Source: Patescibacteria group bacterium | GTDB taxonomy: Bacteria > Patescibacteriota > JACPGU01 | DNA: 64,000 bases | Assembly (NCBI GenBank): GCA_028718745.1 | Contig: JAQULF010000001.1 | Location: 31,666-95,665, forward strand | Direction: 5' to 3' | Shown: positions 1 to 64,000 of the stretch, in pieces | How the letters are laid out: every line of letters starts with the position of its first letter | How positions within the stretch are numbered: position 1 is the stretch's first letter | Made by a program: the position numbers and the translations under genes | Notes under the pieces: model-generated | What the model was told of the DNA's origin: nothing | The model's database searches: none | What the model saw: only the letters and a program-made list of their open reading frames with translations

Positions 1-1280
1 GTGGCATGACTTCGCACGCGGCAGTAGTGGCTCGTGGAATGGGCAAATGTTGTGTTTCCGGCTGCGGCGATTTGAAGATTAATGAAGAAGAAAAATATTT
101 CCAAGATGCGGAAGGCAAGAAATATAAAGAAGGGGATTTCATCTCATTAGATGGATCTACCGGAAATGTCTATGGCAAAGAAATCGCGACAGTTGAAGCT
201 ATCGTTACCGGTGATTTTGCGACTCTTATGGAATGGGCTGATAAAGCTAGAAAATTAAAAGTCAGAGCTAATGCTGATACGCCAAAAGACGCCAAGAAAG
301 CCCGCGAATTTGGCGCCGAAGGAATCGGACTTTGCCGAACAGAACATATGTTCTTCGCTGAAGATCGCATCAAGGCTGTAAGAGAGATGATTGTGGCTAA
401 AAGTGAAGAGGAAAGACGCAAAGCATTGGATAAATTATTGCCGATGCAAAGAGAAGATTTTGAAGGATTATACAAAGAAATGGCCGGCTTCCCGGTAACT
501 ATCCGTTACTTGGACCCACCATTGCATGAATTTTTGCCTCATGAAGAGGATGATGTCAGATTAATCGCGGCAGAGATAGGTATTTCCTATGATGAACTAC
601 AAGCTAGAATAGATTCTCTGAAAGAATTTAATCCGATGATGGGACACCGCGGCGCGAGATTGGCTGTTACCTATCCTGAAATTGCCGAGATGCAAACTCG
701 CGCAGTGATTGAAGCGGCGATCAATGTTAACAAAGAAGGCATGGATGTCATTCCGGAAATAATGATTCCGTTAATTGGCGATGTCAAAGAGTTGAAATAT
801 GTCAAAGACATCGTAGTTGCTACAGCTGATGAGGTGATTAAGAAGGCAAAAGTGAAATTGGATTACAAAGTCGGCACAATGATTGAAATTCCTCGAGCAG
901 CTTTAACGGCTGACGAAATCGCTAAGGAAGCTGAATTTTTCTCATTCGGAACCAATGACCTAACTCAAATGACCTACGGATTTTCTCGCGATGACGCCGG
1001 CAATTTCTTGGGCGAATACTACGCAAGAAAGATTTTTGAACAAGATCCTTTTGCCAAAGTTGATCAAATCGGAGTTGGCAAACTGATGAAGATGGCTGCC
1101 GAACTCGGCAAATCAGTTCGGAAAGATATCAAGCTTGGAATCTGCGGAGAACACGGCGGCGATCCATCCTCTGTAGAATTCTGCCACCGAATCGGTTTAA
1201 ATTATGTTTCCTGCTCGCCATATCGGGTCCCAATCGCGCGACTAGCCGCAGCCCAAGCAGCAATTAAAGAGAAGAAATAA
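1..1280 (+). CDS. ppdK: Pyruvate phosphate dikinase, C-terminal part (5-prime truncated by window edge)
   Basis: C-terminal PEP-utilising/TIM-barrel region with motifs [43 protein letters not shown] typical of PPDK; ORF runs off the window start. Confidence 0.85.
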
Positions 1281-1295
1281 ATTGAAGTGTTATTT

Positions 1296-1326
1296 AAAAA
1301 ACCCGGCTTTCGCCGGGTTTTTTATT
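1296..1326 (+). terminator. Rho-independent terminator after ppdK
   Basis: hairpin cccggc-tttcg-ccggg followed by T-run. Confidence 0.7.
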
Positions 1327-1400
1327 TGACAAAACCGCTTCAATGAGCTAAAATTAAAGGAAAAAAGGGAGAAAGGGTAAAATCCCAAAAGGAGACTGTC

Positions 1401-1703
1401 GTGACAAAAGAAGAATTTGTCGAACTACACGGAGAAGAGGCATGGGGAAAATTCGTTGAACCTTTACAAAAAGACAGAAAGCTTGGGATAAACGCTATCA
1501 AAATCGCGGACGGGATCATCTCCTCGATACTCTGCGATGCCGCCAAAGCGGGGGTGTACCGAATGCAAAGTCCGGAGCAGTTCTCTCTGATTGAGTTTGA
1601 GGAAAAACTTGACCGTCATTACCCCATTTTACAGTCTACCGCGCTTAAATGCGCCTTTCGAAACATCATCGAATCACGGGTGTCCATCATCATCCTGTCG
1701 TAA
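1401..1703 (+). CDS. hypothetical protein (GC-rich ORF)
   Basis: 100-aa ORF, visibly GC-richer than flanks; no recognisable motif. Confidence 0.35.
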   Translation: MTKEEFVELHGEEAWGKFVEPLQKDRKLGINAIKIADGIISSILCDAAKAGVYRMQSPEQFSLIEFEEKLDRHYPILQSTALKCAFRNIIESRVSIIILS

Positions 1704-1738
1704 TCACAACGACAACAACAGAAAGAAGGTGACAAAAT

Positions 1739-2020
1739 ATGTTTCAAGAACTCGCCATGAAATTCGGACCACTCACTGTTGTTGCCGACCTGATTTTTCT
1801 CGCCGCATTCATCATATCCGGTGCGATTCTGGCAAGCCATTACCTTTTCGAGGGATTGGTTTCCGCGTTAGCCGGCGAAGACGAAGATGATCTTTGCCAA
1901 TGCGACATAGTGAAAAAACACCTGCCTTGGGTGTTCCGCCTTTCGACTCTGGGATTCATAATTCTCACCCTCATAATGGCATATCCCCAGTATTTCATCT
2001 ACCCCTTCGTACCCCGCTAA
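1739..2020 (+). CDS. hypothetical small membrane protein (GC-rich ORF)
   Basis: 93-aa ORF with two hydrophobic segments; followed by hairpin+T-run at 2055-2100. Confidence 0.35.
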   Translation: MFQELAMKFGPLTVVADLIFLAAFIISGAILASHYLFEGLVSALAGEDEDDLCQCDIVKKHLPWVFRLSTLGFIILTLIMAYPQYFIYPFVPR

Positions 2021-2189
2021 CACCCCGCATTACCGCTTCCCGACGATAGCAAGTACTCTTGGTGCTATCGTTATACCGCCTAGCCAGCGGTTTTTTATTT
2101 GTCTGAACCACTGATTACACTGACATCACTGATAACACTGAAAGTTCAGTGTATTCATGTGTGGTCATGTGATTTTCAGTGGTTCAAAA

Positions 2190-4028
2190 TTATTTTTTCA
2201 TCAGATCCAAAAACACGTTCGACGGCACATTCACTCTCCCCAATGCCTTCATCTTTTTTTTGCCTTCTTTTTGCTTATTAATCAATTTATCTTTGCGAGT
2301 TCGATCACCTCCATAAAGGTATCCGGCGACATCTTTTTTCATCGCCGACATATTTTCGCGAGCCAATATCCGTGAGCCGATCGCCGCTTGAATAGAAACC
2401 TCAAACATCTGCCTTGGAATTAATTTTTTCAATTTGCTCACTATTTCATTGCCGGCTTTTTGCGCCTCATCCTTATCGACAATTTGGCTCAATGACTCAA
2501 TTTTATCTCCCGCCAAAAGCACATCCATTTTAGCCAAATTTCCTTCTCTTAGCCCTATATGCTCATAATTAAGCGACGCATAACCGGACGAAACCGATTT
2601 GAGATCATCATAAAAATCCTTGATCATTACAGCTAGCGGAACTTCATAAATAATCAAAGCCTTGCTCTCGTCAATATATTTTACTTCACGATAAATCCCG
2701 CGATACCTTCCTAGCATATCCAGAACTGATCCGACGAATGTCTTGGGCAATAATATCTCGGTAGTAACCCAAGGTTCGGAAATTGACTTGGTTCTTTCCA
2801 GCCCCGGAAATTCAGCCGGATTACTTGTCGCAATCTTCTCGCCATTAGTCAGCTCTATTTCATAACCAACAGTCGGATGAGTAATAATTAATTCCAAGTT
2901 AAATTCGCGCTCTAATCTTTCTTTGATAATATCAAGATGTAGCATGCCGAGAAACCCAACGCGAAAACCCAATCCCAAAACAGGGGAGTTTTCACCGGTA
3001 AATTCCAGCGCTGCATCATTCATTTTTAGTTTTGATAATCCTTCACGAAGCTTGTTTAAATCATTGCTGTCAGCCGGATAAATTCCCGCGAATACGGTTG
3101 GTTTTACTTTTTTATAACCCGGTAGGGGACTGATGTCTTCCTTAAATTTTTCAAGAGTAATCGTATCGCCCACTCCAACTAAAGAAATATCTTTGAGCGA
3201 AGTTACAATATAACCGATCTCACCAGCTAAAAGTTTCCCCGATTCCAGCATCCCCGGTTTGAAATAGCCAATCTCAAGCGCTTCTGCTCCCTTTTTTGCT
3301 GATACTAAAAATATTTTTTCGCCGCTTTTTACTTCTCCATCAAAAACGCGAACAAAGGCGATAACTCCGCGGTAAGAATCGTATTTTGAATCAAAAACCA
3401 AAGCGCGCAGTTTATCTGGTTTATCTGCCCGGACAACCCGGACATCCAATGTCGGGGAATTCCCCGACATTGGATGTCCGGGCGCTGGAATTCGCTCAAC
3501 TATCGCTTCCAAAACTTTTTCAACACCTTCGCCTGTCTTGGCCGAAACATAAATCATTTCTTCTTTTTTGAAACCGAAAGTGTTAATTAATTCTCCTGCT
3601 ACTTTTTCTCGATCAGCCGCCGGTAGATCGATTTTATTTATAATCGGGATTAAAGTTAATCCCTGCTCTTGCGCTTGATAGGCATTCGCCAGTGTCTGCG
3701 CTTGAATCCCCTGCGTCGCATCAACGATTAATAACGCCCCCTCAACCGCAGCCAGCGAGCGACTAACTTCATAAGCAAAATCTACATGACCGGGAGTATC
3801 AATCAAATTCAAAATATATTCCTTATAATTCATCCGTGCCGGCTGCAGTTTAATCGTTATGCCGCGTTCGCGTTCCAAATCCATCGTGTCAAGAAGCTGG
3901 TCTTTCATTTCTCTTTTGCTAACCGTTCCGGTCAACTCCAAAAGCCGATCCGCGAGAGTGCTTTTCCCGTGATCAATGTGTGCAATTATACAAAAGTTGC
4001 GTATATTTTTCATAAGTTTAGTGATCAA
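2190..4028 (-). CDS. lepA: Elongation factor 4 (LepA), with in-frame 15-aa palindrome-encoded insertion
   Basis: N-terminal GTPase motifs AHIDHGKST, DTPGHVDF; LepA-specific C-terminal domain; 612 aa. Confidence 0.95.
   Translation of the reverse strand: MITKLMKNIRNFCIIAHIDHGKSTLADRLLELTGTVSKREMKDQLLDTMDLERERGITIKLQPARMNYKEYILNLIDTPGHVDFAYEVSRSLAAVEGALLIVDATQGIQAQTLANAYQAQEQGLTLIPIINKIDLPAADREKVAGELINTFGFKKEEMIYVSAKTGEGVEKVLEAIVERIPAPGHPMSGNSPTLDVRVVRADKPDKLRALVFDSKYDSYRGVIAFVRVFDGEVKSGEKIFLVSAKKGAEALEIGYFKPGMLESGKLLAGEIGYIVTSLKDISLVGVGDTITLEKFKEDISPLPGYKKVKPTVFAGIYPADSNDLNKLREGLSKLKMNDAALEFTGENSPVLGLGFRVGFLGMLHLDIIKERLEREFNLELIITHPTVGYEIELTNGEKIATSNPAEFPGLERTKSISEPWVTTEILLPKTFVGSVLDMLGRYRGIYREVKYIDESKALIIYEVPLAVMIKDFYDDLKSVSSGYASLNYEHIGLREGNLAKMDVLLAGDKIESLSQIVDKDEAQKAGNEIVSKLKKLIPRQMFEVSIQAAIGSRILARENMSAMKKDVAGYLYGGDRTRKDKLINKQKEGKKKMKALGRVNVPSNVFLDLMKK
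3436..3481. repeat. 46-bp perfect GC-rich palindrome (centre GAATTC) inside lepA coding sequence
   Basis: cccggacatccaatgtcggggaattccccgacattggatgtccggg reads identically on both strands; encodes PGHPMSGNSPTLDVR in lepA and the same peptide in the opposite-strand ORF 3386..3571. Confidence 0.9.
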
Positions 4029-4135
4029 TGCCTGCCCCTCGAAGTTCGCATTGGCAATAACAGAATGTAATTCGTTTTGCCAGTAAGAACGAAGTGGGGT
4101 GAGCTATAATACAAAAATTTCGAATGTTTTTCATT

Positions 4136-4402
4136 TTAACCGGTTCCCAAATAATTATGTGTTCCCGCATATCTTATGTAAAAAGTATCATTTTCTATAT
4201 AAAAAAATATCCGATAATCTTTATCTATTAATATCTCTTTATAAATTTTGTAATCCCCTCGCAATGATTTTATATCAAAAGGAAAATCCTCCAAACTATC
4301 ACTTTCTAAAACAAAAGAAACCAATATCTCGGCTTTCTTTTTTATCTTTGGAGAGGACTTGGAAAGTTGTTTTTGGGCATCTCTATGAATTTCTATTCTC
4401 AT
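4136..4402 (-). CDS. Type II toxin, RelE/ParE family
   Basis: 88 aa; C-terminal pattern LRGDYKIYKEILIDKDYRIFFYIENDTFYIRYAGTH typical of RelE/ParE toxins; 4-nt overlap with upstream antitoxin. Confidence 0.7.
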   Translation of the reverse strand: MRIEIHRDAQKQLSKSSPKIKKKAEILVSFVLESDSLEDFPFDIKSLRGDYKIYKEILIDKDYRIFFYIENDTFYIRYAGTHNYLGTG

Positions 4403-4641
4403 TTAGAACCGATTAGCTTTCTAAAATGATTAATGTCTTTTATCTCGGTATATTCCTCTTTATTATCATTCTTTAATAATCTCAATTCCATTTTTGCATC
4501 TTTATCTTTTACAATTTGATTCAGATTCAATTCTATAAATTGAGTCAATGAAATACCAAGATCATCCAAAACCTTAGTGGCCATCTCTTTTAAGAGAGGA
4601 TTGATTCTCGCGTGAATATTGCTTGTTTTTGTTGTACTCAT
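4399..4641 (-). CDS. Type II antitoxin, RelB/DinJ-like (ribbon-helix-helix)
   Basis: start chosen at internal Met MSTTKTSNIHARINPLLKEMATKVLDDLGISLTQFIELNLNQIV, resembling DinJ/RelB N-terminus; overlaps toxin start. Confidence 0.6.
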   Translation of the reverse strand: MSTTKTSNIHARINPLLKEMATKVLDDLGISLTQFIELNLNQIVKDKDAKMELRLLKNDNKEEYTEIKDINHFRKLIGSK

Positions 4642-4751
4642 ATTTTTTACTTTATTAATATTATATCCATTATACATCATTGCAGCACAATTGCAACACA
4701 AAAAAAGCAGTTTTATGCACCCGCTTTATACTTAATACATCATACTTAATA

Positions 4752-6332
4752 CTACCTTAGAACTTTCCTAAATATCCCCGTCACCCCATCGAGAAGTTTC
4801 TGGGCTTCGGGAACTTTGAATATCGTAGAGAGAACGAGATAAATAAAGCAACCTACAAAACCGGCAATACAAGTTTGGCCAAGCAGACCGATTGTAGATA
4901 ATGTATTAAAATAATTCGCCGCGTAATACAGAGTGAAATAGGAAAAAACACCGGCAGAAATACTGAAAATCAGATATTTTCCTGAAGTCAAAAAGATCGC
5001 GTTCATATCAATCTTCTTGAATCTTTCTTTAAGTAAAACCAGCAGGAAGAAAAGATTTACAAAAGAGGCGATGACTCCGGCTAGAGCCAAGCCAACAACA
5101 TGAAATGGGATCACTTTTGTAAAAACAATGCTGCCGATAGCATTGACGATAAATGCGACCACAACTACTTTGACCGGGGTCTTCGTATCTCCGGTGGCGT
5201 AAAAAGCGCGCGCCAAAAATGGGACTAGTCCTTGCGCAACAAGCCCCAAAGCAAGATAGCCGAAAGTACGAGCCGTCCAGATAGTATTACTGACATCAAA
5301 AAGTCCGGCGCCTAAAATCAAACGAACGATATGGGCGCGAAAAACCAGCATCAAAACCATCGCCGGCATTAATAAATACAACATCATTTTAAATGTTTCG
5401 GTAAAATTCAGCACAAAAACATCATCTTTTTTCTGAGCGTGAGCGTACGAGAGAATTGGAAAAACTGACACCGCAAAAGATATTCCAATTAATCCCACCG
5501 GCAAACTAACCAGATTGGTTGCCAGATTTATAATGGCAATACTGCCATTTTCCAGTGTGGAACCGATAAGATTATCTACCAATAAATTAATTTGAACTAG
5601 GGCTAAACCAATCGTTACCGGCACCATCAGCCTCATTATTTTTACAAAATGCTCGTCCTTCCAATCAAAAACTTTTTGAAAGCGAAAGCCGACTTTGAAA
5701 AATGTGGGGACTTGCACCATCATGTGCGCGAAAGCTCCAATAACTACTCCCCAAGCCAATCCGGCCGTTCCTAAAACCGGAACAAGATATAGCGCGCCGA
5801 GAATTATTCCGATGTTGTAAAGAATGGGAGCTAGCGAATAAACGAAAAATTTTCCGAAACTATTAAGCACACCTCCGATAACAGATGAGATCGAGAAGAA
5901 AAGCGGCGAAAGCAGCATGATGCGGGTTAGAAGCGTTACTTCTTCCAATTGAACGGTATTAAATCCGGGAGTAGCGATTTTCATTATCCATGGACAGAAA
6001 ATAAAAATAACCAGCATAGCAGCAATTAAAACCACCAAGATAATATTGAGAAAGTTGCTAACCATTCTCCAGGCTTTTTTCTCATTTTTGAAAATAAGAT
6101 CGGAAAAAACCGGAATGAAAGCTGAAGACAAAGCGCCTAAAATTAACAAATTGAAAATCAAATCCGGAATTCGAAAGGCCGCGTAATAAGTATCCAGCGT
6201 CGCCCCGGCGCCAAATTCAGAAGCCAAAACACGATCTCGGAAAATACCAAGCAAGCGAGAGGCCAATGACGCCACCGCGATAATAATCGCATTTTGAGAA
6301 ACTAATGAAATTTTATCTAAAATATTTTTCAT
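4752..6332 (-). CDS. murJ: Lipid II flippase MurJ (MviN)
   Basis: 526 aa, about 14 TM segments, N-terminal RLLGIFRDRVLASEFGAGATLDTYYAAFRIPDL signature of MurJ. Confidence 0.9.
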   Translation of the reverse strand: MKNILDKISLVSQNAIIIAVASLASRLLGIFRDRVLASEFGAGATLDTYYAAFRIPDLIFNLLILGALSSAFIPVFSDLIFKNEKKAWRMVSNFLNIILVVLIAAMLVIFIFCPWIMKIATPGFNTVQLEEVTLLTRIMLLSPLFFSISSVIGGVLNSFGKFFVYSLAPILYNIGIILGALYLVPVLGTAGLAWGVVIGAFAHMMVQVPTFFKVGFRFQKVFDWKDEHFVKIMRLMVPVTIGLALVQINLLVDNLIGSTLENGSIAIINLATNLVSLPVGLIGISFAVSVFPILSYAHAQKKDDVFVLNFTETFKMMLYLLMPAMVLMLVFRAHIVRLILGAGLFDVSNTIWTARTFGYLALGLVAQGLVPFLARAFYATGDTKTPVKVVVVAFIVNAIGSIVFTKVIPFHVVGLALAGVIASFVNLFFLLVLLKERFKKIDMNAIFLTSGKYLIFSISAGVFSYFTLYYAANYFNTLSTIGLLGQTCIAGFVGCFIYLVLSTIFKVPEAQKLLDGVTGIFRKVLR

Positions 6333-6382
6333 GAGTTACAAATAGTTACAAATTCACACAAATATAATTATAGCAGATTCCC

Positions 6383-6414
6383 TTACTGCTTACTACCTAC
6401 TACTTACTACTTAA
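6383..6414. repeat. TACTACT-type heptamer tandem array abutting the stop codon of the ABC transporter gene
   Basis: cttactgcttactacctactacttactactta; a near-identical array at 57251-57285 abuts the efp stop. Confidence 0.8.
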
Positions 6415-6417
6415 TGC

Positions 6418-8205
6418 CTAGAGCTTCTGTAACTCGTAGAATTTTCGATAAGCCCCGCCTCGTTTTTTGATTAGATCTTTATGCTTGCCTTCTTCAACCA
6501 CTCTCCCCTTATCCAAAACCAAGATTCGATCCGCCTTGCGAACTGTGGAAAGGCGATGCGCGATGATGAATGTTGTTCTTCCTGTCATTAATTCCTCAAG
6601 CGCCGCCACTACTTCTCTTTCACTTTTCGCATCCAGCGCCGAAGTCGGCTCGTCTAGAATTAAAATGCGAGGATCTTTCAAAATCGCTCGAGCAATCGCA
6701 ATTCTTTGTTTTTGTCCTCCGGAAAGTTTTACTCCGCGATCGCCAACCAACTGATTGTACTTGTTTCTGAATTTTTGAATAAAGTCATGCGCAAAAGCTT
6801 TTTTGGAAGCTACTAACATTTCTTTGTCGCTGGCTCCAAAACAACCATATTTGATGTTTGCCTTAACCGTATCATTAAAAAGCAAAATCTCTTGCGGCAC
6901 TATAGCAATTTTTCTTCTCAAAAACTCCAGGTCAATTTTCGAATTTTCCACTCCATCAATATATATTTTCCCTTTTTGCGGCTGGTAATAATTGGAAATA
7001 AGATCGGCCAAGGTGGTTTTACCTACACCCGATTCGCCAACTAGTGCGATGATTTCTCCCGGCTTAACGCTAAAGCTGATATCATTCAAAACATCCTGAT
7101 TCTTTTTTTCATATTTGAAAGATACATTTTCAAATTTTACCGATCCCGCGATATCATTCATTTTTACCGCATCTTTTGGGGTATAATTTTCCGGCTTAAC
7201 ATTGATGATATTTTCCGCTCTTTCAACACTGATCAAAATGTTTTGCATATTCTGCCATTTATTAACCATACTGGAAAATGGCGAGAAAAGCATGGCGATA
7301 TAAGTGTTGTACATCATTAGCTGACCAATGGTAATTTGGCCATTCCAGATCAGAATTATGGAATAGGAAAAAACAAATATCTGTACAGCCAATACCATTC
7401 CGCGATAAAAAAGCTGATTTCTCTGCCAAATCTTAAGGTAGTGCAATAGAAAATTAAGTCCTTTTTCTATAAAGATATTTTTTACTTTCTTTGACTCATA
7501 TTCTTCTGCGACATATTGTTTTACATTTTGAATGTTTATCACCACATCATAACTATGGCCATAAGCCTTGTTATAACCCTTATTCATTTTACGGCGCAAT
7601 CCGGCCAAATCAGGAGTAATTTTGAATAGAAGATAGACATAGATAGCCAAAGCTATCACCACAACTGTCGTCAAAAACCAGCTGACAAAGAACATGAAGA
7701 TAAGCGCGAAAATGACTCCCAAAAATTGAGGGAGGAGATCGGCCACTATACCGCTAAAAACATTGTAGATGTTACCGCTGGCTCTATTTAATTTATCCAT
7801 CACATCCCCAAGTTTGTGGTTTTTTGTAAAAGACAAGGGTAATCTCAAAATAGCCGCCACCCCATCATACATATAAGCTACTTCGGCGCTTTCCGCTAAT
7901 AAACTTACCATGCGATCCAGTCTCCAACTAATCAGATCCGCAATTGCTTTTGCCACCGCCCATAAAACGAGGTAAACAAAAACTGCCTTCAATACATAGC
8001 TAAGAAGGTGAATATCGCTAGGTGTCACTATGCCATCAATAACTTTTCCGGAGAGATAGGGAACTACAGTATTAAAAACAGCCACCAATACACTGGCGAC
8101 CGATATCCCGATCAGTTCTTTTTTGTAGCGAATAAAATGTCTTTTCAAATAGCCGCTTTTGGCAACCATCTGCCGAAATGTCAGCTTATTCTTTTTCTTT
8201 TGCAT
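6418..8205 (-). CDS. ABC transporter, fused permease/ATP-binding (type I exporter, MsbA-like)
   Basis: 595 aa; 6 TM N-terminal domain; Walker A GESGVGKTT, signature LSGGQKQRIAIARA, Walker B ILILDEPTSALD. Confidence 0.9.
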   Translation of the reverse strand: MQKKKNKLTFRQMVAKSGYLKRHFIRYKKELIGISVASVLVAVFNTVVPYLSGKVIDGIVTPSDIHLLSYVLKAVFVYLVLWAVAKAIADLISWRLDRMVSLLAESAEVAYMYDGVAAILRLPLSFTKNHKLGDVMDKLNRASGNIYNVFSGIVADLLPQFLGVIFALIFMFFVSWFLTTVVVIALAIYVYLLFKITPDLAGLRRKMNKGYNKAYGHSYDVVINIQNVKQYVAEEYESKKVKNIFIEKGLNFLLHYLKIWQRNQLFYRGMVLAVQIFVFSYSIILIWNGQITIGQLMMYNTYIAMLFSPFSSMVNKWQNMQNILISVERAENIINVKPENYTPKDAVKMNDIAGSVKFENVSFKYEKKNQDVLNDISFSVKPGEIIALVGESGVGKTTLADLISNYYQPQKGKIYIDGVENSKIDLEFLRRKIAIVPQEILLFNDTVKANIKYGCFGASDKEMLVASKKAFAHDFIQKFRNKYNQLVGDRGVKLSGGQKQRIAIARAILKDPRILILDEPTSALDAKSEREVVAALEELMTGRTTFIIAHRLSTVRKADRILVLDKGRVVEEGKHKDLIKKRGGAYRKFYELQKL

Positions 8206-8328
8206 AAAAAGTTTTCCACTGCGAAGTGGAAATATTTATTTTTGTTTGAAATCATTATAACATATTTTGTAAATAAAAAAACCGGGCAGTACACACCGGT
8301 TTAATTTCGAGACCATATCCCACATTCT

Positions 8329-8646
8329 TTATGGCCTCAATGTTACTGTGGAACCAGCGGGCTTGAACGCCGCCAGCGGGACATACTCAATTTCATATTC
8401 TTCAAGCCTCCACATTATCTTCTCGATCGCATTAAGTTCTGAATTTGTCAGAAAAAACACTCGGATGTAGGGCTTCACACCAGAAGTCGTCCCGACAAGC
8501 TCCATCTTAAATTGATCACGAAGATCTGCCAGATACGGGAACTCGTCCATGACATCGCACATCGCCTTGGTCACAAGATCGCATATCACATTTGCGGCAG
8601 CTAGTTCAGCAGGAAGCAAAAACGAGCAATGGGTCTCAACTCTCAT
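8329..8646 (-). CDS. hypothetical protein (GC-rich cluster gene 3)
   Basis: 105-aa ORF; GC-richer than genome background; terminator hairpin downstream at about 8275-8305. Confidence 0.4.
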   Translation of the reverse strand: MRVETHCSFLLPAELAAANVICDLVTKAMCDVMDEFPYLADLRDQFKMELVGTTSGVKPYIRVFFLTNSELNAIEKIMWRLEEYEIEYVPLAAFKPAGSTVTLRP

Positions 8647-8681
8647 TCATTTCACCTCCCCCCGTTTCTTTTTTTCATACT

Positions 8682-9068
8682 TCACCGGTAAACATGATGA
8701 CGGAAATCTTTTGAGCCAGCGGACTTGAAGAAATCCATGGCAACAATCCCGACATCGTAGTCAACAAGATGCTTCGAAATTACTTTTTGCAACTTCTCAT
8801 TCCACGCGTCGTTCAGCCCATAAATAAATATCTGGGTGGCGGTTTTATTTCCGGAGATTTCAGCCTCCACAATCATGAGAGTAATCTTCTCCCGTATCTT
8901 AAGGGGGAGCTTTTTCTTTACTCTCTCAATCGCTGCCCTGACATCCGCTTTTGTCTTCAAAACATTTCCCTCATCGGGGGTAAACACGACAATGTGCGGC
9001 AACTCTTTCACCTCCTCACTTTCTTTTCGACCGAAGTCGTGGAATTTATGCTTTTTTGTAAAAATCAC
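8682..9068 (-). CDS. hypothetical protein (GC-rich cluster gene 2)
   Basis: 128-aa ORF, no recognisable motif. Confidence 0.4.
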   Translation of the reverse strand: MIFTKKHKFHDFGRKESEEVKELPHIVVFTPDEGNVLKTKADVRAAIERVKKKLPLKIREKITLMIVEAEISGNKTATQIFIYGLNDAWNEKLQKVISKHLVDYDVGIVAMDFFKSAGSKDFRHHVYR

Positions 9069-9288
9069 ACATGGTCACGGGACAAGGTCTGGCCATGTTG
9101 AAGGCTTTGTATTTACCCGTTTTCCAGTTGATGGGATAAGGGCAATCGCCGCCTTTCGTTTTTGCCCTTGCGCACGAAAGACATATCGAGATTCTGGTTT
9201 GGTCTGAAGAAAAGGTTATAGTAGGAAGCTTTGATTTCCCTTCCTTTTTCATGTCCGAATACCTCGCACTTTGTATTTTTTGGTTCAT
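9046..9288 (-). CDS. hypothetical Cys-rich small protein (GC-rich cluster gene 1)
   Basis: 80 aa with CxxC...C...C pattern; overlaps next ORF by 23 nt. Confidence 0.35.
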   Translation of the reverse strand: MNQKIQSARYSDMKKEGKSKLPTITFSSDQTRISICLSCARAKTKGGDCPYPINWKTGKYKAFNMARPCPVTMCDFYKKA

Positions 9289-9313
9289 TAATTCTTAATG
9301 TCCGATCTTGGGT

Positions 9314-9441
9314 GGGGAAACTCCGCCCCTACAATGCGTTGGCTCCATGCTCCTGCGTGGAGCCAGTTTGTTCATTGATGTATTAAAAAATCCTTTTAAA
9401 TGCTTTATGTACATTAAGGTTCCATGCGGGAGCATGGAACC
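9314..9441. repeat. Intergenic nest of GC-rich palindromic elements related to the in-frame elements in tsaE and tlyA
   Basis: ggggaaactccgcccctacaatgcg (shares cgcccctacaa-tgc with tsaE element), gcgttggctccatgctcctgcgtggagcc (29/29 identical to tlyA element at 55384-55412), and palindrome ggttccatgcgggagcatggaacc. Confidence 0.8.
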
Positions 9442-9449
9442 AACTACAT

Positions 9450-11279
9450 TTATGAAATAATTATTGCTTCAAATTCCTCGCGTTCAATTACTTCTTTCTC
9501 AAGAAGCACCGACGCGATTTTATCTAAAATATCCTTGTGATTGGTTACGATGCCGTTCGCAACTGTTTCGGCTTTGGTCATAATAATTTGAACTTCATCG
9601 TCAATCGCTTGCGCGGTTTTTTCCGAATAATTTTTGGCTTCAGCAATATCGCGACCCAAAAAAACCATTTCGTCTTTATCATGAAAACTGATCGGCCCAA
9701 GTCGATCGCTCATACCATATTCTTTCACCATTTTACGCGCCATAGAAGTTGCTTGCGTTAAATCATTTTGCGCTCCAGTGGTTAGCTCGCCAAAAATTAA
9801 AATTTCGGATTCGCGACCAGCAAGATAAACTGCGATATCATCTTCAAAAGCGGTTTTTGATTTTAGAACGCGATCAAATTCCGGCGGATTCCAAGTGTAG
9901 CCCAAAGCTCTTCCGCGAGAGACAATGGAAATTTTTTGCACCGGATCAGCATTTGGCAAAAAGTGTGCAACCAGAGCATGGCCGGCTTCATGATAAGCCG
10001 TGATTTTTCTTTCTTCTTCGGTAATAACTTTGCTTTTTCGCTCCGGACCCATGAGGGTTTTTTCAATTGCTTCACCAATATATTCCATGCTGATTGTGGT
10101 TTTGTTATCGCGCGCGGATAATATCGCCGCTTCGTTCAAAAGATTGCGCAGATCAGCGCCGGAAAATCCCGGGGTTTTTTGCGCTATTTTAAATAAATCA
10201 ACATTGCCTTCCAAGGGTTTTGTTTTCACATGAACTTTCAAAATCGCTTCTCTTTCTTTAATATCCGGCAAATCAATCAAAACTCTTCGATCAAATCTTC
10301 CCGGACGAAGTAGTGCCGGATCCAAAACATCGGGACGGTTCGTTGCCGCCATGACAATCACACCGGAGTCGGTATCAAATCCGTCGAGTTCTACTAAAAT
10401 TTGATTCAAAGTTTGTTCTCTTTCATCATGCGATCCGCCAAGTCCTGCTCCTCTTTGACGGCCCACTGCATCTATTTCGTCTATAAAAATAATACAAGGC
10501 GCGTTTCTTTTTGCCTTGGCGAAGAGATCGCGAACGCGTGAAGCTCCGACCCCCACAAACATTTCCACAAATTCCGAACCGGAAATTGAGAAAAATGGAA
10601 CACCGGCTTCTCCGGAAACCGCTTTGGCTAACAAAGTTTTGCCCGTTCCCGGAGGTCCAAGAAGAAGTACCCCCTTGGGAATTTCGGCACCCATATCTTT
10701 ATATTTCTTCGGATTTTTCAAAAAGTCTACAATTTCAACTAGATCTTTTTTGGCTTCTTCAGATCCGGCCACATCTTTAAAAGTGACGCGGGAATCCTGC
10801 AGATTTACTCGAGCGCGAGATTTACCAAAAGACAATGCCTGCTGATTGGCGCCTTGAGCCGATCTCAACATCATCCAAACAAATCCGGCCATCAGTAAAA
10901 ATAGAAGCGCTGTCGGAAGTATATCTAACCAAATGGAACCGGTATCGCTATTTTTAATCTCGATATTGGTTTTATCCGGAGTAATTCCATAAGCGGTCAA
11001 AGAAATAGCCGCTTCCTTGTAGGCAATTTGTTCATTCTTGCCGTCTTTTGCTTCTTTAAGGAAAATATCCAGTTTGTCGCCATCAACCAAAATGCGATCG
11101 ACTTGACCTTGTTTAACCTCTTCAACAACTTGGGAGATATTAACTTGCGTAGTTTTAGTACTAGTCGTTTCAGTTGCTTTGGAATAAGCAAAACTAGCCC
11201 CTATCACCAGGATTAAAATTAGGATTAACCAATTGTTTTTTAGAATCTTTCCAAACCCGTTTTTCTTTTCGTTTGCCAT
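9450..11279 (-). CDS. ftsH: ATP-dependent zinc metalloprotease FtsH
   Basis: AAA+ Walker A GPPGTGKT, second region of homology, HEAGHAL zinc site; start placed at MANEKKNG before N-terminal TM helix (ORF track starts 62 codons upstream). Confidence 0.92.
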
Positions 11280-11430
11280 AATAGATCGATTATAGTATAT
11301 TTTGCCTTTCCTGTCAATTTTTGGCTTGAAAACGGGAAAAAAGTATAAAAACAAAGAGCGGCGACTTTCTGCGAAAGTCGCCGCCATGGGTTTGCTCTGG
11401 ATGATCCGAGAATTGAGCGGGAGGTATTCA

Positions 11431-11625
11431 TTATGGGGTAGCCACGGAGAATTTTTTGGTATCAAACCGTCTTACCAGCACACCACCTCTTGGACCTTTG
11501 AAACGGACAACCGTGATGTCCTTGCCCCTTCTGCCTTTCTCATGGCCAACCTCTACAATACCCGGAATGGTTCTGATCTCGCCATTTCCCAGATTAGTTA
11601 CCTCAAGCTTTTTTGGTAATGTCAT
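11431..11625 (-). CDS. small conserved hypothetical protein
   Basis: 64-aa basic protein MTLPKKLEVTNLGNGEIRTIPGIVEVGHEKGRRG...; not recognised. Confidence 0.35.
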   Translation of the reverse strand: MTLPKKLEVTNLGNGEIRTIPGIVEVGHEKGRRGKDITVVRFKGPRGGVLVRRFDTKKFSVATP

Positions 11626-11867
11626 GATCGTTTCCCCCTATTTGGAGTAAATTTTGTTCGCTTGGTTGGTAAGATACGACAGGCGCCTTTTGGCGCAAAC
11701 AAAAAACTGACCTTTACGATCAGCCTTCTATTTACAATAAATCCAGAAATAAAATTAGCTGATCGTATGGTCAGTAGTAAAGAAAAAATACCAGCTATTT
11801 TGAATCAGGATTTTATTCATTGTAGAAACATTATAGCATGTCTAAAAAATATGTAAAGTGAATTGAA

Positions 11868-12188
11868 TTATCTTATCAAGCCGGTACGAGCGATAACAAG
11901 AATGATGATTGTAAATAGAGCCAGCCAGCCAATGGTAAAATAAAGCATTTTTAGCGCTTCCTTCTTCTTATTTTCTAGAAAGAGTATAACCGGTTTGCCA
12001 AAAACCAGAAATCCGCAAATAGCTGCGGAAACAACAAGAAGCATTAAAACAGCTACTCCGACTAAAGCGCCGTCAGTCTGATCAAGAGTCTTAGTGCCGC
12101 TATTCATAATCACAACTACAATCATTACATAAATAAGTGTACCGATAGCCTGTAAAAAACTGGTTAAAACAATGCTGGTCTTTTTCAT
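11868..12188 (-). CDS. hypothetical membrane protein
   Basis: 106 aa, three hydrophobic helices. Confidence 0.5.
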   Translation of the reverse strand: MKKTSIVLTSFLQAIGTLIYVMIVVVIMNSGTKTLDQTDGALVGVAVLMLLVVSAAICGFLVFGKPVILFLENKKKEALKMLYFTIGWLALFTIIILVIARTGLIR

Positions 12189-12342
12189 ACTTTTAAAATT
12201 ATTATTATTCCCTGCATTATAACCCCGCCAATCATTCTTGGCAAATGGACAAAAAAAGAAGGCTAAGAAATTTCTCGCCTCCTCTCCACGGAAATGATGA
12301 GTGTTTTTGAATCTTTGCCAAAAAGCTGTTCGCTCATTAGCA

Positions 12343-12540
12343 TTATCTACCGCCCCAAACTGCCCTACCGGTTTTACTCCCGGATGATGAGGGGCATTTT
12401 GGGCAATGATGGGTAATGGTGGCTACCCCGGAAGACGCAAAGCCTACATCCTTTTTTTCGGTGCGCTCCATCACAGACCCGCATGTCAGACATCTTTTCT
12501 TCTGCTCTTCCGGCTGTTTTCTTGCTCTCGTTTTTGCCAT
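12343..12540 (-). CDS. small zinc-ribbon protein (GC-rich)
   Basis: 65 aa with CLTCG...CPKC; RBS aaagggg upstream on minus strand. Confidence 0.4.
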   Translation of the reverse strand: MAKTRARKQPEEQKKRCLTCGSVMERTEKKDVGFASSGVATITHHCPKCPSSSGSKTGRAVWGGR

Positions 12541-12634
12541 TTTCAGCCCCTTTCAGAATAAATTCATTCCAGGTCGATTTCAATTACGGAAATTGCCCGA
12601 TGTTCGCAAATCAAATTAATAAAGGTGCTTTGAC

Positions 12635-13381
12635 TTAGGCTTCTATTTTCGAAAACAGATAACTGCCGATAAACATTAACGCTAAAGTTACCAAGCTTAA
12701 AACTAATAAATCCGTAGCTAGCGGAAAGCTATGAATGCCATCAAAACAATAGCGCAACCCATCCACTCCATAAGCCAAGGGATTCGCTTTAACAACTACA
12801 GTCAAAATTTTAGACAAACCATTTAGCGGAAATAAAGCTCCGGAAAGGAAAAAGATCGGCATAACCAGAAAATTCATGATCAATTGGAAACCTTGCATAT
12901 CCTGCAGCATTGAAGCGATAGCAGTACCGAGAGCTGTGAAAAGGAGAGCAATTAGAAATACAAAGACGAGAGCTAGCGGAAGCAAGGTAAGAGTGGTTGG
13001 CCGAAATCCTGCAATCAAAGAAATGAGAAAAACGATTATGCCTTGAAAAGTAGCTACGGTCGCTCCGCCCAAAGTTCTACCTAACATAATCTGAATTCTA
13101 GGAACCGGCGCTACCAGCGTTTCTTTCAAAAATCCAAACTGCCTGTCCCAGATGATTTCTATTCCAGAAAAAAGAGCGGTGAAAAGAATACTCATAGCGA
13201 TAATCCCGGGAGCCAAGAAATTGAGATAATTACCTCCGCCGGCCTTGGCATAAATCGGACCGAAACCAAATCCTAAGGCTACTAAGAACAGCAAAGGCTG
13301 ACCCAATGATCCGATAATTCGGGATCGGGATCGGAAGTATCTTTTTAATTGTCTCAACCAAAGTATGTATATTGTACTCAT
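12635..13381 (-). CDS. ABC-2 type transporter permease
   Basis: 248 aa, 6 TM, typical ABC-2 permease; ATPase gene immediately upstream. Confidence 0.8.
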   Translation of the reverse strand: MSTIYILWLRQLKRYFRSRSRIIGSLGQPLLFLVALGFGFGPIYAKAGGGNYLNFLAPGIIAMSILFTALFSGIEIIWDRQFGFLKETLVAPVPRIQIMLGRTLGGATVATFQGIIVFLISLIAGFRPTTLTLLPLALVFVFLIALLFTALGTAIASMLQDMQGFQLIMNFLVMPIFFLSGALFPLNGLSKILTVVVKANPLAYGVDGLRYCFDGIHSFPLATDLLVLSLVTLALMFIGSYLFSKIEA

Positions 13382-13384
13382 ATT

Positions 13385-14179
13385 TTAATGTCTCCACATT
13401 TTTCGATGCATGCGCATGTCCGCTTGCGTACTTTGCGCTTCCTCGCGAATATCTCTGCCGGTTAAAGCCAAAAAAGCTTCTTCCAAAGAATTGGTTTCGG
13501 TTTTTTTCTTCAATTCCGCAGGTGAACCGGCTGCAACGATTTTGCCGTGATCGATAACATTGACCTCATCGGCCACCCTTTCCGCTTCATCCATATAGTG
13601 AGTGGTAAAAAATACCGTGATGCCCTCTCGCTTATTTAAATTTTTTATATAACTCCAAATATGGTTTCTAGTTTGCGGATCAAGCCCCAAGGTCGGTTCG
13701 TCCAAAAAGAGTATTTTAGGATGATGCAGTAACCCTCGAGCAATTTCCAATCTTCTTTTCATTCCTCCGGAAAAATTTTTGGTCGGTTCATTTCTGCGAT
13801 CCCAAAGTTCTACTATATTTAATAATTCTTCAATTCTTTTTTTACGGACTTTTTTGGGAACGGAATACAAAACACCGTGCAATTCCATATTTTCCAAAGC
13901 GGTCAATTCTTCGTCGAGCGATGGATCTTGAAAAACAATTCCAAAGGAACGCCTGACTCCATCCTCATCTTTTACCGAATCATATCCCGCTAAAGAAATT
14001 TTTCCTTCGGTTGGATCAAGCAAGGTCGTCAACATTCTAATCGTAGTTGTTTTTCCGGCGCCATTAGGACCCAAAAATGCAAAAACGATTCCCTTCGATA
14101 CTACAAAGGAGATACTGTCAACAGCCGTAAACTCGCCGTACTTTTTAGTCAGATTTTTGACTTCAATGATATTTTCCAT
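13385..14179 (-). CDS. ABC transporter ATP-binding protein
   Basis: Walker A GPNGAGKTT, signature FSGGMKRRLEIARG, Walker B LFLDEPTLGLD; start placed at MENIIEVKNL. Confidence 0.9.
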   Translation of the reverse strand: MENIIEVKNLTKKYGEFTAVDSISFVVSKGIVFAFLGPNGAGKTTTIRMLTTLLDPTEGKISLAGYDSVKDEDGVRRSFGIVFQDPSLDEELTALENMELHGVLYSVPKKVRKKRIEELLNIVELWDRRNEPTKNFSGGMKRRLEIARGLLHHPKILFLDEPTLGLDPQTRNHIWSYIKNLNKREGITVFFTTHYMDEAERVADEVNVIDHGKIVAAGSPAELKKKTETNSLEEAFLALTGRDIREEAQSTQADMRMHRKMWRH

Positions 14180-14265
14180 AAAAAACATTGTAGCACAAAA
14201 ACTGTTTTTTGAAAAGCAAAATCCCAAGTGGAGTCACCACCTGGGATTTATTTGTTACATGATGA

Positions 14266-15000
14266 TTACTCAAAATCGCTGCCCCAGACCCGGTCGGCCA
14301 CGCGCTCAAGGCGACACAGCGGAAACATGGACCAGAATTTTTTCTCCTGACCAGGGAAAGTGTAGTGCGGCGCGTAACTTGTTACCTGCAGTTCCTTGAA
14401 ACGAGAATGCAGGTGAGGAGTTAGTACCGCCAGCATTTTCCCGAAAGAAGAGGTCATCGTCTTGGCGTCAAGGAGATCTTTTGAGTTGCCATTCGGCTGA
14501 ACCACCTGTTCGAAGTAGCAATTATGTCCGCACGCGCTACCCCAGCGGAAGACTTCTGGGTCGAGACATTTGCTGACTTCTTCTTCGATTGAGCGAGGAT
14601 CATCCGAGATCATCTGACCATGCGCGAGTCTCCACTCAATTTCGGCTTCGCACCAACTCTGCCGGTTGTAGGAATATTCTATGAAGCCATTCCAGTAGCA
14701 GTGCTTGTAATTCTCGTCCCAGCGGCCGTTTTCGTCCGGTCCGTTACCGAATTGTTCGGTCAGAGCCAACATCACAATGAAGGCCTTGCCAGGCACATTG
14801 AAAAACAGACGCGACTCCTGGGCGAATCGGAACATGTCCACATGGTAATGGCTTGTTTTGCTGTTCATCGTGACCCATGCCATGTATCTGAATCCTTTCC
14901 TTATCATTTCATCCATCAATCGCTGGAAATACGCTTTTTCTGCTGTTTTGTAAGGAGCCATTGGTATCCCTCCGAATTGGATTTGAGGGCTGGGCATCAA
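14266..15000 (-). CDS. hypothetical protein, Trp/Cys/His-rich (GC-rich island)
   Basis: 244-aa ORF with much higher GC than flanking genes; hairpin terminator at 14228-14262; no recognisable domain. Confidence 0.4.
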   Translation of the reverse strand: MMPSPQIQFGGIPMAPYKTAEKAYFQRLMDEMIRKGFRYMAWVTMNSKTSHYHVDMFRFAQESRLFFNVPGKAFIVMLALTEQFGNGPDENGRWDENYKHCYWNGFIEYSYNRQSWCEAEIEWRLAHGQMISDDPRSIEEEVSKCLDPEVFRWGSACGHNCYFEQVVQPNGNSKDLLDAKTMTSSFGKMLAVLTPHLHSRFKELQVTSYAPHYTFPGQEKKFWSMFPLCRLERVADRVWGSDFE

Positions 15001-15260
15001 AAAACAGATGCCTAAACCGCATCTAAATTATATAGCAAAAAATAAATTTGTCAATATCTTTCCGGCCTATTTAAGCCAATAATCTTCAAATAAGCTTCCC
15101 GTTTTTACAAACAGCGGGGAGGGATTCCTGCTCGCTCCGACTCGCGGCCGGGGCGCTACACACAGAAGCCTTCGCTATGGCTCGGCTTCTATTCGCGCCC
15201 TTCGAATCCTTTCCAACATGATACTAAAAAATGACTCCTTAGAGTCATTTTTTAGTATAA

Positions 15261-15347
15261 CGGAGAGGGTGGGATTCGAACCCACGAGGAGCTTGCGCCC
15301 CTGACTGTTTTCAAGACAGTTCCATTCGACCACTCTGGCACCTCTCC
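15261..15347 (-). tRNA. tRNA-Ser (anticodon UGA), type II with long variable arm
   Basis: minus-strand read GGAGAGGTGCCAGAGTGGTCGAATGGAACTGTCTTGAAAACAGTC...GGTTCGAATCCCACCCTCTCCG; anticodon loop CTTGAAA; long variable arm; no encoded CCA. Confidence 0.85.
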
Positions 15348-15489
15348 ATATCGCTTCTTAAATATACCAAATAAAGAATGTTTTTTCAATTGAAAATAAT
15401 GGGGGAAGACAAATGTCTCCCATAAAACATCATCCATACAAAAACAACAGTTGATTTAACTGTTGTTTTTATCTATAGTGAAATAGAGC

Positions 15490-16395
15490 TTGTGGCTTCT
15501 GTCACAGAACCAAAACATTAATCAAAAGACCATGTCAGCTTACGATGACTTTCAAAATAGATTCAAACTATTAGCCAGCAAGAATCCACATCTGGTTATA
15601 AATACTTTGTCTAACATTTTTACTATGAGGCTAATCGGCAATAAAACCCATGGTGATTTAGCCGAAATTGGAATGGCCGAATTTATCAATCAGTTTATGT
15701 ATGACTTTAAGAGTATCCATGTCGGCAAGGATTTATTTCGAGCCAAAGAACACGAAGAAGACATTATTATTATCAATGAAATTACAAAAACCGAATTCCC
15801 ATTAAGCTTAAAAGCGTACGGCGACGGTCCTCTCCAGCTTTCGACCGATAGTGATCAAAAAATGTTTCCATTCTTGGAAAAACAGGGAAGAAACATTACG
15901 GATAGAGACAAGATCAAAAAAATCTTTCAGTCAAAAGAATTTGCGGATTTTGATGCGATTAATGTTATGCCTCTTATCTATGATGAGAAAAAACAACGGT
16001 GCAACATAATGATTTTCGATCATAAAAAAGCTATGAGTAAAACAGAAAGAATTATCTTTATTGATAAAAATCAAAGATTTGATTCAGAAACGAGAAGGGT
16101 AATTCCAGGCAAGGGTAGATCGCATCCTATTTTTATGTTTGTTGATAAAAAAAGCAACTACATTTGTGAAGTTCGGTACGGTGGCGCATCCGCCAATGCT
16201 TTACAGAGAGGCTTGTGGACGCATACAAAAAACGCCGTTTCCTATTTTGATTCTTTGACAAACGGCTGGATTGATTATTCTCACAATCACGCTCTTGTAA
16301 CATTATTTAGTCTGGCACTTAACAGTTCGGAATATGGTCATAAATTGGCCAATGAAATATTGCAAAAAGACATTGATAGACTCAAAACGCTATGA
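15490..16395 (+). CDS. putative type II restriction endonuclease (cognate to downstream Dam-like methyltransferase)
   Basis: 301-aa ORF with no homology recognised; stop overlaps MTase start (ATGA); very AT-rich; alternative start MSAYDD at 15532. Confidence 0.4.
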   Translation: MWLLSQNQNINQKTMSAYDDFQNRFKLLASKNPHLVINTLSNIFTMRLIGNKTHGDLAEIGMAEFINQFMYDFKSIHVGKDLFRAKEHEEDIIIINEITKTEFPLSLKAYGDGPLQLSTDSDQKMFPFLEKQGRNITDRDKIKKIFQSKEFADFDAINVMPLIYDEKKQRCNIMIFDHKKAMSKTERIIFIDKNQRFDSETRRVIPGKGRSHPIFMFVDKKSNYICEVRYGGASANALQRGLWTHTKNAVSYFDSLTNGWIDYSHNHALVTLFSLALNSSEYGHKLANEILQKDIDRLKTL

Positions 16396-17582
16396 GCAAT
16401 CAACAAGATATATTTGGGAAAATAATGGTCTCAACGCCAAAAACACAGGGAATAAAATATGCCGGATCCAAACTGAAAATTTTACCCTATATTATTGATA
16501 TTGTCTCGGAATTAAAAGGAGTTAAAAAAGTGCTCGATGGTTTTACAGGAACAACTCGTGTCGCGCAAGCGCTCGCCCAGCTTGGTTATGATGTGACTGC
16601 CAGCGATATTTCCACTTGGTCGGAGGTTTTTGCCAATTGTTATTTGAAATCAAAAAAACCGGATGAGTTTTATCAAGATATTATCAACCATCTCAATGAT
16701 CTCAAGGGTTATGATGGCTGGTACACGAAGTATTACGGCGGAAAATTAACAGGGGATGATAAAAGGCCGTTTCAAGTAAAAAATACGCGCAAATTAGATG
16801 CCATAAGAGATGAAATAGAAAAATTGAATCTGGAGTGGGTTGATAAATGCGTGATTTTAACCAGTTTAATTTATGCGCTCGACTCTGTCGATAGCACTCT
16901 CGGGCATTATGTAGCCTATCTTTCTGAATGGTCGCCGAGATCACATAATGATCTGGTATTAAAACTGCCAAAAAGGTTTGAAGGCGAAGGTAAGCACAAA
17001 GTAATCCGGAGCGATATTTTTGAGACTATTGCAAATGATGAATATGATCTAGCTTATTTTGATCCGCCCTATGGCTCCAACAATGAAAAAATGCCACCTA
17101 GTCGAGTTCGCTACGCATCTTATTATCACATTTGGACAACTATTATAAAGCATGACAAGCCGGTTGTTTTTGGAAAAGTAAATCGCCGAGAAGACAGTCG
17201 GGATTTGGTAGCTGGTTCGGTATTTGAAGAATTTAGAAAGGATAAAAATGGTTCTTTTGTCGCTATGCAGGCGTTGCGCAAATTGGTAAGAGAAACAAAG
17301 GCGCGCTATATATTGTTGTCATATAGCTCCGGTGGTAGAGCCACAAAACAGGAACTCAACGACATAATAAATGAATCGGGTAAATTATTAAAGGCTGTTG
17401 AAATTGACTACAAGAAAAATGTGATGGCTAATATGCGCTGGACGCACGAATGGATCAATAGTGATGAAAAATATCATGAATATCTTTTTCTAATGGAAAA
17501 GAATCCTGTAAAAAGTAGCTATTTAGATCAAGAGCGAATATTTATGAATAAAAAAGTTCTGGTTTGCAATCCGATTGGTTAA
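16392..17582 (+). CDS. N6-adenine DNA methyltransferase, Dam/D12 class
   Basis: N-terminal IKYAGSKLKILPYI (Dam KWAGGK-like motif), LDGFTGTT, catalytic YFDPPYG (DPPY). Confidence 0.8.
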   Translation: MSNQQDIFGKIMVSTPKTQGIKYAGSKLKILPYIIDIVSELKGVKKVLDGFTGTTRVAQALAQLGYDVTASDISTWSEVFANCYLKSKKPDEFYQDIINHLNDLKGYDGWYTKYYGGKLTGDDKRPFQVKNTRKLDAIRDEIEKLNLEWVDKCVILTSLIYALDSVDSTLGHYVAYLSEWSPRSHNDLVLKLPKRFEGEGKHKVIRSDIFETIANDEYDLAYFDPPYGSNNEKMPPSRVRYASYYHIWTTIIKHDKPVVFGKVNRREDSRDLVAGSVFEEFRKDKNGSFVAMQALRKLVRETKARYILLSYSSGGRATKQELNDIINESGKLLKAVEIDYKKNVMANMRWTHEWINSDEKYHEYLFLMEKNPVKSSYLDQERIFMNKKVLVCNPIG

Positions 17583-17793
17583 GCAAACATACATCCTACT
17601 GCAATGGCTAATTTGACAAACTTCCCAAAACTACTATACTAAAACCAAGAGAATGATAAACGAAAAAATTTATACCAAAATATATAGTAGAATTTTTTCG
17701 TAAGAGGAGGGATAGCCGAATGTGAGAAAGAAAATCGTTCGCGATTTTCTTGCGAAAATGAAGCTCATCCTGACGAGAGAGGGGGTGATATAA

Positions 17794-18063
17794 ATGAAAG
17801 GAAAAGCAAACAATAATACCTGGGGTCTTATTTGCGGTATATTTCTAGGAGGATTCCACCTGGTCTGGGCTTTGTTAATCGCTGCCGGAGTAGCGCAAGC
17901 TTTAATTGATTGGATTTTCAAACTGCACATGATTCGTCCGCCTTATGTAATCGCTCCATTTGATGCTTTATTGGCGTTAATGCTAGTCGTAGTAACATTC
18001 GTTATCGGATACATAATGGGTTGGGTTTTGGCGGCTATCTGCAACGCTTTTTGCAAGAAATAA
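17794..18063 (+). CDS. small hypothetical membrane protein
   Basis: 89 aa, two to three TM helices; RBS gagggggtg upstream. Confidence 0.45.
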   Translation: MKGKANNNTWGLICGIFLGGFHLVWALLIAAGVAQALIDWIFKLHMIRPPYVIAPFDALLALMLVVVTFVIGYIMGWVLAAICNAFCKK

Positions 18064-18101
18064 TAAAATAAGCGCTGATAATTGTTAAGCATTCACAATA
18101 C

Positions 18102-18168
18102 TACGAATTACGAATCCGTACGAATATACCAATAATTCGTATATTCGTAAAAAATTTGTAATTCGTAG
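18102..18168. promoter_or_regulatory. Array of 3x TACGAAT followed by 3x ATTCGTA (nested inverted heptamers) upstream of ORF 18208
   Basis: tacgaattacgaatccgtacgaat ... aattcgtatattcgta ... aattcgta; candidate operator or large hairpin. Confidence 0.6.
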
Positions 18169-18207
18169 TAATGTTAGTGTCTTAGAATAGGAAATACTAT
18201 TTTAGCT

Positions 18208-18903
18208 ATGCAAAAACAAAAAATTTCACCCCGCCCATCTCGGGCGGGGCAAGAATTAACTAAAAAAGAATTATTGCAGGAAGAAAAAGATAAGGATATC
18301 TGGTGGCAGGATTCCAGAAGAAATGGCCGGAAAGCTATCGCCATCATAGTGGTGTTGGTATTTATTTTAATAGCCGTAGGATTAGTGTCGGTTCTTTTTA
18401 ATCAAAGAGAGAAATTAAGCCAAAAAGAAATTGACAAAATAAGGGCGGAGATGGAATTGGTCAAGAAAGATAACCAGGCGGAATTGGATATTTTGCAAAC
18501 GAAATTGGATGCGGCACAGAAAAAATTAGATCAGGCTGAAGAAGAAAAAAACCGGAAAGTAGTCATTGAAGGATCTTTGAGCTATCCGGGTAGTGTTGTA
18601 CCAGCAGATATGACTGTTTGCGCTCAAGATTTGAAAGACGCTAAAAATCTGGTTTGCACCAAAGAGCATATTACCGATAAAAAATATACTTATGGGGTTG
18701 GTTATAAATTGGAAGTGATACCCGGAAGTTACAATGTTTATGCTACTGTCTCCGGCTGGCAGGGCTATCAAGCTTATTACGATGAATTCGTTTCGTGCGG
18801 TATGAAATATGGCTGCACTTCTCATACTCCAATTGAGGTAAAAGCCGAAAGAGGTAAAAATCTTGACGGCATCGATCCGATTGACTGGTATAAACAATCA
18901 TAA
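18208..18903 (+). CDS. hypothetical membrane-anchored coiled-coil protein
   Basis: 231 aa; one TM then KEIDKIRAEMELVKKDNQAELDILQTKLDAAQKKLDQAEEE coiled coil. Confidence 0.5.
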   Translation: MQKQKISPRPSRAGQELTKKELLQEEKDKDIWWQDSRRNGRKAIAIIVVLVFILIAVGLVSVLFNQREKLSQKEIDKIRAEMELVKKDNQAELDILQTKLDAAQKKLDQAEEEKNRKVVIEGSLSYPGSVVPADMTVCAQDLKDAKNLVCTKEHITDKKYTYGVGYKLEVIPGSYNVYATVSGWQGYQAYYDEFVSCGMKYGCTSHTPIEVKAERGKNLDGIDPIDWYKQS

Positions 18904-18920
18904 GTGCTATAATAAATAAA

Positions 18921-19400
18921 ATGGCAAACACAAATACAAAAGAAAATCGCATCTTGCTCCAATGGAGAGCCGGTGATGAAAAAAAAGATCCCAATACTAT
19001 TGTTTGGATGGTGATTTTATTCGCTCTTACCAGCGCCTCTCTAGTTTATAACTTTGTCCTTCACGAATGGATGGTGGGAATAGTTTTTGCTTTTATGATT
19101 GTTATTCTGATTTGGTATTTTTTCGGTTCTGCCAAATCGGTTGATATTGCCCTAACCACTAATGGAATTCAATTAAATAAACAGTTTTATGATTTTGAGA
19201 ATATCAAAGGATATTGGTTTTCGGAAAGAAGCGGAACTTTTTACATTGAACCGAAAAAAAGAAGTGGCATGGTCATATCTTTTCCGATTGGCAACAAGAA
19301 AATTGAAGAAATTCAGAAAAATCTGCCTGATTATCTGACTGAAATTGAAGGTCGCGGCGAAGATATCCTTGACCGCATCACCCATCTGCTACACATGTAA
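18921..19400 (+). CDS. hypothetical membrane protein
   Basis: 159 aa, two N-terminal TM helices. Confidence 0.5.
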   Translation: MANTNTKENRILLQWRAGDEKKDPNTIVWMVILFALTSASLVYNFVLHEWMVGIVFAFMIVILIWYFFGSAKSVDIALTTNGIQLNKQFYDFENIKGYWFSERSGTFYIEPKKRSGMVISFPIGNKKIEEIQKNLPDYLTEIEGRGEDILDRITHLLHM

Positions 19401-19471
19401 TCTTCCAAAAAATTAAGAAAAATGATACAATAATCCGGTGTTGGTTGGATTATTTTTTTATTTAAATGTAG

Positions 19472-19543
19472 GTCCTCGTAGTTTAATGGATAGAATGCGG
19501 CCCTGCGAAGGCTGCGATCCAGGTTCGATTCCTGGCGAGGATA
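19472..19543 (+). tRNA. tRNA-Arg (anticodon GCG), G1-U72 acceptor pair
   Basis: cloverleaf: acceptor GTCCTCG/CGAGGAT, D-arm with GG, anticodon stem CGGCC/GGCTG with loop CTGCGAA, T-arm CCAGGTTCGATTCCTGG; discriminator A. Confidence 0.6.
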
Positions 19544-19559
19544 TTTAATTGTAGCAAAG

Positions 19560-19625
19560 GGTTCGCCCAGTCATCCGACTGGGCGACCGATCGAATGATC
19601 GGTCGATTCCTAGTGGGGATATTTT
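19560..19625 (+). other. tRNA 3-prime-end-like remnant: two GC-rich hairpins plus degenerate T-loop/acceptor copy
   Basis: gcccagt-catccg-actgggc and gaccgatc-gaat-gatcggtc hairpins then ggtcgattcctagtggggata, resembling the tRNA 3-prime end ggttcgattcctggcgaggata. Confidence 0.4.
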
Positions 19626-19628
19626 TCT

Positions 19629-19640
19629 TGTCATCCTCGA
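19629..19640. repeat. Solo copy of 12-mer terminal repeat TGTCATCCTCGA of the MITE-like family
   Basis: identical to left terminal repeat at 46312-46323. Confidence 0.5.
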
Positions 19641-19832
19641 GCTTCTGCTCCGTACTCGGACAGAAAATCGGGGATCCAATACAACAAGAATATATAGTTC
19701 CTGATTGATTTTTATATTTTTTAATGATAAGATTTTATTTAAGAGGGCGCTGTTTGCCCTTTTTGTGTTTTATGTATCTTAAGAACTTGACGATTTCAAT
19801 AATTGAAAAAATAAAAAAACGGGGGTGTCACT

Positions 19833-20960
19833 GTGGCAAAAAAATCAGGAAATGAGTATGCGGATGCAGGAGTGGACTACACAAAGCTGGAAGCTTTCAA
19901 AGACATGATGATCGAAGTCGGCAAGCGCACCACGGGATTCCCGAACATTCGCAATGTATGCGTCGTTACTGACGCAATCCATGCGCACGGCGCGGTTTTC
20001 GAGTACACCGGCGATCAGCCTCATATCTGGTGTAAGACTCAGGAGGGGCTCGGAAACCTGAACTGGATCGCCGAGTGGATGCTTCAATTCGACGGCACGA
20101 AACGCAGCCGTTATGATATCCTCGGTCGCGCAGCAGCGCTTCTCATCGCGATTGATGTCATCGCGCAGGGAGCAATGCCGGTAATCTGGACGGATGAAAT
20201 CGCCGCGGGAGACAGTGACTGGTTCACCAACAAACAGAGGGCGGCCGACTATGCACAGGGATGCTTCGATGTCTGCAAGGAAATCGGCATGGCTCTGCCG
20301 GCCGGCGAATCACCCGCGCTCAAGTATCTCATCAAAGCGGAGCCGCCTGTTACAAGTGCTCCGTCATTGAGCGGATCCATAACCGGCATAATCGCTCCGA
20401 AAAGCCGGCTTATCACGGGCGCAAAATTGCGAGCAGGAGATGTGATTCTGGGCGCTCCCTCATCAGGGCTTCATTCTAACGGAATATCGCTCGTGATCAA
20501 GGAGGTCATGAAACTCTCGGATCAGTTCCTTACCAAGCTCAACGGCCAGACAGTGGGCGAGGAATGTCTCATTCCGATTCCATCGTATGTCAAATTGGTC
20601 GAAGCCCTACTCGAAAACGAAATCGAAATCCACGCCATATTGCCGGCAACCGGAGACGGCGTCGGCAAAATCGCGTTCGACAAACGCCCGTTCACCTACC
20701 GGGTCCACACATGGTGGCCAAAGATACCGCCGCTGTTCCTTTTCATGAAAGAACTGGGCGTGACCCTCGAAGGATGCCTCAAAACCTTCAACTGGGGCGC
20801 CGGAATCTACTTCTATGTGCCACGCTCAAGCGTTGACTCGGCAGTGGAAGTCGCCGCGCACGCCGGGTATGATCTGCTCGAACTCGGCCGGGTTGAAGAA
20901 GGAGAACGAAAAACCATCTTCGAGCCGGAAAGCGTCACGCTTCCCCCGCCGGGAGAATAA
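19833..20960 (+). CDS. AIR synthase-related (PurM superfamily) protein, GC-rich, GTG start
   Basis: N-terminal YADAGVDYTKLEAFK like PurM YKDAGVDI; conserved APSSGLHSNGISLV (PurM GxHSNGxSL motif); ORF much GC-richer than surroundings; RBS aaacggggg before GTG. Confidence 0.6.
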   Translation: MAKKSGNEYADAGVDYTKLEAFKDMMIEVGKRTTGFPNIRNVCVVTDAIHAHGAVFEYTGDQPHIWCKTQEGLGNLNWIAEWMLQFDGTKRSRYDILGRAAALLIAIDVIAQGAMPVIWTDEIAAGDSDWFTNKQRAADYAQGCFDVCKEIGMALPAGESPALKYLIKAEPPVTSAPSLSGSITGIIAPKSRLITGAKLRAGDVILGAPSSGLHSNGISLVIKEVMKLSDQFLTKLNGQTVGEECLIPIPSYVKLVEALLENEIEIHAILPATGDGVGKIAFDKRPFTYRVHTWWPKIPPLFLFMKELGVTLEGCLKTFNWGAGIYFYVPRSSVDSAVEVAAHAGYDLLELGRVEEGERKTIFEPESVTLPPPGE

Positions 20961-20994
20961 GAAACCCAACGAAAGTTTTCACGAGGATTCACAT

Positions 20995-21030
20995 CGCCGC
21001 CGGCCTTTGGCCGGCGGCGATTTTCTTTTC
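20995..21030 (+). terminator. Rho-independent terminator
   Basis: perfect hairpin cgccgccggcc-tttg-gccggcggcg then T-run. Confidence 0.75.
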
Positions 21031-21057
21031 CTTGATTTTCTTTCCCAATCTGCTATA

Positions 21058-21459
21058 ATGTATAGAATAATAGAAGGAGGAATTTTGGAACATCCTGATT
21101 TTTTAAATCCCAGAGACATTTTACAAAATATATTAGATGTCCTGCATTGCCCTTTTTGCGGATGCGATTATTCGGAAGAAAATGCCAGACTGAAAGCCCA
21201 ATTTGAAAAAGATTATGTGGCGCACCTGACCTGTCCCGAATGCCAAAATAGCATTATTGCCAGTTTTTCCTATAAAAATAATAGGGGGATTTTTGAACAA
21301 AGATCTCCCAATCAGAAAATGGATATGGCTATGACGGAAATGGTAAAATTCGTCGCCAAAGGAACCATTAGCGATAATGATGTTATGAATTTATATAAAG
21401 AAATGGGGGACTTTGACGGAGATTTTCAAAGAATATTCAAAATAAAATATAAAAAATAA
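21058..21459 (+). CDS. hypothetical zinc-ribbon protein
   Basis: 133 aa with CPFCGC...CPECQ; ORF track extends upstream into previous gene, start placed at first Met after terminator. Confidence 0.45.
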   Translation: MYRIIEGGILEHPDFLNPRDILQNILDVLHCPFCGCDYSEENARLKAQFEKDYVAHLTCPECQNSIIASFSYKNNRGIFEQRSPNQKMDMAMTEMVKFVAKGTISDNDVMNLYKEMGDFDGDFQRIFKIKYKK

Positions 21460-21561
21460 AAAACACAAATTAAAAACTTAAAAACATCTTTGTTTTTATA
21501 TATTTAAGTATTTGTTTTTTATCTTTTATTTTTAATATTTTATATTAACTAACAAAAAAAC

Positions 21562-22257
21562 ATGTCTGACTACAAACTAAAAGCTGAAAAGCGAGATATC
21601 ACCGGTAGTGGTGTTGAAGAATTGAGAGTGGCCGGAAACATTCCTGCTGTTGTTTATGGCAAAGGAAAAGAAAACCAAAATTTAACCGTTAATAAAATTG
21701 AATTCAATAAGATTTTTTCCAAAGCCGGAGAAAACTCTTTGATTGATCTTGAAATTGAAGGCGCTGGGATGCACAATGTTTTGGCTAAAGAAGTTCAATT
21801 CAATGCGGTAACCGATGAGCCGATTCATATTGATTTTTATGAAGTTAAAATGGATGAAGAAATTGAAACTGAAGTGCCTTTGAAATTCATTGGCGAATCA
21901 TTGGCCGTTAAAGATCTGGAAGGAACTTTAATTACCAATAAGACCGAAGTCACAGTAAAATGTTTGCCGGCAAATATCCCTCATGAAATTGAAATCGACC
22001 TTGGCAAACTGGCAACCTTTGAAGATTCTATTCAAGCCAAAGATATCAAATTACCGGCAAAAGTTGAATTGCTGACCGATTTGGAAGAAACTATCGCATT
22101 GGTAAATCCTCCACGATCTGAAGAAGAATTAAAGGAACTAGAATCTGAAGTAGTTGAAAATGTGGAAGCGGTGGAAGCAACTGCGGAGAAGAAGGAGGAA
22201 GGTGAGGCTGAAGGTGAACAACCGGCCGAAGCAGAAAAGAAGGAAGAGAAAGAATAA
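21562..22257 (+). CDS. rplY: 50S ribosomal protein L25 (general stress protein Ctc form) with acidic C-terminal tail
   Basis: N-terminal KAEKRDITGSGVEELRVAGNIPAVVYGKG typical of L25/Ctc; C-terminal EKKEEGEAEGEQPAEAEKKEEKE. Confidence 0.85.
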   Translation: MSDYKLKAEKRDITGSGVEELRVAGNIPAVVYGKGKENQNLTVNKIEFNKIFSKAGENSLIDLEIEGAGMHNVLAKEVQFNAVTDEPIHIDFYEVKMDEEIETEVPLKFIGESLAVKDLEGTLITNKTEVTVKCLPANIPHEIEIDLGKLATFEDSIQAKDIKLPAKVELLTDLEETIALVNPPRSEEELKELESEVVENVEAVEATAEKKEEGEAEGEQPAEAEKKEEKE

Positions 22258-22265
22258 TAAGTTAG

Positions 22266-22333
22266 GATTAAATGATTAAATGAATAAAGGATTGTATTTT
22301 CTAATCATTTAGTCTTTTATTCCTTTATTCATT
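22266..22333. repeat. AT-rich inverted-repeat element (AAATGATTAAATGAATAAAGGA family), copy 1
   Basis: gattaaatgattaaatgaataaagga ... taatcatttag ... tcctttattcatt; related copy at 53490-53578. Confidence 0.7.
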
Positions 22334-22373
22334 GAAATCTAAATGCTATAATAAACAAAAATAAAACAAATCT

Positions 22374-23402
22374 ATGTTGGAAGATTCTACTAAAAAAACT
22401 GTTCTCTTTGAAATTTCGTGGCTAAGTATTATTAAAGTTGTCGCCATTATTCTGGGCGTCTATTTGCTTTTCTATCTGGCAGACATTTTTCTGATCTTGT
22501 TTGTTGTTTTTATTCTAGCCTCCGCCCTTTCTCCTCTGGTAGACACGATGAAAAGCAAACTCAAAATACCTCGGATTATGTCGATCCTTCTAATCTACAT
22601 CGGACTTTTGTTAATTGTTGCCTTGACCATTTATGCCATCATTCCTCCTGCAATAGAGCAGCTGCAAAATCTATCGCAAAATCTACCTGATTATGCTAAA
22701 AAAATAACTTCGCTTTTCAGTTCGCTAAGTGAATCTCCCGTATCAACCACCAATTCTATTCAGTCGGCTTCTTCCACTTTGGGAAATGTAGCCGGAACTT
22801 TCGTTCAATCGGCCGGGACTTTCTTCGGCGGGTTAACTACTGTTTTCTATATTCTAATTTTAACCTTATTTCTGCTTTTGGAAGAAGATGGCATTCGCAA
22901 ATTTTTTATTTCCTTGCTACCCATCAGCCAGAAATCTTATGTTATCGAAGTTAGCAAGAAAGTCGCCGACAAAATGGGAGCTTGGCTTATCGGACAGGTT
23001 TCCTTGATGGGTATAATAGGTTTCGTTACTGCTCTAGGATTGTGGATTATCGGCGTACCTTATGCTTTGACTCTTGGCATTATCGCTTTCTTCCTAGAAG
23101 CAGTACCTACTGTCGGGCCCATCATCGCCGCTATTCCGGCCGTAATTATTGCCTATATGGATGCTCCCTGGAAAGCGGTGGTTGTCCTAATCTTTGCGAC
23201 TTTAATTCAACAATTAGAAAATCAATTTCTTGTTCCAAAAATAATGCAAAAAGCTCTTGGGATTTCTCCGTTTGTAACGCTCGTAGCGCTTCTTGTCGGC
23301 GGTAAACTAGCAGGGGTAATGGGCGTGCTTCTCGCCGTCCCAACCGTCGCTGCTCTCTCTGTTCTATCTAAGGAGTGGCCGAATATCAGGAAAAGGATCT
23401 AG
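22374..23402 (+). CDS. AI-2E family transporter (PerM/YhhT-like)
   Basis: 342 aa, 8 TM, typical AI-2E family architecture; paralog at 27991..28998. Confidence 0.85.
   Translation: MLEDSTKKTVLFEISWLSIIKVVAIILGVYLLFYLADIFLILFVVFILASALSPLVDTMKSKLKIPRIMSILLIYIGLLLIVALTIYAIIPPAIEQLQNLSQNLPDYAKKITSLFSSLSESPVSTTNSIQSASSTLGNVAGTFVQSAGTFFGGLTTVFYILILTLFLLLEEDGIRKFFISLLPISQKSYVIEVSKKVADKMGAWLIGQVSLMGIIGFVTALGLWIIGVPYALTLGIIAFFLEAVPTVGPIIAAIPAVIIAYMDAPWKAVVVLIFATLIQQLENQFLVPKIMQKALGISPFVTLVALLVGGKLAGVMGVLLAVPTVAALSVLSKEWPNIRKRI
23331..23402. repeat. Direct repeat copy 1 (3-prime end of AI-2E transporter gene)
   Basis: about 70 bp, about 85 percent identical to 26690-26761. Confidence 0.75.
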
Positions 23403-23482
23403 ACTAACTGTCTTTAAAATGAGAAGGGTTAAAAAGTTCGAAAAACATTGTTTTTATTTTTTAGTAATGATATTATGAGTGT

Positions 23483-23743
23483 ATGAATACAAAAACTGTC
23501 AAAAAAAGAGTAAAGGTGCTGGATATCGCGATGATACAAATTCCATTGTCCTCTTTGCGTTGCATCCTTTCTTATCCAAAAGAGAACAAAATTATTTGCG
23601 AGATTGATGTAAAAAGCATAGAGAGAGTGAATAAATCCAAAGATTTAGATGAAATAATCAATGAATCTCGCCTTGATTATGCGCTCGGAAATTACAAATC
23701 CTTTGCTTCCGCCAAAGATCTTATTGCTGAATTAAGATCGTAA
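23483..23743 (+). CDS. putative antitoxin (partner of downstream RelE/ParE toxin)
   Basis: 86-aa ORF 6 nt upstream of toxin gene; no strong motif. Confidence 0.4.
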   Translation: MNTKTVKKRVKVLDIAMIQIPLSSLRCILSYPKENKIICEIDVKSIERVNKSKDLDEIINESRLDYALGNYKSFASAKDLIAELRS

Positions 23744-23749
23744 ATAAAA

Positions 23750-24031
23750 ATGAAAATAAATCTCTCGCACAGATTTAAGAGATCATATAAAAAGCTACCC
23801 TCAAATATCAAGGATGATTTTGATAAAAGGATAGCTCTTTTTATTGATAATCCCAAAAATCCAAAATTGAAAGTGCATAAACTAAAAGGAAGACTGCAAA
23901 CTTGTTTGTCTTTTTATGTGCAAGATGGCTATAGGGTTCTTTTTGATTTTTCAGAAAATAATACCGAAGATAAGGTTGTTAATCTGCTCGATATCGGTTC
24001 GCATGATAAATATCGGAATTGGGAAAAATAA
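23750..24031 (+). CDS. Type II toxin, RelE/ParE family
   Basis: 93 aa; KLKGRLQTCLSFYVQDGYRVLFDFSENNTEDKVVNLLDIGSHDKY pattern of RelE/ParE/YoeB-like toxins. Confidence 0.65.
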   Translation: MKINLSHRFKRSYKKLPSNIKDDFDKRIALFIDNPKNPKLKVHKLKGRLQTCLSFYVQDGYRVLFDFSENNTEDKVVNLLDIGSHDKYRNWEK

Positions 24032-24149
24032 ATTCGCTAAAAAACATAATACACTATGTCCGTATTTCTAATTGAATTTTTTTATATCTTAGGGGAGATA
24101 AGGTGAAAATACTGTATTTTACAGTTCAAATTTTTGTTAAAATACTTTT

Positions 24150-24665
24150 ATGGATACTACTGTCTTTGAACAAATTAAAAGAATTAATGAACATGGACAA
24201 GAGTATTGGCGTGCTCGAGATTTGATGGTTACTCTCGGATATGTTGAATGGCGTAAATTTGAAGGTGCAATAGAAAGAGCAAAAGAAGCATGTACAAACA
24301 GTGGTCAGTCGACAAAGGATCATTTCGCCGGCGCCGCCAAAATGATAAAAATCGCTACAGGAACCCCAAAAGAAGCGATGAGAGAAGTTGATGACTATTA
24401 TTTATCTCGCTATGCTTGTTATCTCATCGCTCAAAATGGTGATCCGAGGAAGAAAGAAATTGCTCTCGCCCAAACATATTTTGCGGTACAAACCAGAAAA
24501 CAAGAAACGCAAGAATTTTTACACGAACTTTTTGAAGAAGATCGTGCGAGATTGGCTTTTAGAGAAGATATAAAAGAAAAAAACCGCAAACTTTTTGGAA
24601 CAGCAAAATCCGTGGGCGTGTCTGACTATGCGAATTTTCAAAGCCGACATTTTTATATAAAATAA
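24150..24665 (+). CDS. DNA-damage-inducible protein D (DinD)-like, Bro-N/KilA-N domain protein
   Basis: N-terminal FEQIKRINEHGQEYWRARDLMVTLGYVEWRKFEGAIERAKEAC resembles DinD/Bro-N family. Confidence 0.5.
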   Translation: MDTTVFEQIKRINEHGQEYWRARDLMVTLGYVEWRKFEGAIERAKEACTNSGQSTKDHFAGAAKMIKIATGTPKEAMREVDDYYLSRYACYLIAQNGDPRKKEIALAQTYFAVQTRKQETQEFLHELFEEDRARLAFREDIKEKNRKLFGTAKSVGVSDYANFQSRHFYIK

Positions 24666-24681
24666 GAACTTCCTTACCACT

Positions 24682-25131
24682 ATGAAAATAAAAACCCCAG
24701 GCAGGATTATCAACATCAGAAACTCATCATGGGATGATTACCGATATTGTTATGAGCTAACAAAAAGGAATATGCGACCTTTTTATATAAAGCATAAGCT
24801 TGAGTGGAAACCAAAAAGTTACCGGAGAAACTTCGATCCGAAATTTGTAAAGATTCTTGAGATTAACAATAGACGAATTGGCTTTTACAAGCTTTCATTT
24901 AAAGAAAATCATTGGCACTTGGGAGATTTACAAATTTCGGGTTTATTTAGGGGCAAAGGTATTGGCACCGAAATAATGAAACTAATTGAAAAAACTGTAA
25001 AAATGAAAGGTCGCAATTCTATAAAACTAAGAGTTTTTGTTGATAATCCTGCCCTGTCTTTATACAAAAAGACTGGCTATAAGATGATTGAACAACAAGG
25101 AAGTTCTTATTTGATGCACAAAAAGTTGTAA
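24682..25131 (+). CDS. GNAT family N-acetyltransferase
   Basis: LQISGLFRGKGIGTEIMKLIEKTVKMKGRNSIKLRVFVDNPALSLYKKTGY (acetyl-CoA binding motif A R/QxxGxG/A). Confidence 0.75.
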   Translation: MKIKTPGRIINIRNSSWDDYRYCYELTKRNMRPFYIKHKLEWKPKSYRRNFDPKFVKILEINNRRIGFYKLSFKENHWHLGDLQISGLFRGKGIGTEIMKLIEKTVKMKGRNSIKLRVFVDNPALSLYKKTGYKMIEQQGSSYLMHKKL

Positions 25132-25265
25132 TGTCGGTATCTGCGTCATATGTCGCCTAACACGGGATATCTGGCTACAGAAATTTGACACATTTAAAGA
25201 TTAAGCATTATGCAAAATAATTATTAGCGACTTTTATTAAATATAAAAAAGGCAAATTCATTTCT

Positions 25266-25871
25266 ATGTCAAAAATTGCAATTGATGTTGTCCTACTTCC
25301 TTCTGAATTAATGATAAAGAACGCAATTGAAGTTAATCAGAAACTATTGCGACAATATCCCAACAAAATTATCTTAAATGAGGAAGATTGTTTTCCTCAT
25401 ATTTCATTGTGTATGGGCGTTATAGATGAAAACGATATTCCTGCTATTTCCAAAATAATTGCAGAAATCGGAAAACAATTTTCTGTATTAAACCTGACCG
25501 CTACAGACTTATCAGCCGAAACTATTCCTGCAGGCGATAAAGTCGCTGATTTTACGATCCAACCTACAGAAAAACTTCAATTGCTTCATGAATTAATAAT
25601 GAAAGGGCTGTCGCAATTTTTGATATATAATCCTGCGGCCGATATGCTATTTACACCACCTGCTATAGAAGAGGTTACTTTCTATTGGATAAAAAATTAC
25701 CCCCATAAATCAAGTTTTGATAAATATAAACCGCACATTACATTAGGTTTTGGCGAAATAGCTTATACAGAATTGCCAATCCAATTTACATCATCAAAAC
25801 TCGCTTTATGTCAGCTTGGCAACTATTGTACCTGCAGAAAAATACTCGCTTCCACGGAATTAAAAAATTGA
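25266..25871 (+). CDS. 2H phosphoesterase superfamily protein (LigT/ThpR-like)
   Basis: two H-x-T/S-x motifs: PHISLCMG and PHITLGFG at the expected spacing. Confidence 0.55.
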   Translation: MSKIAIDVVLLPSELMIKNAIEVNQKLLRQYPNKIILNEEDCFPHISLCMGVIDENDIPAISKIIAEIGKQFSVLNLTATDLSAETIPAGDKVADFTIQPTEKLQLLHELIMKGLSQFLIYNPAADMLFTPPAIEEVTFYWIKNYPHKSSFDKYKPHITLGFGEIAYTELPIQFTSSKLALCQLGNYCTCRKILASTELKN

Positions 25872-25997
25872 ATTTGCCCTTTTAATTAAGGATTAATTAA
25901 TCCTGAACATTTGTCCCGTAAAACAATCAGAAAATTTTGCTTTTTTATTTGATATATTTAGAGGGGCGCAGCGGAGCTGCGAAGTTGAAGGACTATT

Positions 25998-26040
25998 TAG
26001 GGGGAAAACAAAAAGACGATCTATTAAGATCGTCTTTTTA
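25998..26040. terminator. Hairpin terminator, bidirectional
   Basis: aaaaagacgatc-tatta-agatcgtcttttt. Confidence 0.6.
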
Positions 26041-26275
26041 AAATCCAAGATGTTTTTGGTTATTTTGTGAAATTAATTGCGTCAATAAAATGCTGAAATC
26101 CATTATCGAATTCCTTATCAATACCACTACTTTGTTTTGATATTATTATGGTTTCATTATTATCGGGCGAGGTTAAATAATATTGTCTACAATTCATCAT
26201 ATTATAAAACATATTTTTAAATTATACAACAAAAAGATCCTTACAAAACAATGATCTCTGCGGTACAATAAAACT

Positions 26276-26680
26276 ATGAAACAACCAAAGAAATTAAATA
26301 ATGAAATTACTTTTTACCAAACACCCGACGGAGGAGTAAATATTGAGGTATTATATGCTGATGAAAACATCTGGCTAACCCAAAAACTGATGGCGGAACT
26401 TTTTGGATGTTCTGCAGATAATATATCTCTTCACTTAAAAAATATTTACAAAGAAAAAGAATTGGATGAAAGTTCAACTACCAAGGATTCCTCGGTAGTT
26501 CAAAAAGAAGGTAATAGAGCGATAAAAAGAAAATTCAACTACCAAGGATTTCTCGGTAGTCCAAACTTTGATAGAGAAAGAATATGAAGTTTATAGAAAA
26601 AAACAAGACAAGTTTTTTGAAAGTGATTTTGATAAAGAGGTAAAAAAACTAATTCAAGAATCCAAAAAGAAAAAGATACG
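26276..26680 (+). pseudogene. RhuM-family protein remnant (internal deletion plus frameshift)
   Basis: 26276-26587 encodes RhuM N-terminus (ITFYQTPDGGVNIEVLYADENIWLTQKLMAELFG...VQKEGNRAIKRK); RhuM-like C-terminus EVYRKKQDKFFESDFDKEVKKLIQESKKKKIRG is in another frame at 26585-26680; full-length RhuM is about 340 aa. Confidence 0.55.
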
Positions 26681-26689
26681 CGGCTAATC

Positions 26690-26761
26690 TGCATGCCGTC
26701 CCAACCGTCGCGGCTCTCTCTGTTCTATCTAAAGAATGGCCAAATATTAGGAAAAGAATTT
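26690..26761. repeat. Direct repeat copy 2 (diverged duplicate of AI-2E gene 3-prime end)
   Basis: gccgtcccaaccgtcgcggctctctctgttctatctaaagaatggccaaatattaggaaaagaatttaa vs gene end at 23331-23402. Confidence 0.75.
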
Positions 26762-26799
26762 AATTGCACTCTCATTTTTTGGCTTATCTAACTTAACTG

Positions 26800-26834
26800 T
26801 TGACAAAAAGTCGGCTTTTGTAGTATAATGCAGG
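26800..26834 (+). promoter_or_regulatory. Sigma70-like promoter (TTGACA-18-TATAAT)
   Basis: ttgacaaaaagtcggcttttgtagtataatg immediately upstream of ORF 26879. Confidence 0.6.
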
Positions 26835-26878
26835 GGTCTAAAAAGACAAATCTGATCGTTGAAAAGAGGTGTTTGCAC

Positions 26879-27346
26879 ATGAAAATTGTCAGCGCGCCTA
26901 AATCCCCCGAGATTATCGAGGGTCTGCGCAAGAAGCAGGAAGAATACCGGCGTCGATTCAAAGTTGAAAAATCCACCATCGCCTTCGCACTCGCACTCGT
27001 CATCATCGGTACAGCTCTGTTCATGATCACCGGCATCTACGGGTTCATGCTCCTCGTCTTTTCCGGAATCTGGCTCCTTGTTAGGTCCGGCGAAGGCTAT
27101 GTTGATACCCTCTACAAACGCTGGGTCATCAAGGAAAGGTTGAACCCCAAATTCATCGACACGGAAATCTATCTGTACATCGATGAAGCCCCCGAGTCCA
27201 TCATCGCCAGAATGATCGGGGCGGAAAAATGCGGGGAGATTTTCAATCGCGCAATGAGAGTCATAAATGATTATAGCAAGACGGGAGGAAAAAACACCTT
27301 CAAGGATATAGGCGACCAGAGAGTTCCTTCTGCTCTTCTGATGTAA
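26879..27346 (+). CDS. hypothetical membrane protein (GC-rich ORF)
   Basis: start at MKIVSAPKSP after promoter; two TM helices; opposite-strand ORF 26747..27355 judged spurious. Confidence 0.45.
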   Translation: MKIVSAPKSPEIIEGLRKKQEEYRRRFKVEKSTIAFALALVIIGTALFMITGIYGFMLLVFSGIWLLVRSGEGYVDTLYKRWVIKERLNPKFIDTEIYLYIDEAPESIIARMIGAEKCGEIFNRAMRVINDYSKTGGKNTFKDIGDQRVPSALLM

Positions 27347-27393
27347 CCCCGTCATTCACAATGACAACAAAAGGCAAACCTGCGGGTTGCCTT

Positions 27394-27888
27394 TTACTTT
27401 GCCAACAAATAAATCGAAACTATTACAAAAGGAATCTGGGTGACAATGCCCCAAAAGATTCTTTTTTTTGTGTAGATATTCATATCCTCGGCTGTTTCCC
27501 AAATATCCTTTGGCTTTTCATCAAACCAGTGTACATTGCGATGAAATTTTAAAAAGAAGGAAAGTGGTTTGATTTTTAAAATTCTGATAATAAGCTCAAT
27601 CAAGTCCGGCAAAGCGCAAGCTGCTCCTCCAAGAAATGCAGCAATCCAAGTTGCGGAATTATATCCTCGCAAAATGCCAATCGTAACAAAAAGCGCAAAA
27701 GCCAAAAACGGATCCAGTAGAACTAAAATAAGTGTTTTAATTTTCTTTAAATGTTTGTATCCGTAATTCCAATGCGGAACCAAATCCATGATAAAATGAA
27801 GAGCGAATCCAAAAACAACCGCCAAAATAGGATTGCCGGTAGCTTTGCCGATAGCGGCGCCAGCTAGAAAATGAGAAGAAATAACCAT
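27394..27888 (-). CDS. hypothetical polytopic membrane protein (possibly DUF457-like membrane-bound hydrolase)
   Basis: 164 aa, 4 TM, conserved His residues (HFIMDLVPHWNYGYKH). Confidence 0.45.
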   Translation of the reverse strand: MVISSHFLAGAAIGKATGNPILAVVFGFALHFIMDLVPHWNYGYKHLKKIKTLILVLLDPFLAFALFVTIGILRGYNSATWIAAFLGGAACALPDLIELIIRILKIKPLSFFLKFHRNVHWFDEKPKDIWETAEDMNIYTKKRIFWGIVTQIPFVIVSIYLLAK

Positions 27889-27936
27889 AGAACAATTTTA
27901 AAAATTAAATTTTGAATTTTAAATTTATTTCTTAAC

Positions 27937-27965
27937 TTTACAATTTACAATTTAAAATTTACAAT
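27937..27965. promoter_or_regulatory. Three direct TTTACAAT repeats in divergent promoter region
   Basis: tttacaatttacaatttaaaatttacaat between minus gene start 27888 and AI-2E paralog start 27991. Confidence 0.45.
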
Positions 27966-27990
27966 GTGAGTATTCTTATTATAATTCATT

Positions 27991-28998
27991 ATGCCTCAAT
28001 CCACAAATTCAAATGTCAGTTACGAAATTTCCTGGTCCAGCATCTTAAAAGTGTTGGTTGTTATTGCGTTTATTTATCTGCTCTTTTACTTATCCGGCGT
28101 GATTTTGATGCTTTTTACCGTTATTATCTTGGCTGTTTCCCTCTCTCCAATTGTTGAAAAATTAAAAAACAAGCTCCACATACCCCGAATCTTGGCGATT
28201 ACCATAATTTATATTTTAATTCTGGCTTTTGTCTTTTTAACCGTTTACACTATTGTGCCACCGGTGATGGAACAGGTAAAAAACCTTTATCAGATCTTGC
28301 CGGATTACGCCAAAAATATAGTTCCCTTTTTAAAATCGGTAAATAGTTATAGTCCGGCCAGTAGCGCAACGACAGGTGGGATCGCCCAAACATTAAGCGG
28401 ATTTTTTGGCAGTATTTTAAATTTCTTCCTGATCTTGGTTCTAACATTTTTCTTATTAATTGAGGAAGGTGGTTTTGTTAAATACATCGTTTCGCTTTTT
28501 CCGGTCTCTGATAAAGCTTATGCAATCACCATCGGCAAAAAAATATCCAACAAAATCGGCTCCTGGTTTGCCGGACAGATTTTAATTATGGTAATTATCG
28601 GAGTAGTGAATGCCTTAGCTATGTGGGCCGTCGGAATTCCTTATGCTCTGGTTCTGGGACTACTAGCCTTTATTTTTGAATCGGTACCCAATATCGGGCC
28701 CATTGCCGCTGCTGCCCCAGCCTTGGTTTTGGCCTACATCGATGCCCCATGGAAAGCGGTCTATGTCTTGGTTTTCACTCTCGTTTTACACCAGCTTTCC
28801 AATCAATTTCTAGTACCAAAAGTTATGGGGAAAATTTTGAATATCTCCGCCTTTGTGATAATTTTAGGTTTAATTATAGGAGGGGAGTTAGCCGGAATAA
28901 CCGGTATGATTCTAGCTCTACCCGTAGTAGCTGCCATTCAGGTAATGGCGCAAGAATGGCCGAATATTAAAACGAGAATTCCAAATAATGAAAAATAG
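27991..28998 (+). CDS. AI-2E family transporter, paralog 2
   Basis: 335 aa, collinear with 22374..23402 (ISWSSILKVLVVIAFIYLLFYLS...; C-terminal EWPNIK). Confidence 0.85.
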   Translation: MPQSTNSNVSYEISWSSILKVLVVIAFIYLLFYLSGVILMLFTVIILAVSLSPIVEKLKNKLHIPRILAITIIYILILAFVFLTVYTIVPPVMEQVKNLYQILPDYAKNIVPFLKSVNSYSPASSATTGGIAQTLSGFFGSILNFFLILVLTFFLLIEEGGFVKYIVSLFPVSDKAYAITIGKKISNKIGSWFAGQILIMVIIGVVNALAMWAVGIPYALVLGLLAFIFESVPNIGPIAAAAPALVLAYIDAPWKAVYVLVFTLVLHQLSNQFLVPKVMGKILNISAFVIILGLIIGGELAGITGMILALPVVAAIQVMAQEWPNIKTRIPNNEK

Positions 28999-29431
28999 TG
29001 CTTCTGCCTCCAATAAAAAAGCGTTTCATGATTATACAATATCAGACACGCTTGAAGTAGGAATAAAACTAACCGGACCGGAAGTGAAATCAGTAAAAAG
29101 CGGTTCGTTATCGCTGAAAGAAAGTTTTGTCACGATTGAAAATGGAGAATTATGGATAAAAAACCTGCATATTTCACCCTACAAATTTGCGAATAATGTT
29201 GATTATAAGCCAACCAGAGATCGGAAATTATTAGCCAACAAAAAAGAAATCGCCTCCCTTTATGGAGCGACCAAAGAAAAAGGAATGACGATAGTTCCCA
29301 CAAAAACTTATCTCAAAAACGGTATAATTAAACTTGAGATCGGATTGGCAAAAAGCAAAAAGAAATGGGATAAGCGCGAGGATATAAAAAAGAGGGATTT
29401 AAACAAAGAATCCAAGAGAGGAATGATGTAA
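28988..29431 (+). CDS. smpB: SsrA-binding protein SmpB
   Basis: KKAFHDYTISDTLEVGIKLTGPEVKSVKSGSLSLKESFV...KLLANKKEI typical SmpB. Confidence 0.9.
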   Translation: MKNSASASNKKAFHDYTISDTLEVGIKLTGPEVKSVKSGSLSLKESFVTIENGELWIKNLHISPYKFANNVDYKPTRDRKLLANKKEIASLYGATKEKGMTIVPTKTYLKNGIIKLEIGLAKSKKKWDKREDIKKRDLNKESKRGMM

Positions 29432-30246
29432 TCAAAAGGTGAATTCGGCAAAACCCAAAGACCCAAAAGAACCAAAACTATACCGGCAATAAGGTGTAGT
29501 TTTCTTATATTTCTCTGCTTCCAATGTTCGGTTTTGTCTACTCTCAAAAATCCTAAATATACACCTAACATAATTACTATCAATGGTAGAGAAAAGAGAA
29601 TATTGTAATACGCCAGAATCGGAAGAATCAAAAGCTTGCTGGTACTTTGGGATAAAACACCTAAGACAAAAACATAAGGTCCGCCGGTACAAGGTAGTTC
29701 AAAAGCGGTAACTAAAACACCGGTCAAAAACGCAACCGGAACAGTCGTAGCTTTGGCTAAAAGAAGCGACATTTTTGGTCTCCATTTTCTCGGAATTTCT
29801 ACAAGAAATCCGCCGCCGCCATACCAGAAATAATCCTTGATATTGAGTAATCCCATCACAGTTCCGAAGATACCCATTATCCAGTGAAATATGGTTGGGT
29901 TGATCCATGTATTGATTTTTAAAGCATAAAAAATACCTGCTCCGAAAAGGAAGTAAGTAATGTAAAGTCCGATGATAAAAGCCGATCCGACTTTCAAAAT
30001 CTTTTTTCGGTCGCCAAAAAACACGAGCGCGGATAAAACAAATAGGAGTACTGCAATAGCGCAAGGATTGATTGAGTCAACAAAAGCTGATGAGGTTATC
30101 AGCCAAAAAGTCGGTACCTTGGGCGCAAGACAATCTGTATTTTGAATCGTGCAAGTTCCCGCAGCCCAGGTAGCCGCTGGCGCGGCCAAAGAAAACAAAA
30201 AAACAAAAAAACAAAAAAACAAATTTTTCCAATTTATTTTCTTCAT
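29308..30246 (-). CDS. DsbD/CcdA-like thiol-disulfide transmembrane protein
   Basis: 312 aa, signal peptide, multiple TM, paired Cys motifs INPCAIAV and ELPCTGGPY; 3-prime end overlaps smpB by about 120 nt. Confidence 0.45.
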   Translation of the reverse strand: MKKINWKNLFFCFFVFLFSLAAPAATWAAGTCTIQNTDCLAPKVPTFWLITSSAFVDSINPCAIAVLLFVLSALVFFGDRKKILKVGSAFIIGLYITYFLFGAGIFYALKINTWINPTIFHWIMGIFGTVMGLLNIKDYFWYGGGGFLVEIPRKWRPKMSLLLAKATTVPVAFLTGVLVTAFELPCTGGPYVFVLGVLSQSTSKLLILPILAYYNILFSLPLIVIMLGVYLGFLRVDKTEHWKQRNIRKLHLIAGIVLVLLGLWVLPNSPFDYIIPLLDSLFKSLFFISSRLSHFFLLFANPISSLIIPFLR

Positions 30247-30374
30247 AAACAGATTTTATCATAAATAGCCAGATTTTCCAAGAACAAAAAGAAATCTCGG
30301 CTTGCCGAGATTTCTTTAAAATTGTTTTCTTACTTTCTTGTTTTCTTGCTTTATTGCTTTCTTGTTTTTTTGTC

Positions 30375-30932
30375 CTAAAACTGTACCTTTACCGCTTCTC
30401 TCTCCGCTGCTGCCGCTTCAAACATCAACTTGGGAGTTTTGAATCCTAGAATGCCGGCAACCAACATGGTTGGAAACACAGCAATTTTGATGTTAAATTC
30501 TCGAACATTGGCATTGTAGTATCTTCGAGAAACCTCAATCTTATCCTCGGTTTCGGTCAATTGAGTCTGAAGATCCAAGAAATTTTGATTCGCTTTCAAA
30601 TCAGGATAAGCTTCAGCTACGGCAAAAAGAGATTTCAAGGTGTTGGTTAGCATATTTTCCGCTTCCGCTCTATCAGCCGGAGTCTTGGCATTCATGGCTG
30701 CCGTTCTGGCCTTAGTAACTTCTTCAAAAACTCCTTTTTCATGAGCTGCATAGCCCTTGACTGTTTCAACCAAGTTTGGAATCAGGTCATATCTCCTTTT
30801 TGTCTGCACATCAATGTCGGCAAAAGCCTCATTGCAGCGGACATTTAAATTAACCAATCCGTTAAAAATAGCAATTATCCATAAAAGAATAATGGATCCA
30901 ACTACGATTAATCCAATTACTAGTGATGACAT
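30375..30932 (-). CDS. lemA: LemA family protein
   Basis: N-terminal TM then NGLVNLNVRCNEAFADIDVQTKRRYDLIPNLVETVKGYAAHEKGVFEEVTKAR typical LemA. Confidence 0.85.
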   Translation of the reverse strand: MSSLVIGLIVVGSIILLWIIAIFNGLVNLNVRCNEAFADIDVQTKRRYDLIPNLVETVKGYAAHEKGVFEEVTKARTAAMNAKTPADRAEAENMLTNTLKSLFAVAEAYPDLKANQNFLDLQTQLTETEDKIEVSRRYYNANVREFNIKIAVFPTMLVAGILGFKTPKLMFEAAAAEREAVKVQF

Positions 30933-31073
30933 TTTTTCCCTTTCTAACCCGGCGAATGCCGGGTAAAAAATTTTAGATTATTTATATGACTTAATTTTCT
31001 CCATTCTAGCATAGTTTCATTTTTCTAGCTACTATTTTTGTTTAGAAAGTGATAAAATGAAAAACACCACGCA

Positions 31074-31174
31074 TTGTCATTCCGGTGCTTCTGATGTAAT
31101 CATCAGAAAAACCGGAATCCAGGCCTGGATCCTTGATTTACTGTTGAGTACAACAGTGCTCAAGGATGACAACT
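31074..31174. repeat. MITE-like repeat element copy A (imperfect TGTCATYC ... AGGATGACAAC termini)
   Basis: shares gatccttgattt, ctgttgagtacaacag / ctgatgagtacatcag and aggatgacaac with copy at 46312-46472. Confidence 0.65.
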
Positions 31175-31212
31175 CGGAAGATAATCGCAAAAAAATATTT
31201 TAATTTAAAACT

Positions 31213-32964
31213 ATGAAAAAAATCCTTTCCTCAATCTTCTTGCTTTCTTGCTTTCTTGCTTTCTTGCTTTCTTGTCCCCCCGCTTCCGCCCGAACCCCCG
31301 ATCAAATTTACGATGATTATGTCCAAGATCTAACAACCGATATTATTGTAAACCAAGACTCTTCCTTAGATATTACCGAAAATATAACCTGGGACTTTGC
31401 CGATATTCCTGATAAACACGGTATTTTTCGAATGTTGCCTACTTTTTATCAGAAAACGAACAGTGAAAAGGTAAAAATACCCATCGAAAATATTAGCGTT
31501 ACCGACCTTAATAATAATCCCATACCATATAGTGAATCGACCAGTTCCGGTATCTTGAGCTTGAAAATCGGCGATGCAGACAAGACTGTCAGTGGGATTG
31601 TGAACTATGTTATTAAGTATAGATATAAGAATACTATCCGTTTCGACAATCAAAATTTTGATGAATTTTACTGGAATCTTAATGGTAATTTTTGGGAAAA
31701 GGAAATTGATAAATTTACCGCCAACATCACTTTTCCATCAGGAATCACAAAAAATAATGTAATTGAAATTAATAAATATGACGGTAGTTTTGGGTCTAAA
31801 AGTAATGTTTTATCAGACTATAAGTGGATCGCTGACAATACTATTCAGGTGACCAGCCAAAAAACTCTGTTGCCAAAAGAGGGCATTACTCTCTCGGTTA
31901 CTTTTCCAAAAAATATCATTTCTCCACCTGTTTTATCGTTTTGGGAAAAATACGGCGATCTGATTCTCGGGCTACTTCTTTTGGCACTGCCTATTCTAGT
32001 CTTTTTAATCTGCTTCACACTGTGGTGGAAATACGGCCGTGATATTGGCCCGGGCCGTGCCGTCGCACCTGAATTTGAAATTCCGGACGATATGAATCCG
32101 ATGGAAATGAGTGTTTTTTTAAGTAACGGCAGTCTTAAGTCCAGCGCTATCTCGGCTGCCATTGTGAACTTAGCAGTTAGGGGGTATTTGAAAATTGAAG
32201 CTGTACCAAAACAGGGAATATTTTCATCTGCTGATACCAAATTGATAAAATTGAACAAAGCGACCGAGAAATTGACTGATGCGGAAAAAAATCTATTAAA
32301 TTATCTCTTGGGAAGTAGCAATGAAGTAAAAATTTCAGACCTAAAAAATCAATTCTATAAATATATTCCAAAACTTAAGGAGACTTGTTTTAATAAACTA
32401 TCCGATCAAAAGATGTTCGAAAAGAAAGGGTTTGGCATTCAGTCAACTATGCTTGTCATCGGCGCTCTCGGGATAGGAGGATTATTTTTCGCCCCAGCCA
32501 TAATCTCTACTCCGATTTTTTATGTGATTTCCATAGTTTCAATTGCCATTATCTTTATCTTTGCCGCTTTGATGCCTAAAAGAAGTCCTGAAGGTGAAGA
32601 CCTGCTGTGGAGAATCAAAGGGTTTAAGATGTACATGATGACAGCCGAAAAATACCGCCAGAAATTTATTGAAAAGGAAGGTCTTTTTGAAAAGTTTCTG
32701 CCTTATGCTATGCTCTTTGGCATTACCGGTCTTTGGATTAGCAAGATGAAAGAAATTTACGGAGAAGAGTATTTTAATACTTATCATCCGATCTGGTATA
32801 CAGGATATATTGGGAATTTTAATATCGATAATTTCAGCAGTCAGCTTTCGGCCGTATCAAGCTCTATGTCCTCAACCATGAGCTCATCTCCTTCTTCTTC
32901 CGGTTCCGGAGGGGGAGGCTTTTCCGGTGGTGGTGGTGGCGGTGGCGGTGGCGGAAGCTGGTAA
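31213..32964 (+). CDS. DUF2207-type membrane protein with C-terminal Gly/Ser-rich tail
   Basis: 583 aa; signal peptide, large extracytoplasmic domain, TM segments, C-terminal SGSGGGGFSGGGGGGGGGGSW; genomic pairing with lemA is typical. Confidence 0.7.
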   Translation: MKKILSSIFLLSCFLAFLLSCPPASARTPDQIYDDYVQDLTTDIIVNQDSSLDITENITWDFADIPDKHGIFRMLPTFYQKTNSEKVKIPIENISVTDLNNNPIPYSESTSSGILSLKIGDADKTVSGIVNYVIKYRYKNTIRFDNQNFDEFYWNLNGNFWEKEIDKFTANITFPSGITKNNVIEINKYDGSFGSKSNVLSDYKWIADNTIQVTSQKTLLPKEGITLSVTFPKNIISPPVLSFWEKYGDLILGLLLLALPILVFLICFTLWWKYGRDIGPGRAVAPEFEIPDDMNPMEMSVFLSNGSLKSSAISAAIVNLAVRGYLKIEAVPKQGIFSSADTKLIKLNKATEKLTDAEKNLLNYLLGSSNEVKISDLKNQFYKYIPKLKETCFNKLSDQKMFEKKGFGIQSTMLVIGALGIGGLFFAPAIISTPIFYVISIVSIAIIFIFAALMPKRSPEGEDLLWRIKGFKMYMMTAEKYRQKFIEKEGLFEKFLPYAMLFGITGLWISKMKEIYGEEYFNTYHPIWYTGYIGNFNIDNFSSQLSAVSSSMSSTMSSSPSSSGSGGGGFSGGGGGGGGGGSW

Positions 32965-32992
32965 TTTACACTGTCAAACAATAAAAACAAAA

Positions 32993-33730
32993 ATGCTATT
33001 TCTCAAAGATCCCTCGAGAATACTCGGGACAAACAAAACCAAACTCTATTGTTTCAGTCCGGCCGTTATGCTGGCGACTTTTGTTATCGAAATGCTTCTG
33101 GCTGTCTATACATATTTTCGCTATAAATCGACTTTTTTCAGCCATTTAACCGTAGTTTTGATTATTCTGCTCTCCGGTTTTCAATTGGCTGAATATCAAA
33201 TCTGTGGGGGAAGGGATGCTTTGCTTTGGGCTAGAATCGGTTTTGTTATTGTTACTCTCCTACCAGTATTAGGACTGCATTTAATTTCTTTAATTACCAA
33301 TAAACTAAGCTATTTGAAACTCGGCTATATTGCTATGGCGCTTTTTGTTTTTATTTTCGCGCTAATCCCGGGTTCGCTAACGAATGCTACTTGCGGAGGA
33401 AATTATATAATTTTTAACAGCCAATCCAATCTAATGTGGCTTTATGGTTTTTATTATTTCGGATTCTTGTTCTTGGGTCTCTGGGAGGCCTTTGACTATT
33501 TGCAAAAAAAGAAGAGCGAAGCTCTAGAATGGATTATGATCGGCTACATTTCTTTTATGCTGCCAATGGGATTGGTCTATATTATTTCCCCATCTGTCCG
33601 TTCGGCCGTTCCATCGGTAATGTGTGGATTTGCTATAATTTTAGCTTTAATTTTAGCTCTAAAAGTAGTGCCGGAATATAATAAGGAAAATAAAAAATTA
33701 AAGATAAAAAATAAAAAACCAAGAGAATAA
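32993..33730 (+). CDS. hypothetical polytopic membrane protein
   Basis: about 245 aa, 7 or more TM; start placed at MLFLKDPS after upstream stop. Confidence 0.5.
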   Translation: MLFLKDPSRILGTNKTKLYCFSPAVMLATFVIEMLLAVYTYFRYKSTFFSHLTVVLIILLSGFQLAEYQICGGRDALLWARIGFVIVTLLPVLGLHLISLITNKLSYLKLGYIAMALFVFIFALIPGSLTNATCGGNYIIFNSQSNLMWLYGFYYFGFLFLGLWEAFDYLQKKKSEALEWIMIGYISFMLPMGLVYIISPSVRSAVPSVMCGFAIILALILALKVVPEYNKENKKLKIKNKKPRE

Positions 33731-33954
33731 ATGTGTTTCTAATATCTCTTTTAAATATTTCTGTAATTTTTATACTCTTCTCTATAAATTTTCTTTAATT
33801 TTCCCTGAATAGAGCAGGTTCTGGCATGCGAACAAATTCCCATATAAGACATTATTGTCTGATGAAAGGTTTTGAGGCACGCCCGTAAGCGCGCCTTCAT
33901 TAGCCAAAATAATTATCGCATAAAAAACTTGATTAGCAAGAAAAAACATTGAAA

Positions 33955-33990
33955 AGGCGGCCCCGAAGGGCCGCCGAAAAGTTTCAAAGA
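33955..33990. terminator. Bidirectional hairpin terminator
   Basis: aaaaggcggccc-cgaa-gggccgccgaaaag. Confidence 0.6.
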
Positions 33991-34006
33991 AACGAATTTC
34001 AAAGTT

Positions 34007-35015
34007 TCATGCTGCTGTAGCAGCGGGAAACCAGCGGAAGGAGAAACGCTGCGTACCTTCCGCGGAATGGCTAGGACGAGCTCCGCCGACACGGATTCCG
34101 CTGGCATCGGAGCCACCGAAAAAGATCGGGTTGCCATCACGAGAAAGCGCGCGCGTCCAGCTCCAGAGATTTTCGAAGATGTTTTGACCTATCTGTTCGC
34201 GAGTGGCTGCGGAAAAGAGCAACCCTACGGCGGGAGAGGGCGAGCAGAACATCTGGTTTATTTTAAGGCCTGCCAGAATTATGGCGCCTTCTTGCCACTC
34301 GTTCCCTTCGATGAGAAAATTAATTCTGTTGTATTTCGCCTTGTTGAATTCCCGAACCGCTTCTTTGACTTCCATCGGCAGCACTGTCTCTTTATAAATC
34401 TGATTGCAGATGAAATCGCGGTGCATCTGAGTGTGCCGAAGAAAATTTTCTCCACCTGTGTTGGGGATGGGTTGAAGAGAATGCATCATCCAACCGGATT
34501 GTATGGGATCGGTAAAGAAGCTTTCTTTGCCTCCTCCATACCGGTCGGTATCGTAGAGCACCTTGCCCCAGCGTCTTCCTCCATACCGGAGTATGAGCTT
34601 TTCGTAAATCTCCTTCATTGACATGCCGCCCGGCCAGTAAATGAAGAAGTGCGGAAACACCGAATCGACATATCTCTGGAACTCCCATCTTCGGATCATA
34701 ATCGGCGGGAATTTATTGATCCCAATGCCGAAAAGATCACTGATGGTTTCCTTCGTCGCGATGAGCTGATAGCGCCTTTTCCCTGCGATTTCCAGCATCT
34801 CCTTGTAAGGAATCGCAATGGGCGGATCATAGTCAACTATGATTGGCGGCTTCGTTTTTATTGAACCAACTGCCGGATGACCAAACGCTTTCAGAACCTT
34901 CCGCCCGGCCACTATGTCATTAAAATCCTTGCGTGACAACTGGTCCCCTACCATCGCCACGAAATCCGAGAGCTTTTTGTACAGTACCTCCGATATCCAA
35001 TCTTTCTTTTCAGAC
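34007..35015 (-). CDS. hypothetical protein (GC-rich island)
   Basis: about 336-aa ORF starting MSEKKDWISEV; GC much higher than flanks; no recognised domain. Confidence 0.4.
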
Positions 35016-35258
35016 ATAACAACTCCTCTCCCGCTTTCGGCGAGTAGCCCTATCATGTCCGGGCTTTGGACACATTTGCCGCCTTTCGGGCGGTTGACCT
35101 TAGCTTTCAGATTTCAAGGTGCAATTTTATTCTATATTATTCTGGCTTATTTTTCAACATTTCTTGTTATAGCTAAAAAAAATAAATCCCTTGACGATTT
35201 TTTTATAAGATATATAATTAAAACTATACTGAATATATTACCAATAACCGTACGCTAT

Positions 35259-35540
35259 ATGTTACCAAATATAGTAACCACCTCCCAACTTCGCCAGAAT
35301 CTTTCCGCCTTTCTAACGCTGGCCGGAAACAACCTTGTGATTGTTAAAAGCAAAGAGTCAAACAAAGTGATCATGGATGAAAAAGAATATAATCGCCTTT
35401 CGTCTCTAGCCAATCAATTTATAAATGAAGATCCCGAAGGAAAATACCGTCCTTCATTTGAAAAAGAAATTCTAAAAAGATCTCGTGATGGTGATATTGA
35501 TAAAAGAGTCAAATCTCTTAAAGCTCTATGCACAAAGTAA
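35259..35540 (+). CDS. Type II antitoxin, Phd/YefM-like
   Basis: MLPNIVTTSQLRQNLSAFLTLAGNNLVIVKSKESNKVIMDEKEYNRL resembles Phd/YefM; overlaps toxin start; inverted repeat gttaccaaatatagtaac at its start. Confidence 0.6.
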   Translation: MLPNIVTTSQLRQNLSAFLTLAGNNLVIVKSKESNKVIMDEKEYNRLSSLANQFINEDPEGKYRPSFEKEILKRSRDGDIDKRVKSLKALCTK

Positions 35541-35797
35541 CCATTCAATATCATAAAAAGTTTGTAAAAGAGTTTCAAAAACTGCCAAAAGAAATTCAAG
35601 AAAAAGCGGTTTTGTTGGAAAATATTTTTTGCGCCAATCCATATCATCCGGAGCTAAAAACAAAAAAGCTGCAAGGTAAATTGCAGTTATTTTATTCTTT
35701 TCGCATCACAAGGGACTATCGAATTATTTTTGAATTTATAGATCCGGCAACAACGCTCTTTCTCGCCGCCAAACATAGAAAAGACATCTATAAATGA
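35528..35797 (+). CDS. Type II toxin, RelE/ParE (YoeB/YafQ-like) family
   Basis: KLQGKLQLFYSFRITRDYRIIFEFIDPATTLFLAAKHRKDIYK. Confidence 0.7.
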   Translation: MHKVTIQYHKKFVKEFQKLPKEIQEKAVLLENIFCANPYHPELKTKKLQGKLQLFYSFRITRDYRIIFEFIDPATTLFLAAKHRKDIYK

Positions 35798-35803
35798 GAA
35801 AAA

Positions 35804-36529
35804 TTAAGTTAGTCGCGTTACAATAAATATAAAAATCATTCCAAGCATTGTTAGTCCGATTAGTTTGTAGGAACTGTGTTTGCTGTGAGCCTCGGGCAGC
35901 AGATCGGCTGCTCCTATATATAGAAGGAATCCGGCAAAAAAGCCTAGATAAAGCGTTAAAATACTATTCGGAATAACAAACAGAAATGTTAGAGCGACTC
36001 CTACAATGGGGGTAACCGCATCCAATAAAAGCATCCAAAAGGCCTTTCTTTTGGTATTTTTATGCACTAGCATTAAACTAACTGTGTTTAGTCCATCGGA
36101 AAAATCATGAGCGAGAACCGCCAGAGTAACTAACAATCCGATGCGGTAATCAACATGGAAAGCCAGACCGATTCCAATGCCGTCGAGCAGACTGTGAAAA
36201 GCCAGCCCCAAAGCGCTGATTAATCCAACCGTCGGATGCTTGTGCTCGGCGTATTCCTCTTCGTGAGAATGGTGAATCAAAGCGTATTTTTCCAAAATAT
36301 GAATGGCCAGAAATCCTAATACCAAGGCGATCATGGGCAAAGTAATGCTCAATCCATTGACAGTCGTTAAATTAAAAATCTCGGGAATAATATCAAAGAA
36401 AACCACCGCCACTAAAACCCCGGCCGTAAAACTGATAATATAGTGCAATTTATCATGATAGCGAATGCCAAAAAGCCCTCCCAAGAGGGTTGAAAAAAAC
36501 GCGCAAATTGCAAAAATAAGAGCGGACAT
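35804..36529 (-). CDS. zupT: ZIP family zinc transporter (ZupT-like)
   Basis: 241 aa, 8 TM, His-rich loop HHSHEEEYAEHKH and HSLLDGIGIG motif. Confidence 0.8.
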   Translation of the reverse strand: MSALIFAICAFFSTLLGGLFGIRYHDKLHYIISFTAGVLVAVVFFDIIPEIFNLTTVNGLSITLPMIALVLGFLAIHILEKYALIHHSHEEEYAEHKHPTVGLISALGLAFHSLLDGIGIGLAFHVDYRIGLLVTLAVLAHDFSDGLNTVSLMLVHKNTKRKAFWMLLLDAVTPIVGVALTFLFVIPNSILTLYLGFFAGFLLYIGAADLLPEAHSKHSSYKLIGLTMLGMIFIFIVTRLT

Positions 36530-36637
36530 AAATGTTTTGTTAATACTAACATTAATTATAACACAACTTAATTGGATGTAAAAAGTTCAAGCTCCCTTCC
36601 GGGAGCTTGGTGTAATGTGACATGGCGCAGATATAAC

Positions 36638-37024
36638 TTATGACGCCGTGGCCGGTTGGGGAGCGTTGATCAGCTCGATGAGCTGTGCAATCCCTTCCTG
36701 TGTTTCAGGGAGGATGGTTACTCCGTCAGAGGAGGTGACATCCTCCGGACGGGAAGCGAAAATCACTGCTTCCATGCCCCTAAAGTGCCCGACGATGTCC
36801 TTTGCTTCTTTCAGCATGCTGGCCGAGAAGTAGATGACGAAGTTGCGCTGCAAGTCCTGGCCTCTGGAGCAGGCATCCCTCGCAGACCTCATGGAGTCCG
36901 TAACGAAAGTTCCGTGACCCGCCTGCTTGAGAGCTTGATCCACAAACTTCCAGAACGGTTGAGACATGGAGGTGGGACTCAAAATCCCAACACCATCATG
37001 ACAGATAACCACATTTTCTTTCAT
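36638..37024 (-). CDS. hypothetical protein (GC-rich island)
   Basis: 128-aa ORF, GC-rich, no motif recognised. Confidence 0.35.
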   Translation of the reverse strand: MKENVVICHDGVGILSPTSMSQPFWKFVDQALKQAGHGTFVTDSMRSARDACSRGQDLQRNFVIYFSASMLKEAKDIVGHFRGMEAVIFASRPEDVTSSDGVTILPETQEGIAQLIELINAPQPATAS

Positions 37025-37105
37025 ACATGGAATCTCCTTCGCTTTTTGTGAAAACTATTCTTGCGGTACACAAATAATAGCCTAGATAAGATATTTTATC
37101 AAGAG

Positions 37106-37348
37106 TTATTTAGTGATCAATTCTTCTTTGACCTTCTTGCTCATCTTCTTTATCTCAATCTCCCGTTTCAACGCTCCTGATCTTGTTTTAAATTTTTCTT
37201 GATAGACAATTTTTATCGGCTTATTTCTCTGCGTATATTTGGCGCCTTTCCCCTCGCAGTGCAGCAAAAATCGCTTCTCAACATCAACAGCAATACCCGT
37301 ATAGAGCTTATTGTTTTTGCAAAGAAGAATGTAGAGAGAGTAGGACAT
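37106..37348 (-). CDS. GIY-YIG nuclease family protein (UPF0213/YhbQ-like)
   Basis: YSLYILLCKNNKLYTGIAVDVEKRFLLH (GIY...YIG) 80 aa. Confidence 0.8.
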   Translation of the reverse strand: MSYSLYILLCKNNKLYTGIAVDVEKRFLLHCEGKGAKYTQRNKPIKIVYQEKFKTRSGALKREIEIKKMSKKVKEELITK

Positions 37349-37370
37349 TTAATAATTCTAATACATTTAA

Positions 37371-37753
37371 TGGACCTGGAGGGAATCGGACCCTCGTGCA
37401 AAAAGTTAAAAAAGCAGCCTCTACAAGTTTAGTTCCGGTTGGTATTTTGGACAGAAGTAACTTGTCCCGCCAAAGGCGGGAAACCGAAACAAAATAATTC
37501 TATCCTATCCTTAATAGTCTTAACCCCGCCTACCAAGGAATACCTGGGCGGGGAGCAGCCCAATAAGTTGACACCGCATTCATATCCTTGGGCGAAATAT
37601 GGTGCGATGCCTGCTTGTCGTTTTTTAGGCGAAAGCAGGGGCAAAATTTGTTTTGCCTTGTGTTGTTGTTTGATTAGTTTTAAGAGTTTACAAACATCAC
37701 TCTACTTGCATCCGCTTTTTTAAGGATCTTTTTGGCGATACCAATGCAGGCCC
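37371..37753 (-). ncRNA. ssrA: tmRNA (SsrA)
   Basis: minus-strand 5-prime GGGCCUG pairs with 3-prime CAGGUCC-A giving G3-U70; T-arm GAGGGTCCGATTCCCTC; internal tag frame GGC AAA ACA AAT TTT GCC CCT GCT TTC GCC TAA (GKTNFAPAFA) about 96 nt from 5-prime end; TATAAT just upstream. Confidence 0.8.
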
Positions 37754-37937
37754 CTATAAATATTATAGCATATTTTAGAGAAAAAGTAAGCAGTTTTGTT
37801 ATGTTTATTTATGATATGAAATATAAATTTGACTTTATCTCGATTTATTGTATATTATAGTCATACTGATTAATATTAGTAACTTTAATGATATTAATAA
37901 AATTAAAAGGAGGCTCGCCGAAGAGGCGAGATAAAAA

Positions 37938-38144
37938 ATGAAAAAAATGAATGTGGTAGATTGGGTAGCTTTTGTGCTAGTGATCATCGGCGCTCTTAAC
38001 TGGGGATTGGTTGGATTTTTCCAATACAACCTGGTTGATTCCATTTTTGGTATGAGCGGAATGGTCGTAAGAATTATTTATGCCCTTGTTGGCTTGGCAG
38101 CGATTTGGATGATCGGTTCTGCCGCTATGATGAAAAAGGAGTAA
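37938..38144 (+). CDS. DUF378 family small membrane protein
   Basis: VAFVLVIIGALNWGLVGFFQYNLVDSIFG signature. Confidence 0.65.
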   Translation: MKKMNVVDWVAFVLVIIGALNWGLVGFFQYNLVDSIFGMSGMVVRIIYALVGLAAIWMIGSAAMMKKE

Positions 38145-38217
38145 TTGAAAATGTTTTAATAAAAAAATAGTTCTCCAATGGAGGACTATTTTTTATTAAA
38201 ACAAATGTTCATAATTT

Positions 38218-38784
38218 TTATAAGGGAGTATCTGCATTTCTCATCTCCTGAACTTCGTTAACAATTTTTTCTAGACCCAATGCTTTGGTGATCGCCCCTG
38301 CTTTCGCATGGCCAAAAGCGCAGGATAACACTGTCGCGGCTACTGCAAGAAAGATAGCTAAAACAACAATTAATACATAAGAAATGTATTTTTTTGAGAT
38401 TTTTACCAGTTTTTTTTGCAACTCAATATCGTTACAAGTATGCGCTTTATAAATTACCAGAATATCAATAAAAATAACCAGATTAATAAAGCTAACCAAC
38501 ATAATCAGCTGCGTAGTAAGCTGAAAAGGAATAAATATGATGGGAAGTGCCAGGGAAAATGCCAAAAAATAAAGACCCCAACGGGTTAATCTGATTATTC
38601 CGATCATTCCAATAATAATAAACAGAGCGCTGATACCACTTAAAATACCGCGAAAATCAAGTACCAGAATATTGGGCAGATTCAAAAGTAGTGTCGACAT
38701 CCCCAGCAAAAACAAGACCAATGAACAAACTGTAATCGGATATTTAATCTCTTTTTTAATATCAATCTCTTTTTTGTTTTTCAA
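38218..38784 (-). CDS. hypothetical membrane protein
   Basis: 188 aa, 5 TM. Confidence 0.5.
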   Translation of the reverse strand: MKNKKEIDIKKEIKYPITVCSLVLFLLGMSTLLLNLPNILVLDFRGILSGISALFIIIGMIGIIRLTRWGLYFLAFSLALPIIFIPFQLTTQLIMLVSFINLVIFIDILVIYKAHTCNDIELQKKLVKISKKYISYVLIVVLAIFLAVAATVLSCAFGHAKAGAITKALGLEKIVNEVQEMRNADTPL

Positions 38785-38915
38785 TTTTTCTTTTTGTAGT
38801 ACTTTGGCTCAAGGCCTATATGAAAGGGATTTTATCTAAATTCTATAACTTTTGATATTTTTGTCAAATCATTATTTTTTTGATATAATAAGAAAAATAT
38901 TAGTAAACTAAATCT

Positions 38916-39674
38916 ATGGAAAACATTCTTTGGTATGTAGGAGGATTTTTGTTCGTTCTGATTTGCGCATCGATCAAAGTCGTTCAGCAGTATGAAAAAG
39001 GCGTCGTTTTTCTTTTCGGAAAAGTAACCGGAGAAAAAGCCCCGGGATTGCGTTGGGTCTGGCCAATTGTTGAGAGTATGCGAAAAGTACCCCTAAGAAT
39101 TGTAACTATGCCGATTCCTTCGCAAAAAATTATTACCAAAGATAATGTGTCCATTGATGTAGCGGCAGTGGCCTATTTTAAGGTGGTGGACGCGACTAAA
39201 TCAATTGTGGCAATCCAAGATGTTTATAGCGCCGTCAACCAGATCGCGCAAACAACTGTCAGAAATATCGTAGGACAATTTCGACTGGATGAAATATTGT
39301 CCGATACCGCCAAAATTAACGAGCAAATCAGCGGTATCATCGATACCCACACGGAACCTTGGGGTATATTGGTTACTACCGTAGAGATCAAAGATATTCA
39401 ATTGCCCGAAGGAATGCAAAGAGCGATGGCGAAAGAGGCCGAAGCGGAAAGAGAAAAAAGAGCTAAAATTATCTCCGCTGAAGGAGAACTTTTGGCAGCC
39501 GACAAACTTGGCCAAGCCTCTGATATTATTGCCAAGCATCCGATCGCTTTGCAACTTCGTAATCTCCAAGTTCTCTCCGAAATCGCCGTTGAGAAAAATT
39601 CAACTATAATATTTCCGAACCAATTTATGAATACAGTTAGCGAGATTAAAAAGTTTTTTGGAGGAGAGAAATAA
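38916..39674 (+). CDS. SPFH/band 7 (stomatin-like) protein
   Basis: N-terminal TM then [31 protein letters not shown] and [16 protein letters not shown] coiled coil. Confidence 0.85.
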
Positions 39675-40383
39675 AGAAATCCACATTAAGCAATTAAATT
39701 TTATGAAACTAAAAACACTTGGCGACTTAAAATCAAGACCTTGGTATAGATTATTGCAAGTTTTTTATACGATTGCTTTCGTTTTGGCGATTGTTTTGAC
39801 TATCGGCATAACGATTGCTGAGAGTATCACAGAAGGTTCAAGAAAGGAAGCTGAACACACCATGGTTAATTGTAATAACGGAAATAAGTATTTATTAAAA
39901 GATATATTAAACAATGTAAATACTTATAGCGATTATATTAATATCTACGAAATAAAGGCTACTTGTATAAGAGGACTCGGCGCGGATTTGTATGATTATC
40001 CAATTACCACACACGCAAAACCTAAGGCTAATAGCTTATTATATCCAAGTCTTCGCAGCACCATAACCACTCCGACTGAATATGTAACTGAACCAACCCA
40101 AACAAAAAATAGCGAGATTGATAAAATGCCTCAAAATTACATGATTGAATGGAGCTATCACAGTTGGGCGCTTATAGTTTTGCTGGGTTTTCTGATATTA
40201 TTGGCCGTAATAATCGTTTTTGAATTTATAAAAAGATGCTTCTACTACATTATTTTGGGTAAGATATTCCCACCAAAAGGACATCTAAAGGAATTTGATG
40301 ACGAGTTGGTATGCCCTACCTGCAACAATGCCATATCTCAAGATGATAAATTCTGCGAGAAATGCGGCAAGAAAACAAGATAA
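39658..40383 (+). CDS. hypothetical membrane protein with C-terminal zinc ribbon
   Basis: [21 protein letters not shown]; two TM helices. Confidence 0.45.
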
Positions 40384-40401
40384 TATCATAATTATCAAAA
40401 T

Positions 40402-41259
40402 ATGTTCTGCAAACAATGCGGTACAAAAATAGGCGAAGATGCGATTTTTTGTTCTAAATGCGGAGTGAAGACAGGTAGTGCAACTGATATTCCCCGAAAA
40501 GAAAAAACACAACCAATTACTGTGGTACCTGCAAGCAATAAATATTCTCACTTTTTGCATGATAGCAAAAAGGCAACCGAAGATAAGGTCATATTCGATC
40601 TTGATGGAAAAGAAGTAATAGTTTTTATTGAGAAATTGGGAATAAAAAATTCCGCTTTTGTCGTATCCGTCAACAGCAAAGAGTCTTACCGATGCGATTG
40701 GGAATCATTTGAGAAAAGCGGCAAAAAATTGAATGTAAGCGGTCATGTCGTTGAAGTAAAATATAAAAAAGTGAGCAACAGCTTTTCACTTTGGAATATA
40801 GTGCCGAAAGAAAAAGGTCTCATAGTAAAAATAGATGGAAAGTCTTTAAGGGGAACTGTTGGCGATCCAATCAAAAAGATTGAAGAAGCGGGAGGAGCTC
40901 TCGCGTTTTACATAATCAGTATTATACTGACATGGATATTTATGATTTCATCAACTTCGGATCCTGCTTTGCTCTCTCTTGTCTCATTCTTTTCGCTAGT
41001 TTTAGTTTTGTTCATAATGTACCTGATAATATACAGAAAATCTTTGGTGGGTTTATTGTTGGGTACCGTTCTCGCTATGATAGAATTAATTACATGGTTT
41101 GACAGTACTGCAAGTAGCAGTAAAACCTCATCAGGAGCCATGGTAGTCTGGGCGATACTTCGAATAGGAATAATTTATTATTTGATTAATGGCATTATCG
41201 CTGCTATAAAGGTTATGAAATATAATAGAAAAAATAGATCTTTGGTCGGAGAAAAATAA
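40402..41259 (+). CDS. hypothetical membrane protein with N-terminal zinc ribbon
   Basis: MFCKQCGTKIGEDAIFCSKCG; C-terminal TM helices. Confidence 0.5.
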   Translation: MFCKQCGTKIGEDAIFCSKCGVKTGSATDIPRKEKTQPITVVPASNKYSHFLHDSKKATEDKVIFDLDGKEVIVFIEKLGIKNSAFVVSVNSKESYRCDWESFEKSGKKLNVSGHVVEVKYKKVSNSFSLWNIVPKEKGLIVKIDGKSLRGTVGDPIKKIEEAGGALAFYIISIILTWIFMISSTSDPALLSLVSFFSLVLVLFIMYLIIYRKSLVGLLLGTVLAMIELITWFDSTASSSKTSSGAMVVWAILRIGIIYYLINGIIAAIKVMKYNRKNRSLVGEK

Positions 41260-41268
41260 ACAAAAACT

Positions 41269-41610
41269 ATGCCAAACATTTTACAGCCAATTGTTATCAT
41301 TTTAGCGGGCGTATCAATCGGCGTTGCTGATTTTTTGATTAAAAAAATAGCTCTGAAAGGAGGTTTTCTACTTGCGTTGAAGGATCCATGGATGATCGCT
41401 ATAATTGTTCTCTATTTTATTCAAATAGCTTTTCTCTTTTATGTCTTTAGAAATCAAGGAAAGATCGGTATCGTTGGAAATTTGCAAATGGTATTTTATT
41501 CTCTAACAGTTGTTATTCTGGGATTAGTCGTCTTCGGTGAAAAAATTTCGATTGTCCAAGGAGTGGGAATACTTCTAGCAGTAATTGGCGCGATATTAAT
41601 GAGTGTTTAA
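41269..41610 (+). CDS. small EamA/SMR-like 4-TM membrane protein
   Basis: 113 aa, four TM helices, DMT-superfamily-like. Confidence 0.5.
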   Translation: MPNILQPIVIILAGVSIGVADFLIKKIALKGGFLLALKDPWMIAIIVLYFIQIAFLFYVFRNQGKIGIVGNLQMVFYSLTVVILGLVVFGEKISIVQGVGILLAVIGAILMSV

Positions 41611-41624
41611 TTAACTTTATTTTT

Positions 41625-42272
41625 ATGAAAAAAATCATCGCAATTATTGTTTTAATTTTAATTATCATTGGTGGCATTTTGGTTTGGAGTTCTTATTCTA
41701 ATAAACCAAAAGGCCAACCGGTTAGTCCGGCTGTTTGCACACAAGAGGCAAAACAATGTCCGGATGGATCTTTCGTTGGCAGAAGCGGTCCGAATTGCGA
41801 ATTTCAAGCGTGTCCAACAGCAACTCAACCGCAAACCAATGCCGGTTGGAAAATTTCTACCGACAAAACCACCGGAATTAGCTTCCAATATCCCGAAACT
41901 TTGGGAACAAAATATATTTCTACTCAAGAATGGCCACCAAAAATAACAATAAGGGATGATCTCTCTTATAGCTGCGCAGTGGGTACTTCAACAGTTGAAT
42001 CCTTTCCGCCAATCGCAACCTCATCCGCAACAGTTAATGGCAGATCTTATTGCATTACTGTTTTCAACGAAGGAGCAGCTGGCTCAATCTACAAAAAATA
42101 TAGTTACTATACCGATTATAATGGCGGAATAATCTATGCTGATTTTGTTCTTCAATATCCTCAATGCGCAAACTACCCCTATCCGCAAATGACAGAATGC
42201 AATAATGAGAGAACATCTTTTGATCTCAATAGTCTAATAGACCAAATTGTAAAAAGCGTGAATGTTAACTAA
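41625..42272 (+). CDS. hypothetical secreted protein
   Basis: N-terminal signal/anchor, Cys pairs CTQEAKQCPDGSFVGRSGPNCEFQAC. Confidence 0.5.
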   Translation: MKKIIAIIVLILIIIGGILVWSSYSNKPKGQPVSPAVCTQEAKQCPDGSFVGRSGPNCEFQACPTATQPQTNAGWKISTDKTTGISFQYPETLGTKYISTQEWPPKITIRDDLSYSCAVGTSTVESFPPIATSSATVNGRSYCITVFNEGAAGSIYKKYSYYTDYNGGIIYADFVLQYPQCANYPYPQMTECNNERTSFDLNSLIDQIVKSVNVN

Positions 42273-42455
42273 AATTATTATCTTTTCTCCACTAGAAACG
42301 CGATATAGTTTTTCCGATAAAAATTGACTTATGTAAGCAAATAATATATAATACTATGTATATTAGATATGTCCTTTAATAGACAATTTTTAAAGATTTT
42401 TTATTTTGATGATAATAAATTGAAATAAAAAAAATGAAAACAAGGAGATGGGGCC

Positions 42456-44450
42456 ATGAAGAAGAACAAGGCGGGTTCGGCTGTTCCGGTGTTGGAATAC
42501 CCGGAGATCGATCTGTGGAAGAGGAAATCGTCTCCAGAAGATTCCCTCCAGATCATCAACAAGGAAGATTTCCCATTCGATCAGATCATGGAAAATCTGG
42601 GGCTTGAATGCCGAAGATCGCTGGCAGGAAGCTTCGGTATTCGCGACATCACCGAGATCGTGAGGCGTCAGGAACTCATGAAGCTCATCATGTATGAAAG
42701 AAAGCTTTGTGAATTCCTGATCAAGGAGAAGAATCTGGCTACAGATTTCCCCCAAGATCACAACAGCTTCATCCAGTACCACAATCCGGACAGGGTTCAT
42801 AACCCCTTCTGGACAAGGATTCATGAACTGCTGGAAATGCTGGATAGGATGCCAGTTCGCGATGCGGAGCTCGTAAAGCTTCGCACCTTCCTGAAGTCAT
42901 CGCTCAAGTTCGAGGAAATCGAGCGGGTAATGGCGCGGCGCATCATTGAAAAAATGGATGCGATGGCCGTCATTGAGGGAAGTATCACCTTCAAACTGGG
43001 TAAAGCATTAAATACAGATAAGGTGATAAGGAAGCAGGTCTACGGATATCGCATCTACTCGCTTTCACTAAGCAACGCCGGTAAACAGCCATACCCGGCG
43101 TGGACGAAGCAAGCGGGCTGTATGAAAACGATCAAGATTACCCGTATCGGCGAAATCTATACCGACTGGCGTAACGATCAGGAGCTTGCGACGGCGCTCA
43201 AAGGCAGAGAAATCACGGATCTGAGCGAAGAAATGATCCGGGATATAAGCGATGCAACCAATCTGTTACTCCAGAATTGGGATGACAATCGCATCAAAGA
43301 CACAGAATTAGGGAGAGAAATCCGGAACAGGTTCAATGGCGGTATAGTTAGTGTGAGCTTCGCGTACAGCATCGAAGGGCTGAAGCTCCATATTTACAAT
43401 CTCGAACCGACGCCGGAAATCCGCTCCTTTTCCTATGAGTACCCCGTGTGTATTCCGCGCAGGGAGGGCAAGAAAATCATCACTATGCGTGCACGGATTG
43501 CGACGAAAACGGAACAGTTCATTCGGCAGATGAACGCGGGTGCGGTGGCATATTTTCTGAAGGACGGAAATATCGAGTTCTTCGATAAAGAGCACCGCGT
43601 CAGCTCATCCAGATTCGACGAAGAGCACAAGCACTTTGCTCTCCCGAATATCTTCAAAGATCCCGAGATCAAGCCGATCGCGGATGCATTGCTGAAGTTG
43701 CGCAGGTTCTGCGCTGACCAGTTTGAAATCCTGGGACAGCTCGCGGAGCTTGTCAGCAATTGCAAGGCGCTCGCGGACAGAATCGGATCGCCCATAACCT
43801 TCCCGGAAATCTTGCCGGATTCACAAAACATCGTCGCATTTGAGGAACTATTTCCCGTTCATCTGGCATTGCAAAATCGGGGCGCAGACAGTGGAAAGAT
43901 TGTGCCGATCAGGCGACTCCCGCCTGTGAACGGATCGATGTTGGCACTGACAGGTGCGCACGGCGGCGGCAAAACCGTGACCGAGCTGACGCTCGCCATC
44001 AATCTTTGGCTGGCACAGAGCGGTCTGCCGGTATTCGGCAAGGGTTTCAAATTCAACATCAAAGATACAATCGGGCTGGTCTTCATCAATCGCGGAGAAG
44101 GATCCACCTGTGAGCAGCTCGTGACGAAAATCATGGAAATCCTGGTTGTGCTCAAAGTATCCGACCACAAGAAAATTCTCGTCATCATCGACGAGTTGGG
44201 TACGGGTACACAGGAGGAGAGCGGACTCGAGCTGGGCAGGGATCTGCTCAAAAAGCTCCATGCCGAACACACCAGTGTGCTTTTCAGCACGCAGATTACA
44301 CTACTAGCGCAGTTTGCAGTGGACAATCTCGGCGCGCAGAGCTTCATGTTCGCGCCCGACCACAGCATTCTACCTGGCATCGGAAAGGGAGGCATGGAAG
44401 ATCTTCGATCGAGACTGGGAGTGGATAAACTGCTCTTGGTCGAAAATTGA
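42456..44450 (+). CDS. Large GC-rich protein with C-terminal MutS-domain-V-like ABC ATPase
   Basis: Walker A LTGAHGGGKTVT, Walker B/D-loop VIIDELGTGTQEESGLELG resembling MutS/MutS2 nucleotide-binding domain (GPNMGGKS ... DEIGRGTSTYDG); about 450-aa N-terminal region unrecognised; strong GC3 bias unlike host. Confidence 0.55.
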   Translation: MKKNKAGSAVPVLEYPEIDLWKRKSSPEDSLQIINKEDFPFDQIMENLGLECRRSLAGSFGIRDITEIVRRQELMKLIMYERKLCEFLIKEKNLATDFPQDHNSFIQYHNPDRVHNPFWTRIHELLEMLDRMPVRDAELVKLRTFLKSSLKFEEIERVMARRIIEKMDAMAVIEGSITFKLGKALNTDKVIRKQVYGYRIYSLSLSNAGKQPYPAWTKQAGCMKTIKITRIGEIYTDWRNDQELATALKGREITDLSEEMIRDISDATNLLLQNWDDNRIKDTELGREIRNRFNGGIVSVSFAYSIEGLKLHIYNLEPTPEIRSFSYEYPVCIPRREGKKIITMRARIATKTEQFIRQMNAGAVAYFLKDGNIEFFDKEHRVSSSRFDEEHKHFALPNIFKDPEIKPIADALLKLRRFCADQFEILGQLAELVSNCKALADRIGSPITFPEILPDSQNIVAFEELFPVHLALQNRGADSGKIVPIRRLPPVNGSMLALTGAHGGGKTVTELTLAINLWLAQSGLPVFGKGFKFNIKDTIGLVFINRGEGSTCEQLVTKIMEILVVLKVSDHKKILVIIDELGTGTQEESGLELGRDLLKKLHAEHTSVLFSTQITLLAQFAVDNLGAQSFMFAPDHSILPGIGKGGMEDLRSRLGVDKLLLVEN

Positions 44451-44491
44451 TTTCCGAGCCATACCTATTCAATCACTTCAAGTTCACAGTT

Positions 44492-44525
44492 CCGCCGCGG
44501 ATAAATCCCGCGGCGGATTTTTTTA
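44492..44525. terminator. Bidirectional terminator between MutS-like gene and typA
   Basis: ccgccgcgg-ataaat-cccgcggcgg then T-run. Confidence 0.7.
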
Positions 44526-46304
44526 TGTTCTCCTTGCTCTATTCCGATCATTCTCTGTGAGATACTTTTTTCTCAACCGAATACTTTTCGGAGTTATTTC
44601 GAGATATTCGTCGTCGCTCATTGTTTCCATTCCTCTTTCGATGTTAAGTTTAACCGGTGGAACCAGTTTGATCGCTTCATCATTTCCCGCGGCGCGGGTA
44701 TTGGTTAGCTGTTTTCCTTTGGTCGGATTAACCGCCATATCATTTCCTTTAGCGCAGTTGCCAATTACCATACCCTCGTAAACTTCAGTGTTGGCGTCAA
44801 TATATAATTGTCCACGATCTTGTAGATTCCAAAGCGCAAAGCCGAGAGCCTTGCCGGTCGCCATAGAAATCATTGAACCTAATTCATTTTTCTCGATCTC
44901 GCCAACGAATTCTTTGAATCCAATTACGCGCGAATAAAGAATTCCTTCGCCTTTAGTGTCTATGATAAATTCTCCGCGATAGCCCAAAAGCCCGCGGGTT
45001 GGTATCTCATAAATAATGCGAGTGTGTCCACCTTCAGGTGTCATTTCCAGCAATTTGCCCTTTCTCTTGTTTAACTTTGCAATTACCGTTCCTGACAATT
45101 CATCCGGAACACTGATGGTTACTTCTTCAAACGGTTCCAGTTTAACTCCACTCTCTTCTTTTATAATCACTTGCGGTTGAGAAATTTGAACCTCAAAACC
45201 TTCCCTTCTCATATTTTCAAGTAATATTGAAATGTGAAGCTCGCCCCTACCAAAAACTTTGTAGGAATCATTAGAGGAAAAATCAATTTTTAGCCCCACA
45301 TTCACTTCCAACTCTTTTTTCAATCTTTCTTTAATTTGACGATTAGTCACAAATTTTCCTTCGCGACCGGCAAATGGAGAGTTATTTACTAAAAAGCTTA
45401 GACAAATTGTCGGTTCATCAATTTTTATTTCCGGCAATGCCTCTTGGTCTTTGTCTAGACATATAGTTTCTCCGATAAAAATATCGGGGATTCCGGCGAT
45501 CATGACTATATCGCCTCCGTAAGCTTCGGAAACTTCTTGGCGCTCTATGCCGTTGAAATTAAAAAGCTTGGTAATCTTGCCATTGCGAACTGAACCGTCA
45601 GTTTTTTTAACGATCACATTGGAAGGCGCTTTGATGGTGCCCTCGTAAATTCTACCAACAGCAAGCCTACCCAAAAAATTATCATAGGCCAGATTGAATG
45701 GCTGAAAACGAAGTGGAAGATCCGGTTCTGATCGAGCCGGTGGAACCACACGAAGGATTGTGTCGAGCAATGGTGTTAGGTCAGAAGAATTGTCTTCCAG
45801 TTTTAATTTGGCTATGCCGTCTCGTCCGACAGCATAGACAGTTTCAAAGTCTAATTGCTCGTCGGTCGCGCCAAGATCGTAAAATAATTCAAAAACCAGT
45901 TCCTGGACAATTTCGGGACGGGCTGCCGGCTTGTCTATTTTGTTGATTATAACAATAGGCTTGAGACCAAGCTCAAGCGATTTTTTCAAAACGAACTTGG
46001 TTTGAGGCATCGGCCCTTCCTGCGCGTCTACGACGAGCAATACTGAATCAATGGAGCGTAAAACTCGCTCAACTTCCGATCCGAAATCGGCGTGTCCGGG
46101 AGTATCTACGATATTGATCTTGGTATCTTTGTAGAAAATTGAAGTATTTTTTGAGTAAATAGTAATACCGCGCTCTTTTTCCAGAGCGTTATTGTCCATG
46201 CTTACTCCTTCAGCCACAACGCCAGTCTGGCGCATCAAGGCATCCGTAAGCAAAGTTTTTCCATGATCTACATGGGCGATAATAGCTATATTCCTAATAT
46301 CCAT
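44523..46304 (-). CDS. typA: Translational GTPase TypA/BipA
   Basis: [27 protein letters not shown]; BipA C-terminal domain. Confidence 0.95.
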
Positions 46305-46311
46305 TTTTTTC

Positions 46312-46472
46312 TGTCATCCTCGAACTCTATTTCAACTTAACCAAAAATATATATAAAAAAGTTGAAGAGAATATCAAGGATCTGCTATTTTATTGTGCTA
46401 AATTACTTTTTTTATTCCTGTCAGAGATCCTTGATTTCCTGATGAGTACATCAGGAGCTCGAGGATGACAAC
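46312..46472. repeat. MITE-like repeat element copy B with perfect 12-bp terminal inverted repeats TGTCATCCTCGA / TCGAGGATGACA
   Basis: left TIR 46312-46323, right TIR 46459-46470; internal hairpin cctgatg-agta-catcagg; in divergent typA/DUF456 intergenic region. Confidence 0.7.
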
Positions 46473-46607
46473 CAAGAAACAAAAAATCGCGACATTGTTC
46501 TCGGCACACTTAGCGTCGCGAAGTAACTTAATTAGTATACACAAAACCGCCTTTTTAGTCAATAGTTTTTGATTTGCGTAAAAATTTCTTTGTGTTAGAA
46601 TGTCGTT

Positions 46608-47090
46608 ATGAACAATGCCTTGCTTGTGATTATCTTTTTTGTACTTATGCTTCCCGGAATTGCCGGCGCATTTTTGCCTTTGCCGGGGTTGCTTTATATG
46701 TTTATAATTTCCCTAATCTACGGATTCGTAGATAAATTCGCGCATTTGCAACTTTGGGAACTGGGAGTCTTGGCGGGAATTATGATTCTTTCTACGGTTA
46801 ACGATTATCTGTCGGGCATGCTCGGCGCCAAATATGGCGGGGCAGCGCAAAAATCAATGCTTTATGGAATTATCGGAATGATTATAGGATTAATAATTTT
46901 TCCTCCATTTGGAGGACTAGTCGGAGTATTTGTCGGAATTTTAATCGCCGAATTGATTCGTGGAACTAATCAAGAAAAAGCTGTCCGCGCCGCCACCGGA
47001 GGATTGGTCGGATCCATTGTTGGAATGATCGTAACACTAGTTCTGGCAATTATATTTCTATTCCTTTTCACTATATTTGCAGTAAAATAA
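46608..47090 (+). CDS. DUF456 family membrane protein
   Basis: 160 aa, 4 TM, Gly-rich helices (GAFLPLPGLL). Confidence 0.6.
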   Translation: MNNALLVIIFFVLMLPGIAGAFLPLPGLLYMFIISLIYGFVDKFAHLQLWELGVLAGIMILSTVNDYLSGMLGAKYGGAAQKSMLYGIIGMIIGLIIFPPFGGLVGVFVGILIAELIRGTNQEKAVRAATGGLVGSIVGMIVTLVLAIIFLFLFTIFAVK

Positions 47091-47094
47091 ATTT

Positions 47095-47892
47095 ATGAAT
47101 GAGATACCAGAAGATATATATTTTCCTCCTTTTGAAAGACCTCCTTTTAAAAAGTTGGAAAGTAGCGGGATTCACAGAGTATTAAAGACTCCAAAGGGAA
47201 ATGATAATCTGCTAGTAAAAGAGATACCACTTTTTCATCAAAACCCCGAAGAGGTCACAATTGAATATAATAAAAAACGACAGCTCTTTAAGGATTTTTC
47301 AAAAAGATATGACATTAATGCGCCTGATGTAAATTATGTCATAGGTCCTATTTCGGAACTATCATATAAAAGAGGTGAATATGGTTCATCTTTATATCAG
47401 GTAAAGGACAAGATTCATGGGATAGAATTTAATGAGAACGAAAAAATACCCGGGAATATACCAATCAAGAAAGAAGAGTTGCCAAAATTTAAAGAGGATA
47501 CAGAAAATTTATTAGCCTCTTTATCTCGCTACTTTTTAGACACTTACAAAGAAGATGGTTTATATATGGATGATATATTTCGTCCAAGACAATATGTTTA
47601 TGGTAAAAGAAATGGGGAAACCAAAAATGAAATGTACCTGGTTGATGTTGACGACTTTAAGAGCTTTCCAGAGAATAATGTAGAAAAAAGGCACTGCATG
47701 GAGGATGGATTGATAGACCTAGCCAAAATGATCGTCTACTTTGAGGAGTATCTGGGCAGAATAAAACTTGGGAAGGCTCGTGATGAGTTATCAAAAACGA
47801 CAGAATCAATTTTAGATCAAGAACCATATAGTAAAGAAATATTGTATATGGTAGCAAATATTCTTAACCCAAAGAATAATTATAAAAAATAA
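47095..47892 (+). CDS. hypothetical protein
   Basis: 265-aa AT-rich ORF, no motif recognised. Confidence 0.45.
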   Translation: MNEIPEDIYFPPFERPPFKKLESSGIHRVLKTPKGNDNLLVKEIPLFHQNPEEVTIEYNKKRQLFKDFSKRYDINAPDVNYVIGPISELSYKRGEYGSSLYQVKDKIHGIEFNENEKIPGNIPIKKEELPKFKEDTENLLASLSRYFLDTYKEDGLYMDDIFRPRQYVYGKRNGETKNEMYLVDVDDFKSFPENNVEKRHCMEDGLIDLAKMIVYFEEYLGRIKLGKARDELSKTTESILDQEPYSKEILYMVANILNPKNNYKK

Positions 47893-47901
47893 AGTAATTT
47901 T

Positions 47902-48366
47902 ATGAAAAAGAACATTTTGATCACCATTCTCGCAATTCTTGCTCTTGGCCTTGCCGGCTACACAGCTTTCTTGTCATACCAAGAAAAAAATAAGCCGGCA
48001 GTACCGGTGATTACCCAAACACCAGTGCAAAATAATAAACTAAATAACGACAGTCTAAATTCCAGCAACATTCACATTACCGCTCCAATTCAAGGTGATA
48101 CCATCAGCTCACCGGTAAAAATCACCGGGGAGGTTCGTGTTTTTGAAAATCAGTTTGCTATCCGAGTTAAAGATGGAAATGGCAAGGTATTGGTGGAAGA
48201 ACCGGCCATGGGCGAGAATGGCGATGCTGGACAATTTAATTCATTTGAAAAAGAAATTGACTATCCTAAATCAACCACGGATAGCGGGACAATTGAAGTT
48301 TTTGATTATTCCGCCAAAGACGGTTCTGAAATTGACAAAGTAACTATTCCGGTAAAATTTAAATAA
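47902..48366 (+). CDS. hypothetical secreted protein
   Basis: signal peptide/anchor MKKNILITILAILALGLAGYTAF. Confidence 0.5.
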   Translation: MKKNILITILAILALGLAGYTAFLSYQEKNKPAVPVITQTPVQNNKLNNDSLNSSNIHITAPIQGDTISSPVKITGEVRVFENQFAIRVKDGNGKVLVEEPAMGENGDAGQFNSFEKEIDYPKSTTDSGTIEVFDYSAKDGSEIDKVTIPVKFK

Positions 48367-48431
48367 TTTAGTCATAACCCCAGTCAAATTAAAGTCTATT
48401 TGACGGGGTAAATATAAACTAAAATAAAAAT

Positions 48432-49193
48432 ATGGAACAAAATCGTTTTGACTTATCAAACCGCCTCTACTTTCTGGTATTGGCCGTGGGAATTTTACTA
48501 TTAATTCTGCTGGGCGTTTCCGCTTATTCGATTCAAAAGGCTGCTTCGGGCAATGCGCCTCGTGAAATCTCGTTTGACGGAGAAGGCAAAGTTTATGCCA
48601 AGCCGGATTTGGCAATTTTGCAGCTGGGCGTAACCAGTGAGGCTACCACATCCGAAGAAGTGGTAACGGCAAATAATAACAAGATGAATGGCATTACCGC
48701 GGCAATTAAGGCTTTGGGAGTAGTCGATACCGATATCGAAACGACTAATTATAATCTTTCGCCCAAATATAATTATACCGATAACAGGGGCAGTTTTATC
48801 GACGGCTATACTCTCAATCAAGATGTTCAGGTAAAAATCAGAGATTTTGATAAAATCAGCGCGGTTATTCAAAAAGCAACCTCTCTGGGAGCTAATACTA
48901 TCAATCAACTGCAATTTACCATTGATAATCCGGAGAAATTAAAAGCTCAAGCCGCCGATATTGCGATTGGTAAGGCTAAAGAGAAAGCTGCGAGCATTGC
49001 CAGCGCTTCCGGTTTAAAACTGGGAAAGATAGTTAATGTCTATGAAAGCGGCGGTTTAGTTAGCCCAACCCCGATGTACGGCGCAGCCGATAAAGCTACC
49101 GGTATGGGCGGAGGAAGCATACCTGCCCCGGATATCCAAACCGGCCAACAGGAAATTACAGTAACGATGAGTCTGACTTATCAGGTGAATTAA
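48432..49193 (+). CDS. SIMPL domain (DUF541) protein
   Basis: N-terminal TM; architecture PREISFDGEGKVYAKPDLAILQLGV...TITVTMSLTYQV typical of SIMPL/DUF541. Confidence 0.55.
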   Translation: MEQNRFDLSNRLYFLVLAVGILLLILLGVSAYSIQKAASGNAPREISFDGEGKVYAKPDLAILQLGVTSEATTSEEVVTANNNKMNGITAAIKALGVVDTDIETTNYNLSPKYNYTDNRGSFIDGYTLNQDVQVKIRDFDKISAVIQKATSLGANTINQLQFTIDNPEKLKAQAADIAIGKAKEKAASIASASGLKLGKIVNVYESGGLVSPTPMYGAADKATGMGGGSIPAPDIQTGQQEITVTMSLTYQVN

Positions 49194-49257
49194 AAGCGAA
49201 AAATAATTTTTTAAGGGCGCGATTCTATTGCGCCCTTTTTTGTGGTAAAATATCTTT

Positions 49258-49761
49258 ATGCAGGACTTTATCTCCAAATCCCGTGAACAAACTCAAAAAA
49301 TCGCCACTGATTTTGCGAAAAAATTGAAAGGTGGCGAGGTTTTGTGTTTTTACGGAAATCTGGGAAGCGGAAAAACCACCTTTATTCAAGCACTAGCCAA
49401 AGCGCTGGGAGTGAAAGAAAATGTGACTAGCCCTACATTTGTTTTGATGAAACGGTATTCTCGTAGGGGCGGGGTCACCCCGCCCGAATGGAAAACAGGG
49501 CGCGGGAACCGCGCCCCTACAAATGCAAAAACATTTTTCTATCACATGGACGCCTATCGCCTCAACAGTTCCCAAGAAGCTCTCGATCTTGGCCTCGAAG
49601 AAATCTGGGGTGATAAAAATAACATCATCGCGATCGAATGGGCGGATAAAATTGTTGATATTTTACCAGAAAAAAAGATTGATTTGTGTTTTGCCTGTCC
49701 CGAGCAAAGTCGAGGGGAAAACTTAAGTGAAAATGAGAGAAAAATAAATATTTTTAATTAA
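49258..49761 (+). CDS. tsaE: tRNA threonylcarbamoyladenosine biosynthesis protein TsaE, with about 20-aa in-frame insertion
   Basis: GNLGSGKTTF P-loop, SPTF, HMDAYRL motifs of TsaE/YjeE; extra segment SRRGGVTPPEWKTGRGNRAP between SPTF and HxDxYRL. Confidence 0.8.
   Translation: MQDFISKSREQTQKIATDFAKKLKGGEVLCFYGNLGSGKTTFIQALAKALGVKENVTSPTFVLMKRYSRRGGVTPPEWKTGRGNRAPTNAKTFFYHMDAYRLNSSQEALDLGLEEIWGDKNNIIAIEWADKIVDILPEKKIDLCFACPEQSRGENLSENERKINIFN
49463..49520. repeat. GC-rich cloverleaf-like palindromic element inside tsaE
   Basis: outer inverted repeat gtaggggcg ... cgcccctac enclosing hairpins gggcggggtcaccccgccc and gggcgcgggaaccgcgccc. Confidence 0.85.
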
Positions 49762-49765
49762 ACAT

Positions 49766-50653
49766 ATGAAATTTGGAGAAAGAAAATCTATCGAAAACCC
49801 AATAAGTCCCGAAAAAGAAAAGGGGCTTTTGAAAGAAACCACTGTTTATATCAATGCAGGAGGGAGAGGAACGCGTCTCGAATCCATTTTGGAACATGAT
49901 CCTGAAACTGGTATAGCTAAAGCATTGATTGAGATCAAAGGTGTTCCGATTATTAAATTACTTTCTGACAATTTAGTTCATCAAGGGTTTGGGAGTGTGT
50001 TAATCGGAGCTGGCGATCATAAAAAAATCGCCGATCTTTATAAGAATAAAGAAGATGAAGAAAAAGAAAGTAGTAAGGCAAATGTAGATGTGGTAAATTT
50101 TAATGACGAACTGGGTACGGGGGGTGATCTTTTAAGAACAATTAGGCGAGAAAATAATAATATAAAAGAAAATATTCTGGTTCAAAATGTCGATACAGCT
50201 GTTGTTTTTAACGCGGAAAAGCTTTTAGAGCAACACAAAAAAACAGGTGCAAGTGCAACGATTGTTTTAACCAGAAGACAAGGTGTACCGAATAAAGATG
50301 CCTTTCTCATCGGTCACGATAATAAGATATTATTTTCGAAAGAAACCAAGGATCCAAAATATATAATCAAAGAACCGGACCAAGAGATGATTAAATATAA
50401 GGCGAGTAGCACAGGGGTTATCATATTTGATAAAAAAGCCCTGCTAGATTTTGATTGGAGCGAAACCGATGGACCAATTTCAATTTATAATCAGATATTA
50501 GGAAAGTTGATAAAGGATGGCAAGATCTATGCCTATGATAACGGTGAAAACTTCTTTATGGATATAGGTACGCCGGAGAACTATATGAAAGCGGTACAAA
50601 AGCACCCGATTCTTTTTGGGTATATGTATGGTTCAGACTTAAGCAAAAAATAA
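49766..50653 (+). CDS. Sugar-phosphate nucleotidyltransferase (NTP_transferase family)
   Basis: N-terminal VYINAGGRGTRLESI (GxGxR nucleotide-binding loop). Confidence 0.7.
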   Translation: MKFGERKSIENPISPEKEKGLLKETTVYINAGGRGTRLESILEHDPETGIAKALIEIKGVPIIKLLSDNLVHQGFGSVLIGAGDHKKIADLYKNKEDEEKESSKANVDVVNFNDELGTGGDLLRTIRRENNNIKENILVQNVDTAVVFNAEKLLEQHKKTGASATIVLTRRQGVPNKDAFLIGHDNKILFSKETKDPKYIIKEPDQEMIKYKASSTGVIIFDKKALLDFDWSETDGPISIYNQILGKLIKDGKIYAYDNGENFFMDIGTPENYMKAVQKHPILFGYMYGSDLSKK

Positions 50654-50673
50654 TTATTATTAACTATGAATAT

Positions 50674-51210
50674 ATGAATAAAAAAATTGAAAAATGGGAA
50701 GAACTTTCTCGCGAGATTGCCTTCCAGAAGTACAGCAGGAAAATTGAAAAAGTTATTTTTCATTTACCTGACGGGAAAGAAAGTGATTTTTATCTAAAAA
50801 AAGAAGGCCCTGCCGTAGGAATACTGGCACTAACCAAGGATAATCAGGTTATTTTGGTAAGACAATTCCGTCCAGGACCAAACGAAGTTTTGGATGAATT
50901 GCCGGGCGGATATGTAGATGAGAAAGAAACTCCGGAGGAAGCGGCGGAAAGAGAGCTTTTGGAGGAAACCGGATATAAAGGAAAGGCTAGGTTAGTTACA
51001 CAGGCTTACGACTGCGCTTATTCAACTATGAACCGCTATTGCGTTGTAATAACTGACTGCGAGAAGATTGCGGAACAAAAGTTAGAAGAAACAGAGTTTG
51101 CAGAAGTGATACTAACTTCACTAGAAGAATTTAAAAAAATATTACGAAGTGGAAAAAATACAGATATCGAAGTTGGCTATTTGGGACTGGATTACTTAAA
51201 ATTATTATAA
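50674..51210 (+). CDS. NUDIX hydrolase
   Basis: Nudix box GGYVDEKETPEEAAERELLEETG. Confidence 0.8.
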   Translation: MNKKIEKWEELSREIAFQKYSRKIEKVIFHLPDGKESDFYLKKEGPAVGILALTKDNQVILVRQFRPGPNEVLDELPGGYVDEKETPEEAAERELLEETGYKGKARLVTQAYDCAYSTMNRYCVVITDCEKIAEQKLEETEFAEVILTSLEEFKKILRSGKNTDIEVGYLGLDYLKLL

Positions 51211-51217
51211 ATTTAAC

Positions 51218-51979
51218 ATGATATTGTTAATTGATACTACAACCAATCCAACTGCAATCGGACTTTATAATTATAAATTTACCCCGCAAAATGCGGGGGA
51301 TCTTAAGATTAAGATTGTCGAATCAACACCCGAGAATAACCGAAAACTGGTTGGTATTATAAAAAAATTTATAGAAAAAGAATCCGGAGTGACGCACGAT
51401 AGTGCGTCTGGTAAAAATGACAGACTGTCGTCTGTCACTCCGGAATACAACATCGAAGCTGTTGGTGTCATCAACGGCCCCGGAACCTTTACTGGAGTCA
51501 GAACCGGCGTTACAATCGCAAATGCTATGGCTTATGCGCTAAAAGCTCCTTTGTACGCCACAGACACGCTCACAGCCCAAATATCGCCAATGATAAGCGA
51601 CATGGTCTCATTAGTTTCTGCTTCAAATAGCGAGGTTTATTTTGCGCGATTTAAGAAGGGAAAAATGCAAAAAGGAATTTACCCCGTCCCGAATGGGCGG
51701 GGAATCGAACTGGTTGAAACAATGAATTTACCAAATCGATTAAATGATAGCGATATTATCGTTGGCGATTTGCAAGAAAAACATTGCGGATTGATCACAA
51801 AACAGGAGTTTGCCACAAAAAATTCCGCCGATCGAATTAAAATCCTGCTCGATCTGATTTTATGCAAAAAAATAAATCCCAAAGGGACCCCTTCGGGGCC
51901 CGCAAAACAGGTTTTACCCCTTTATATCAAAAAACCGAATATCACCCACCCTCGCTCAATCTCTTCAAGAAATAGGTGA
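51218..51979 (+). CDS. tsaB: tRNA threonylcarbamoyladenosine biosynthesis protein TsaB (YeaZ-like), with about 17-aa in-frame insertion
   Basis: MILLIDTTT, GVINGPGTFTGVRTGVTIANAMAYAL; extra VTHDSASGKNDRLSSVT relative to E. coli TsaB. Confidence 0.75.
   Translation: MILLIDTTTNPTAIGLYNYKFTPQNAGDLKIKIVESTPENNRKLVGIIKKFIEKESGVTHDSASGKNDRLSSVTPEYNIEAVGVINGPGTFTGVRTGVTIANAMAYALKAPLYATDTLTAQISPMISDMVSLVSASNSEVYFARFKKGKMQKGIYPVPNGRGIELVETMNLPNRLNDSDIIVGDLQEKHCGLITKQEFATKNSADRIKILLDLILCKKINPKGTPSGPAKQVLPLYIKKPNITHPRSISSRNR
51383..51445. repeat. GC-rich cloverleaf-like palindromic element inside tsaB
   Basis: outer IR tccggagtgac ... gtcactccgga (11/11) enclosing hairpins gacgcac-gata-gtgcgtc and gacagac-tgtc-gtctgtc. 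Confidence 0.85.
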
Positions 51980-52036
51980 TTATTCCTCTTCTTGAACTAG
52001 ATTTCGCTCTTGGCGGGCAGGCTACAAAAAAAATGA

Positions 52037-52510
52037 TTAAGCCGCTTTTTCTCTGCGCAATTTTTCAAAATCTATATTGCTTCGATCTAATCCATATTTA
52101 TCCAAGATCTCATCTTGTTCTTTAAAATCATCTATACCGCTAGCATGAGCAAATTGCTCCATTTTTGCTTGTTTATCTTTTGCTGCTTGTATCTGCCAGT
52201 CCAGCAATCCATTATTCTTTTTTGCTAAATCTTCTAATTTTATTTTTAAAAGGGCGGGCAACAAATAAAGATGTTCTTGAGATAATAAATTTATTTCATT
52301 TTTTAAACTCCATTCCATAGCATCGTAAGCCCTTATCTGTAAATCTCTTTTTTCGTTCTCAAAATCATCGGGCGATTTTTCCTCTTCTGTTGACAAACTA
52401 AATCCTTTTTTTTCTTTCCTTACCGCAACAAAGTTTTCCAAACTGCTCAAGGCTTTTTTTGGATCTGGTTTATGGGTTTCAACCCCCTCAATGTTTTCGT
52501 TATAGCTCAT
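52037..52510 (-). CDS. hypothetical protein
   Basis: 157-aa acidic/coiled-coil-like ORF. Confidence 0.45.
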   Translation of the reverse strand: MSYNENIEGVETHKPDPKKALSSLENFVAVRKEKKGFSLSTEEEKSPDDFENEKRDLQIRAYDAMEWSLKNEINLLSQEHLYLLPALLKIKLEDLAKKNNGLLDWQIQAAKDKQAKMEQFAHASGIDDFKEQDEILDKYGLDRSNIDFEKLRREKAA

Positions 52511-52537
52511 TTTATTTTTCTTATTTTTTATACCTGC

Positions 52538-53482
52538 TTATTTTAATCCGACTTTTTTTCTCACCTCAATCATTTTTTTACTCGCAATCGCTCGCGCTTT
52601 TTCTGCGCCTTTTGCTAAAATTTTCTCAATTTCTTTGTCTTTTTTCAACCATTCTTTTCTCTTTGCGCGAAAATCAGCGAAATGATCGGCGATTGCGGTA
52701 GCTAAATCAGTTTTCAACTTTAAATTGTTATCTTTATAATTCGCTTTATTAAATTCGGAAATGAAAATCTCTCCAAGCTTGTATAGATTTTCTAAGCCTA
52801 CCTTATCGGCCACGGCCTTTTTAATCTTTTCCATTATCTCTTCCGGTTCATCGGAAAGAAAAATACAAGATTTCTCACCATCCGACTTGCTCATTTTTTT
52901 ATCCGGATGAGTTAGCGACATCACTTTGGGAATATTGGTTAGTTTCGGCTGTGGCTCTTTGAAGGTTTTGCCAAACTTGTTATTAAAAAAGCGCGCTATA
53001 TCACGAGATAATTCAACATGTTGGACTTGATCCACACCAACCGGCACAAAATCCGCATCATAAAGCAAAATATCAGCAGCCTGAAGAACGGGATAATCCA
53101 TCAAGCCCATATTTATATTTTTAACATTTTTAGCAGCCTTATCTTTGTATTGAGTCATCCTTTCAAGAAAAGAAACCGGGGTGATACAATTGAAAATCCA
53201 GGCTAACTCACTGTGTTCCGAAATATCAGATTGAGTAAAAAACACGCATTTCTCCGGATCAACACCTAGGCAAATAGCATCCACTGTCATTTCAAAAATT
53301 TCTTTCCTTTTGTTTTCAGCGCTATAATCATCGCGCAATTCGGTAAGGGAATGAAGATCGGCAATGAATATATGAGCATCATAATCTTCAATATAGCCCT
53401 TCAATCCTTGGAGCAAACCTAAAAAATGGCCGATATGCAGTTTCCCTGATGGCTTTAATCCTGTTAAAATAGTCTTTTTCAT
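52538..53482 (-). CDS. trpS: Tryptophan--tRNA ligase
   Basis: class I HIGH-like KPSGKLHIGHFLG and KMSKS; 314 aa size typical of TrpS. Confidence 0.85.
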   Translation of the reverse strand: MKKTILTGLKPSGKLHIGHFLGLLQGLKGYIEDYDAHIFIADLHSLTELRDDYSAENKRKEIFEMTVDAICLGVDPEKCVFFTQSDISEHSELAWIFNCITPVSFLERMTQYKDKAAKNVKNINMGLMDYPVLQAADILLYDADFVPVGVDQVQHVELSRDIARFFNNKFGKTFKEPQPKLTNIPKVMSLTHPDKKMSKSDGEKSCIFLSDEPEEIMEKIKKAVADKVGLENLYKLGEIFISEFNKANYKDNNLKLKTDLATAIADHFADFRAKRKEWLKKDKEIEKILAKGAEKARAIASKKMIEVRKKVGLK

Positions 53483-53489
53483 AAAAAAA

Positions 53490-53578
53490 TGATAAATAAT
53501 TATGAATAAATGACTAAAAGATTAAATGATTGAAAAAACTGAAATTATAGTCCTTTATTCATTTAATCATTTATTCAT
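53490..53578. repeat. AT-rich inverted-repeat element (AAATGATTAAATGAATAAAGGA family), copy 2
   Basis: atgaataaatgac ... gattaaatgattg ... tcctttattcatttaatcatttattcat. Confidence 0.7.
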
Positions 53579-53673
53579 GACGATCTTTTCTAATTCTATT
53601 CTAAATCCCCTAAAACATCAACTCTTTGTAAAAAAACTAGCATTCTTACCATTTTTTTGCTATAATACTTCTT

Positions 53674-54600
53674 ATGAAAATAAAGAATTTAGAGGAATCC
53701 ATTCTTTTTACTATTTCCTATTTTGATGTTTTTGAATACCCCTTAACCTCTTTTGAGATTTGGCGCTATCTTTTTAATTTCAACGCCGAATTGGAAGAAG
53801 TGATTTTGAAAATGGACGAACTAATCCGACACGGAAAAATTGAAATGAAAAATGGTTTTTATTTTTTACCTGAAAGAAGTGACTTAGTTGAAAAGAGACA
53901 GGACAAATATGACATTTCCGAAAAGTTTTGGGATAGAGCAGTTTTAGCTGCAAAAATTTTATCCTATCTGCCTTTTATAAAAATGATTTCGGTCGTCAAT
54001 TCATTAGCGTTTTTTAACTGCGATAAAAATAGCGATATCGATTTTTTTATCATCACCGAGAAAAATAAAATTTGGACGGCCCGAGCGCTGTCCAGCATCT
54101 TATTGCACATTCTAGGACTTCGACGACACGGTCGGAAAGTAGCTAAAAGAATCTGCTTGAGCTTTTATATCTCGGAAGAAAAAATGAATCTAAAATATAT
54201 TGCCAATGATAGTCTGGGATTTTTTGTGGCTTATTGGATCGGGCAGTGTACACCGATTGTAAATGTCGGAAAAACTTATCAAACATACAGATCTCAAAAT
54301 TCTTGGATTTACCAATATCTGCCCAATGTCGGGGGCAATATAACCAACTATTATATAAATTTCAGGAAGCCTCTGCTGGCTGATTTTACGAAAAAAGTAC
54401 TAGCTTCTATTTTGCAGTCAGATTTTTTTGAGAGAACAGCCCGATCCATTCAAATTAAAAAGATAGAAAAGAGCCAAGAAAAAAGAGGAAGCCCTAATTC
54501 TGTGATTTTCAACGATTTGATGCTGAAATTCCATCCGGTTGATTTGAGAATTGAATATAAGAAAAAATTAGTCGAGAAATTAAAGAAGGTATTAAAATAA
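53674..54600 (+). CDS. hypothetical protein
   Basis: 308 aa, no motif recognised with confidence. Confidence 0.45.
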   Translation: MKIKNLEESILFTISYFDVFEYPLTSFEIWRYLFNFNAELEEVILKMDELIRHGKIEMKNGFYFLPERSDLVEKRQDKYDISEKFWDRAVLAAKILSYLPFIKMISVVNSLAFFNCDKNSDIDFFIITEKNKIWTARALSSILLHILGLRRHGRKVAKRICLSFYISEEKMNLKYIANDSLGFFVAYWIGQCTPIVNVGKTYQTYRSQNSWIYQYLPNVGGNITNYYINFRKPLLADFTKKVLASILQSDFFERTARSIQIKKIEKSQEKRGSPNSVIFNDLMLKFHPVDLRIEYKKKLVEKLKKVLK

Positions 54601-54615
54601 GTTTGAATAAAAAAA

Positions 54616-55155
54616 TTATAAAGGATTTGCAGTATTTAGGAGACGATTTAAAACTCCTATTTTTCTTTGCAAACTTGCTTTAATAATGGCATCTCGAATA
54701 ATTATTTTTCCCGGAAGGATAGAAAGAATTCGTTCTGAACTGATTATTCTTCTTTCGGAGTAAAATCTTTTTTTAACTACCAAAGTCAAAATATTTTGAA
54801 ATTGCGTATCAAAAAGAAAGTCCTCCAAAATTCCCAGTTTTTGACCATTTTGAGTCAAAACTTGGCTTCCCAGCAACGGCACTTTTTTATCCAAAATGTC
54901 TTTTATTTTGAATACTTCTAGGACTTCAACGATGCTGTCGCGATCTTTTACCAGCACTCCATCAGCATAAAATTCGACAATATCTTTGAATGTAACGACA
55001 CGGTTCCTCCCCCAAAAAAACTGCTTTTTAATTAAAAGCGCTAATACTTTGCCATTTTCCGGATCAACTATAATATCCTTGATGGCATCCAATTTCTTGC
55101 CAGCAATTGATTCAATTATAGGCAATCCGATTATTTTTCTAGCATGTAGTAACAT
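54616..55155 (-). CDS. PRC-barrel domain protein
   Basis: two PRC-barrel-like repeats (IIGLPIIESIAGKKLDAIKDIIVD...). Confidence 0.55.
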   Translation of the reverse strand: MLLHARKIIGLPIIESIAGKKLDAIKDIIVDPENGKVLALLIKKQFFWGRNRVVTFKDIVEFYADGVLVKDRDSIVEVLEVFKIKDILDKKVPLLGSQVLTQNGQKLGILEDFLFDTQFQNILTLVVKKRFYSERRIISSERILSILPGKIIIRDAIIKASLQRKIGVLNRLLNTANPL

Positions 55156-55928
55156 GGTAACATTTTAAATTTTAAATTAAAAAGAAATTCTTTATTTCCT
55201 TTCGCCCCCAAAATAGGTGACTCAACCTCTCCTAAAACTTCGAATCCATTTTCCTCGCACCATTTCCTAAAATCTTCTAATAACTTCTGATGAATCTTCG
55301 GATCCTTAATCACTCCCTTTATCTTGTCGACAATACTTTTCCCGGCTTCAAATTGTGGTTTGAAAAGAATGACAATTTCAGGAGCGTTGGCTCCATGCTC
55401 CTGCGTGGAGCCTGAATGTACAATATTCTTAATCACCGGCAAAATCTTTTTTAAAGAAATAAATGACACATCAATTACAAATAGATCTATTTTTTCCGGC
55501 AAGCTTTCTAAATATCTAAAATTTACTCCTTCCATCACCACTACTCTTGGATCATTTCTTAAGCGCCAATCTAATTGTCCTTTGCCCACATCGATAGCAT
55601 AAACTTTTTCAGCTCCGTTTTGCAAGGCAAAATCCGTAAACCCGCCGGTAGAAGAACCGATGTCGGCCACTATTTTGTTTTTGAAATTTAATTTGAAAGC
55701 TTTCGCCGCCGCTTCTAATTTTTCGGCGCCTCTGCCCACATATTTTGAGGTTTCCAAAATACCAATTTTAGCATCTTCGTCGAACTTTGATCCCGGCTTG
55801 GTTTCTTTTTTATCATCAACTAAAACCTGCCCGGCCATAATTAAGGCTTGAGCCTTTTCGCGAGAATCCGTTAATTTCCTTTCAAAGAGAAGTAGATCGA
55901 GGCGTTTTTTAAAAGCTTTTTTCATCAT
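55131..55928 (-). CDS. tlyA: TlyA family rRNA 2-prime-O-methyltransferase (S4 + FtsJ domains), with about 10-aa in-frame insertion
   Basis: RLDLLLFERKLTDSREKAQALIMAGQV (S4), ADIGSSTGGFTDFALQNGAEKVYAIDVG, DVSFISL; extra HSGSTQEHGANAP before KPQFEAGK. Confidence 0.85.
   Translation of the reverse strand: MMKKAFKKRLDLLLFERKLTDSREKAQALIMAGQVLVDDKKETKPGSKFDEDAKIGILETSKYVGRGAEKLEAAAKAFKLNFKNKIVADIGSSTGGFTDFALQNGAEKVYAIDVGKGQLDWRLRNDPRVVVMEGVNFRYLESLPEKIDLFVIDVSFISLKKILPVIKNIVHSGSTQEHGANAPEIVILFKPQFEAGKSIVDKIKGVIKDPKIHQKLLEDFRKWCEENGFEVLGEVESPILGAKGNKEFLFNLKFKMLPCYYMLEK
55379..55412. repeat. GC-rich palindromic element inside tlyA
   Basis: caggagc-gttggctccat-gctcctg overlapping ggctcca-tgctcctgcg-tggagcc; 29-bp identical to intergenic copy at 9336-9364. 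Confidence 0.85.
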
Positions 55929-55955
55929 TATCTATTATATAGCCACCGGTAAACT

Positions 55956-57146
55956 TTATTTTTCTAATTTAGTTTTTTGTAAAATAAAATCCGATATTAT
56001 CTTTATACACCAGCCTAAAATTATAAATACGACTAGATATAAAGCTGTTGCAAGCCAGGCCGGAAGATTTTTATAGAAAATATCATAGTGATACATCAAT
56101 GGCCAATGAATAAGGTAGGCTTCGTAGCTATATAGTCCAAATAAGCTGAATAATCGAAATTCGACCCGCTTTACTATAAATAAAGCCACTATCGCCGACA
56201 TCGTTATCGCGCTAATAATCCAGACTTTATCCATATTTTCATATCCGGAATAATAAGAAAAATACAATACTATCAACCCCAGAATAGCCATAAAGAAATA
56301 TCGCAGCGTGCGTTTCAGGTGCTTTGATAGGGTTCTAAAAAAACTGGTTTTCTTTATCGTTTTAAGAGATCTTCTTACTTGAGCAAAATGCAATTTATCC
56401 AGTCGCTTGTTGGCGACTTCCAAAAAAGCTCTCCACATAATATGCCGTTTTTCCAAAAGCCAGCCCATAAAAACACCAAAAGGAAAGGCAAATATATGGA
56501 CATAGTAAAGATTTATAACCCCGGAGAGTATTTCCGGTCTCCACATCCTAGTTACCGCATAGCCGACACCGTAAAGCGCGACCATGGCTATCCAGGGTTG
56601 TTTTTTGGAAAATACCAGCGGAAATAGTAGGTAGTAGGCAAAGATAATCGTAAAATACCAGAGAGGGGAATCCAGGTCTTTGTAGATATCGGCGCTTGGG
56701 AAAAATCCTACGAAAGAATGCCAGATGTATTGCCAAGAATAAGTTTCTTTCAAAACTAAAAAGCTCACCAAGAAAAGTAGTGCTAAAACAATCCAAAAAG
56801 GCGCTAATAATTTTGGCAACCTCTTATGGTAAAATCCCAATATTGAAGTGCTTTTTTTGATATAAACGCTGGTAGTAATACCATATCCCGATAAGAAGAA
56901 AAACATGTCTACCGCCACACCGGCCAGGATAGATAGGGGAAAAAGGAAGCGAGTATCGGTAGCTAAAAAATAACCAATATGAGAAAAGACAATTGCCAAA
57001 ACAGCAAATCCTTTCAGCTCTTGCGTTAATGATACCGGAAATAAGTGTTTGGGATTTTTCCGTCTAATAGAAACAATTAAAGCAACCAGAAATATAGTTG
57101 CAAAAATCCAGGTAGATTGAATCGGATCATGAATAAAAACTTTCAT
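55956..57146 (-). CDS. Acyltransferase family 3 membrane protein (OafA/YrhL-like)
   Basis: 396 aa, about 10 TM, LKGFAVLAIVFSHIGYF motif. Confidence 0.75.
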   Translation of the reverse strand: MKVFIHDPIQSTWIFATIFLVALIVSIRRKNPKHLFPVSLTQELKGFAVLAIVFSHIGYFLATDTRFLFPLSILAGVAVDMFFFLSGYGITTSVYIKKSTSILGFYHKRLPKLLAPFWIVLALLFLVSFLVLKETYSWQYIWHSFVGFFPSADIYKDLDSPLWYFTIIFAYYLLFPLVFSKKQPWIAMVALYGVGYAVTRMWRPEILSGVINLYYVHIFAFPFGVFMGWLLEKRHIMWRAFLEVANKRLDKLHFAQVRRSLKTIKKTSFFRTLSKHLKRTLRYFFMAILGLIVLYFSYYSGYENMDKVWIISAITMSAIVALFIVKRVEFRLFSLFGLYSYEAYLIHWPLMYHYDIFYKNLPAWLATALYLVVFIILGWCIKIISDFILQKTKLEK

Positions 57147-57250
57147 AAATATATTATATCCGAATCGCTACAAATTTAAAATCCAAATTTTTATCAGGCT
57201 CCGCCTGATCACGCGTAGCGTAACAAAAAAGATGCGACAAATCGCATCCC

Positions 57251-57285
57251 TACCTACTACTTACTTGCTTACTACTTACTACTTA
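57251..57285. repeat. TACTACT-type heptamer tandem array abutting efp stop codon
   Basis: tacctactacttacttgcttactacttactactta. Confidence 0.8.
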
Positions 57286-57287
57286 TT

Positions 57288-57851
57288 CTATGCGCGCTCT
57301 ACATATTCTCCGGTACTGGTATTTATTTTAATCACATCTCCTTCATTTATAAATGCCGGAACATTAAGCTTATAGCCGGTTTCAAGAACAGCCGGCTTTT
57401 TCACATCACTCGCGGTAGCTGACTTAATGCTTGGTTCCGTATCAGTAACTTTGAGAGCTACTTTTGCCGGCAGGTCTACTGTCAAAGGAACTTCTTTGTA
57501 AAGCATTATTTCCACTTCCATACCTTCTTTGAGAAATCCTCCCTTATCACCGAGAATGTTTTCCTTAATTTCAAATTGTTCAAAGGTCGCATTATCCATA
57601 AAAGTATATTGATCGCCTTGCTTGAAAAGAAACTGGGTCTTTCTTTTTTCCAAGTCGATGCCGTTAATTGTGTCCCGATCGCGAAAGACAACTTCAAAAA
57701 CATTGCCGACTGCAAGATTACGCAATCGAGTCGTCATAAATCCTTTCGATTGACTGGAACGGGAAAAATTAGCAGAGATCACTTCATGAGGAGCTCCGTT
57801 ATAGTCAATTTTAACACCGGGTTTTAGGTCGGTCATTTGCATATCGTTCAT
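57288..57851 (-). CDS. efp: Elongation factor P
   Basis: 187 aa, KPG-loop region TDLKPGVKIDYNGAPHEVISANFSRSSQSKGFMTTRLRNL. Confidence 0.9.
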   Translation of the reverse strand: MNDMQMTDLKPGVKIDYNGAPHEVISANFSRSSQSKGFMTTRLRNLAVGNVFEVVFRDRDTINGIDLEKRKTQFLFKQGDQYTFMDNATFEQFEIKENILGDKGGFLKEGMEVEIMLYKEVPLTVDLPAKVALKVTDTEPSIKSATASDVKKPAVLETGYKLNVPAFINEGDVIKINTSTGEYVERA

Positions 57852-57937
57852 TCTCCCTAATTATCCCTAATTACTCCCAAATTTTCCGAATCCTCTTCGG
57901 GATATTCGGGTTTTATTTGGGATCATTCGTGATTTAT

Positions 57938-58144
57938 TTATTTGTTCACAAATGGCAACAAAGCCAAATGTCTCGCTCGCTTAATCGCTTGAGCTAATCT
58001 TCTTTGGTGGAAAGCGCAAGCGCCGGTGCGTCGGCGAGTCTCAATTTTTCCAAAAAAAGACAGGTGGCGTTTCAATGAATCCACTTGCTTGTAATCAATT
58101 TCTTTTATGCCTTTTGAGCAATAAACACAGATTTTATTTTTCAT
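57938..58144 (-). CDS. rpsR: 30S ribosomal protein S18
   Basis: CVYCSKGIKEIDYKQVDSLKRHLSFFGKIETRRRTGACAFHQRRLAQAIKRARHLALLPF. Confidence 0.9.
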   Translation of the reverse strand: MKNKICVYCSKGIKEIDYKQVDSLKRHLSFFGKIETRRRTGACAFHQRRLAQAIKRARHLALLPFVNK

Positions 58145-58167
58145 GCGTCCAAATTTAATTTCTAAAT

Positions 58168-58647
58168 CTAAAATGGTATATCATCTAAACTTATTTCTCC
58201 TTCACCTGCTATCTCATTACTAATCGGTGGTGCCATATCCGATGAAACGGGAGCCGAGCCCATTCCCATGCCACCAGATGAAGGGGCTGCAGAACCGCCT
58301 CCCTGACTCCATTCTTTTGGTTTGTCCAATACCAATACATTTTCCGCTACAATCTCTGTTTTCTGTCTCTTTACCCCATCTTGACCTTCCCAAGTCCTGG
58401 TTTGAATACGGCCTTCAACATAAGCCTTTCTTCCTTTGGATAGTATCTGACTGCAGATTTCAGCTAATTTGCCCCAAGTGACTATTTCATGATATTCTAC
58501 CGCATCCTTTTTTTCTCCGGTATTGTCCACCCAAGATCTGTTGGTCGCCACCGCAAAAGATGCTACGGCTTGACCATTTGGAGTATAACGAAGCTCCGGA
58601 TCACGAGTTAGGTTCCCAATAATTGTTGCGCGATTTAAGCTTAACAT
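58168..58647 (-). CDS. ssb: Single-stranded DNA-binding protein
   Basis: OB-fold N-terminus MLSLNRATIIGNLTRDPELRYTPNGQAVASF, Gly-rich linker, acidic tail DDIPF. Confidence 0.9.
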   Translation of the reverse strand: MLSLNRATIIGNLTRDPELRYTPNGQAVASFAVATNRSWVDNTGEKKDAVEYHEIVTWGKLAEICSQILSKGRKAYVEGRIQTRTWEGQDGVKRQKTEIVAENVLVLDKPKEWSQGGGSAAPSSGGMGMGSAPVSSDMAPPISNEIAGEGEISLDDIPF

Positions 58648-58712
58648 AATGGCCCCTTTCTAAAAAATTATTTTTATATTAATTGGATTGTTGCTTTCTT
58701 GTTTCCTTGTCT

Positions 58713-59480
58713 TTAAAGTTCTTCGTCTTTCAATAATTCCGCCAATTTCTTCTCCAGCTGTTCTTTTCTTTCCGCTTCGGTCATTTGCTTCCTAACCGGT
58801 TTTCTCTCTTCCATTTCAGCTTCTTTGGCCGGTTTTTCCTTGTCCGCATCACTTTGTGAATCAATGTGGGCGGGTTCAACAATCTCTTCCTTAGCAATTT
58901 CTCTCTCCTTTTTATTTGTTTCAACCTCTCCCTGCTCGGGCGCAATATATTGCGCCCCTACGGGTTCGTCTGATTCTTCTTCTTGATTCTTGATTCCTAA
59001 TTCTTGATTCTCTTCTTTAATTTTCTCAACCGGAGCTTCAACCGCTTCTACACCAACTGGCGGATTTTCTTCTTTGACTTCCTCAACTTCTTTCTTTTTA
59101 GCAAACTTTCTTGGTCTTCTCGTTTCTTCTTCGTTCTTTTCCTCAAAACCTCTCTTCGGTTTATCTAGTGCTCCTTCTTCAAAGAAAGGGGATCCTTCTA
59201 TAAAATCGACGATCAAATAGCGGAGAATTTTTTCATTAAGGTTTAATTCTTTGTTTAATTTATTGGTTTCTTCAGGTTTAATATCAAAAATGAAGACATA
59301 ATAATAGCCAAAACTATTTTTGGCAATTTTATAGATCAATTTTCGCTTACCCCAAAAGACCTCTTTTTCAACCTTGCCGCCTTTGGATTCAATCAGTTTT
59401 TTGACATCTTTCGCAATATCCGCCGCTCTGTCTTCGGTGTAATTTTCACTAACAATAAACGAGATTTCGTATTTTTTCAT
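58713..59480 (-). CDS. rpsF: 30S ribosomal protein S6 with about 150-aa Glu/Lys-rich C-terminal extension
   Basis: MKKYEISFIVSENYTEDRAADIAKDVKKLIESKGGKV...WGKRKLIYKI; rpsF-ssb-rpsR order. Confidence 0.85.
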   Translation of the reverse strand: MKKYEISFIVSENYTEDRAADIAKDVKKLIESKGGKVEKEVFWGKRKLIYKIAKNSFGYYYVFIFDIKPEETNKLNKELNLNEKILRYLIVDFIEGSPFFEEGALDKPKRGFEEKNEEETRRPRKFAKKKEVEEVKEENPPVGVEAVEAPVEKIKEENQELGIKNQEEESDEPVGAQYIAPEQGEVETNKKEREIAKEEIVEPAHIDSQSDADKEKPAKEAEMEERKPVRKQMTEAERKEQLEKKLAELLKDEEL

Positions 59481-59674
59481 TAAGTCTCCTTATGGTCTAT
59501 GCCTTACCTTTTAATTAAAGCAAGGAAGGATTATTCATATTTATTCCATTTTAACACAAAAAAGATTCCGATTCAACTACTATCTTGGCAAATAAAAACC
59601 CTCACGCTTTTTGATTTCTAAAAATTGCGTAAGGGCTCGTATTCGTGTTGAGTGAGTTGGGTATTTTTGCTGTG

Positions 59675-60247
59675 TCAGGCAGCTTGGGAGACAATGGCAA
59701 CCCGATATTCGGGGCCAACCACTCCGTGTTCAGAGTCATTGACAACTTGCATCCAATGACCATCTTCGCGGAGAGCAAGCTGCCAAGAAAGGCCCCATCT
59801 TGTAGAAATTGATGAGTCCAATTGTTCGTACGGGTACTGCGCGGCCAGTGCAAGAAGTAACAGGGGGTGAACAAGCCTTTCTCCCTTATTCAGGCAGGAA
59901 TATACTTTCGCTCTTTCCGTATCCTCCTTTAGTTTGCGTAGAATGACTTCCGCATCACATATACCGGTAAAATCGAGTGGTGGCAAAGCTTTTGCAACAT
60001 CAATATGCTCAATGGGATGATACCAACGATGCTTGTTGGGAACATATACAGTATCGAAGTTGCACCGTCTTACCGCATCATCCCATGACACACTGGCGTC
60101 AAACCGAACAAGCAGAGTACCGGACAGTTGTTTGTGTACCCGCAATACTTGCTTGACCGACATACTGCCATCGCGAACTCGCCGAAAAACCTCGTGCTGT
60201 TGTCGAGCAATCTTTCCCAATTCTTCGTCGCCTGCGGCTCTCGCCAT
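59675..60247 (-). CDS. hypothetical protein (GC-rich island)
   Basis: 190-aa ORF, GC-rich, no motif recognised. Confidence 0.4.
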   Translation of the reverse strand: MARAAGDEELGKIARQQHEVFRRVRDGSMSVKQVLRVHKQLSGTLLVRFDASVSWDDAVRRCNFDTVYVPNKHRWYHPIEHIDVAKALPPLDFTGICDAEVILRKLKEDTERAKVYSCLNKGERLVHPLLLLALAAQYPYEQLDSSISTRWGLSWQLALREDGHWMQVVNDSEHGVVGPEYRVAIVSQAA

Positions 60248-60431
60248 GACGACACCTCCATATAAGATTTTAAGGCGCGGTCTTCAGCCTTAATTAGTTA
60301 AATTATAGCACAATATAGCAAAAAAACAAATTAAATTTGTTTTTTTGATTTCTTGCTTTTTTGTTTTCTTATCCTATTTCCCCAAATTCCTCAACGCTTC
60401 TTTGAGTTTTTTTCGGAGTCTTTGACATTGC

Positions 60432-60689
60432 TTACTTATACAACTGGCTGTGAGTTCCGATGGCGATAAAGATAATATCGTCTGACTTTTCTTCAAAAAT
60501 AGCTCTGTAATTGCCAGAAACATTAATGCTTCTTAAACCATTTAATTTACCAGAAAGAGAATGGTTTTTTAGTATAGGATCATATTTGTCTGACTTAAAT
60601 ATTTCTAGTCTTTCTATAAACCTATCTTTAATTTCTTGAGGACATTTCTTAAACGCCTTATCAAATTTTTTAGAGGAGCCAACGATCAT
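60432..60689 (-). CDS. Type II toxin, RelE/ParE (YafQ-like) family
   Basis: LSGKLNGLRSINVSGNYRAIFEEKSDDIIFIAIGTHSQLYK. Confidence 0.7.
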   Translation of the reverse strand: MIVGSSKKFDKAFKKCPQEIKDRFIERLEIFKSDKYDPILKNHSLSGKLNGLRSINVSGNYRAIFEEKSDDIIFIAIGTHSQLYK

Positions 60690-60698
60690 AAAATATTT

Positions 60699-60977
60699 TT
60701 ATATTTGTTTTAGATGAGCTATAAAACTATCCATATTTTTAAAACTTTTCATCTTACCACTCTTATACTCTTCTTTGGCTTCTTTTATTGCTTCGAGTAA
60801 TTCATCCGAAGGATTGGACTCATCCTCATTTAAACTGATATGTAATTCTTTTTTAACTACAAATCTTCTTAAATAGATATTTAGAACATCACTCAAATTA
60901 AGTCCCATCTCCTCTGCAATTTTTTGAGCTTGGGTTTTGATTTTTTTGTCAGTTTTGAAATTGATAACAGTGGTCAT
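60699..60977 (-). CDS. Type II antitoxin, RelB/DinJ family
   Basis: MTTVINFKTDKKIKTQAQKIAEEMGLNLSDVLNIYLRRFV. Confidence 0.65.
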   Translation of the reverse strand: MTTVINFKTDKKIKTQAQKIAEEMGLNLSDVLNIYLRRFVVKKELHISLNEDESNPSDELLEAIKEAKEEYKSGKMKSFKNMDSFIAHLKQI

Positions 60978-61088
60978 ATTTTTGAGTTAATTATATTGTA
61001 TATACATTATATATATACTGTAAATTCTGTCAATAATTGTCTTTCTTTCCCTAAATTTAAAATTTAATTTTTAATATTTAAAATCCCC

Positions 61089-61679
61089 CTATCCCTTCCC
61101 CAAATTTCTCAAAGCTTCTTTGAGTTTCTTTTCGGGATCTTTAATAGTGGCAGGAACCATTTTAATCGCGGCGCGAGCTTCGACACCGTTATAGCCAAGG
61201 CGAAGGAGAGCTTCATAGACATCCATGTTGGCTGAAGAACCGACATCAATAGATTTAGTGCCGATCGGACGAATGTCCCCGACTTTAATTTTATTTTTCA
61301 ATTCCATTACAATTCTTTGCGCGGTTTTGGTGCCGATACCGGAGATGTTGGTCAGAATTTCCGGGTTATCCGCGATCACCGCTTCGCGAATATCTTCAAG
61401 AGATGCGGCATTCAAAACGCTCAAAGCCACTTTCGGACCAATTCCTGAAATAGACAAAAGAAGTTCAAAAAATTCCTGCTCGTCATAAGTGTGAAAACCA
61501 TAAAGCGCTTGAGAGCTTTCGGTAATATGATGATAAATGTAAAAGGCAACCGCTTCGCCAACATTAGACAAATTTAAAACGGAATTGGGCACGAAAACCT
61601 TGTAGCCAACCCCATTGGTTTCTACAATTAACCAATTTTCTTTTGAGATTAAAACTTGACCTTTTATGCTTGCTATCAT
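61089..61679 (-). CDS. ruvA: Holliday junction branch migration protein RuvA
   Basis: MIASIKGQVL, helix-hairpin-helix SISGIGPKVALSVLN and ISGIGTKTAQRIVMELK, C-terminal domain EALLRLGY. Confidence 0.85.
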   Translation of the reverse strand: MIASIKGQVLISKENWLIVETNGVGYKVFVPNSVLNLSNVGEAVAFYIYHHITESSQALYGFHTYDEQEFFELLLSISGIGPKVALSVLNAASLEDIREAVIADNPEILTNISGIGTKTAQRIVMELKNKIKVGDIRPIGTKSIDVGSSANMDVYEALLRLGYNGVEARAAIKMVPATIKDPEKKLKEALRNLGKG

Positions 61680-61721
61680 GATAGTAGTATAGCATAATAA
61701 AAATAATACGAAAGTTTTAAA

Positions 61722-63374
61722 TTGTTTTATATGCAGAAAACTAAACATCCTCTCGCTTTAATCATCCTCGATGGTTTTGGGACAAAAAAAGATCAGTTAG
61801 GCAACGCGATTGCATTGGCCCGCAAGCCTAACTTTGATTTCTTTTGCCAGTATTTTCCCAAAACTACCTTGGCTCACTCCGGATTGGCCGTGGGATTGCC
61901 CAGCGGAATTGTAGGAAATAGTGAAGTGGGACACAAAAGTATCGGCTGTGGCAGAGTTACTGTTCAAACTATGTTCGCCATTCAAAAATCCATGTTCTAT
62001 GGACAATTTTTTGATAATCCCGCTCTCAAAAAATCGATCGAACATGCTAGAGCTAATAATTCCAAACTGCATATCATCGGTCTTCTGTCTGATGGAGGAG
62101 GACATTCGCATATAGATCATCTTTTTGGTATATTCCGGCTTTTGATTGCTAATAATTTCAAGGAAAATGTCTATTTGCATTTTTTTAGCGATGGCCGAGA
62201 TGTCCCACCAAAATCCTTTTCAGAATATTTTCATTTGGTCAAAGAAACTCTGACTGATTCGGGTATTCACGCAAAAATAGCTTCTGTCGGCGGAAGATAT
62301 TGGGGAATGGACAGGGCGGAAAACTGGGATCGAATTGAGAAAAGCTATAACACTATGGTGGGAATTTCGGAAAATAAATTGGAAGAGAATAAGGTCTTGG
62401 ATTATTTCCAGAAATCCTATGAAAAAAATATAACCGATGAATTTATCGAACCGGCAACAATAGTGGATGAATCCGGTAAACCGGTCGGACCGGTCCAGGA
62501 TAATGATGCGGTTATCTTTTTTAATTTCCGCCCCGACAGAATGAGGCAGATTTTGCGTTGCTTTTTTGATGAGGACTTTCCTTATTTTGAAAGAAAAAAG
62601 CTCGACCATTTTCAAACTACTTATCTTAAAGAAATTCAAATAACCTCATTGACCGATTACGAAATCGATACGGACAAAAAAAGTATTTCGATTGCCTTTG
62701 CGGAAACAAAATTGGATGGCACTTTGGCCGAAGTATTGGCAAGACAAGGCTTAAGTCAATTGCATATCGCCGAAACGGAAAAACAAGCTCACATTACCTA
62801 TTTCTTGAATGGCGGAAATGAATCCAAAGAACCGGGTGAGGAACATCTGATTATCCCGTCAAAAAAAGTCAGAACTTATGATCTGGCCCCGGAAATGTCT
62901 ACGATAGAGATCGCCGATGCCTTGATTAAAAATCTAGCTCAAAAAAATTATGATTTTTACGCGGTCAATATCGCTAGTTCCGACATGGTGGGGCATACCG
63001 GAAATTTGGAAGCTGGGGTTAAGGCGATTGAAGCTATCGACGAGCAGTTGGGTAGAATTTATAAAGAGATAGAAAACCAAAATGGTTTTATGATGATTGT
63101 TTCCGATCATGGCAATGTTGAGGAGATGATCAATCCAACAACCGGCGAAATGGATACGGAACATAATGTTTATCCATCCCCATTTTTGCTGGTCTCGCCA
63201 AAATTAAAAAGAGAGACCCCGTCTTTCATGTCTCTGGAAGATATGGCCGTCAATCCTTCCGGAACCCTGGCCGATGTTATGCCAACTATTTTAGAGCTCT
63301 ATGATATACCTATGCCCGAGGTGAAAGTCTCACCGGAGCAGAAGGGAATTTCGTTAATTGGAAGATTAAGGTAG
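61722..63374 (+). CDS. gpmI: 2,3-bisphosphoglycerate-independent phosphoglycerate mutase
   Basis: LIILDGFG N-terminus, GNSEVGH, 550 aa iPGM architecture. Confidence 0.9.
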   Translation: MFYMQKTKHPLALIILDGFGTKKDQLGNAIALARKPNFDFFCQYFPKTTLAHSGLAVGLPSGIVGNSEVGHKSIGCGRVTVQTMFAIQKSMFYGQFFDNPALKKSIEHARANNSKLHIIGLLSDGGGHSHIDHLFGIFRLLIANNFKENVYLHFFSDGRDVPPKSFSEYFHLVKETLTDSGIHAKIASVGGRYWGMDRAENWDRIEKSYNTMVGISENKLEENKVLDYFQKSYEKNITDEFIEPATIVDESGKPVGPVQDNDAVIFFNFRPDRMRQILRCFFDEDFPYFERKKLDHFQTTYLKEIQITSLTDYEIDTDKKSISIAFAETKLDGTLAEVLARQGLSQLHIAETEKQAHITYFLNGGNESKEPGEEHLIIPSKKVRTYDLAPEMSTIEIADALIKNLAQKNYDFYAVNIASSDMVGHTGNLEAGVKAIEAIDEQLGRIYKEIENQNGFMMIVSDHGNVEEMINPTTGEMDTEHNVYPSPFLLVSPKLKRETPSFMSLEDMAVNPSGTLADVMPTILELYDIPMPEVKVSPEQKGISLIGRLR

Positions 63375-63974
63375 TTATCTATAATCTCTATCAGCAAATA
63401 CCACTAGCCGATTAGAATACTGATTGGTATATATATCCCATGCGCCAGCACAAGTAATAAGGTTGAGATGAGGTTTTCCGTCATTTGAAATAAAAATATC
63501 AGTCGCATTGTCTGTTGCGCCATAAGTTCGAATTTCGCGAATTATGAAGGGAATGGTTTTGCCGGTGTCATCCTCTACTATAATTACATAACCCGGCTTT
63601 ACTTCTTTGAGACCGGCGAATACCGCCGTAGCTCCATACCACCAGTCAACATGTCCGTCCATGACCGCACTTCCTAATTCTCCCGGTCGAGGTCCTGGCT
63701 CATACCAACCGGTGTTCATAGGATCTTTGGGCACATCCATCGATCCGTCATTTTTTAAGCCCACTCTTTCAACCGCGGCATCAACATTGATACTCGGAAT
63801 TTTTATCCGTACTGGCACCCCAATACTTTCCTGCGCAGGCATATTCGTAGCAACTTTAGAAATAACAGTGGATACAGGTATGCTAACACTCTTCTGGGCA
63901 GAAGCATTATATTGGGCAATATGACAAAACAGAAAAACTGATGCTATTGAAATAATAACGAATAATGCTAGCAA
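63375..63974 (-). CDS. Sortase family transpeptidase
   Basis: N-terminal TM, catalytic His in MDGHVDW and Cys in LNLITCAG (TLxTC motif). Confidence 0.65.
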   Translation of the reverse strand: MLALFVIISIASVFLFCHIAQYNASAQKSVSIPVSTVISKVATNMPAQESIGVPVRIKIPSINVDAAVERVGLKNDGSMDVPKDPMNTGWYEPGPRPGELGSAVMDGHVDWWYGATAVFAGLKEVKPGYVIIVEDDTGKTIPFIIREIRTYGATDNATDIFISNDGKPHLNLITCAGAWDIYTNQYSNRLVVFADRDYR

Positions 63975-64000
63975 AACAATCAGGAACAGTTCTAGCGCCT

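Follow-up and report, generated by a model that had tools for sequence, protein, structure and literature searches.

Tagged hairpin repeats in a Patescibacteria contig as probable members of the CGTC/TGTC-tagged REP (Ssn-related motif) family

In the window, i.e., the whole 64-kb stretch of DNA that was analyzed, repeats were located at three places: a single unit (unit C) and two paired copies (copies A and B). Unit C was found between the gene for tRNA-Arg (19472-19543) and a terminator-like hairpin (19741-19763). Copy A occupied the divergent intergenic region between the genes encoding LemA (minus strand) and a DUF2207 protein (plus strand), and copy B that between the genes encoding BipA/TypA (minus strand) and a DUF456 protein (plus strand). 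The original prediction had described both copies as lying upstream of the plus-strand DUF2207 and DUF456 genes, which is true; the regions are divergent, so that the copies are equally upstream of the minus-strand LemA and BipA genes. Within the window, a cognate transposase was looked for with a negative result: transposase, integrase, or Y1 transposase families were found in none of the 28 window ORFs scanned. The only GIY-YIG ORF of the window (37106-37348, minus strand; PF01541, E = 1.4e-16) was located just downstream of the tmRNA gene. It was of the UPF0213/YhbQ type (E = 2e-15 to PDB 1ZG2), was 35% identical to Ssn-like proteins, and was adjoined by no unit. A tblastn search with an Ssn-like protein detected no Ssn-clade gene in the 64-kb window.

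A covariance model trained on 23 units was used to scan the window, and exactly five hairpin units of ~50 nt were found with E-values of 7e-17 to 2e-5, the rest being at noise. On the functional strand, the grammar of the unit is 5′-TGTC, AT plus a 6-bp stem, a nested hairpin, the complementary stem arm (stem′) plus AT, and CCA-3′. The consensus of the untagged strand is GGATCCYYGA-TTTnCTGnn-GAGTAC-nnCAGnnGC-TCRRGGATGACA. The covariance model hits, at 19626-19678 (-), 31072-31121 (-), 31126-31174 (+), 46309-46384 (-), and 46424-46473 (+), are given in this untagged orientation, and the tagged strand is the opposite one in each case.

Unit C (19626-19678, tagged strand plus; 59.8 bits, E = 1.7e-13) is a single hairpin of the form TGTC AT-CCTCGA ... 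TCGGGG-AT CCA with its tag at 19629-19632. Positions 19629-19640 had been regarded as a solo left terminus; they proved to be part of this complete unit. Unit C was 92% identical to units of a Patescibacteria MAG (L001) and 89% identical to one of a Saccharibacteria MAG (L003), from which it differed by compensatory changes (TCCG/CGGA versus TCGG/CCGA). The unit in L003 was located upstream of uvrB.

Copy A consists of two units. Unit A-left (31072-31121, tagged strand plus; 64.7 bits, E = 8.9e-15) has the outer stem ATTCCGGT/ACCGGAAT, the nested hairpin CTGATG-TAAT-CATCAG, its tag at 31075-31078, and the tail CCA. Unit A-right (31126-31174, tagged strand minus; 61.4 bits, E = 6.7e-14) has the outer stem ATCCTTGA/TCAAGGAT and the nested hairpin CTGTTG-AGTA-CAACAG, and its tag is the complement of GACA at 31168-31171. 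The two units are joined by a central palindrome, TCCAGGCCTGGA (31118-31129), which includes the 4-nt spacer ggcc (31122-31125).

In copy B, unit B-left (46309-46384, tagged strand plus; 28.8 bits, E = 2.4e-5) has a longer interior with a TTCAACTT...AAGTTGAA arm and an AT-rich loop, and its tag (46312-46315), outer stem, and tail region are as in the other units. The distance from the tag to the start codon of bipA is 8 nt. Units with the same long interior were conserved in three metagenome loci (L012, L020, and L021), next to unrelated genes. Unit B-right (46424-46473, tagged strand minus; 72.7 bits, E = 7e-17) has the nested hairpin CTGATG-AGTA-CATCAG and a tag that is the complement of GACA at 46467-46470, and it was 96% identical to units from several metagenome loci. 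The two units are separated by an AT-rich spacer of 39 nt (46385-46423). The spacers of B-type doublets were 39-50 nt long, and the spacer sequence of copy B was not conserved among them.

Both copies are thus pairs of inverted units with their tags facing outward (head to head). The three blocks that copies A and B were predicted to share were all found at the predicted positions, and the 12-bp terminal inverted repeats of copy B are real, extending to 16 nt at 94% complementarity. These apparent terminal inverted repeats, however, are explained by the presence of two inverted units in each copy. The CTGNTGAGTACANCAG hairpin pattern had three matches in the window, compared to 0.09 expected. 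For the sequence TGTCATCCTCGA, there were exact matches at 19629 (+), 46312 (+), and 46459 (-) and a further match with a single mismatch at 31160 (-).

The covariation of the hairpin stems was analyzed for 53 aligned units. In total, 97.3% of the cells were paired, compared to 31-52% in slid controls; double-sided changes numbered 66, and the score was not reached in any of 500 shuffles. The inner stem varied by compensatory and length changes (TTG/CAA, ATG/CAT, TCCG/CGGA, TCGG/CCGA, TCAGGC/GCCTGA, and CCCG/CGGG), and covarying variants were also found for the outer stem (CCTTGA/TCGAGG, TCCTGT/ACAGGA, TCCGGT/ACCGGA, and CCCTGT/ACAGGG). The outer parts of the units were nearly invariant across the related loci, and the inner helix CTGNNG-AGTA-CNNCAG and the internal-loop bases TTT/AGC (untagged strand) were conserved. 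The covariation of the stems points to a signal of a folded strand rather than of a duplex. When folded as ssDNA, the window units and the A doublet had z-scores of -3 to -9, except for B-left with a z-score of -1.2. The values were -12.3 kcal/mol (z = -4.2) for unit C and -30 kcal/mol (z about -9) for the doublet at 31072-31174, and the z-score of B-right was -4.0. In most type-1 units, the outer stem contains a C-A mismatch on the tagged strand, corresponding to a G-T wobble on the opposite strand; this mismatch is not expected if the tagged strand alone folds.

Several known elements were considered as possible identities of the units and rejected. The hammerhead-like sequence CUGAUGAG is present in B-right, but the GAAA core and stem III are absent, and the sequence becomes CUGUUGAG in A-right. 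A LexA/SOS box-like sequence, CTGT-N8-ACAG, is present in A-right, but compensatory changes alter both the sequence and the length of the inner stem. The R′/R″ cores of an integron attC site are absent. Rfam searches yielded no match at the gathering threshold, at E ≤ 10 for the two intergenic regions, or at E ≤ 1 for four loci carrying the ssn gene described below. A sigma-70 promoter within a unit or spacer was also rejected, with promoter and terminator scans at background level.

An exact-pattern scan of species-representative genomes detected the unit also in the Patescibacteria MAG (JAKLDG01) and the Saccharibacteria MAG (CAYHEQ01). The metagenome scan yielded 29 loci, comprising 23 true copies and six chance matches in GC-rich coding sequence, and no copies of the unit were found in the viral contigs scanned. 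About 35 units were recognized in the related loci with the covariance model, where single units were at least as common as pairs. In all of the 12 doublets examined, the units were inverted with the tags outward. Neither at these 12 doublets nor at five gene-carrying elements did we find flanking direct repeats, i.e., the target-site duplications proposed as a check of mobility.

The units were always intergenic and often located 4-12 nt from start or stop codons. Across 25 loci, the flanking genes were arranged divergently, in tandem, or convergently, and the units faced either way relative to them. The B-type doublets adjoined the genes for BipA in the window, YraN in L012, and RadA in L021, which is the reason for rejecting a gene-specific leader RNA. 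One relative (L023/L004) was syntenic with the window at 46.8-53.9 kb, with 70-82% nucleotide identity. The unit positions were not shared: units were present there at sites where the window has none, and vice versa. A clean empty-site comparison with this relative did not define insertion boundaries, because the genes around both informative sites are not the same as in the window. The unrelated neighbors and the non-conserved positions exclude a gene-specific regulatory element and indicate turnover of the units. The alternative proposal of a mobile promoter or regulatory module was likewise not supported, given the range of gene contexts and orientations, the unrelated neighbors, and the background level of the promoter scans.

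One metagenome locus (L019) contained two units 334 nt apart that enclosed a small GIY-YIG ORF, frameshifted in this locus. The loci of its homologues were fetched after a search with the L019 GIY-YIG protein. Hairpins of the TGTC/CGTC type adjoined nine of nine distinct homologues (~95-121 aa), and the gene was located between two hairpins in six of the nine. The hosts of the homologues were CPR, Gammaproteobacteria, Melioribacteraceae, Syntrophales, Kiritimatiellae, and Alphaproteobacteria. The gene was enclosed by two units in L019, L033/L034, L035, L036/L037, and L038, and was located within unit arrays in L040/L041. The CPR relatives L033/L034, L035, and L036/L037 shared a fixed layout consisting of the left unit, ggcY, about 30 nt, the ORF, 6 nt, and the right unit. 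In L038 (Magasanikbacteria), the element, whose inverted hairpin ends were 35 nt long, was located between pheS and pheT. In L039 (a Gammaproteobacteria MAG), the gene was inserted between pilP and pilQ, the two hairpins were both downstream of the gene, and the insertion was flanked by a 23-nt duplication. In L040/L041 (Melioribacteraceae), an identical protein was encoded twice, 6.5 kb apart, inside hairpin arrays. In L042/L043, the gene was inside arrays that included variant-tagged hairpins, and units were found only downstream of the gene in L044 and only upstream of it in L045. Hairpins were also present at the gene loci of Syntrophales, Kiritimatiellae, and Rhizomicrobium.

The hairpin in the non-CPR loci was TGTCATTCCCGCGAAAGCGGGAATCCAG or a close variant. 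The sequence TGTCATTCCCGCGnnnGCGGGAATCCAG, present in L039, L041, L042, and L043, is identical to the published NTS consensus CGTCATTCCCGCGMAVGCGGGAATCYRG except for the first base. Short-loop forms of the unit, e.g., TGTCATTCCTGCGAAAGCAGGAATCCA, occurred in relatives. The flanked proteins, most of which were 95-100 aa in length, matched PF01541 and were 60-67% identical to proteins flanked by the canonical NTS sequence. Their catalytic spacing, Y-11-Y-47-E, equals that of Y6/Y17/E64 of the published SsnA (PMC11893778), and their match to UPF0213 structures was weak (E = 6e-6).

The A-type doublets (those of the window, L009, L023, and L032) were compared with the elements carrying this ssn gene (L035, L033, L036, and L019). 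The doublets aligned with both ends of the elements, and the sole difference in the alignment was the internal ~340 nt carrying the GIY-YIG ORF. The junction between ATCCAGGC and CTGGAT was identical in four of four A-type doublets, and in relatives the ssn gene was located at this junction. In addition, copy A and L035 had in common a one-base-shorter CAGTGCTC variant of the right unit. As copy A has the architecture of an SRM-ssn-SRM element minus the ssn gene, it would be either a deletion derivative of such an element or its unoccupied shell. The proposal of a non-autonomous transposable element was thus borne out in part: the units are dispersed, occur in multiple copies in relatives at unconserved positions, and have a gene-carrying counterpart. 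On the other hand, the window ORFs scanned included no transposase, the doublets and elements examined had no target-site duplication, the supposed terminal inverted repeats are the tagged ends of separate units, and the associated gene encodes a GIY-YIG nuclease that is probably of the Ssn kind.

The gene-carrying elements resemble a published system. Chenal et al. (Nat Commun 2025; PMC11893778) described the NTS, CGTCATTCCCGCGMAVGCGGGAATCYRG, and generalized it to Ssn-related motifs (SRMs), which flank homologues of ssnA; SsnA is a 94-aa single-domain GIY-YIG protein of the family cd10448. Among the ssnA homologues, 71% had at least one SRM nearby, and 42% had an SRM on both sides (PMC11893778). 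SsnA binds the motif only as ssDNA and on one strand only, does not bind RNA, and cuts a few nucleotides upstream of the motif (PMC11893778). Cutting is governed by the three bases that precede the palindrome and binding by the C that follows it, and the sequence of the motif matters as well as its shape (PMC11893778). In N. meningitidis, the system reduces the integration of NTS-bearing transforming DNA, and the authors regarded the NTS-ssnA-NTS architecture as IS-like, in parallel to REP/RAYT (PMC11893778). Their survey was based on RefSeq reference and representative genomes, and CPR is absent from the main text.

The hairpins themselves resemble the CGTC-tagged REPs reported by Di Nocera et al. 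(BMC Genomics 2013; PMC3733652); Neisseria dRS3 and Rickettsia RPE-4 and RPE-6 belong to this group. These REPs have a CGTC (or TGTC, with a CCTC variant) tag, 8-9-bp stems starting with AT, 4-5-nt loops, and a CCA tail (PMC3733652). They occur mostly as inverted (HH) dimers, have no dedicated transposase, and were not found to flank a tyrosine transposase (PMC3733652). They form a sister superfamily of the GTAG REPs and were reported from five phyla, CPR not being among them (PMC3733652).

The tag TGTCAT was present in five of five window units and in 51 distinct units of the alignment. The stems of the window units are 8 bp long (ATCCTCGA/TCRAGGAT and ATTCCGGT/ACCGGAAT), and the first stem column was an AU pair in 50 and the second a UA pair in 49 of the 51 units. 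The outer stem CCTCGA/TCRAGG differs from ATTCCC/GGGAAT, a point that, like the C-A mismatch and the lack of an Ssn-clade gene in the window, counts against the assignment made below. Units C, A-left, and A-right end in the tail CCA and those of copy B in CTG or CTC, and a C directly follows the palindrome in all five window units (ATCCAA, ATCCAG, ATCCAG, ATCTG, and ATCTC). The distance between the outer stem arms is 26-50 nt in the window units, including the nested hairpin, which is outside the published loop length of 4-5 nt. The published SRM pattern, HGTCWYN(0-2)YYVSBRHN(0-5)WNVSBRGN(0-2)RNCYNB, matched units in L036/L037 and L039-L043 but none in the window; A-left was the sole window unit recovered when a loop of 0-70 nt was allowed. 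The window units are missed by the pattern because of their long nested loop and the T and A bases of the type-1 stem at V/B positions.

On the complementary strand, the window units fit the CGTC REP/SRM grammar point by point. The window elements are most probably members of the CGTC/TGTC-tagged REP (NTS, SRM) family. The family itself has already been described; what is new is a CPR member in a long-loop form that is missed by the published pattern. In place of the usual 4-5-nt loop, this form has an internal loop together with a nested second hairpin.

From published work on the homologues, we infer the following mechanism for the window. When the tagged strand becomes single-stranded, as in incoming transforming DNA or in replication and repair intermediates, the hairpin would be bound by a small single-domain GIY-YIG nuclease of the Ssn family, and this enzyme would cleave the strand a few nucleotides 5′ of the tag. 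On the plus strand, the cleavage zones are predicted to lie immediately to the left of 19629, 31075, and 46312, and on the minus strand immediately to the right of 31171 and 46470. Whether an Ssn enzyme encoded elsewhere in this genome would cut ssDNA 5′ of each TGTC tag is, in our estimation, about evenly balanced. In Neisseria, such cutting lowers the recombination of incoming DNA near the repeats.

A further possibility, which we hold only tentatively and regard as rather doubtful, is that SRM-ssn-SRM is a mobile, IS-like selfish element whose gene moves into and out of pre-existing SRM doublets. The shared junction between ATCCAGGC and CTGGAT is consistent both with a gene that was lost precisely and with one that homed into the palindromic center of the doublet. 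Under homing, the two ~50-nt units might serve as portable homology arms. The twin copies in L040/L041, the insertions in L038 and L039, the long nested form, and the presence in CPR point toward a mobile element. The match between doublet and element and several insertion-like contexts provide testable support for the IS-like idea, short of proof of mobility.

Other explanations can be weighed against membership in the CGTC/TGTC-tagged REP family. The units might act as cis-acting RNAs (a 5′-leader, a hairpin sequestering the SD sequence, or an mRNA stabilizer or terminator) or as portable promoters for the LemA, DUF2207, BipA, and DUF456 genes. In favor of this, a transcript of the untagged strand of each unit of copies A and B would run into the adjacent gene. 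Moreover, GAGGA in the 3′ arm precedes the start codons of bipA in the window and yraN in L012 by 12 nt and that of radA in L021 by 20 nt, and REP-type hairpins can affect mRNA stability (PMC3733652). However, the divergent, tandem, and convergent contexts with both orientations across the 25 loci, the unrelated neighbor genes, the positions not conserved with the syntenic relative, the absence of an Rfam family match, the background level of promoter-like sites, and the finding that SsnA does not bind RNA (PMC11893778) make this explanation improbable. Side effects of the units on local transcripts are possible, yet they would not explain the family.

Two transposon-based explanations were judged to be still less probable. 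It is quite improbable that the units are REP/REPIN sequences mobilized by a RAYT (a Y1 HUH transposase of the IS200/IS605 type), with the GIY-YIG gene as a passenger or mere neighbor. The two architectures agree (both have short tagged hairpins arranged as inverted doublets and clusters, with no target duplication), and CGTC REPs have been placed beside the GTAG REPs as a sister superfamily (PMC3733652), but the tag is TGTC/CGTC instead of GTAG, no tyrosine transposase was reported to be flanked by CGTC repeats (PMC3733652), and the window ORFs scanned included no Y1 transposase; the consistently associated gene is the GIY-YIG gene, in nine of nine cases here and in 71% in the published survey (PMC11893778). 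The classical MITE, a non-autonomous derivative of a DDE-type IS on whose 12-16-bp terminal inverted repeats a transposase acts in trans to generate target-site duplications, has the lowest probability of all and is largely refuted. The perfect 12-bp inverted termini of copy B, the dispersal of the family at variable positions, and the resemblance of copy A to an internally deleted gene-carrying element would be in keeping with it, but each "terminal inverted repeat" is half of its own local hairpin with covarying stems, units occur singly at least as often as in pairs, and direct repeats are missing at the 12 doublets and five gene-carrying elements. In addition, the gene of the full element encodes a GIY-YIG nuclease of ~100 aa, not a DDE transposase, and no transposase family was represented among the 28 window ORFs scanned. 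For annotation, the practical consequence is that the window repeats are neither promoters nor riboswitches, and they are not MITEs of the classical type.

The genomes of CPR bacteria are small, and these organisms are generally regarded as dependent on the uptake of DNA. Membership of the window units in the CGTC/TGTC-tagged REP family would extend the Ssn/SRM system, which resembles an ssDNA restriction system and modulates natural transformation in Neisseria, into Patescibacteria (CPR). Our literature search on REP or MITE repeats in Patescibacteria/CPR found nothing relevant. Since the long nested-hairpin form is missed by the published pattern, current SRM counts are probably too low. The correspondence of the gene-less doublet to the ends of an ssn element would offer a concrete handle on how CGTC-tagged REPs multiply. 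If the tentative reading as a mobile element is true, the census of the family is an underestimate, and its mode of spread is directly testable.

Compared with known repeat systems, the window repeats resemble Correia elements and bacterial MITEs in that these are small intergenic repeats with inverted termini and long hairpins that can alter the expression of neighboring genes. Correia elements, however, have 26-bp duplex terminal inverted repeats, a TA target duplication, and a DDE-type logic, whereas the window repeats show no duplication, exist also as single units, and have covarying stems. In the REP/REPIN-RAYT system and BIMEs, as here, tagged hairpins of ssDNA are arranged in inverted doublets and clusters, and the repeats flank the gene of their own small nuclease. 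The difference lies in the GTAG tag and HUH tyrosine transposase of that system versus the TGTC tag and hydrolytic GIY-YIG nuclease here, and REPINs have been shown to be mobile, whereas SRMs are only candidates for mobility.

The likeness to the CGTC REPs comprises the unpaired tag at one end, 8-9-bp stems started by AT, the CCA tail, and inverted dimers, with neither an associated transposase nor a target duplication. The described families have 4-5-nt loops with few exceptions, whereas the window units have a conserved inner helix. Relative to the SRM/NTS system, the window units are longer (48-76 nt versus ~28 nt), contain a nested hairpin in place of a 0-5-nt loop, and have the outer stem CCTCGA/TCRAGG or TCCGGT/ACCGGA instead of TCCCGC/GCGGGA; the host belongs to Patescibacteria/CPR, and the ssn gene is absent from the window. 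The two nevertheless share oriented hairpins with a 5′ (C/T)GTCAT tag, a palindrome, and then a C (…ATCC(A/G)G), are almost exclusively intergenic, and are often paired or clustered. In relatives of the window units, moreover, the hairpins flank a single-domain GIY-YIG gene of ~95-100 aa in the SRM-ssn-SRM arrangement.

Among the loci fetched from other genomes and metagenomes, an ssn gene, encoding a putative small single-domain GIY-YIG ssDNA nuclease, was located with a downstream SRM doublet between pilP and pilQ in a Gammaproteobacteria MAG contig (SRR11697952; L039, 250–740). A 23-nt sequence, AGTGAAATAACAAAATTnAGAGG, was directly repeated on the two sides of the ssn gene and the doublet. 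The repeat includes the ribosome-binding region of the next gene downstream and was the sole target-duplication-like feature among all loci examined. In a Melioribacteraceae contig (JBGORM010000001.1, 203–216 kb; L040 and L041), two genes encoding an identical 95-aa Ssn-like protein were found 6.5 kb apart, flanking a molybdopterin oxidoreductase operon, and each gene copy was surrounded by arrays of hairpins, TGTCATTCCCGCGnAAGCGGGAATCCA alternating with TGGATACCCGCTTTCGCGGGTATGACA. The Ssn-like ORF between two hairpin units in another locus (L019, 1524–1818) was frameshifted in an A-run (…KQLKE*) and is therefore a pseudogene or the result of an assembly error.

A GIY-YIG ORF was also present in the window itself (37106–37348, minus strand). 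It encodes a single-domain protein of 80 aa that belongs to the UPF0213/YhbQ type (PF01541, E = 1.4e-16; PDB 1ZG2, E = 2e-15), and the tmRNA gene (37368–37753, minus strand) lies 20 nt upstream of it. Its identity to the Ssn-like proteins was just 35%, and no hairpin unit adjoined it.

Between tRNA-Arg and unit C (19544–19626), two perfect GC-rich hairpins were found, TCGCCCAGTC/GACTGGGCGA (19563–19586), which contains GTCATCC, and CGACCGATC/GATCGGTCG (19584–19605). After these hairpins, the 3′ end of tRNA-Arg was imperfectly duplicated (GGTCGATTCCTAGTGGGGATATTT versus GGTTCGATTCCTGGCGAGGATATTT). This interval could be the scar of an integration at tRNA-Arg or could represent a degenerate SRM; the covariance model of the units gave it no score.

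In the units with a long interior, the 3′ arm ended …TCGAGGATGACA, 4–12 nt ahead of the start codons of bipA (window 46302–46325), yraN (L012, 895–910), and radA (L021, 1060–1085), which places the one Shine-Dalgarno-like sequence that each of these genes has, GAGGA, inside the hairpin stem. The hairpin could affect translation of the three genes as a side effect.

Candidate restriction-modification ORFs were present at 15490–17582 (plus strand). The ORF at 15490–16395, which had no Pfam match, overlapped the start of a 396-aa ORF, whose translation contained FDPPY, a motif typical of N6-adenine/N4-cytosine DNA methyltransferases. The two are probably a restriction-modification pair. Several small toxin-antitoxin-like ORF pairs were also found (23483–24031, 35528–35797, and 60432–60977), and the pair at 60.4–61.0 kb was recorded as RelB and YafQ/ParE families.

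The outer-stem pair at columns 9/44 of the unit alignment A1 was T-G on the untagged strand in 15 of the 23 units, corresponding to most units of type-1, the kind with a CCTCGA/TCRAGG outer stem. On the TGTC-tagged strand, which would be the one expected to be read by Ssn, this pair becomes a C-A mismatch (alignments A1 and A3). Most type-1 units thus carry a C-A mismatch in the outer stem, whereas the canonical palindrome of the Neisseria Transformation Sequence (NTS) has none.

Follow-up and report, generated by a model that had tools for sequence, protein, structure and literature searches.

A stretch of 64,000 nucleotides from the genome of a Patescibacteria group bacterium, which we refer to as the window, contains a GC-rich gene for a 664-aa protein. 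A sequence-only reading had described this protein as an orphan, with a MutS-like ATPase at its C-terminus preceded by some 450 residues without obvious similarity, and had proposed that it could be a single-gene defence or repair factor acquired by horizontal transfer. This raises the question to which family the protein belongs, what it might do, and whether its gene came from elsewhere. Our overall answer, to which we assign a probability of about 0.6, is that the protein represents an unnamed MutS subfamily centred on the Patescibacteria (CPR), that it works as an ATP-gated nucleic-acid clamp, and that its gene was acquired horizontally in this genome.

The gene and the expression signals that accompany it are:

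Positions 42324-42352, plus strand: putative sigma-70-like promoter, TTGACT-17 nt-TATAAT, a consensus match only (11 of 12 positions).
Positions 42442-42448, plus strand: Shine-Dalgarno sequence AAGGAGA, 7 nt before the ATG, read from the sequence.
Positions 42456-44450, plus strand: coding sequence of the MutS-like protein, 664 aa, ATG start, from the ORF listing.
Positions 44491-44524, plus strand: intrinsic terminator, a GC hairpin followed by T7, from a terminator scan and reading of the sequence.

The encoded protein is a 100% match to the protein PHU42_00445 of a Patescibacteria group bacterium MAG at NCBI, where it is annotated as 'hypothetical protein'. In an independent Logan contig (L027), the gene order around the ORF is identical to that in the window. 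The putative promoter sits in an AT-rich intergenic stretch with 25-29% GC, and the predicted terminator hairpin (44491-44517) has a 10-bp stem with nine G-C pairs and a 7-nt loop. This terminator lies between the gene and a convergent TypA gene (44523-46304, minus strand), of which the stop codon adjoins the T-run. With its own predicted promoter and terminator, the MutS-like gene is, as far as can be read from these signals, a single transcription unit. The reading frame and the GC hairpin terminator were as the sequence-only reading had described them, and so was the GC step at the edges of the gene, from 0.25-0.29 just upstream to 0.49-0.56 within, and then down to about 0.43 on the far side.

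Neither a word-indexed search with the protein alone nor one with a profile of 61 sequences retrieved anything but the window protein itself. The orphan status suggested by these searches was overturned by an exhaustive HMMER search through 1.84 billion representative proteins, in which 188 clusters reached E<=1e-30 and 238 reached E<=1e-10 (clusters at 50% identity; we take 188 as a minimum). The family escapes word-indexed searches entirely. Its members are mostly full length (about 640-700 aa) and 28-39% identical, and in an alignment of 61 homologues the conserved columns span the whole length of the protein. Nearly all of the 65 loci that were fetched come from Patescibacteria MAGs (with Patescibacteria, Parcubacteria, Nomura-, Nealson- and Vogelbacteria in their titles), while one contig looks archaeal and one looks diderm. 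Judging from a pair of syntenic loci (L018 and L023), in which the MutS-like proteins are 49% identical and the neighbours 75% and 83%, the family evolves fast. A literature search found no paper that describes a CPR-specific MutS family. On sequence grounds, the gene belongs to a distinct, unnamed MutS subfamily on the MutS2 side of the superfamily, found mainly in Patescibacteria.

The C-terminal part of the protein is the part that is most readily assigned. Its features are:

Positions 43833-44447, plus strand: MutS-type ABC ATPase (domain V), aa ~460-664, from Pfam MutS_V, NCBIfam, PDB, hhalign and Foldseek.
Positions 43950-43976, plus strand: Walker A GAHGGGKT (aa 499-507), within the stretch LTGAHGGGKTVT (aa 497-508).
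Positions 44190-44195, plus strand: D579/E580 of VIIDE, in the Walker B/D-loop stretch VIIDELGTGT (aa 576-585; D-loop LGTGT).
Residues S550/T551, within the ATPase domain: signature motif GST.
Positions 44292-44294, plus strand: Gln613 (FSTQI), in the position of the H-loop His.

GAHGGGKT, VIIDE and GST are invariant or nearly so among the 61 homologues. Pfam MutS_V matches 60 of the 61 family members; with the window protein it gives E=1.4e-6 and 28.9 bits, slightly under the cut-off of 30.2 bits, and all but one of 20 members scanned individually fall under that cut-off as well. The MutS2 structure 9kce in the PDB matches aa 481-661 in a single-protein search (E=1.4e-9). With the family profile, MutS2 entries in the PDB reach E=1e-14 to 4e-13 and MutS1/MSH entries E=2e-7 to 2e-5, while hhalign against a MutS2 profile gives a probability of 98.4% over aa 462-643. 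Among the NCBIfam models, the best match is the KamC reactivase NF052383 (E=1.5e-11, aa 494-612), mutS2 (TIGR01069) matches partially, and the MutS1 models reach only E=0.0025-0.022. An AF2 model built with the family alignment has a pLDDT of 90.4; AlphaFold from the single sequence reached only 32.7, which was useless. The top Foldseek matches in PDB and BFVD are all MutS, MSH, MutS2, MutS7 or MutS8 (probability 1.0, E ~1e-13), with a reliable superposition of about 300 residues, namely the ATPase and a portion of the lever. These results agree with the earlier proposal of a MutS/MutS2-like rather than a transporter-like ATPase, for which the Walker A and Walker B/D-loop motifs had been recognised.

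In every printed alignment, Gln613 aligns with the His of the MutS2 motif TTH/ATTH, and this Gln, rather than the H-loop (switch) His, is conserved in at least 90% of the family members. Sequence and predicted fold thus indicate a complete ABC ATPase of the MutS type at the C-terminus, nearest to MutS2, in which the H-loop His has been replaced by Gln. The C-terminal helix-turn-helix that aids dimerisation of MutS may be absent after the ATPase fold.

For the N-terminal part, the assignment is more tentative. Its features are:

Positions 42456-42641, plus strand: N-terminal segment, aa 1-62, with the family motifs YPE..LW and IINxGDFP, from family conservation.
Positions 42642-43760, plus strand: candidate diverged, expanded MutS domain III-like core/lever, aa ~63-435, from weak MutS_III matches and the AF2 model.
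Positions 43344-43406, plus strand: predicted beta-hairpin, aa 297-317, VxFxYxxxGLxxxIY, between two long helices, from the AF2 model.

Conserved positions occur throughout this part (W21, N35, F39, E67, R71, W119, E156, G175, G197, F302, Y304, D388 and R416). The core/lever motif GIxDxxEIxxRQ contains E67 and R71, which are invariant in the family, and the AF2 model places long helices at aa 258-292, 335-371 and 406-443. Of the hairpin residues, F302, Y304, G308 and L309 are almost invariant across the family. The hairpin, which we infer to be a candidate clamp-like tip, has a basic patch on either side (aa 211-250 and 331-360; +3.1 and +2.0 per 20 aa), and both patches are conserved in the family.

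Weak matches to Pfam MutS_III occur in six of the 61 members. The best of these, in P0028 (E=4.9e-5, 24.2 bits, cut-off 34.1), aligns aa 52-263 with profile positions 46-155, and another, in P0019 (E=0.018), aligns aa 57-444 with positions 46-186. Both alignments begin at the residue that corresponds to R63 of the window protein, and this common starting point leads us to read aa ~1-450 as MutS domain III-like. Because the matches start at profile position 46, aa 1-62 would correspond to roughly the first 45 positions of domain III. There is also an Msh3 profile match that runs from profile position 362. The weak Pfam matches thus suggest that aa ~1-450 are a strongly diverged, about two-fold expanded MutS domain III-like core/lever and do not represent a new fold class.

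Other comparisons of the N-terminus gave little. Using hhalign against MutS2 profiles of two and then 122 sequences, significant signal was confined to aa ~462-643, with none further N-terminal; a low mact setting stretched the alignment, but with zero confidence. The N-terminal family profile scored about 0 bits on the 122 MutS2 sequences in hmmsearch and gave only spurious nanobody matches among PDB sequences. Foldseek alignments of 650-700 columns (rmsd 14-16 Å) are unreliable for the N-terminus, since ABC transporters give equal lengths. The claim that the N-terminus lacks similarity therefore stands with respect to other families, yet the region is conserved within its own family and carries a weak MutS_III signal. 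As described earlier, the mismatch-binding, connector and Smr domains are missing: MutS_I and MutS_II gave no match at E<=1 in any of the 61 members, and neither Smr nor KOW was matched by Pfam in the protein or these members. Moreover, an alignment with MutS_III that begins at residue 63 leaves no room for domains I and II.

These profile scores also bear on the reading that the protein is a KamC-like chaperone ATPase that reactivates a metabolic enzyme, or else a truncated or degenerate MutS2. KamC, which NCBIfam names as an enzyme reactivase, is the best NCBIfam match, and the architecture, a core/lever and an ATPase with no Smr, is like that of a MutS2 cut short. However, the scores of both models are far below their cut-offs (43.8 versus 300 bits for KamC and 37.9 versus 400 for MutS2), no aminomutase or other conserved partner is found nearby in 26 loci, and the N-terminal profile does not recognise MutS2. 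Hence, the canonical MutS2 lacking Smr that the sequence-only reading had named as a counter-argument was not what we found. Furthermore, length and N-terminal motifs are conserved across the 188 clusters, and therefore the protein is no decay product. We consider this reading very improbable.

Returning to the subfamily reading, a mechanism can be sketched from what is known of the MutS superfamily. The protein retains the Walker A Lys, the Asp-Glu of Walker B and the Ser-Thr of the signature motif, and is therefore predicted to bind and hydrolyse ATP. Since the whole family has Gln where the H-loop His would be, hydrolysis may be slow and the ATP-bound state long-lived and switch-like. By analogy, the protein would form a homodimer and bind nucleic acid, with two ATPase heads that open and close the lever/clamp around it. 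Its likeliest substrate would be DNA, branched or duplex, and its role that of an ATP-gated sensor or remodeller rather than a nuclease.

The composition of the gene bears on its origin. Its GC content is 0.509 and its GC3 of 0.639 ranks first among 56 ORFs (window mean 0.387, sd 0.08). Its RSCU correlates with that of host genes at r=-0.15, where host genes average 0.69, and with that of four other GC3-rich ORFs scattered over the window at r=0.74; three of these four were searched in IMG/VR, which yielded no relatives. Because this codon usage is foreign to the host and common to the four scattered ORFs, the gene was most likely acquired horizontally by the host genome, in line with the earlier proposal, which we here uphold from composition only. 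Family members have a GC3 excess of +0.089 on average, and unusually often, in 13 of 33 loci, the gene has the highest GC3 of all ORFs at the locus; the archaeal-type contig shows the opposite, with the gene ranking lowest in GC3. We found no integrase near the gene, and no flanking direct repeats or insertion scar. An exact-protein look-up for a strain without the gene returned only L027, from the same organism and with the same gene order, and no donor was found, the nearest homologue being 39% identical. Fast evolution and recurrent GC3 outlier status fit transfer of the gene among CPR genomes and, now and then, to other organisms.

The 129 neighbours of the family genes at 26 loci are housekeeping genes, including those for sigma-70, GTPases, SecA, RNR, UvrD, RecR and PolA. 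No conserved operon partner or nuclease gene emerged, and no neighbour cluster occurred in more than four of 27 loci. Neither the protein nor the alignment had any relatives among 2.9 million IMG/VR contigs, and tblastn against phages and plasmids found ATPase-level MutS2 matches only and no family member. Together with the lack of an integrase and direct repeats, these searches led us to reject a phage or mobile-element link.

Might the protein nevertheless serve on its own as an ATPase in anti-phage defence or abortive infection, sensing phage nucleic acid and spreading by horizontal transfer? The gene is monocistronic and foreign in codon usage, it evolves faster than its syntenic neighbours in L018 and L023, and its distribution is patchy, without conserved synteny. 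There is also a weak PADLOC match (mads_8, E=0.0096) and a match, in the ATPase domain only, to a PHROG of unknown function. However, that sole PADLOC match is not significant, the neighbours show no theme of restriction-modification, toxin-antitoxin or Abi genes, and neither the protein nor a conserved neighbour has an effector or nuclease domain. Moreover, phages, plasmids and viral contigs lack family members, and in L018 and L023 the gene lies in conserved synteny beside a SecA-like gene. The defence role, the defence-island context and the paired nuclease that the sequence-only reading had put forward for checking were thus not borne out, and we regard a defence function as unlikely.

MutS paralogues often have unexpected jobs, and MutS2 splits collided ribosomes. 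The protein could accordingly be a MutS2/RqcU-like splitter of stalled or collided ribosomes, in which the family N-terminus replaces the recruitment domains. Its nearest characterised ATPases are those of MutS2, among them the B. subtilis protein in its ribosome-bound structures (7qv3 and 8qpp). In the window the gene converges with that for TypA/BipA, which lies 4 kb away in another locus (L001), ribosome-binding GTPases are the commonest neighbour family (4 of 129), and a tmRNA gene is found 5 kb off. In contrast, KOW and SMR, which recruit B. subtilis MutS2 to collided ribosomes (PMC10897456), are both missing. The enrichment of GTPases is slight and without a conserved operon, and genes of DNA metabolism (UvrD, RecR, PolA and RNR) are about equally frequent as neighbours. 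Ribosome rescue thus seems quite unlikely.

A more far-reaching version of the subfamily reading, which we consider doubtful but worth stating, is that the family is a new CPR-centred MutS subfamily (candidate 'MutS9') with its own substrate-recognition module, acting in genome maintenance or translation surveillance. It would circulate as a single-gene cassette in CPR, occasionally in archaea and diderms, and owe its GC3 excess to repeated transfer or GC-biased gene conversion. If true, the family would take on a task for which the reduced genomes of CPR cannot rely on canonical MutS/MutL or MutS2. The family is concentrated in Patescibacteria, whose repertoires for DNA repair and ribosome quality control are reduced and poorly understood, and knowing its substrate would close a gap in our picture of CPR biology and of how the MutS superfamily evolved. 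Likewise, its recurrent GC3 excess in AT-rich genomes offers a test case for horizontal transfer versus GC-biased gene conversion in uncultivated bacteria.

Among known systems, Septu PtuA, Gabija GajA and PARIS AriA share with the window protein no more than the principle of an ABC-type ATPase that stands alone; unlike these, its gene has no significant PADLOC match, partner nuclease or defence-island context. KamC (NF052383) shows that a MutS-like ATPase can be drawn into a role unrelated to DNA, and its likeness is in the ATPase core, where 119 residues align; the window gene, however, has no metabolic partner nearby. The definition of MutS3, MutS4 and MutS5 (Lin, Nei & Ma 2007, PMC2190696) rests on Firmicutes, Proteobacteria, Cyanobacteria and archaea and predates CPR genomes, and we compared the family with these subfamilies by description only. 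MutS4 genes are adjacent A/B pairs (PMC2190696), which argues against an assignment of the solitary window gene to MutS4. With MutS1/MSH, the protein has the superfamily in common, through the domain V fold and the domain III-like lever, although it lacks domain II and domain I with its Phe-X-Glu mismatch reader. The best ATPase likeness, in both sequence and fold, is with MutS2 (RqcU; TIGR01069; 9kce, 7vuf, 7qv3). The window protein differs from MutS2 in its Gln for the H-loop His, in an N-terminus that is about 150 aa longer and not recognisably similar in sequence, and in ending at the ATPase (aa 664), without coiled coil, KOW or Smr nuclease. MutS2 begins with the core/lever, without domains I and II (PMC10897456), and, as its weak MutS_III matches suggest, the window protein likewise starts with a core/lever.

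The MutS-like gene is organised as a solitary gene, and the following features were found at and around it.

42324-42352, plus strand: promoter-like sequence TTGACT-17-TATAAT, assigned by consensus match alone (11 of 12 positions)
7 nt ahead of the ATG, plus strand: Shine-Dalgarno sequence AAGGAGA
42456-44450, plus strand: MutS-like coding sequence from the ORF listing, 664 amino acids
44491-44524, plus strand: hairpin downstream of the MutS-like gene (10-bp stem, 9 G-C pairs) followed by T7
44523-46304, convergent with the MutS-like gene: TypA/BipA gene, with the hairpin between both genes

Reading of the sequence confirmed the ORF and its Walker A and Walker B motifs as quoted in the sequence-only reading. 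An identical protein is present in an NCBI MAG (PHU42_00445, 'hypothetical protein', Patescibacteria group bacterium, 209-kb contig), and an independent Logan assembly contig of the same organism has the same gene order as the window. Upstream, the adjacent genes 39658-40383 and 40402-41259 (both plus strand) encode membrane proteins with one short zinc-ribbon apiece, C-terminal in one and N-terminal in the other.

The gene had been described as an orphan. Fast word-indexed searches returned the self-match and two weak MutS2 matches, nothing more. The orphan label is wrong: when 1.84 billion cluster representatives were scanned exhaustively with HMMER, 989 matched at E<=1e-3, of which 238 reached E<=1e-10 and 188 reached E<=1e-30. 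The best matches were 640-700 amino acids long, with 28-39% identity, and aligned over residues ~10-660, including the N-terminal region. In an alignment of 61 sequences, invariant or nearly invariant positions were spread along the whole protein (W21, N35, F39, G61, E67, R71, P99, F105, W119, E156, G175, G197, F302, Y304, G308, D388, R416, P450 and the ATPase motifs).

Family loci were obtained from GTDB species genomes (26) and JGI metagenomes (39). The titled records are almost all Patescibacteria (Parcubacteria, Nomura-, Nealson- and Vogelbacteria, 'Saccharibacteria'), and some TPA bin labels are untrustworthy. One contig labelled 'uncultured Gammaproteobacteria' (L023, CAZCQW010000003.1) is syntenic with a Patescibacteria MAG locus (L018, JBAYIC010000001.1), and their neighbouring SecA-like and Band-7 proteins are 75% and 83% identical; hence, the label is probably wrong. 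Two other contigs look non-CPR from the genes around the family member. The neighbours in L006 (CAZCTG010000015.1, 3866-5866) form an archaeal-type set of an RPA-type OB-fold protein, DUF373 and prismane, and the contig L007 (JBDRIN010000004.1, 3311-5416) carries a phosphate-selective porin, which points to a diderm. These two loci suggest sporadic transfer of the gene outside Patescibacteria.

Residues ~460-664 are a MutS-type ABC ATPase, as the sequence-only reading had recognised. Pfam MutS_V matched the window protein at E=1.4e-6 and 60 of the 61 family members, although the scores of 20 members scanned singly (14-33 bits) were, with one exception, under the 30.2-bit gathering cut-off. NCBIfam gave partial matches to KamC (43.8 bits, cut-off 300) and mutS2 (37.9 bits, cut-off 400), and hhalign over residues 462-643 reached 98.4% probability. 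Against the PDB, the family profile scored higher with MutS2 chains (E=1e-14 to 4e-13) than with MutS1/MSH chains (2e-7 to 2e-5), which places the ATPase nearer to the MutS2 lineage. Walker A Lys506, Walker B Asp579-Glu580 and signature Ser550-Thr551 are invariant in the family, and Gln613 (FSTQI) stands in for the H-loop histidine family-wide, in every alignment inspected.

The first 450 residues showed no similarity to MutS2 by hhalign and HMM search, and resembled none of the PDB sequences searched. The earlier statement that this region has no obvious similarity thus holds for MutS2 and PDB sequences, but the region is conserved within the family and carries a weak MutS_III signal. Pfam MutS_III matched 6 of the 61 members. 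Two of these matches were located: in the member P0028 the match (E=4.9e-5) aligned residues 52-263 with profile positions 46-155, and in P0019 (E=0.018) residues 57-444 with positions 46-186. Both begin at the same homologous residue, R63 of the window protein, within the invariant motif GIxDxxEIxxRQ, which we take to resemble the conserved 'D...I..R...V..L' helix of MutS domain III. The ~62 residues ahead of R63 correspond roughly in length to profile positions 1-45. In our reading of these alignments, the protein probably opens with a strongly diverged domain III of about twice the usual size, and would thus begin as MutS2 does. Domains I and II, KOW and Smr are absent; the lack of mismatch-binding, connector and Smr domains had been correctly noted before.

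An AlphaFold2 model built from the family alignment was confident (pLDDT 90.4, pTM 0.81), and its best Foldseek matches in PDB and BFVD were all MutS, MSH, MutS2 or giant-virus MutS7/8. The trustworthy superposition covers ~300 residues, namely the ATPase plus the final lever helix (~296 aligned columns at 5.7-6.7 A for MutS2 crystal cores). Alignments of 650-700 columns were discounted, because their rmsd is 14-16 A and unrelated ABC transporters align over equal lengths. The model places a conserved beta-hairpin (residues 297-317, VxFxYxxxGL) between long helices, and its flanks are basic family-wide, with net charges of +3.1 and +2.0 per 20 residues.

We propose that the protein would act as an ATP-gated MutS-type clamp on nucleic acid, to which we assign a probability of about 0.6. 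We infer that it forms a homodimer and would bind its substrate through the lever and hairpin region with its basic patches. DNA would be the most likely substrate, an assignment we make tentatively. Glutamine in place of the H-loop histidine suggests that hydrolysis is slow, and the protein may serve as a sensor or remodeller without a nuclease of its own. The relation to MutS2 also raises ribosomes as the substrate, to be split as by MutS2. Recruitment of B. subtilis MutS2 to collided ribosomes proceeds via its KOW and SMR domains (PMC10897456); because both are missing here, this role is improbable. A KamC-like role is likewise without a partner gene in support.

The gene had also been suggested to serve in defence. 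Its fast evolution and patchy distribution would suit such a role. However, the 129 nearest neighbours of family genes were ordinary housekeeping genes, including sigma-70, Der/YchF/RsgA-type GTPases, SecA, ribonucleotide reductase, UvrD, RecR and PolA, and no neighbour family was common to more than four of the 27 loci compared, and no defence-island context was seen. PADLOC gave no significant match, the sole PHROG match was ATPase-level to a family of unknown function, and no member occurred on the phages, plasmids and IMG/VR contigs searched. Defence is therefore not supported, and we consider it unlikely.

The proposed acquisition by horizontal transfer fared better. GC content is 0.25-0.29 in the spacer ahead of the gene, rises to 0.49-0.56 within it and drops to about 0.43 beyond it, in line with the GC-rich step reported before. 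GC1, GC2 and GC3 are 0.535, 0.353 and 0.639 (window means 0.47, 0.34 and 0.39); hence, the excess is almost wholly synonymous, and GC3 is the highest among the 56 window ORFs of at least 150 amino acids. Relative synonymous codon usage was uncorrelated with that of 33 host genes (r=-0.15), whose own correlation averaged 0.69 (minimum 0.39). It did correlate (r=0.74) with the usage pooled from four further ORFs with GC3 of 0.57-0.64, which are scattered in the window and likewise uncorrelated with the host (r=-0.13 to 0.06).

14266-15000, minus strand: GC3-rich ORF
19833-20960, plus strand: GC3-rich ORF, PurM/AIR-synthase-like
34007-35056, minus strand: GC3-rich ORF
36638-37024, minus strand: GC3-rich ORF
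15260-15348: tRNA-Ser, beside a GC-rich ORF
19472-19543: tRNA-Arg, beside a GC-rich ORF
37368-37753, minus strand: tmRNA (Rfam 120.8 bits, no ARAGORN call), beside a GC-rich ORF

Together, the MutS-like gene and these four ORFs make ~8% of the window look compositionally foreign. Three of the four ORFs had no match in Pfam or PHROG, and three directly adjoin the tRNA and tmRNA genes. Genes of this kind are classic targets for integration; the surroundings of these ORFs showed neither an integrase nor a repeat. For the MutS-like gene, composition makes a good case for horizontal acquisition within this genome; the search for an integrase, an insertion scar and a donor was negative. The ORF at 19833-20960 has a PurM/AIR-synthase-like fold (Pfam AIRS, AIRS_C), matches PHROG 1207 'phosphoribosylaminoimidazole synthetase', an auxiliary metabolic gene (E=8.5e-24), and is without a close relative in IMG/VR; it may be a purine-pathway gene that came into this CPR genome from a phage. 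An ORF with a weak Phd/YefM antitoxin-like match (34914-35540, plus strand, E=4e-5) shares about 140 nt with the 5' end of 34007-35056; the start of one or the other may therefore be miscalled.

The bias extends to the family. Gene-minus-flank GC averaged +0.055 and +0.062 in two sets of 24 loci, and the mean excess over neighbouring ORFs was +0.089 for GC3, +0.033 for GC1 and +0.004 for GC2. In 13 of 33 loci the family gene was the top-GC3 ORF (roughly 3 expected by chance). Loci singled out for this pattern include L001 (10013-12049), L003, L011, L035 and L049; as in the window, GC in L001 steps from 0.33 to 0.49-0.54 near the CDS start (500-base windows). In the GC-rich, archaeal-type L006 the family gene was the lowest-GC3 ORF (0.52 vs 0.72). 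The copies in L003 and L005 are 63% identical and have no neighbours in common, while the syntenic L018 and L023 have MutS-like proteins with only 49% identity, far below the 75% and 83% of the proteins encoded beside them. These patterns describe a fast-evolving gene that is sometimes vertically inherited and often relocated or transferred. Random exchange does not fully explain the net GC3 excess over host genes; GC-biased gene conversion and a GC-richer reservoir are possibilities.

Databases label the window protein hypothetical, and none of the papers that our literature search turned up describes a MutS family centred on CPR. Known subfamilies include MutS1-5 (PMC2190696), and giant-virus MutS7/8 are known here from fold matches so labelled. 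The family shares with MutS3-5 a C-terminal ATPase, an unknown function and suspected horizontal transfer.

Follow-up and report, generated by a model that had tools for sequence, protein, structure and literature searches.

The GC-rich palindromic element that lies in frame within the tsaE gene of the 64-kb window (i.e. the whole stretch of DNA analysed here) is real and mobile, and it is of a known kind. We consider it to be a non-autonomous REP doublet (REPIN) of the GTAG-tagged superfamily, moved by a RayT transposase and tolerated in a loop of the TsaE protein (with a probability of roughly 0.85). The original prediction gave the element no family name; here it is assigned to the GTAG-tagged REPs/REPINs and tied to RayT transposases, and its features, as read from the sequence, match the REP type that is associated with RayT/TnpA_REP subclass 2.4. 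While the kind of element, its dimeric form and its residence in frame within genes are already published, the CPR host group (according to our literature search) and the genes that are decorated (tsaE, tsaB and rpsF) are new. New as well is that one orthologous codon position displays a series of states, from different dimers through a single unit to empty sites.

Anatomy and folding of the element

The sequence of the element (positions 49463-49520), as read directly from the window, is GTAGGGGCGGGGTCACCCCGCCC-GAATGGAAAACA-GGGCGCGGGAACCGCGCCCCTAC, and it has exactly the layout originally described, with an outer inverted repeat (GTAGGGGCG...CGCCCCTAC, 9-nt ends) that encloses two hairpins (GGGCGGGGTCACCCCGCCC and GGGCGCGGGAACCGCGCCC). 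Each half folds into a hairpin whose 8-bp stem is perfectly paired and whose loop measures 3 nt: REP unit 1 (49463..49485, plus strand) consists of GTAG followed by GGGCGGGG-TCA-CCCCGCCC, and the inverted REP unit 2 (49498..49520, minus strand) of GTAG followed, on that strand, by GGGCGCGG-TTC-CCGCGCCC. The two units form a head-to-head (HH) heterodimer (i.e. a REPIN) with outward-facing GTAG ends, and are separated by an unpaired, A-rich spacer of 12 nt (GAATGGAAAACA, 49486..49497, plus strand) that is diverged or shortened in orthologs carrying the same arms. Together with one additional base per side, the dimer constitutes a 60-nt in-frame insert (49462..49521, plus strand; bounds set by comparison with the empty site of ortholog L329 and with other orthologs), which encodes RRGGVTPPEWKTGRGNRAPT, is free of stop codons and keeps the reading frame.

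The element is the most GC-dense stretch of the window (73% over 59 nt, as compared to 39.4% for the window), which harbors 11 perfect GC-rich hairpins where 0.2 would be expected (a ~50-fold excess). At the RNA level, a 76-nt region around it folds with -44.3 kcal/mol, as against -25.9 +/- 3.0 kcal/mol for shuffled sequences (z = -6.2; none of 200 shuffles folded as well). Folding of the 58-mer, proposed as a check on the original prediction, likewise returned a stable structure, with unit 1 pairing with unit 2 to give one long hairpin as the RNA of minimum energy (-40.1 kcal/mol). Next come a cloverleaf-like three-way junction (-36.1 kcal/mol) and two separate hairpins (-35.6 kcal/mol); with DNA parameters the respective values were -23.1, -19.8 and -22.5 kcal/mol. 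The GC-rich element in tsaE stands as described; its cloverleaf shape is only one of several near-isoenergetic folds. An Rfam 15 scan of the window at gathering score gave no match at 49463-49520 (the only matches in the window being a tmRNA and two tRNAs), and a full-text literature search for the literal GTAGGGGC and GCCCCTAC returned only unrelated primer and promoter matches.

The host gene and its loop

The open reading frame that carries the element (49258..49761, plus strand, 167 aa) runs uninterrupted through it and encodes TsaE (Pfam PF02367, 1.6e-34, with 140 residues aligned to 118 profile positions; 100% match to NCBI MDD5731361.1). Downstream of it lie the genes of an NTP-transferase, a NUDIX protein and a TsaB/TsaD-family protein, and the closest named relatives of its product are from CPR/Patescibacteria (one of them labelled candidate division CPR3). 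Within the protein, the insert lies in frame between the SPTF and HMDAYRL motifs, where the prediction of about 20 extra residues agrees with solved TsaE structures (PDB): residues 67-92 of the query align with residues 71-76 of the chain, so that 24 residues stand in place of 4, and the HMMER alignment to the solved chains splits at the insert. In the AlphaFold model (mean pLDDT 80) residues ~70-91 are coil with a pLDDT of ~49, placed between strands 64-69 and 92-98. The insert would add ~20 residues to a beta-hairpin loop of TsaE that is predicted to be disordered, and peptides such as GGVTPPEWK and TGRGNRAPTNAK would mark its predicted read-through. In 120 homologs the SPTF and HxDxYR motifs lie anywhere between 10 and 45 aa apart, and this loop is hence generally permissive.

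Variation of the site among tsaE orthologs

The ortholog set comprised 40 TsaE homologs, 53-85% identical outside the loop and sharply different within it (DNA was obtained for ten); the closer relatives, among which loop states are mixed, are 70-85% identical. Their alignment revealed the presence/absence polymorphism that would be expected of a mobile element, with the site being found empty, occupied by a single REP, by one of at least four dimer types, or by filler. The empty site of L329 reads TAT AAGGCAAAGAACAAGATTGAA TTT, and further homologs with an empty site are P0021, P0029, P0034 and P0038; L328 carries a single REP unit (in the frame read as VGA...). The segment is thus not universal among TsaE orthologs. 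Dimer type A is found, with the sequence seen in the window, also in L002 and L003 (which come from other samples, ERR4183325 and SRR22388171 respectively), type B in L004 (GGGCGGGGCTTGCCCTCGCCC / GGGCAACCGCAAGGGTTGCCC) with a related and partly decayed pair (B') in L330, type C in L005 and L326 (GGGCGCAATTCATTGCGCCC / GGGCGTGATAAACCACGCCC), and type D, another distinct pair, in L327. In L246 (the sole close tsaE relative among the metagenome-contig matches listed) the loop is instead filled by an AT-rich low-complexity sequence, (AAATCAAAA)n.

The occupants of the loop, as different as they are, share one architecture. All dimers (window, L002-L005, L326, L327 and L330) are of the HH heterodimer type, their units being 6-20 nt apart, and all start with GTAGGGG and finish with CCCCTAC. 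In both window units and in 16 distinct units of the CPR clade, GTAG stands directly at the stem foot. Stem positions 1-5 of these 16 units are almost invariant (GGGCG, with GGG/CCC at the stem foot in all clade units), while positions 6-8 vary through compensatory pairs, and of 128 stem pairs in total 122 are of the Watson-Crick type, with 5 more being G-T. In a neighbour-joining tree of the 40 proteins (loop masked) the insert types are scattered, the resolution of this tree (~120 aa) being too poor for gains to be counted.

Copies at other loci, in relatives and in distant phyla

The window contains 5 REP units (0.5 expected), and further units are present in the contigs of relatives. One single unit (GTAGGGGCGCAATATATTGCGCCC, 58938..58961, minus strand) lies in frame in rpsF (ORF 58713-59480, ribosomal protein S6; Pfam Ribosomal_S6, 4.2e-24), where it encodes VGAQYIAP in the acidic C-terminal tail of the protein. 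A degenerate intergenic unit (GTAGGGGCGGAGTTTCCCCACCC, 9310..9332, minus strand) is the copy that had been noticed in an intergenic 'nest': the motif CGCCCCTACAATGC does recur there (9324-9337), and the two mismatches that the unit shows on the minus strand are G-U pairs on the plus strand. Between two minus-strand genes there is a possible further member (GTAGGGATGCGA-TTTG-TCGCATCT, 57230..57253, minus strand) that is followed by a terminator-like T run; its membership is weak, since the stem is not of the GGGCG type. For two other hairpins (18229 and 51682) an origin as the decayed middle of a REP dimer was considered and rejected, as their flanks hold neither GTAG nor outer arms. Among the relatives, the tsaB gene of L330 carries an in-frame type-B dimer (~53/58 identical to the tsaE dimer of L004), and in L246 tsaE is flanked by REPs, with one unit shortly before the gene and an HH dimer immediately behind its stop codon.

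Far beyond this clade, the search for further copies recovered, among the matches listed, the exact 23-mer of unit 1 in >120 stretches of representative genomes from many phyla. Its hosts, among these matches, include Chloroflexota, Desulfobaccales, Geobacteraceae and Planctomycetota, as well as Poribacteria, Omnitrophota, Armatimonadota and a Patescibacteria MAG, and two complete chromosomes (OZ244825.1 and OY781964.1) carry the arm. Of 129 arm occurrences elsewhere among the matches listed, 53 are single double-foot palindromes (GTAGGGGCGGGGTCACCCCGCCCCTAC) and 28 are dimers, in which every partner arm is of the GGGCGNGG-NNA-CCNCGCCC kind. The unit 2 of the window is itself found among these partners, and arms of the unit-2 type stand beside unit 1 in Geobacteraceae, Planctomycetia, Omnitrophota and Chloroflexi. 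A gapped pattern of the outer repeat matched >120 stretches of viral contigs (174 dimer matches), nearly all of these dimers having two internal hairpins and some being nested. Taken together, the units in rpsF, at 9310-9332, in tsaB of L330 and in other phyla, along with the polymorphism among orthologs, argue for a mobile repeat family rather than an idiosyncratic loop of this TsaE, as had been supposed from the window alone.

Link to RayT transposases

RayT genes were sought with a regular expression built from published HUH-Y1 motifs (a stricter pattern found none). In five of the loci that carry the arm (L190, L195, L204, L213 and L244) we observed ORFs with the motifs NH[VLF]H...WQRNY...YIxNNP that are interrupted in frame by REP peptides (e.g. 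VGAGSPRPY); Pfam Y1_Tnp scores of RayT ORFs were 30.9 and 28.1 bits, and JGI gives homologs of the L204 protein the name 'REP element-mobilizing transposase RayT'. Translated in frame a, unit 1 gives the peptide VGAGSPRP, which is present in 39 of 120 RayT homologs (including P0236, the L204 homolog of a Patescibacteria MAG), while GRGNRAPT, encoded by unit 2, is also found inside RayT genes; many of the homologs contain the pair VGAGSPRP...GRGNRAPT, i.e. the heterodimer of the window tsaE. Moreover, the dimer in a RayT remnant (L165) has arms identical at 46/46 positions to the tsaE arms of L002 and L003, and this dimer is also present in frame in a PurQ-like ORF (recognised by eye alone, from a sequence motif) of a Planctomycetia MAG (L148). 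These comparisons link the element to RayT genes at the level of sequence, and the identity of the arm pair across phyla can be understood from its residence in frame inside the RayT gene (between HuH and Tyr), with which it would travel. Searches of the 64-kb window and of ~67 kb of DNA from related CPR loci (tblastn with five RayTs and motif scans) yielded no RayT gene, the tblastn searches matching only REP-encoded peptides.

Relation to known repeat systems

GTAG-tagged REPs, HH dimers included, have been described from eight phyla (Di Nocera 2013, PMC3733652) as elements of 20-40 bp in which one end bears GTAG or a near variant of it and a stem of 6-13 bp is closed by a short loop, usually in tens to hundreds of copies per genome (PMC3733652). 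The tsaE element has the form of this superfamily (23-nt units, GTAG, perfect 8-bp stems, 3-nt loops and HH dimer). Within it, REPs of subclass 2.4 are characterized by three consecutive G-C pairs at the bottom of the stem (the 'canonical long REP', to which both units of the window element conform) or by a 'double foot', occur in frame inside tnpA_REP genes between HuH and Tyr, and are patchily distributed across phyla (Quentin 2018, PMC6006769). The three G-C pairs at the stem foot, the double-foot forms and the units inside RayT (the latter in other genomes) recur in our data, and the arm pair of the window is the very pair found inside RayT genes. Shared with subclass 2.4 and HH dimers are thus the GTAG foot, the GC stem-loop with three G-C pairs and a short loop, the outward GTAG ends, the double-foot relatives, the in-frame insertion into genes and the patchy presence across phyla. 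The tsaE element differs from them by its CPR/Patescibacteria host (no paper linking REPs with this group was found in our literature search), by the low copy number seen (5 units in the window), by a window in which no RayT was found, and by the fact that one gene loop holds different dimers in sister lineages.

In-frame intragenic REPs are also on record, with dimers encoding 20-30 aa (PMC3733652); examples come from Opitutus terrae and from genes of DNA replication and repair (uvrA etc.), and these dimers are thought to occupy tolerant loops of housekeeping proteins (PMC3733652). The 20-30 residues encoded in frame in housekeeping proteins are common to those dimers and to ours, whereas the hosts (tsaE, rpsF and, in L330, tsaB) and the very small amount of intergenic space are not.

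A further likeness, confined to behaviour, is that to the Rickettsia palindromic elements (RPE), reportedly presented by Ogata et al. in 2000 as 'selfish DNA in protein-coding genes': both are in-frame palindromes in the surface loops of essential genes of a reduced, AT-rich genome. RPE-4 and RPE-6 have been equated with CGTC-tagged REPs (PMC3733652). The units studied here carry GTAG and not CGTC, which places them outside the RPE consensus, and they differ as well from the longer RPE-1 and in their hosts. Fungal mitochondrial GC clusters are likewise GC-rich double hairpins, sometimes in frame, in an AT-rich genome; we know of no RayT-kind transposase for them and, with hosts and sequences being unrelated, the comparison is one of analogy only. 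Another counterpart is the E. coli REP/BIME system with its TnpA_REP (Ton-Hoang 2012; Messing 2012, PMC3479197; Corneloup 2021, PMC8266576), in which the REP is recognised as folded single-stranded DNA by an HUH-Y1 enzyme (PMC3479197, PMC8266576); published accounts of binding and cleavage by RayT are confined to the pairs of E. coli, S. maltophilia and Marinomonas (PMC8266576). Its GTAG guide plus hairpin and its inverted paired units are shared with the tsaE element, while its stems (subclass 2.2, extragenic) are bulged and imperfect, in contrast to the perfect GGGCG-type stems reported here.

Origin and persistence of the insert

Under the preferred reading, REPs would move as folded single-stranded DNA, the hairpin and its GTAG foot being recognised by an HUH-Y1 transposase that would cut the DNA and re-join it elsewhere. 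A RayT acting in trans would have mobilised the tsaE REPIN, a copy of which would have been inserted into the DNA for the TsaE beta-hairpin tip, between SPTF and HxDxYR. There, the insert would survive because it is 60 nt long, because its frame avoids the TAG in GTAG and because the loop tolerates additional residues. Since GTAG read as G|TAG gives a stop, only two of the three frames are open per foot, and the observed copies use these two (RRG... and VGA...). The insert would then be translated as a disordered loop of ~20 residues rich in Arg, Gly and Pro, and we think of it as a presumably neutral passenger without a role in t6A synthesis.

Neutrality does not by itself account for the conservation of the arms. 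In the three type-A orthologs these are identical at 45-46 of 46 positions (P = 5e-6 to 9e-4 against the flank rate). The coding DNA on either side shows 77-82% identity, or 55-60% when third codon positions are taken alone, and the spacers vary both in sequence and in length. A vertically inherited neutral relic should have decayed, so that the arms call for recent re-insertion, for conversion or for selection in place; neither is the occurrence of different dimers at the same loop in many relatives explained by random insertion alone. The strongest alternative, which we regard as quite unlikely, accepts the REP origin and holds that the element is now kept for a function, with the hairpin pausing ribosomes, stabilising the transcript or tuning tsaE, or else with the site acting as a landing pad at which REPINs replace one another by re-using the GTAG/CTAC feet at the tsaE codon. 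Besides the arm conservation, it would accommodate the fact that ~16 of the 40 closest TsaE homologs have a REP-type peptide at this one loop (at least 4 sequence types, with pairing kept in all), as well as the nested units that are present in other contigs (e.g. GTAGGGGCGGCT|GTAGGGGCGGCTTC...). Some units contain G-U pairs, which suggests structure at the RNA level (an argument also made by Di Nocera 2013, PMC3733652). Against a function in place speak the close relatives whose loop is empty or holds filler, the units at unrelated places (the rpsF tail, tsaB, intergenic DNA and other phyla) and the reading frames of the units, which differ between orthologs (RRG... as compared to VGA...), so that nothing is conserved at the protein level.

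In a broader form, i.e. with the TsaE beta-hairpin tip as a re-usable docking site for REPs and/or the hairpin acting in the tsaE mRNA, the idea is rather unlikely; replacement at a preferred site or function in place, taken as the explanation of the excess arm conservation and of the recurrent dimers, is likewise unlikely. Were there such a docking site, RayT would prefer as its target the GTAG/CTAC feet that an earlier REPIN had left behind, and REPINs of different sequence would succeed one another at one codon position across a CPR clade.

Much less probable is a lineage-specific loop selected for its amino acids (basic and Arg/Gly-rich), to which the DNA palindrome would be incidental. 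TsaE works beside tRNA-binding partners, and a segment rich in Arg and Gly between two functional motifs might touch tRNA or TsaD. Yet the peptides are wholly different between types, with units being read in different frames, the same DNA is present in unrelated genes and between genes, and the model predicts disorder; furthermore, third codon positions are invariant in the arms, hence selection at the protein level provides no explanation for them. That the palindrome arose locally, through template switching or slippage during replication, could draw on the other in-frame hairpin insertions without GTAG of the same genome (four in tsaB) and on the indel-prone loop with its repeat-like fillers in relatives, but is scarcely credible in view of the identical 23-nt arms in many phyla and inside RayT genes, and of the GTAG feet and GGGCG stems that are signatures of a family. 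An assembly or sequencing artefact (chimeric join or adapter-like palindrome), to which an exact GC-rich palindrome common to many MAGs of unrelated phyla might point, is equally implausible, given the intact reading frame and downstream TsaE motifs, the same site with diverged flanks in assemblies of other samples (L002 and L003), and the arm in complete chromosomes.

The REPIN reading extends the REP/RayT system to CPR (Patescibacteria), a host with tiny genomes, and indicates that, in a genome nearly devoid of intergenic DNA, REPs persist in the disordered loops of essential proteins (TsaE, TsaB and the S6 tail). It explains odd Arg/Gly/Pro-rich insertions that are able to mislead the alignment, phylogeny and structure prediction of metagenome proteins, and it maps, in a natural setting, which loops of the t6A machinery tolerate insertions, while the arm pair held in common with the RayT of distant phyla offers a marker for the horizontal spread of this transposase family. 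If the docking-site or mRNA reading were true, in-gene REPs of minimal genomes would be more than passive passengers, and the tsaE loop would be a natural system for REP turnover at an orthologous site.

Other in-frame hairpins of the same genome

The genome also harbors further in-frame hairpin insertions without GTAG, four of them in tsaB relative to two orthologs. One tsaB insertion is a unique 62-nt palindrome (-37.7 kcal/mol, z = -7.3), for which neither the window nor viral contigs gave a second copy. Two tsaB insertions, together with one hairpin in another ORF, are of the form ATTT(C)A plus CCCCG...CGGGG.

Hairpin insertions at the TsaE loop and in other genes

REP dimers (two inverted GTAG-tagged GC hairpin units) also lie in frame within other housekeeping genes, as in tsaB of a CPR relative (L330, 9468-9525; encoded peptide VGVGLAPAQIKGQPQGLPLR) and, in a Planctomycetia MAG, in an ORF that resembles PurQ (L148, minus strand, from ~7865 of the reverse complement; peptide VGAGSPRPSFSQGAETAPLR). 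In the window a single REP unit is housed by the acidic, low-complexity C-terminal extension (~160 residues) of ribosomal protein S6 (58713-59480, minus strand). In a further relative (L246) tsaE (9954-10525) has REP units immediately 5' of its start codon and directly 3' of its stop codon, and the loop between the SPTF and HxDxYR motifs is occupied, in place of a REP, by an A-rich (AAATCAAAA)n-like tract (10200-10265). Among more distant CPR TsaE homologs (P0041-P0120) many of the longer loops have short peptide repeats (RIKN-KES-RIKN, KIQN...KIQN, EIGN...EIRN) on both sides of the added residues, a pattern that suggests duplication-type indels at the loop that hosts REP dimers. The window tsaE has a second variable site, at which a 24-nt insert of weak hairpin potential (GCCTGTCCCGAGCAAAGTCGAGGG, 49693-49716; peptide ACPEQSRG) is present in ~6 of the 40 closest TsaE homologs and missing from the others; in the predicted structure model it falls on residues 148-155, which form a second low-confidence loop.

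Palindromic inserts beyond the REP family

In comparison with two orthologs (74-79% identical), the tsaB/TsaD-family ORF of the window (51218-51979) contains four extra in-frame segments, all of them hairpins: TTTA followed by CCCCGCAAAATGCGGGG (51278-51298, 21 nt), a 62-nt palindrome TCCGGAGTGAC...GTCACTCCGGA (51383-51444; -37.7 kcal/mol, z -7.3), a 27-nt insert enclosing the hairpin CCCCGTCCCGAATGGGCGGGG (51672-51698) and CCCaaaGGGaCCCCttcgGGGG (51877-51897, 21 nt). The GTAG foot was found in none of these four inserts, and this genome appears to be prone to palindromic in-frame insertions outside the REP family as well. Three plus-strand hairpins of the window (18229-18249, 51282-51298 and 51682-51702), all in frame within ORFs, share the form ATTT(C)A + CCCCG...CGGGG and, at only three copies, may represent a second small family of tagged hairpins.

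Two more hairpins, unrelated, adjoin a degenerate REP unit in an intergenic cluster (GGCTCCA...TGGAGCC at 9341-9364 and GGTTCCATGC-GGGA-GCATGGAACC at 9418-9441). Elsewhere, a block at ~19833-21459 (ORFs 19833-20960 and 20815-21459) has a GC content of 55%, as compared to 39% for the window, and may be foreign DNA; a 13-bp GC hairpin (20993-21021) lies at the end of this block.

What the first reader, a model, noticed from the sequence alone, without database searches (positions are those of the whole stretch)
55379..55412. Palindromic element in-frame in tlyA, identical over 29 bp to an intergenic copy
The 29-mer gcgttggctccatgctcctgcgtggagcc at 55384-55412 is identical to 9336-9364. It forms alternative hairpins, caggagc/gctcctg and ggctcca/tggagcc. 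In TlyA it adds about 10 residues, HSGSTQEHGANAP, between the DVSFISL motif and KPQFEAGK, compared with the canonical pattern ALLKPGGELVALIKPQFEAGR. An exact copy in both coding and non-coding contexts is strong evidence of a transposing or recombining repeat.
Basis: seen in the sequence. Interest (0 to 1): 0.8.

Follow-up and report, generated by a model that had tools for sequence, protein, structure and literature searches.

The report
REP-type hairpin repeat inside tlyA
A 39-base hairpin-forming mobile repeat (a "REP" element, elsewhere found flanking the gene of its own tyrosine transposase) sits in frame inside the rRNA methyltransferase gene tlyA of a Patescibacteria genome. It adds a short surface loop to the protein. 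This is a new family of a known kind of bacterial repeat, unusual for how often it sits inside genes.

Summary
The 29-mer occurs exactly twice (55384-55412, 9336-9364; 0 expected by chance), and a third, diverged, inverted copy lies at 9418-9441.

The repeat unit is about 39 nt: a GTT tag, a 10-bp imperfect hairpin (GGCTCCATGC-TCCT-GCGTGGAGCC, with a T·G wobble), and a 12-nt tail.
- In tlyA (55386-55424) it is a single unit read in frame as IVHSGSTQEHGAN. AlphaFold places most of it in a low-confidence loop of an otherwise confident fold.
- The closest orthologue lacks it. A 73%-identical orthologue has it at the same site.
- The intergenic copy is a 107-nt inverted doublet (9338-9444), 5 nt after the ftsH stop codon.

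The same unit is multi-copy in other low-GC genome bins. It lies mostly inside long ORFs (LepA, LigA, DnaG), and 17 of 28 such sites use one reading frame.

In two metagenome contigs, two canonical copies flank a gene that passes NCBI's curated model for REP-associated tyrosine transposase. Homologous transposase genes in two other Patescibacteria genomes are flanked by related hairpins.

Verdict: a REP/REPIN-RAYT family in Patescibacteria, which is a new member of a known kind. No transposase lies in this window, so mobilisation is inferred.

The parts
55386..55424 (+). REP singlet inside tlyA: GTT tag, 24-nt hairpin and the tail TGAATGTACAAT. Its top strand is the + strand, and tlyA reads the opposite strand. 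It encodes residues 169-181, IVHSGSTQEHGAN.
   Evidence: Exact repeat. The tail is shared with unrelated loci and with the 5' flank of the L078 RAYT gene. Codon phase 0.
55389..55412 (+). Hairpin core GGCTCCATGC-TCCT-GCGTGGAGCC: 10 bp with one T·G wobble on this strand and a C·A mismatch on the other.
   Evidence: Folds. Covariation across 18 family members: 97.8% of cells paired, 3 pairs changed on both sides, 0 of 500 shuffles as good.
55131..55928 (-). tlyA (S4 and FtsJ-type rRNA 2'-O-methyltransferase domains), the host gene of the insertion.
   Evidence: ORF. Pfam PF01479 and PF01728 on the identical product. Named homologues. AlphaFold mean pLDDT 89; the insert runs from the end of helix 159-172 into loop 173-183, which has low confidence.
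9338..9444 (.). Intergenic REPIN-like doublet: two REP units in inverted orientation, tail to tail, 107 nt. It ends 5 nt after the ftsH stop codon.
   Evidence: Inverted repeat I5. Folds as one long hairpin: DNA z = -6.6, RNA z = -7.8. Coordinates.
9338..9377 (+). Left REP unit of the doublet. Tag and hairpin are identical to the tlyA copy. The tail AGTTTGTTCATTG matches the 3' flank of the L078 RAYT gene.
9405..9444 (-). Right REP unit of the doublet: GTTGGTTCCATGCTCCCGCATGGAACC with the tail TTAATGTACATAA. It carries compensatory stem changes (C-G to T-A, and T·G to T-A).
   Evidence: (I10).
9450..11465 (-). ftsH, context only. The doublet lies immediately 3' of it.
   Evidence: ORF list. 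Stop codon TAA at 9450-9452.

Best explanation
The 29-mer is the core of a REP (repetitive palindromic) element belonging to a REP/REPIN-RAYT system of Patescibacteria.

The unit is a 5' GTT(G) tag, a GC-rich imperfect 10-bp hairpin whose outer stem GGCTCCA/TGGAGCC is conserved, and a 12-13-nt tail. Full-size units are inverted doublets. In related genomes the same two ends flank a roughly 180-aa HUH tyrosine (Y1) transposase gene of the REP-associated type (RAYT). The window's intergenic doublet looks like an internally deleted copy of that transposase-carrying unit. The tlyA copy looks like a solo of its transposase-5' end.

Inferred mechanism, by analogy with E. coli RayT: the transposase binds the hairpin on single-stranded DNA. 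It tells the strands apart through the T·G versus C·A imperfection and the tag, then cuts and rejoins next to the hairpin, which copies or moves the repeat.

In tlyA the unit landed in the loop-coding stretch between the helix KKILPVIKN... and the strand IVILFKPQFE. It sits in a frame without stop codons and is simply translated as a 13-residue, mostly disordered, hydrophilic loop. The enzyme fold is not predicted to be disturbed.

Shown here: the repeat family, its hairpin covariation, presence/absence among orthologues, the in-frame translation, and the REP-RAYT association in related contigs.

Inferred: that a RAYT exists in this genome, and that it, rather than recombination, placed the copy in tlyA.
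For: - The repeat is exact and non-random.
- The family has a conserved tag, outer stem and tails. GTTGGYTC seeds give 66 matches in 265 kb of low-GC loci, most of them family members and a few stray matches.
- The hairpin is supported by compensatory changes.
- Inverted doublets are common: window 9338-9444, and L001, L005, L013, L021 and L043.
- L076 and L078 carry two canonical copies, identical over the 27 nt of tag and hairpin to the window's. They are in inverted orientation with tails pointing inward, and they flank an ORF that scores 107.3 bits (curated cut-off 80, E = 5.9e-31) on NCBIfam NF047646, REP-associated tyrosine transposase. The same ORF reaches only 27.6 bits on the IS200 model, whose cut-off is 55. 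It also matches Pfam Y1_Tnp, and it carries an HUH motif (NHIHLIV) and a YIHNNPV motif.
- The window tails match the two flanks of that gene: the tlyA tail ATGTACAATA matches the 5' flank including the start codon, and the doublet's left tail TGTTCATTGA matches the 3' flank.
- L043 has a truncated RAYT fragment beside a cluster of REPs.
- 307 homologues with E <= 1e-10 were found. Of those that carry a source name, most are named Patescibacteria or one of its lineages (Parcubacteria, Doudnabacteria, Pacebacteria).
- In L093 and L094 the homologous RAYT genes are flanked by longer hairpins that keep the GGCTCCA/TGGAGCC outer stem.
- Orthologues show presence and absence. In tlyA, L071 is empty and L070 is filled. 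Three LepA sites vary among L045, L051 and L021.
- AlphaFold gives the fold mean pLDDT 89, with residues 171-180 at mean 60.
- The tlyA copy is present in an independent assembly.
Against: - No Y1 transposase was found in the 64-kb window. The best HMM E-value there was 3.9, and the ORFs next to the intergenic copy have no Pfam match.
- The rest of the genome was not available, so the RAYT link rests on other organisms that carry the identical 27-mer.
- The tag is GTTG, or GCTG in L094. It is not the GTAG that E. coli RayT needs (Di Nocera 2013, PMC3733652).
- No clean empty/filled pair between near-identical genomes was found, so neither the insertion boundaries nor any target motif is proven. 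A 33-nt parse of the tlyA insert (GSTQEHGANAP) fits the L071 comparison about as well as the 39-nt parse.
- The tlyA copy is 37/39 identical between the window and L070, while the gene is only 69.7% identical. Simple old vertical inheritance of a neutral insert does not predict this.
Confidence: 0.72

Rival explanations
1. It is a selfish palindromic repeat of the Rickettsia-palindromic-element type. It spreads, or is homogenised, by recombination or gene conversion, or by replication slippage at hairpins, with no dedicated transposase. The proximity to RAYT genes in other genomes would then be because those genes are themselves targets or carriers.
For: - No transposase in the window.
- Copies at orthologous sites are much better conserved than their host genes: 37/39 against 69.7% in tlyA, P = 1.2e-4. 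LepA site 3 is 27/27 against 80.8%. This fits gene conversion from master copies.
- Insertions are not clean. Flanking codons are replaced at LepA site 1, and a different palindrome occupies LepA site 3 in L021.
Against: - The flanking of RAYT genes by the same or related hairpins recurs in four separate loci: L076/L078, L043, L093 and L094.
- The window tails correspond to both ends of the RAYT unit. This is the defining REPtron pattern, not a chance association.
Confidence: 0.15
2. The hairpins are host-selected functional elements rather than mobile DNA. The intergenic doublet would be a 3' mRNA stabiliser or terminator for ftsH, and the tlyA insert would be a selected protein loop or an mRNA structure that tunes translation.
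For: - The doublet starts 5 nt after the ftsH stop and folds very stably as RNA on the ftsH strand: -49.7 kcal/mol, z = -7.8.
- REPs in other bacteria are often 3' of genes and are thought to act as RNA elements.
- There is a strong frame bias towards the hydrophilic reading GSTQEHGA: 17 of 28 sites, P about 2e-7.
- The element is highly conserved between the window and L070.
Against: - The same sequence occurs in all six frames, in unrelated genes and in non-coding DNA.
- The closest TlyA orthologue, and all but one of the 29 aligned orthologues, lack this element.
- In most intragenic copies the mRNA carries the weaker strand, with the C·A mismatch.
- No terminator-like site was called on the ftsH strand.
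- No Rfam family matches at or above its gathering score.
- Frame bias is equally explained by purifying selection removing disruptive insertions.
Confidence: 0.08
3. It is an assembly artefact or a chimeric join that duplicated a 29-mer.
For: The source is a metagenome-assembled genome. The intergenic copy could not be found in a second assembly.
Against: - The tlyA ORF is intact and in frame.
- The identical protein and locus occur in an independent Logan assembly.
- A different species (L070) has the element at the same site.
- The same unit occurs in dozens of loci from unrelated assemblies.
Confidence: 0.01
4. It is a MITE, or an end-remnant of an IS200/IS605-family element or a DDE-transposase insertion sequence, rather than a REP/RAYT system.
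For: - The transposase-carrying unit in L078 is only 646 bp from end to end (198-843), which is IS200-like in size.
- The protein matches Pfam Y1_Tnp, 'Transposase IS200 like'.
- The doublets look like MITEs with terminal inverted repeats.
Against: - The protein passes the curated RAYT model and fails the IS200 model: 27.6 bits against a cut-off of 55.
- The ends are inverted hairpins, as in REPtrons. IS200/IS605 ends are not inverted repeats (my own knowledge of the family).
- No target-site duplication is visible at the doublets.
Confidence: 0.04

Closest known systems
REP / REPIN elements with REP-associated tyrosine transposases (RAYT, REPtrons) of Escherichia and Pseudomonas (Nunvar 2010; Bertels & Rainey 2011, PMC3116915; Ton-Hoang 2012; Bertels 2017, PMC5581495)
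   Same: - A short GC-rich imperfect palindrome with a tetranucleotide tag at its 5' foot.
- Both singlets and inverted doublets.
- The transposase gene is flanked by the repeats.
- The transposase passes NCBIfam NF047646.
- There are G·T pairs in the stem.
- The doublet lies just 3' of a gene.
   Different: - The tag is GTTG (GCTG in L094), not GTAG.
- The host is Patescibacteria. The RAYT papers I read do not mention this group.
- The protein is only about 32% identical to E. coli RayT, and only over the C-terminal 60 residues.
- A large share of the copies found are inside genes, not extragenic.
Intragenic REPs of Opitutus terrae and Rickettsia conorii (RPE-4, RPE-6) described by Di Nocera et al. 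2013 (PMC3733652), and the longer Rickettsia palindromic elements (RPE-1; Ogata 2000, cited from my own knowledge)
   Same: - Palindromic repeats inserted in frame in housekeeping genes, DNA ligase among them.
- Singlets and dimers that add 10-30 residues.
- Inserts shown by comparison with shorter orthologues.
   Different: - Those REPs carry GTAG or CGTC tags, and RPE-1 is 100-150 bp with no known transposase.
- Here the unit is 39 nt and GTTG-tagged.
- Here there is a strong bias to one reading frame.
- Here the element keeps near-identical sequence at orthologous sites in diverged genes.
IS200/IS605-family insertion sequences and their palindrome-associated derivatives
   Same: A Y1 HUH transposase fold (Pfam PF01797), subterminal hairpins recognised on single-stranded DNA, and a small size.
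   Different: The protein fails the curated IS200 model. The ends are inverted copies of one hairpin. The non-autonomous copies are as short as 39 nt.
GC-rich palindromic clusters of AT-rich mitochondrial genomes (yeast GC clusters; Volvox and placozoan palindromic repeats, e.g. PMC2670323, PMC7813641)
   Same: GC-rich hairpins that spread through AT-rich, reduced genomes and sometimes sit in coding sequence.
   Different: They are organellar, have no associated transposase and have unrelated sequence. This is only an analogy.

Membership tests
REP/REPIN-RAYT system | A short (about 20-40 nt) imperfect palindrome repeated in the genome | tested here: met
   24-nt hairpin with a T·G wobble. Three copies in 64 kb of the window, and multi-copy in other genome bins. 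Hairpin covariation.
REP/REPIN-RAYT system | Inverted doublets (REPINs) separated by a short spacer | tested here: met
   Window 9338-9444, 107 nt. Doublets also in L001, L005, L013, L021 and L043.
REP/REPIN-RAYT system | A RAYT (Y1 HUH transposase of the REP-associated type) gene flanked by the same repeats | tested here: met
   Met in related contigs only. In L076 and L078 the ORF scores 107.3 bits on NF047646 (cut-off 80) and is flanked by two canonical units. L043 has a fragment. L093 and L094 have homologues flanked by related hairpins. Not met within the window itself. The rest of this genome was not available.
REP/REPIN-RAYT system | A conserved GTAG (or CGTC) tetranucleotide at one foot of the hairpin | tested here: not met
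   All copies carry GTTG, that is GTT followed by the first stem G. L094 has GCTG. The tag position and architecture are the same, but the sequence differs from both superfamilies of Di Nocera 2013.
REP/REPIN-RAYT system | Predominantly extragenic location | tested here: not met
   28 of 39 distinct sites lie in open frames of at least 150 aa. One of these is the REP upstream of the L076 RAYT gene and is not truly coding. The sample was gathered by pattern search and is small.
REP/REPIN-RAYT system | RAYT-dependent cleavage or transposition of the REP | not testable with these tools
   This needs biochemistry or genetics.
Rickettsia palindromic elements (RPE) | Palindromic repeat inserted in frame in protein genes and co-translated | tested here: met
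   tlyA. LepA, LigA and DnaG in other bins.
Rickettsia palindromic elements (RPE) | Sequence homology to RPE families, a length of 100-150 bp, and a Rickettsiales host | tested here: not met
   The unit is 39 nt and the host is Patescibacteria. No Rfam or other match. I did not align it directly to RPE sequences.
IS200/IS605 family | The transposase meets the curated IS200/IS605 TnpA model | tested here: not met
   NF033573 scores 27.6 bits against a cut-off of 55.
Known RNA families (Rfam 15) | A match at or above the gathering score | tested here: not met
   Nothing at either site with gathering thresholds. With E-value thresholds there are only sub-threshold miRNA-precursor-like matches, which reflect a long hairpin.

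The most novel reading that the evidence does not exclude
In Patescibacteria the REP-RAYT system may not be just an extragenic passenger. It may routinely write short hairpin-encoded loops into essential proteins (TlyA, LepA, LigA, DnaG) and then keep those intragenic copies homogenised. That would happen through RAYT-mediated replacement or gene conversion, and would explain why copies stay near-identical while the host genes diverge to saturation at synonymous sites. On this reading, a domesticated transposase system is a standing source of protein-loop variation in reduced genomes, and loop 'hot spots' are repeatedly re-occupied by different palindromes.
Probability: 0.2. Interest if true: 0.7.

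Novelty: new member of a known kind. Interest (0 to 1): 0.45.

Why it matters
REP/REPIN-RAYT systems have been studied almost only in Proteobacteria, and they are defined as extragenic. This finding adds three things.

1. It shows a family in Patescibacteria (the candidate phyla radiation). The transposase gene is widespread there (307 homologues with E <= 1e-10). Its repeats share a conserved outer stem across lineages whose LepA proteins are only about 40-80% identical, segment by segment.

2. Many copies sit in frame inside housekeeping genes. This matters for annotation and phylogenomics of these genomes, because short hairpin-encoded inserts such as GSTQEHGAN are not homologous protein characters.

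3. It gives a tractable case for asking how reduced genomes tolerate mobile hairpins in coding DNA.

The excess conservation of copies at orthologous sites also bears on the open question of how REPIN populations are maintained.

Tried and rejected
- **Rfam.** Nothing was found at either site with gathering thresholds over the whole window. An E-value search of 9150-9550 gave only sub-threshold miRNA-like long-hairpin matches.
- **Viral contigs.** The exact 24-mer has 0 matches, so there is no sign of a phage origin.
- **Pfam on neighbouring ORFs.** I scanned the three small ORFs next to the intergenic copy and seven other unannotated ORFs. No transposase was found.
- **PDB sequence search with the RAYT.** No hit at E <= 0.01.
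- **Literature.** Searches for the peptide, the DNA motif, and CPR/Patescibacteria combined with palindromic-element or REPIN/RAYT terms found nothing specific.
- **Second assembly of the intergenic copy.** Look-ups through the 80-aa ORF and through FtsH found no record. Look-ups of the two closest named RAYT homologues (P0124, P0131) also found no record.
- **L083 and L085 as further tlyA orthologues.** I considered this because of their identical tail. It is rejected: tblastn shows they are other genes, which in turn shows that the tail belongs to the element.
- **Absence of stop codons in all six frames as an adaptation.** Not pursued. A GC-rich 27-mer is often stop-free by chance, and the tlyA-type tail has a TGA in one frame.
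- **CRISPR repeat, intein, translational bypass.** These do not fit. The copies are scattered singly, are 39 nt long, and are in frame without stops.
- **Taxonomy of the bins labelled Gammaproteobacteria.** The label on the low-GC bins CAZAVD, CAYNCE and CAZFWC was not verified.
Full report
**1. The observation**

The 29-mer GCGTTGGCTCCATGCTCCTGCGTGGAGCC is present at 9336-9364 and 55384-55412, both on the + strand. There are no further matches with up to 3 mismatches and none in 100 shuffles.

A degenerate hairpin pattern finds a third copy at 9418-9441, GGTTCCATGCGGGAGCATGGAACC. It is inverted relative to the other two (3 matches against 0.02 expected).

Repeat finding extends the similarity beyond the 29-mer. 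The two direct copies are 90% identical over 39 nt. The tlyA copy is 86% complementary over 37 nt to 9408-9444. And 9338-9388 pairs with 9394-9444 as a 51-nt imperfect inverted repeat (D14, I10, I5).

The gene at 55131-55928 (minus strand, 265 aa) is tlyA. Its identical product carries Pfam S4 and FtsJ domains and is named a TlyA family RNA methyltransferase of a Patescibacteria group bacterium. The 29-mer is codon-aligned and reads GSTQEHGANA.

**2. Anatomy of the repeat**

I aligned copies from the window and from other genomes. The unit has three parts:
- a tag, GTT;
- a 24-nt hairpin, GGCTCCATGC-TCCT-GCGTGGAGCC;
- a tail of about 12 nt, of two types: A-TTTGTTCATTGA or nnAATGTACAATA.

The stem has 10 pairs with a T·G wobble on this strand, which becomes a C·A mismatch on the other strand. 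Across 18 distinct family members, 97.8% of stem cells pair. Three pairs show changes on both sides, in 11 cells, and no shuffle of 500 matches the covariation score. The outer seven pairs (GGCTCCA/TGGAGCC) are almost invariant. The inner three pairs and the loop vary.

The tail TGAATGTACAAT next to the tlyA hairpin recurs at unrelated loci that are not tlyA: L085:137, L083:140, L076:1726 and L077:2810. It therefore belongs to the element. That places the tlyA unit at 55386-55424: 39 nt, phase 0, residues 169-181, IVHSGSTQEHGAN. A 33-nt parse (GSTQEHGANAP) fits the comparison with the empty orthologue about equally well, so the exact boundaries remain open.

The intergenic copy is a 107-nt inverted doublet, tail to tail, at 9338-9444. 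It ends 5 nt after the ftsH stop codon and folds as one long hairpin (DNA z = -6.6; RNA on the ftsH strand -49.7 kcal/mol, z = -7.8). No Rfam family matches at either site.

**3. Is the tlyA copy an insertion, and is it real?**

The identical TlyA and its locus occur in an independent Logan assembly (L069).

Among 29 orthologues, the stretch between the helix KKILPVIKN and the strand IVILFKPQFE is hypervariable in length.
- The closest orthologue, P0003/L071 (77% identical), has the canonical length and no hairpin.
- P0002/L070 (73% identical) has the same element at the same site with two nucleotide changes.
- Other orthologues carry unrelated repeats there. L072 has CCTGCC-tcgcc-GGCAGG followed by CATGATTCA repeats. 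L074 has GTATTAAGTATTAAG.

AlphaFold with this alignment gives a confident fold (mean pLDDT 89). It shows helix 159-172, a loop at 173-183 with low confidence (residues 171-180 average 60), and strand 184-189. The insert is therefore a helix extension plus a disordered surface loop. An assembly artefact is excluded for this copy. I could not find the intergenic doublet in a second assembly.

**4. The family elsewhere**

A scan of one genome per species with the degenerate hairpin returned chance palindromes in high-GC genomes. It also returned the same unit, with its tag and tail, many times in low-GC bins:
- three bins labelled uncultured Gammaproteobacteria (CAZAVD, CAYNCE, CAZFWC; label not verified);
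- bins labelled Patescibacteria, Saccharibacteria and Microgenomates.

The exact 24-mer occurs in 10 metagenome stretches and in no viral contig.

Most of these copies lie inside long open frames, for example LepA at three sites, NAD-dependent DNA ligase and DnaG primase. The LepA orthologues L045, L051 and L021 differ in presence or absence at the three sites. At site 3, L021 has a different palindrome (CTGGGTTTTAAAACCCAG) where L045 and L051 have the REP.

Of 39 distinct sites, 28 lie in open frames of at least 150 aa, and 17 of those 28 use one of the six frames (GSTQEHGA, where the gene reads the bottom strand). P is about 2e-7. A few of these sites are orthologous to each other, and one is the REP upstream of the L076 RAYT gene, so the count is slightly inflated.

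The window's own LepA has no copy. By tblastx it is about 40-80% identical, segment by segment, to those LepAs. The identical 27-mer is therefore shared by quite divergent genomes.

**5. The link to a transposase**

No transposase is in the window. I built a small HMM from E. coli RayT and six plasmid-borne relatives. I searched it against every open frame of at least 70 aa in the low-GC loci and the window.

It hit an ORF in L076 and L078 (E = 1.9e-22). These carry the same sequence and come from two metagenomes. The ORF is flanked on both sides by canonical copies of the unit, in inverted orientation with tails pointing inward (L078 198-224 and 817-843).

The protein has these properties:
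- NCBIfam NF047646, REP-associated tyrosine transposase: 107.3 bits, cut-off 80, E = 5.9e-31.
- NCBIfam IS200 model: 27.6 bits, cut-off 55, so it fails.
- Pfam Y1_Tnp: E = 7e-9.
- It carries NHIHLIV (HUH) and YIHNNPV motifs. It is about 32% identical to E. coli RayT over the last 60 residues.

The tails in the window correspond to the two flanks of this gene. The tlyA tail ATGTACAATA matches the 5' flank including the start codon. The left tail of the doublet, TGTTCATTGA, matches the 3' flank. So the window's doublet looks like an internally deleted derivative of the transposase-carrying unit, and the tlyA copy looks like a solo of its 5' end.

A truncated RAYT fragment lies beside a REP cluster in L043, a Patescibacteria MAG.

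The RAYT has 307 homologues with E <= 1e-10. Of those that carry a source name, most are named Patescibacteria or one of its lineages. I fetched two of them, L093 and L094. Both are flanked by longer hairpins that keep the GGCTCCA/TGGAGCC outer stem. L094 has the tag GCT/AGC, and one of its copies lies inside a glycosyltransferase ORF.

**6. Interpretation**

The finding is a REP singlet, with a REPIN-like doublet elsewhere in the window. Both belong to a REP-RAYT family of Patescibacteria.

By analogy with E. coli RayT (in vitro work of Ton-Hoang 2012 and Messing 2012, cited in PMC5581495), the transposase would recognise the tagged, imperfect hairpin on single-stranded DNA and cut and rejoin beside it. 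That step is inferred, not shown.

In tlyA the unit is simply translated. The bias towards the hydrophilic frame, with the weaker hairpin strand in the mRNA, is most simply explained by selection removing disruptive insertions.

The rival explanations are recombination-driven spread, a host-selected function, an IS200-type MITE, and an artefact. They are weighed in their own sections of this report.

**7. Comparison with what is known**

REPs, REPINs and RAYT-flanked 'REPtrons' are well described. Intragenic in-frame REPs have been reported in Opitutus terrae and Rickettsia conorii (RPE-4, RPE-6), including in DNA ligase (Di Nocera 2013, PMC3733652).

This family meets the structural and RAYT-association criteria. 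It does not carry the GTAG or CGTC tag, and it is not mainly extragenic. I found no paper describing it or describing REP-RAYT systems in Patescibacteria, but the searchable library is incomplete. I therefore file it as a new member of a known kind.

**8. What remains unexplained**

- The tlyA copy is 37/39 identical between the window and L070, while the rest of the gene is 69.7% identical and third codon positions are 43.5% identical (P = 1.2e-4). L070 was found by protein homology, so this comparison is unbiased. Re-insertion at a hot spot, gene conversion from master copies, or selection on the DNA could each explain it.
- The same protein loops are occupied by different palindromes in different lineages.
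- The empty-site orthologue L071 reads GTA AAT TCT where the element's tail reads GTA CAT TCA. This could be chance, a target preference or a scar.

Noticed in passing
window 22258-22340 and 53496-53581: AT-rich arrays with an 8-bp period (AATGATTA / AATGAATA). They are 73 nt long and 77% complementary to each other, and both lie between genes. This looks like a second dispersed repeat family (D2, I1).
   Followed up: no
window 26468-26504 and 26529-26565: Two tandem copies, 92% identical, of a hairpin unit GAAAGTTCAACTACCAAGGATTCCTCGGTAGTTCAAA. They lie at the 3' end of the ORF 26276-26587 (D15).
   Followed up: no
window 23334-23401, 26695-26762, 28952-28980: A 68-nt repeat, 90% identical, that matches the 3' ends of two paralogous membrane-protein genes (22374-23402 and 27991-28998). 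The middle copy is a stray fragment, possibly a gene remnant (D7, D9).
   Followed up: no
window 37368-37753 (-): Rfam finds a full-length tmRNA (120.8 bits), but ARAGORN reports no tmRNA in the window. It may be an atypical form.
   Followed up: no
window 30311-30383, 31229-31285, 58672-58728, 60334-60382: Arrays of TTTCTTGC with an 8-nt period at four places (D1). They are probably low-complexity K/Q/E-rich coding tails or spacers.
   Followed up: no
window 15490-17582 (+): A D12-class N6-adenine DNA methyltransferase (16392-17582, Pfam E = 1.8e-25) lies directly after an unannotated 301-aa ORF. This may be a restriction-modification pair.
   Followed up: partly
TlyA orthologues: L072 (tlyA at 118-924), L074 (tlyA at 2273-3019), and proteins P0006, P0014, P0021, P0007, P0016, P0029, P0041: The same TlyA loop carries other repeat-derived inserts in other lineages. 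Examples are a CCTGCC/GGCAGG hairpin with CATGATTCA repeats, GTATTAAGTATTAAG, and peptides such as YLILDIKE...KKYSISSIQY that look like translated AT-rich palindromes. The loop is a general hot spot for repeat insertions.
   Followed up: partly
L021 and L081, LepA site 3 (codon alignment columns about 412-423): Where L045 and L051 carry the REP, L021 carries a different perfect palindrome, CTGGGTTTTAAAACCCAG, and the region has the same length.
   Followed up: partly
L043 5366-5620 (-), with REP cluster 4863-5421 and further copies near 7220-7270: An N-terminal RAYT fragment (HUH motif NHLHLI) whose open frame runs into a REP. It lies beside a dense intergenic cluster of REP singlets, half-units and doublets with several inner-stem variants.
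   Followed up: partly
L068, inside the DNA ligase ORF: The ligase also contains VGTGLRPVQNRTGLKPVPT, which looks like the translation of yet another palindromic repeat, in addition to the GSTQEHGAN insert.
   Followed up: no
Genome contigs records CAZAVD, CAYNCE, CAZFWC (loci L001-L068 subset): Bins with 25-35% GC are labelled 'uncultured Gammaproteobacteria' yet carry the Patescibacteria-type REP in many genes. By tblastx their LepA is about 40-80% identical, segment by segment, to the window's. The taxonomic label may be wrong.
   Followed up: no
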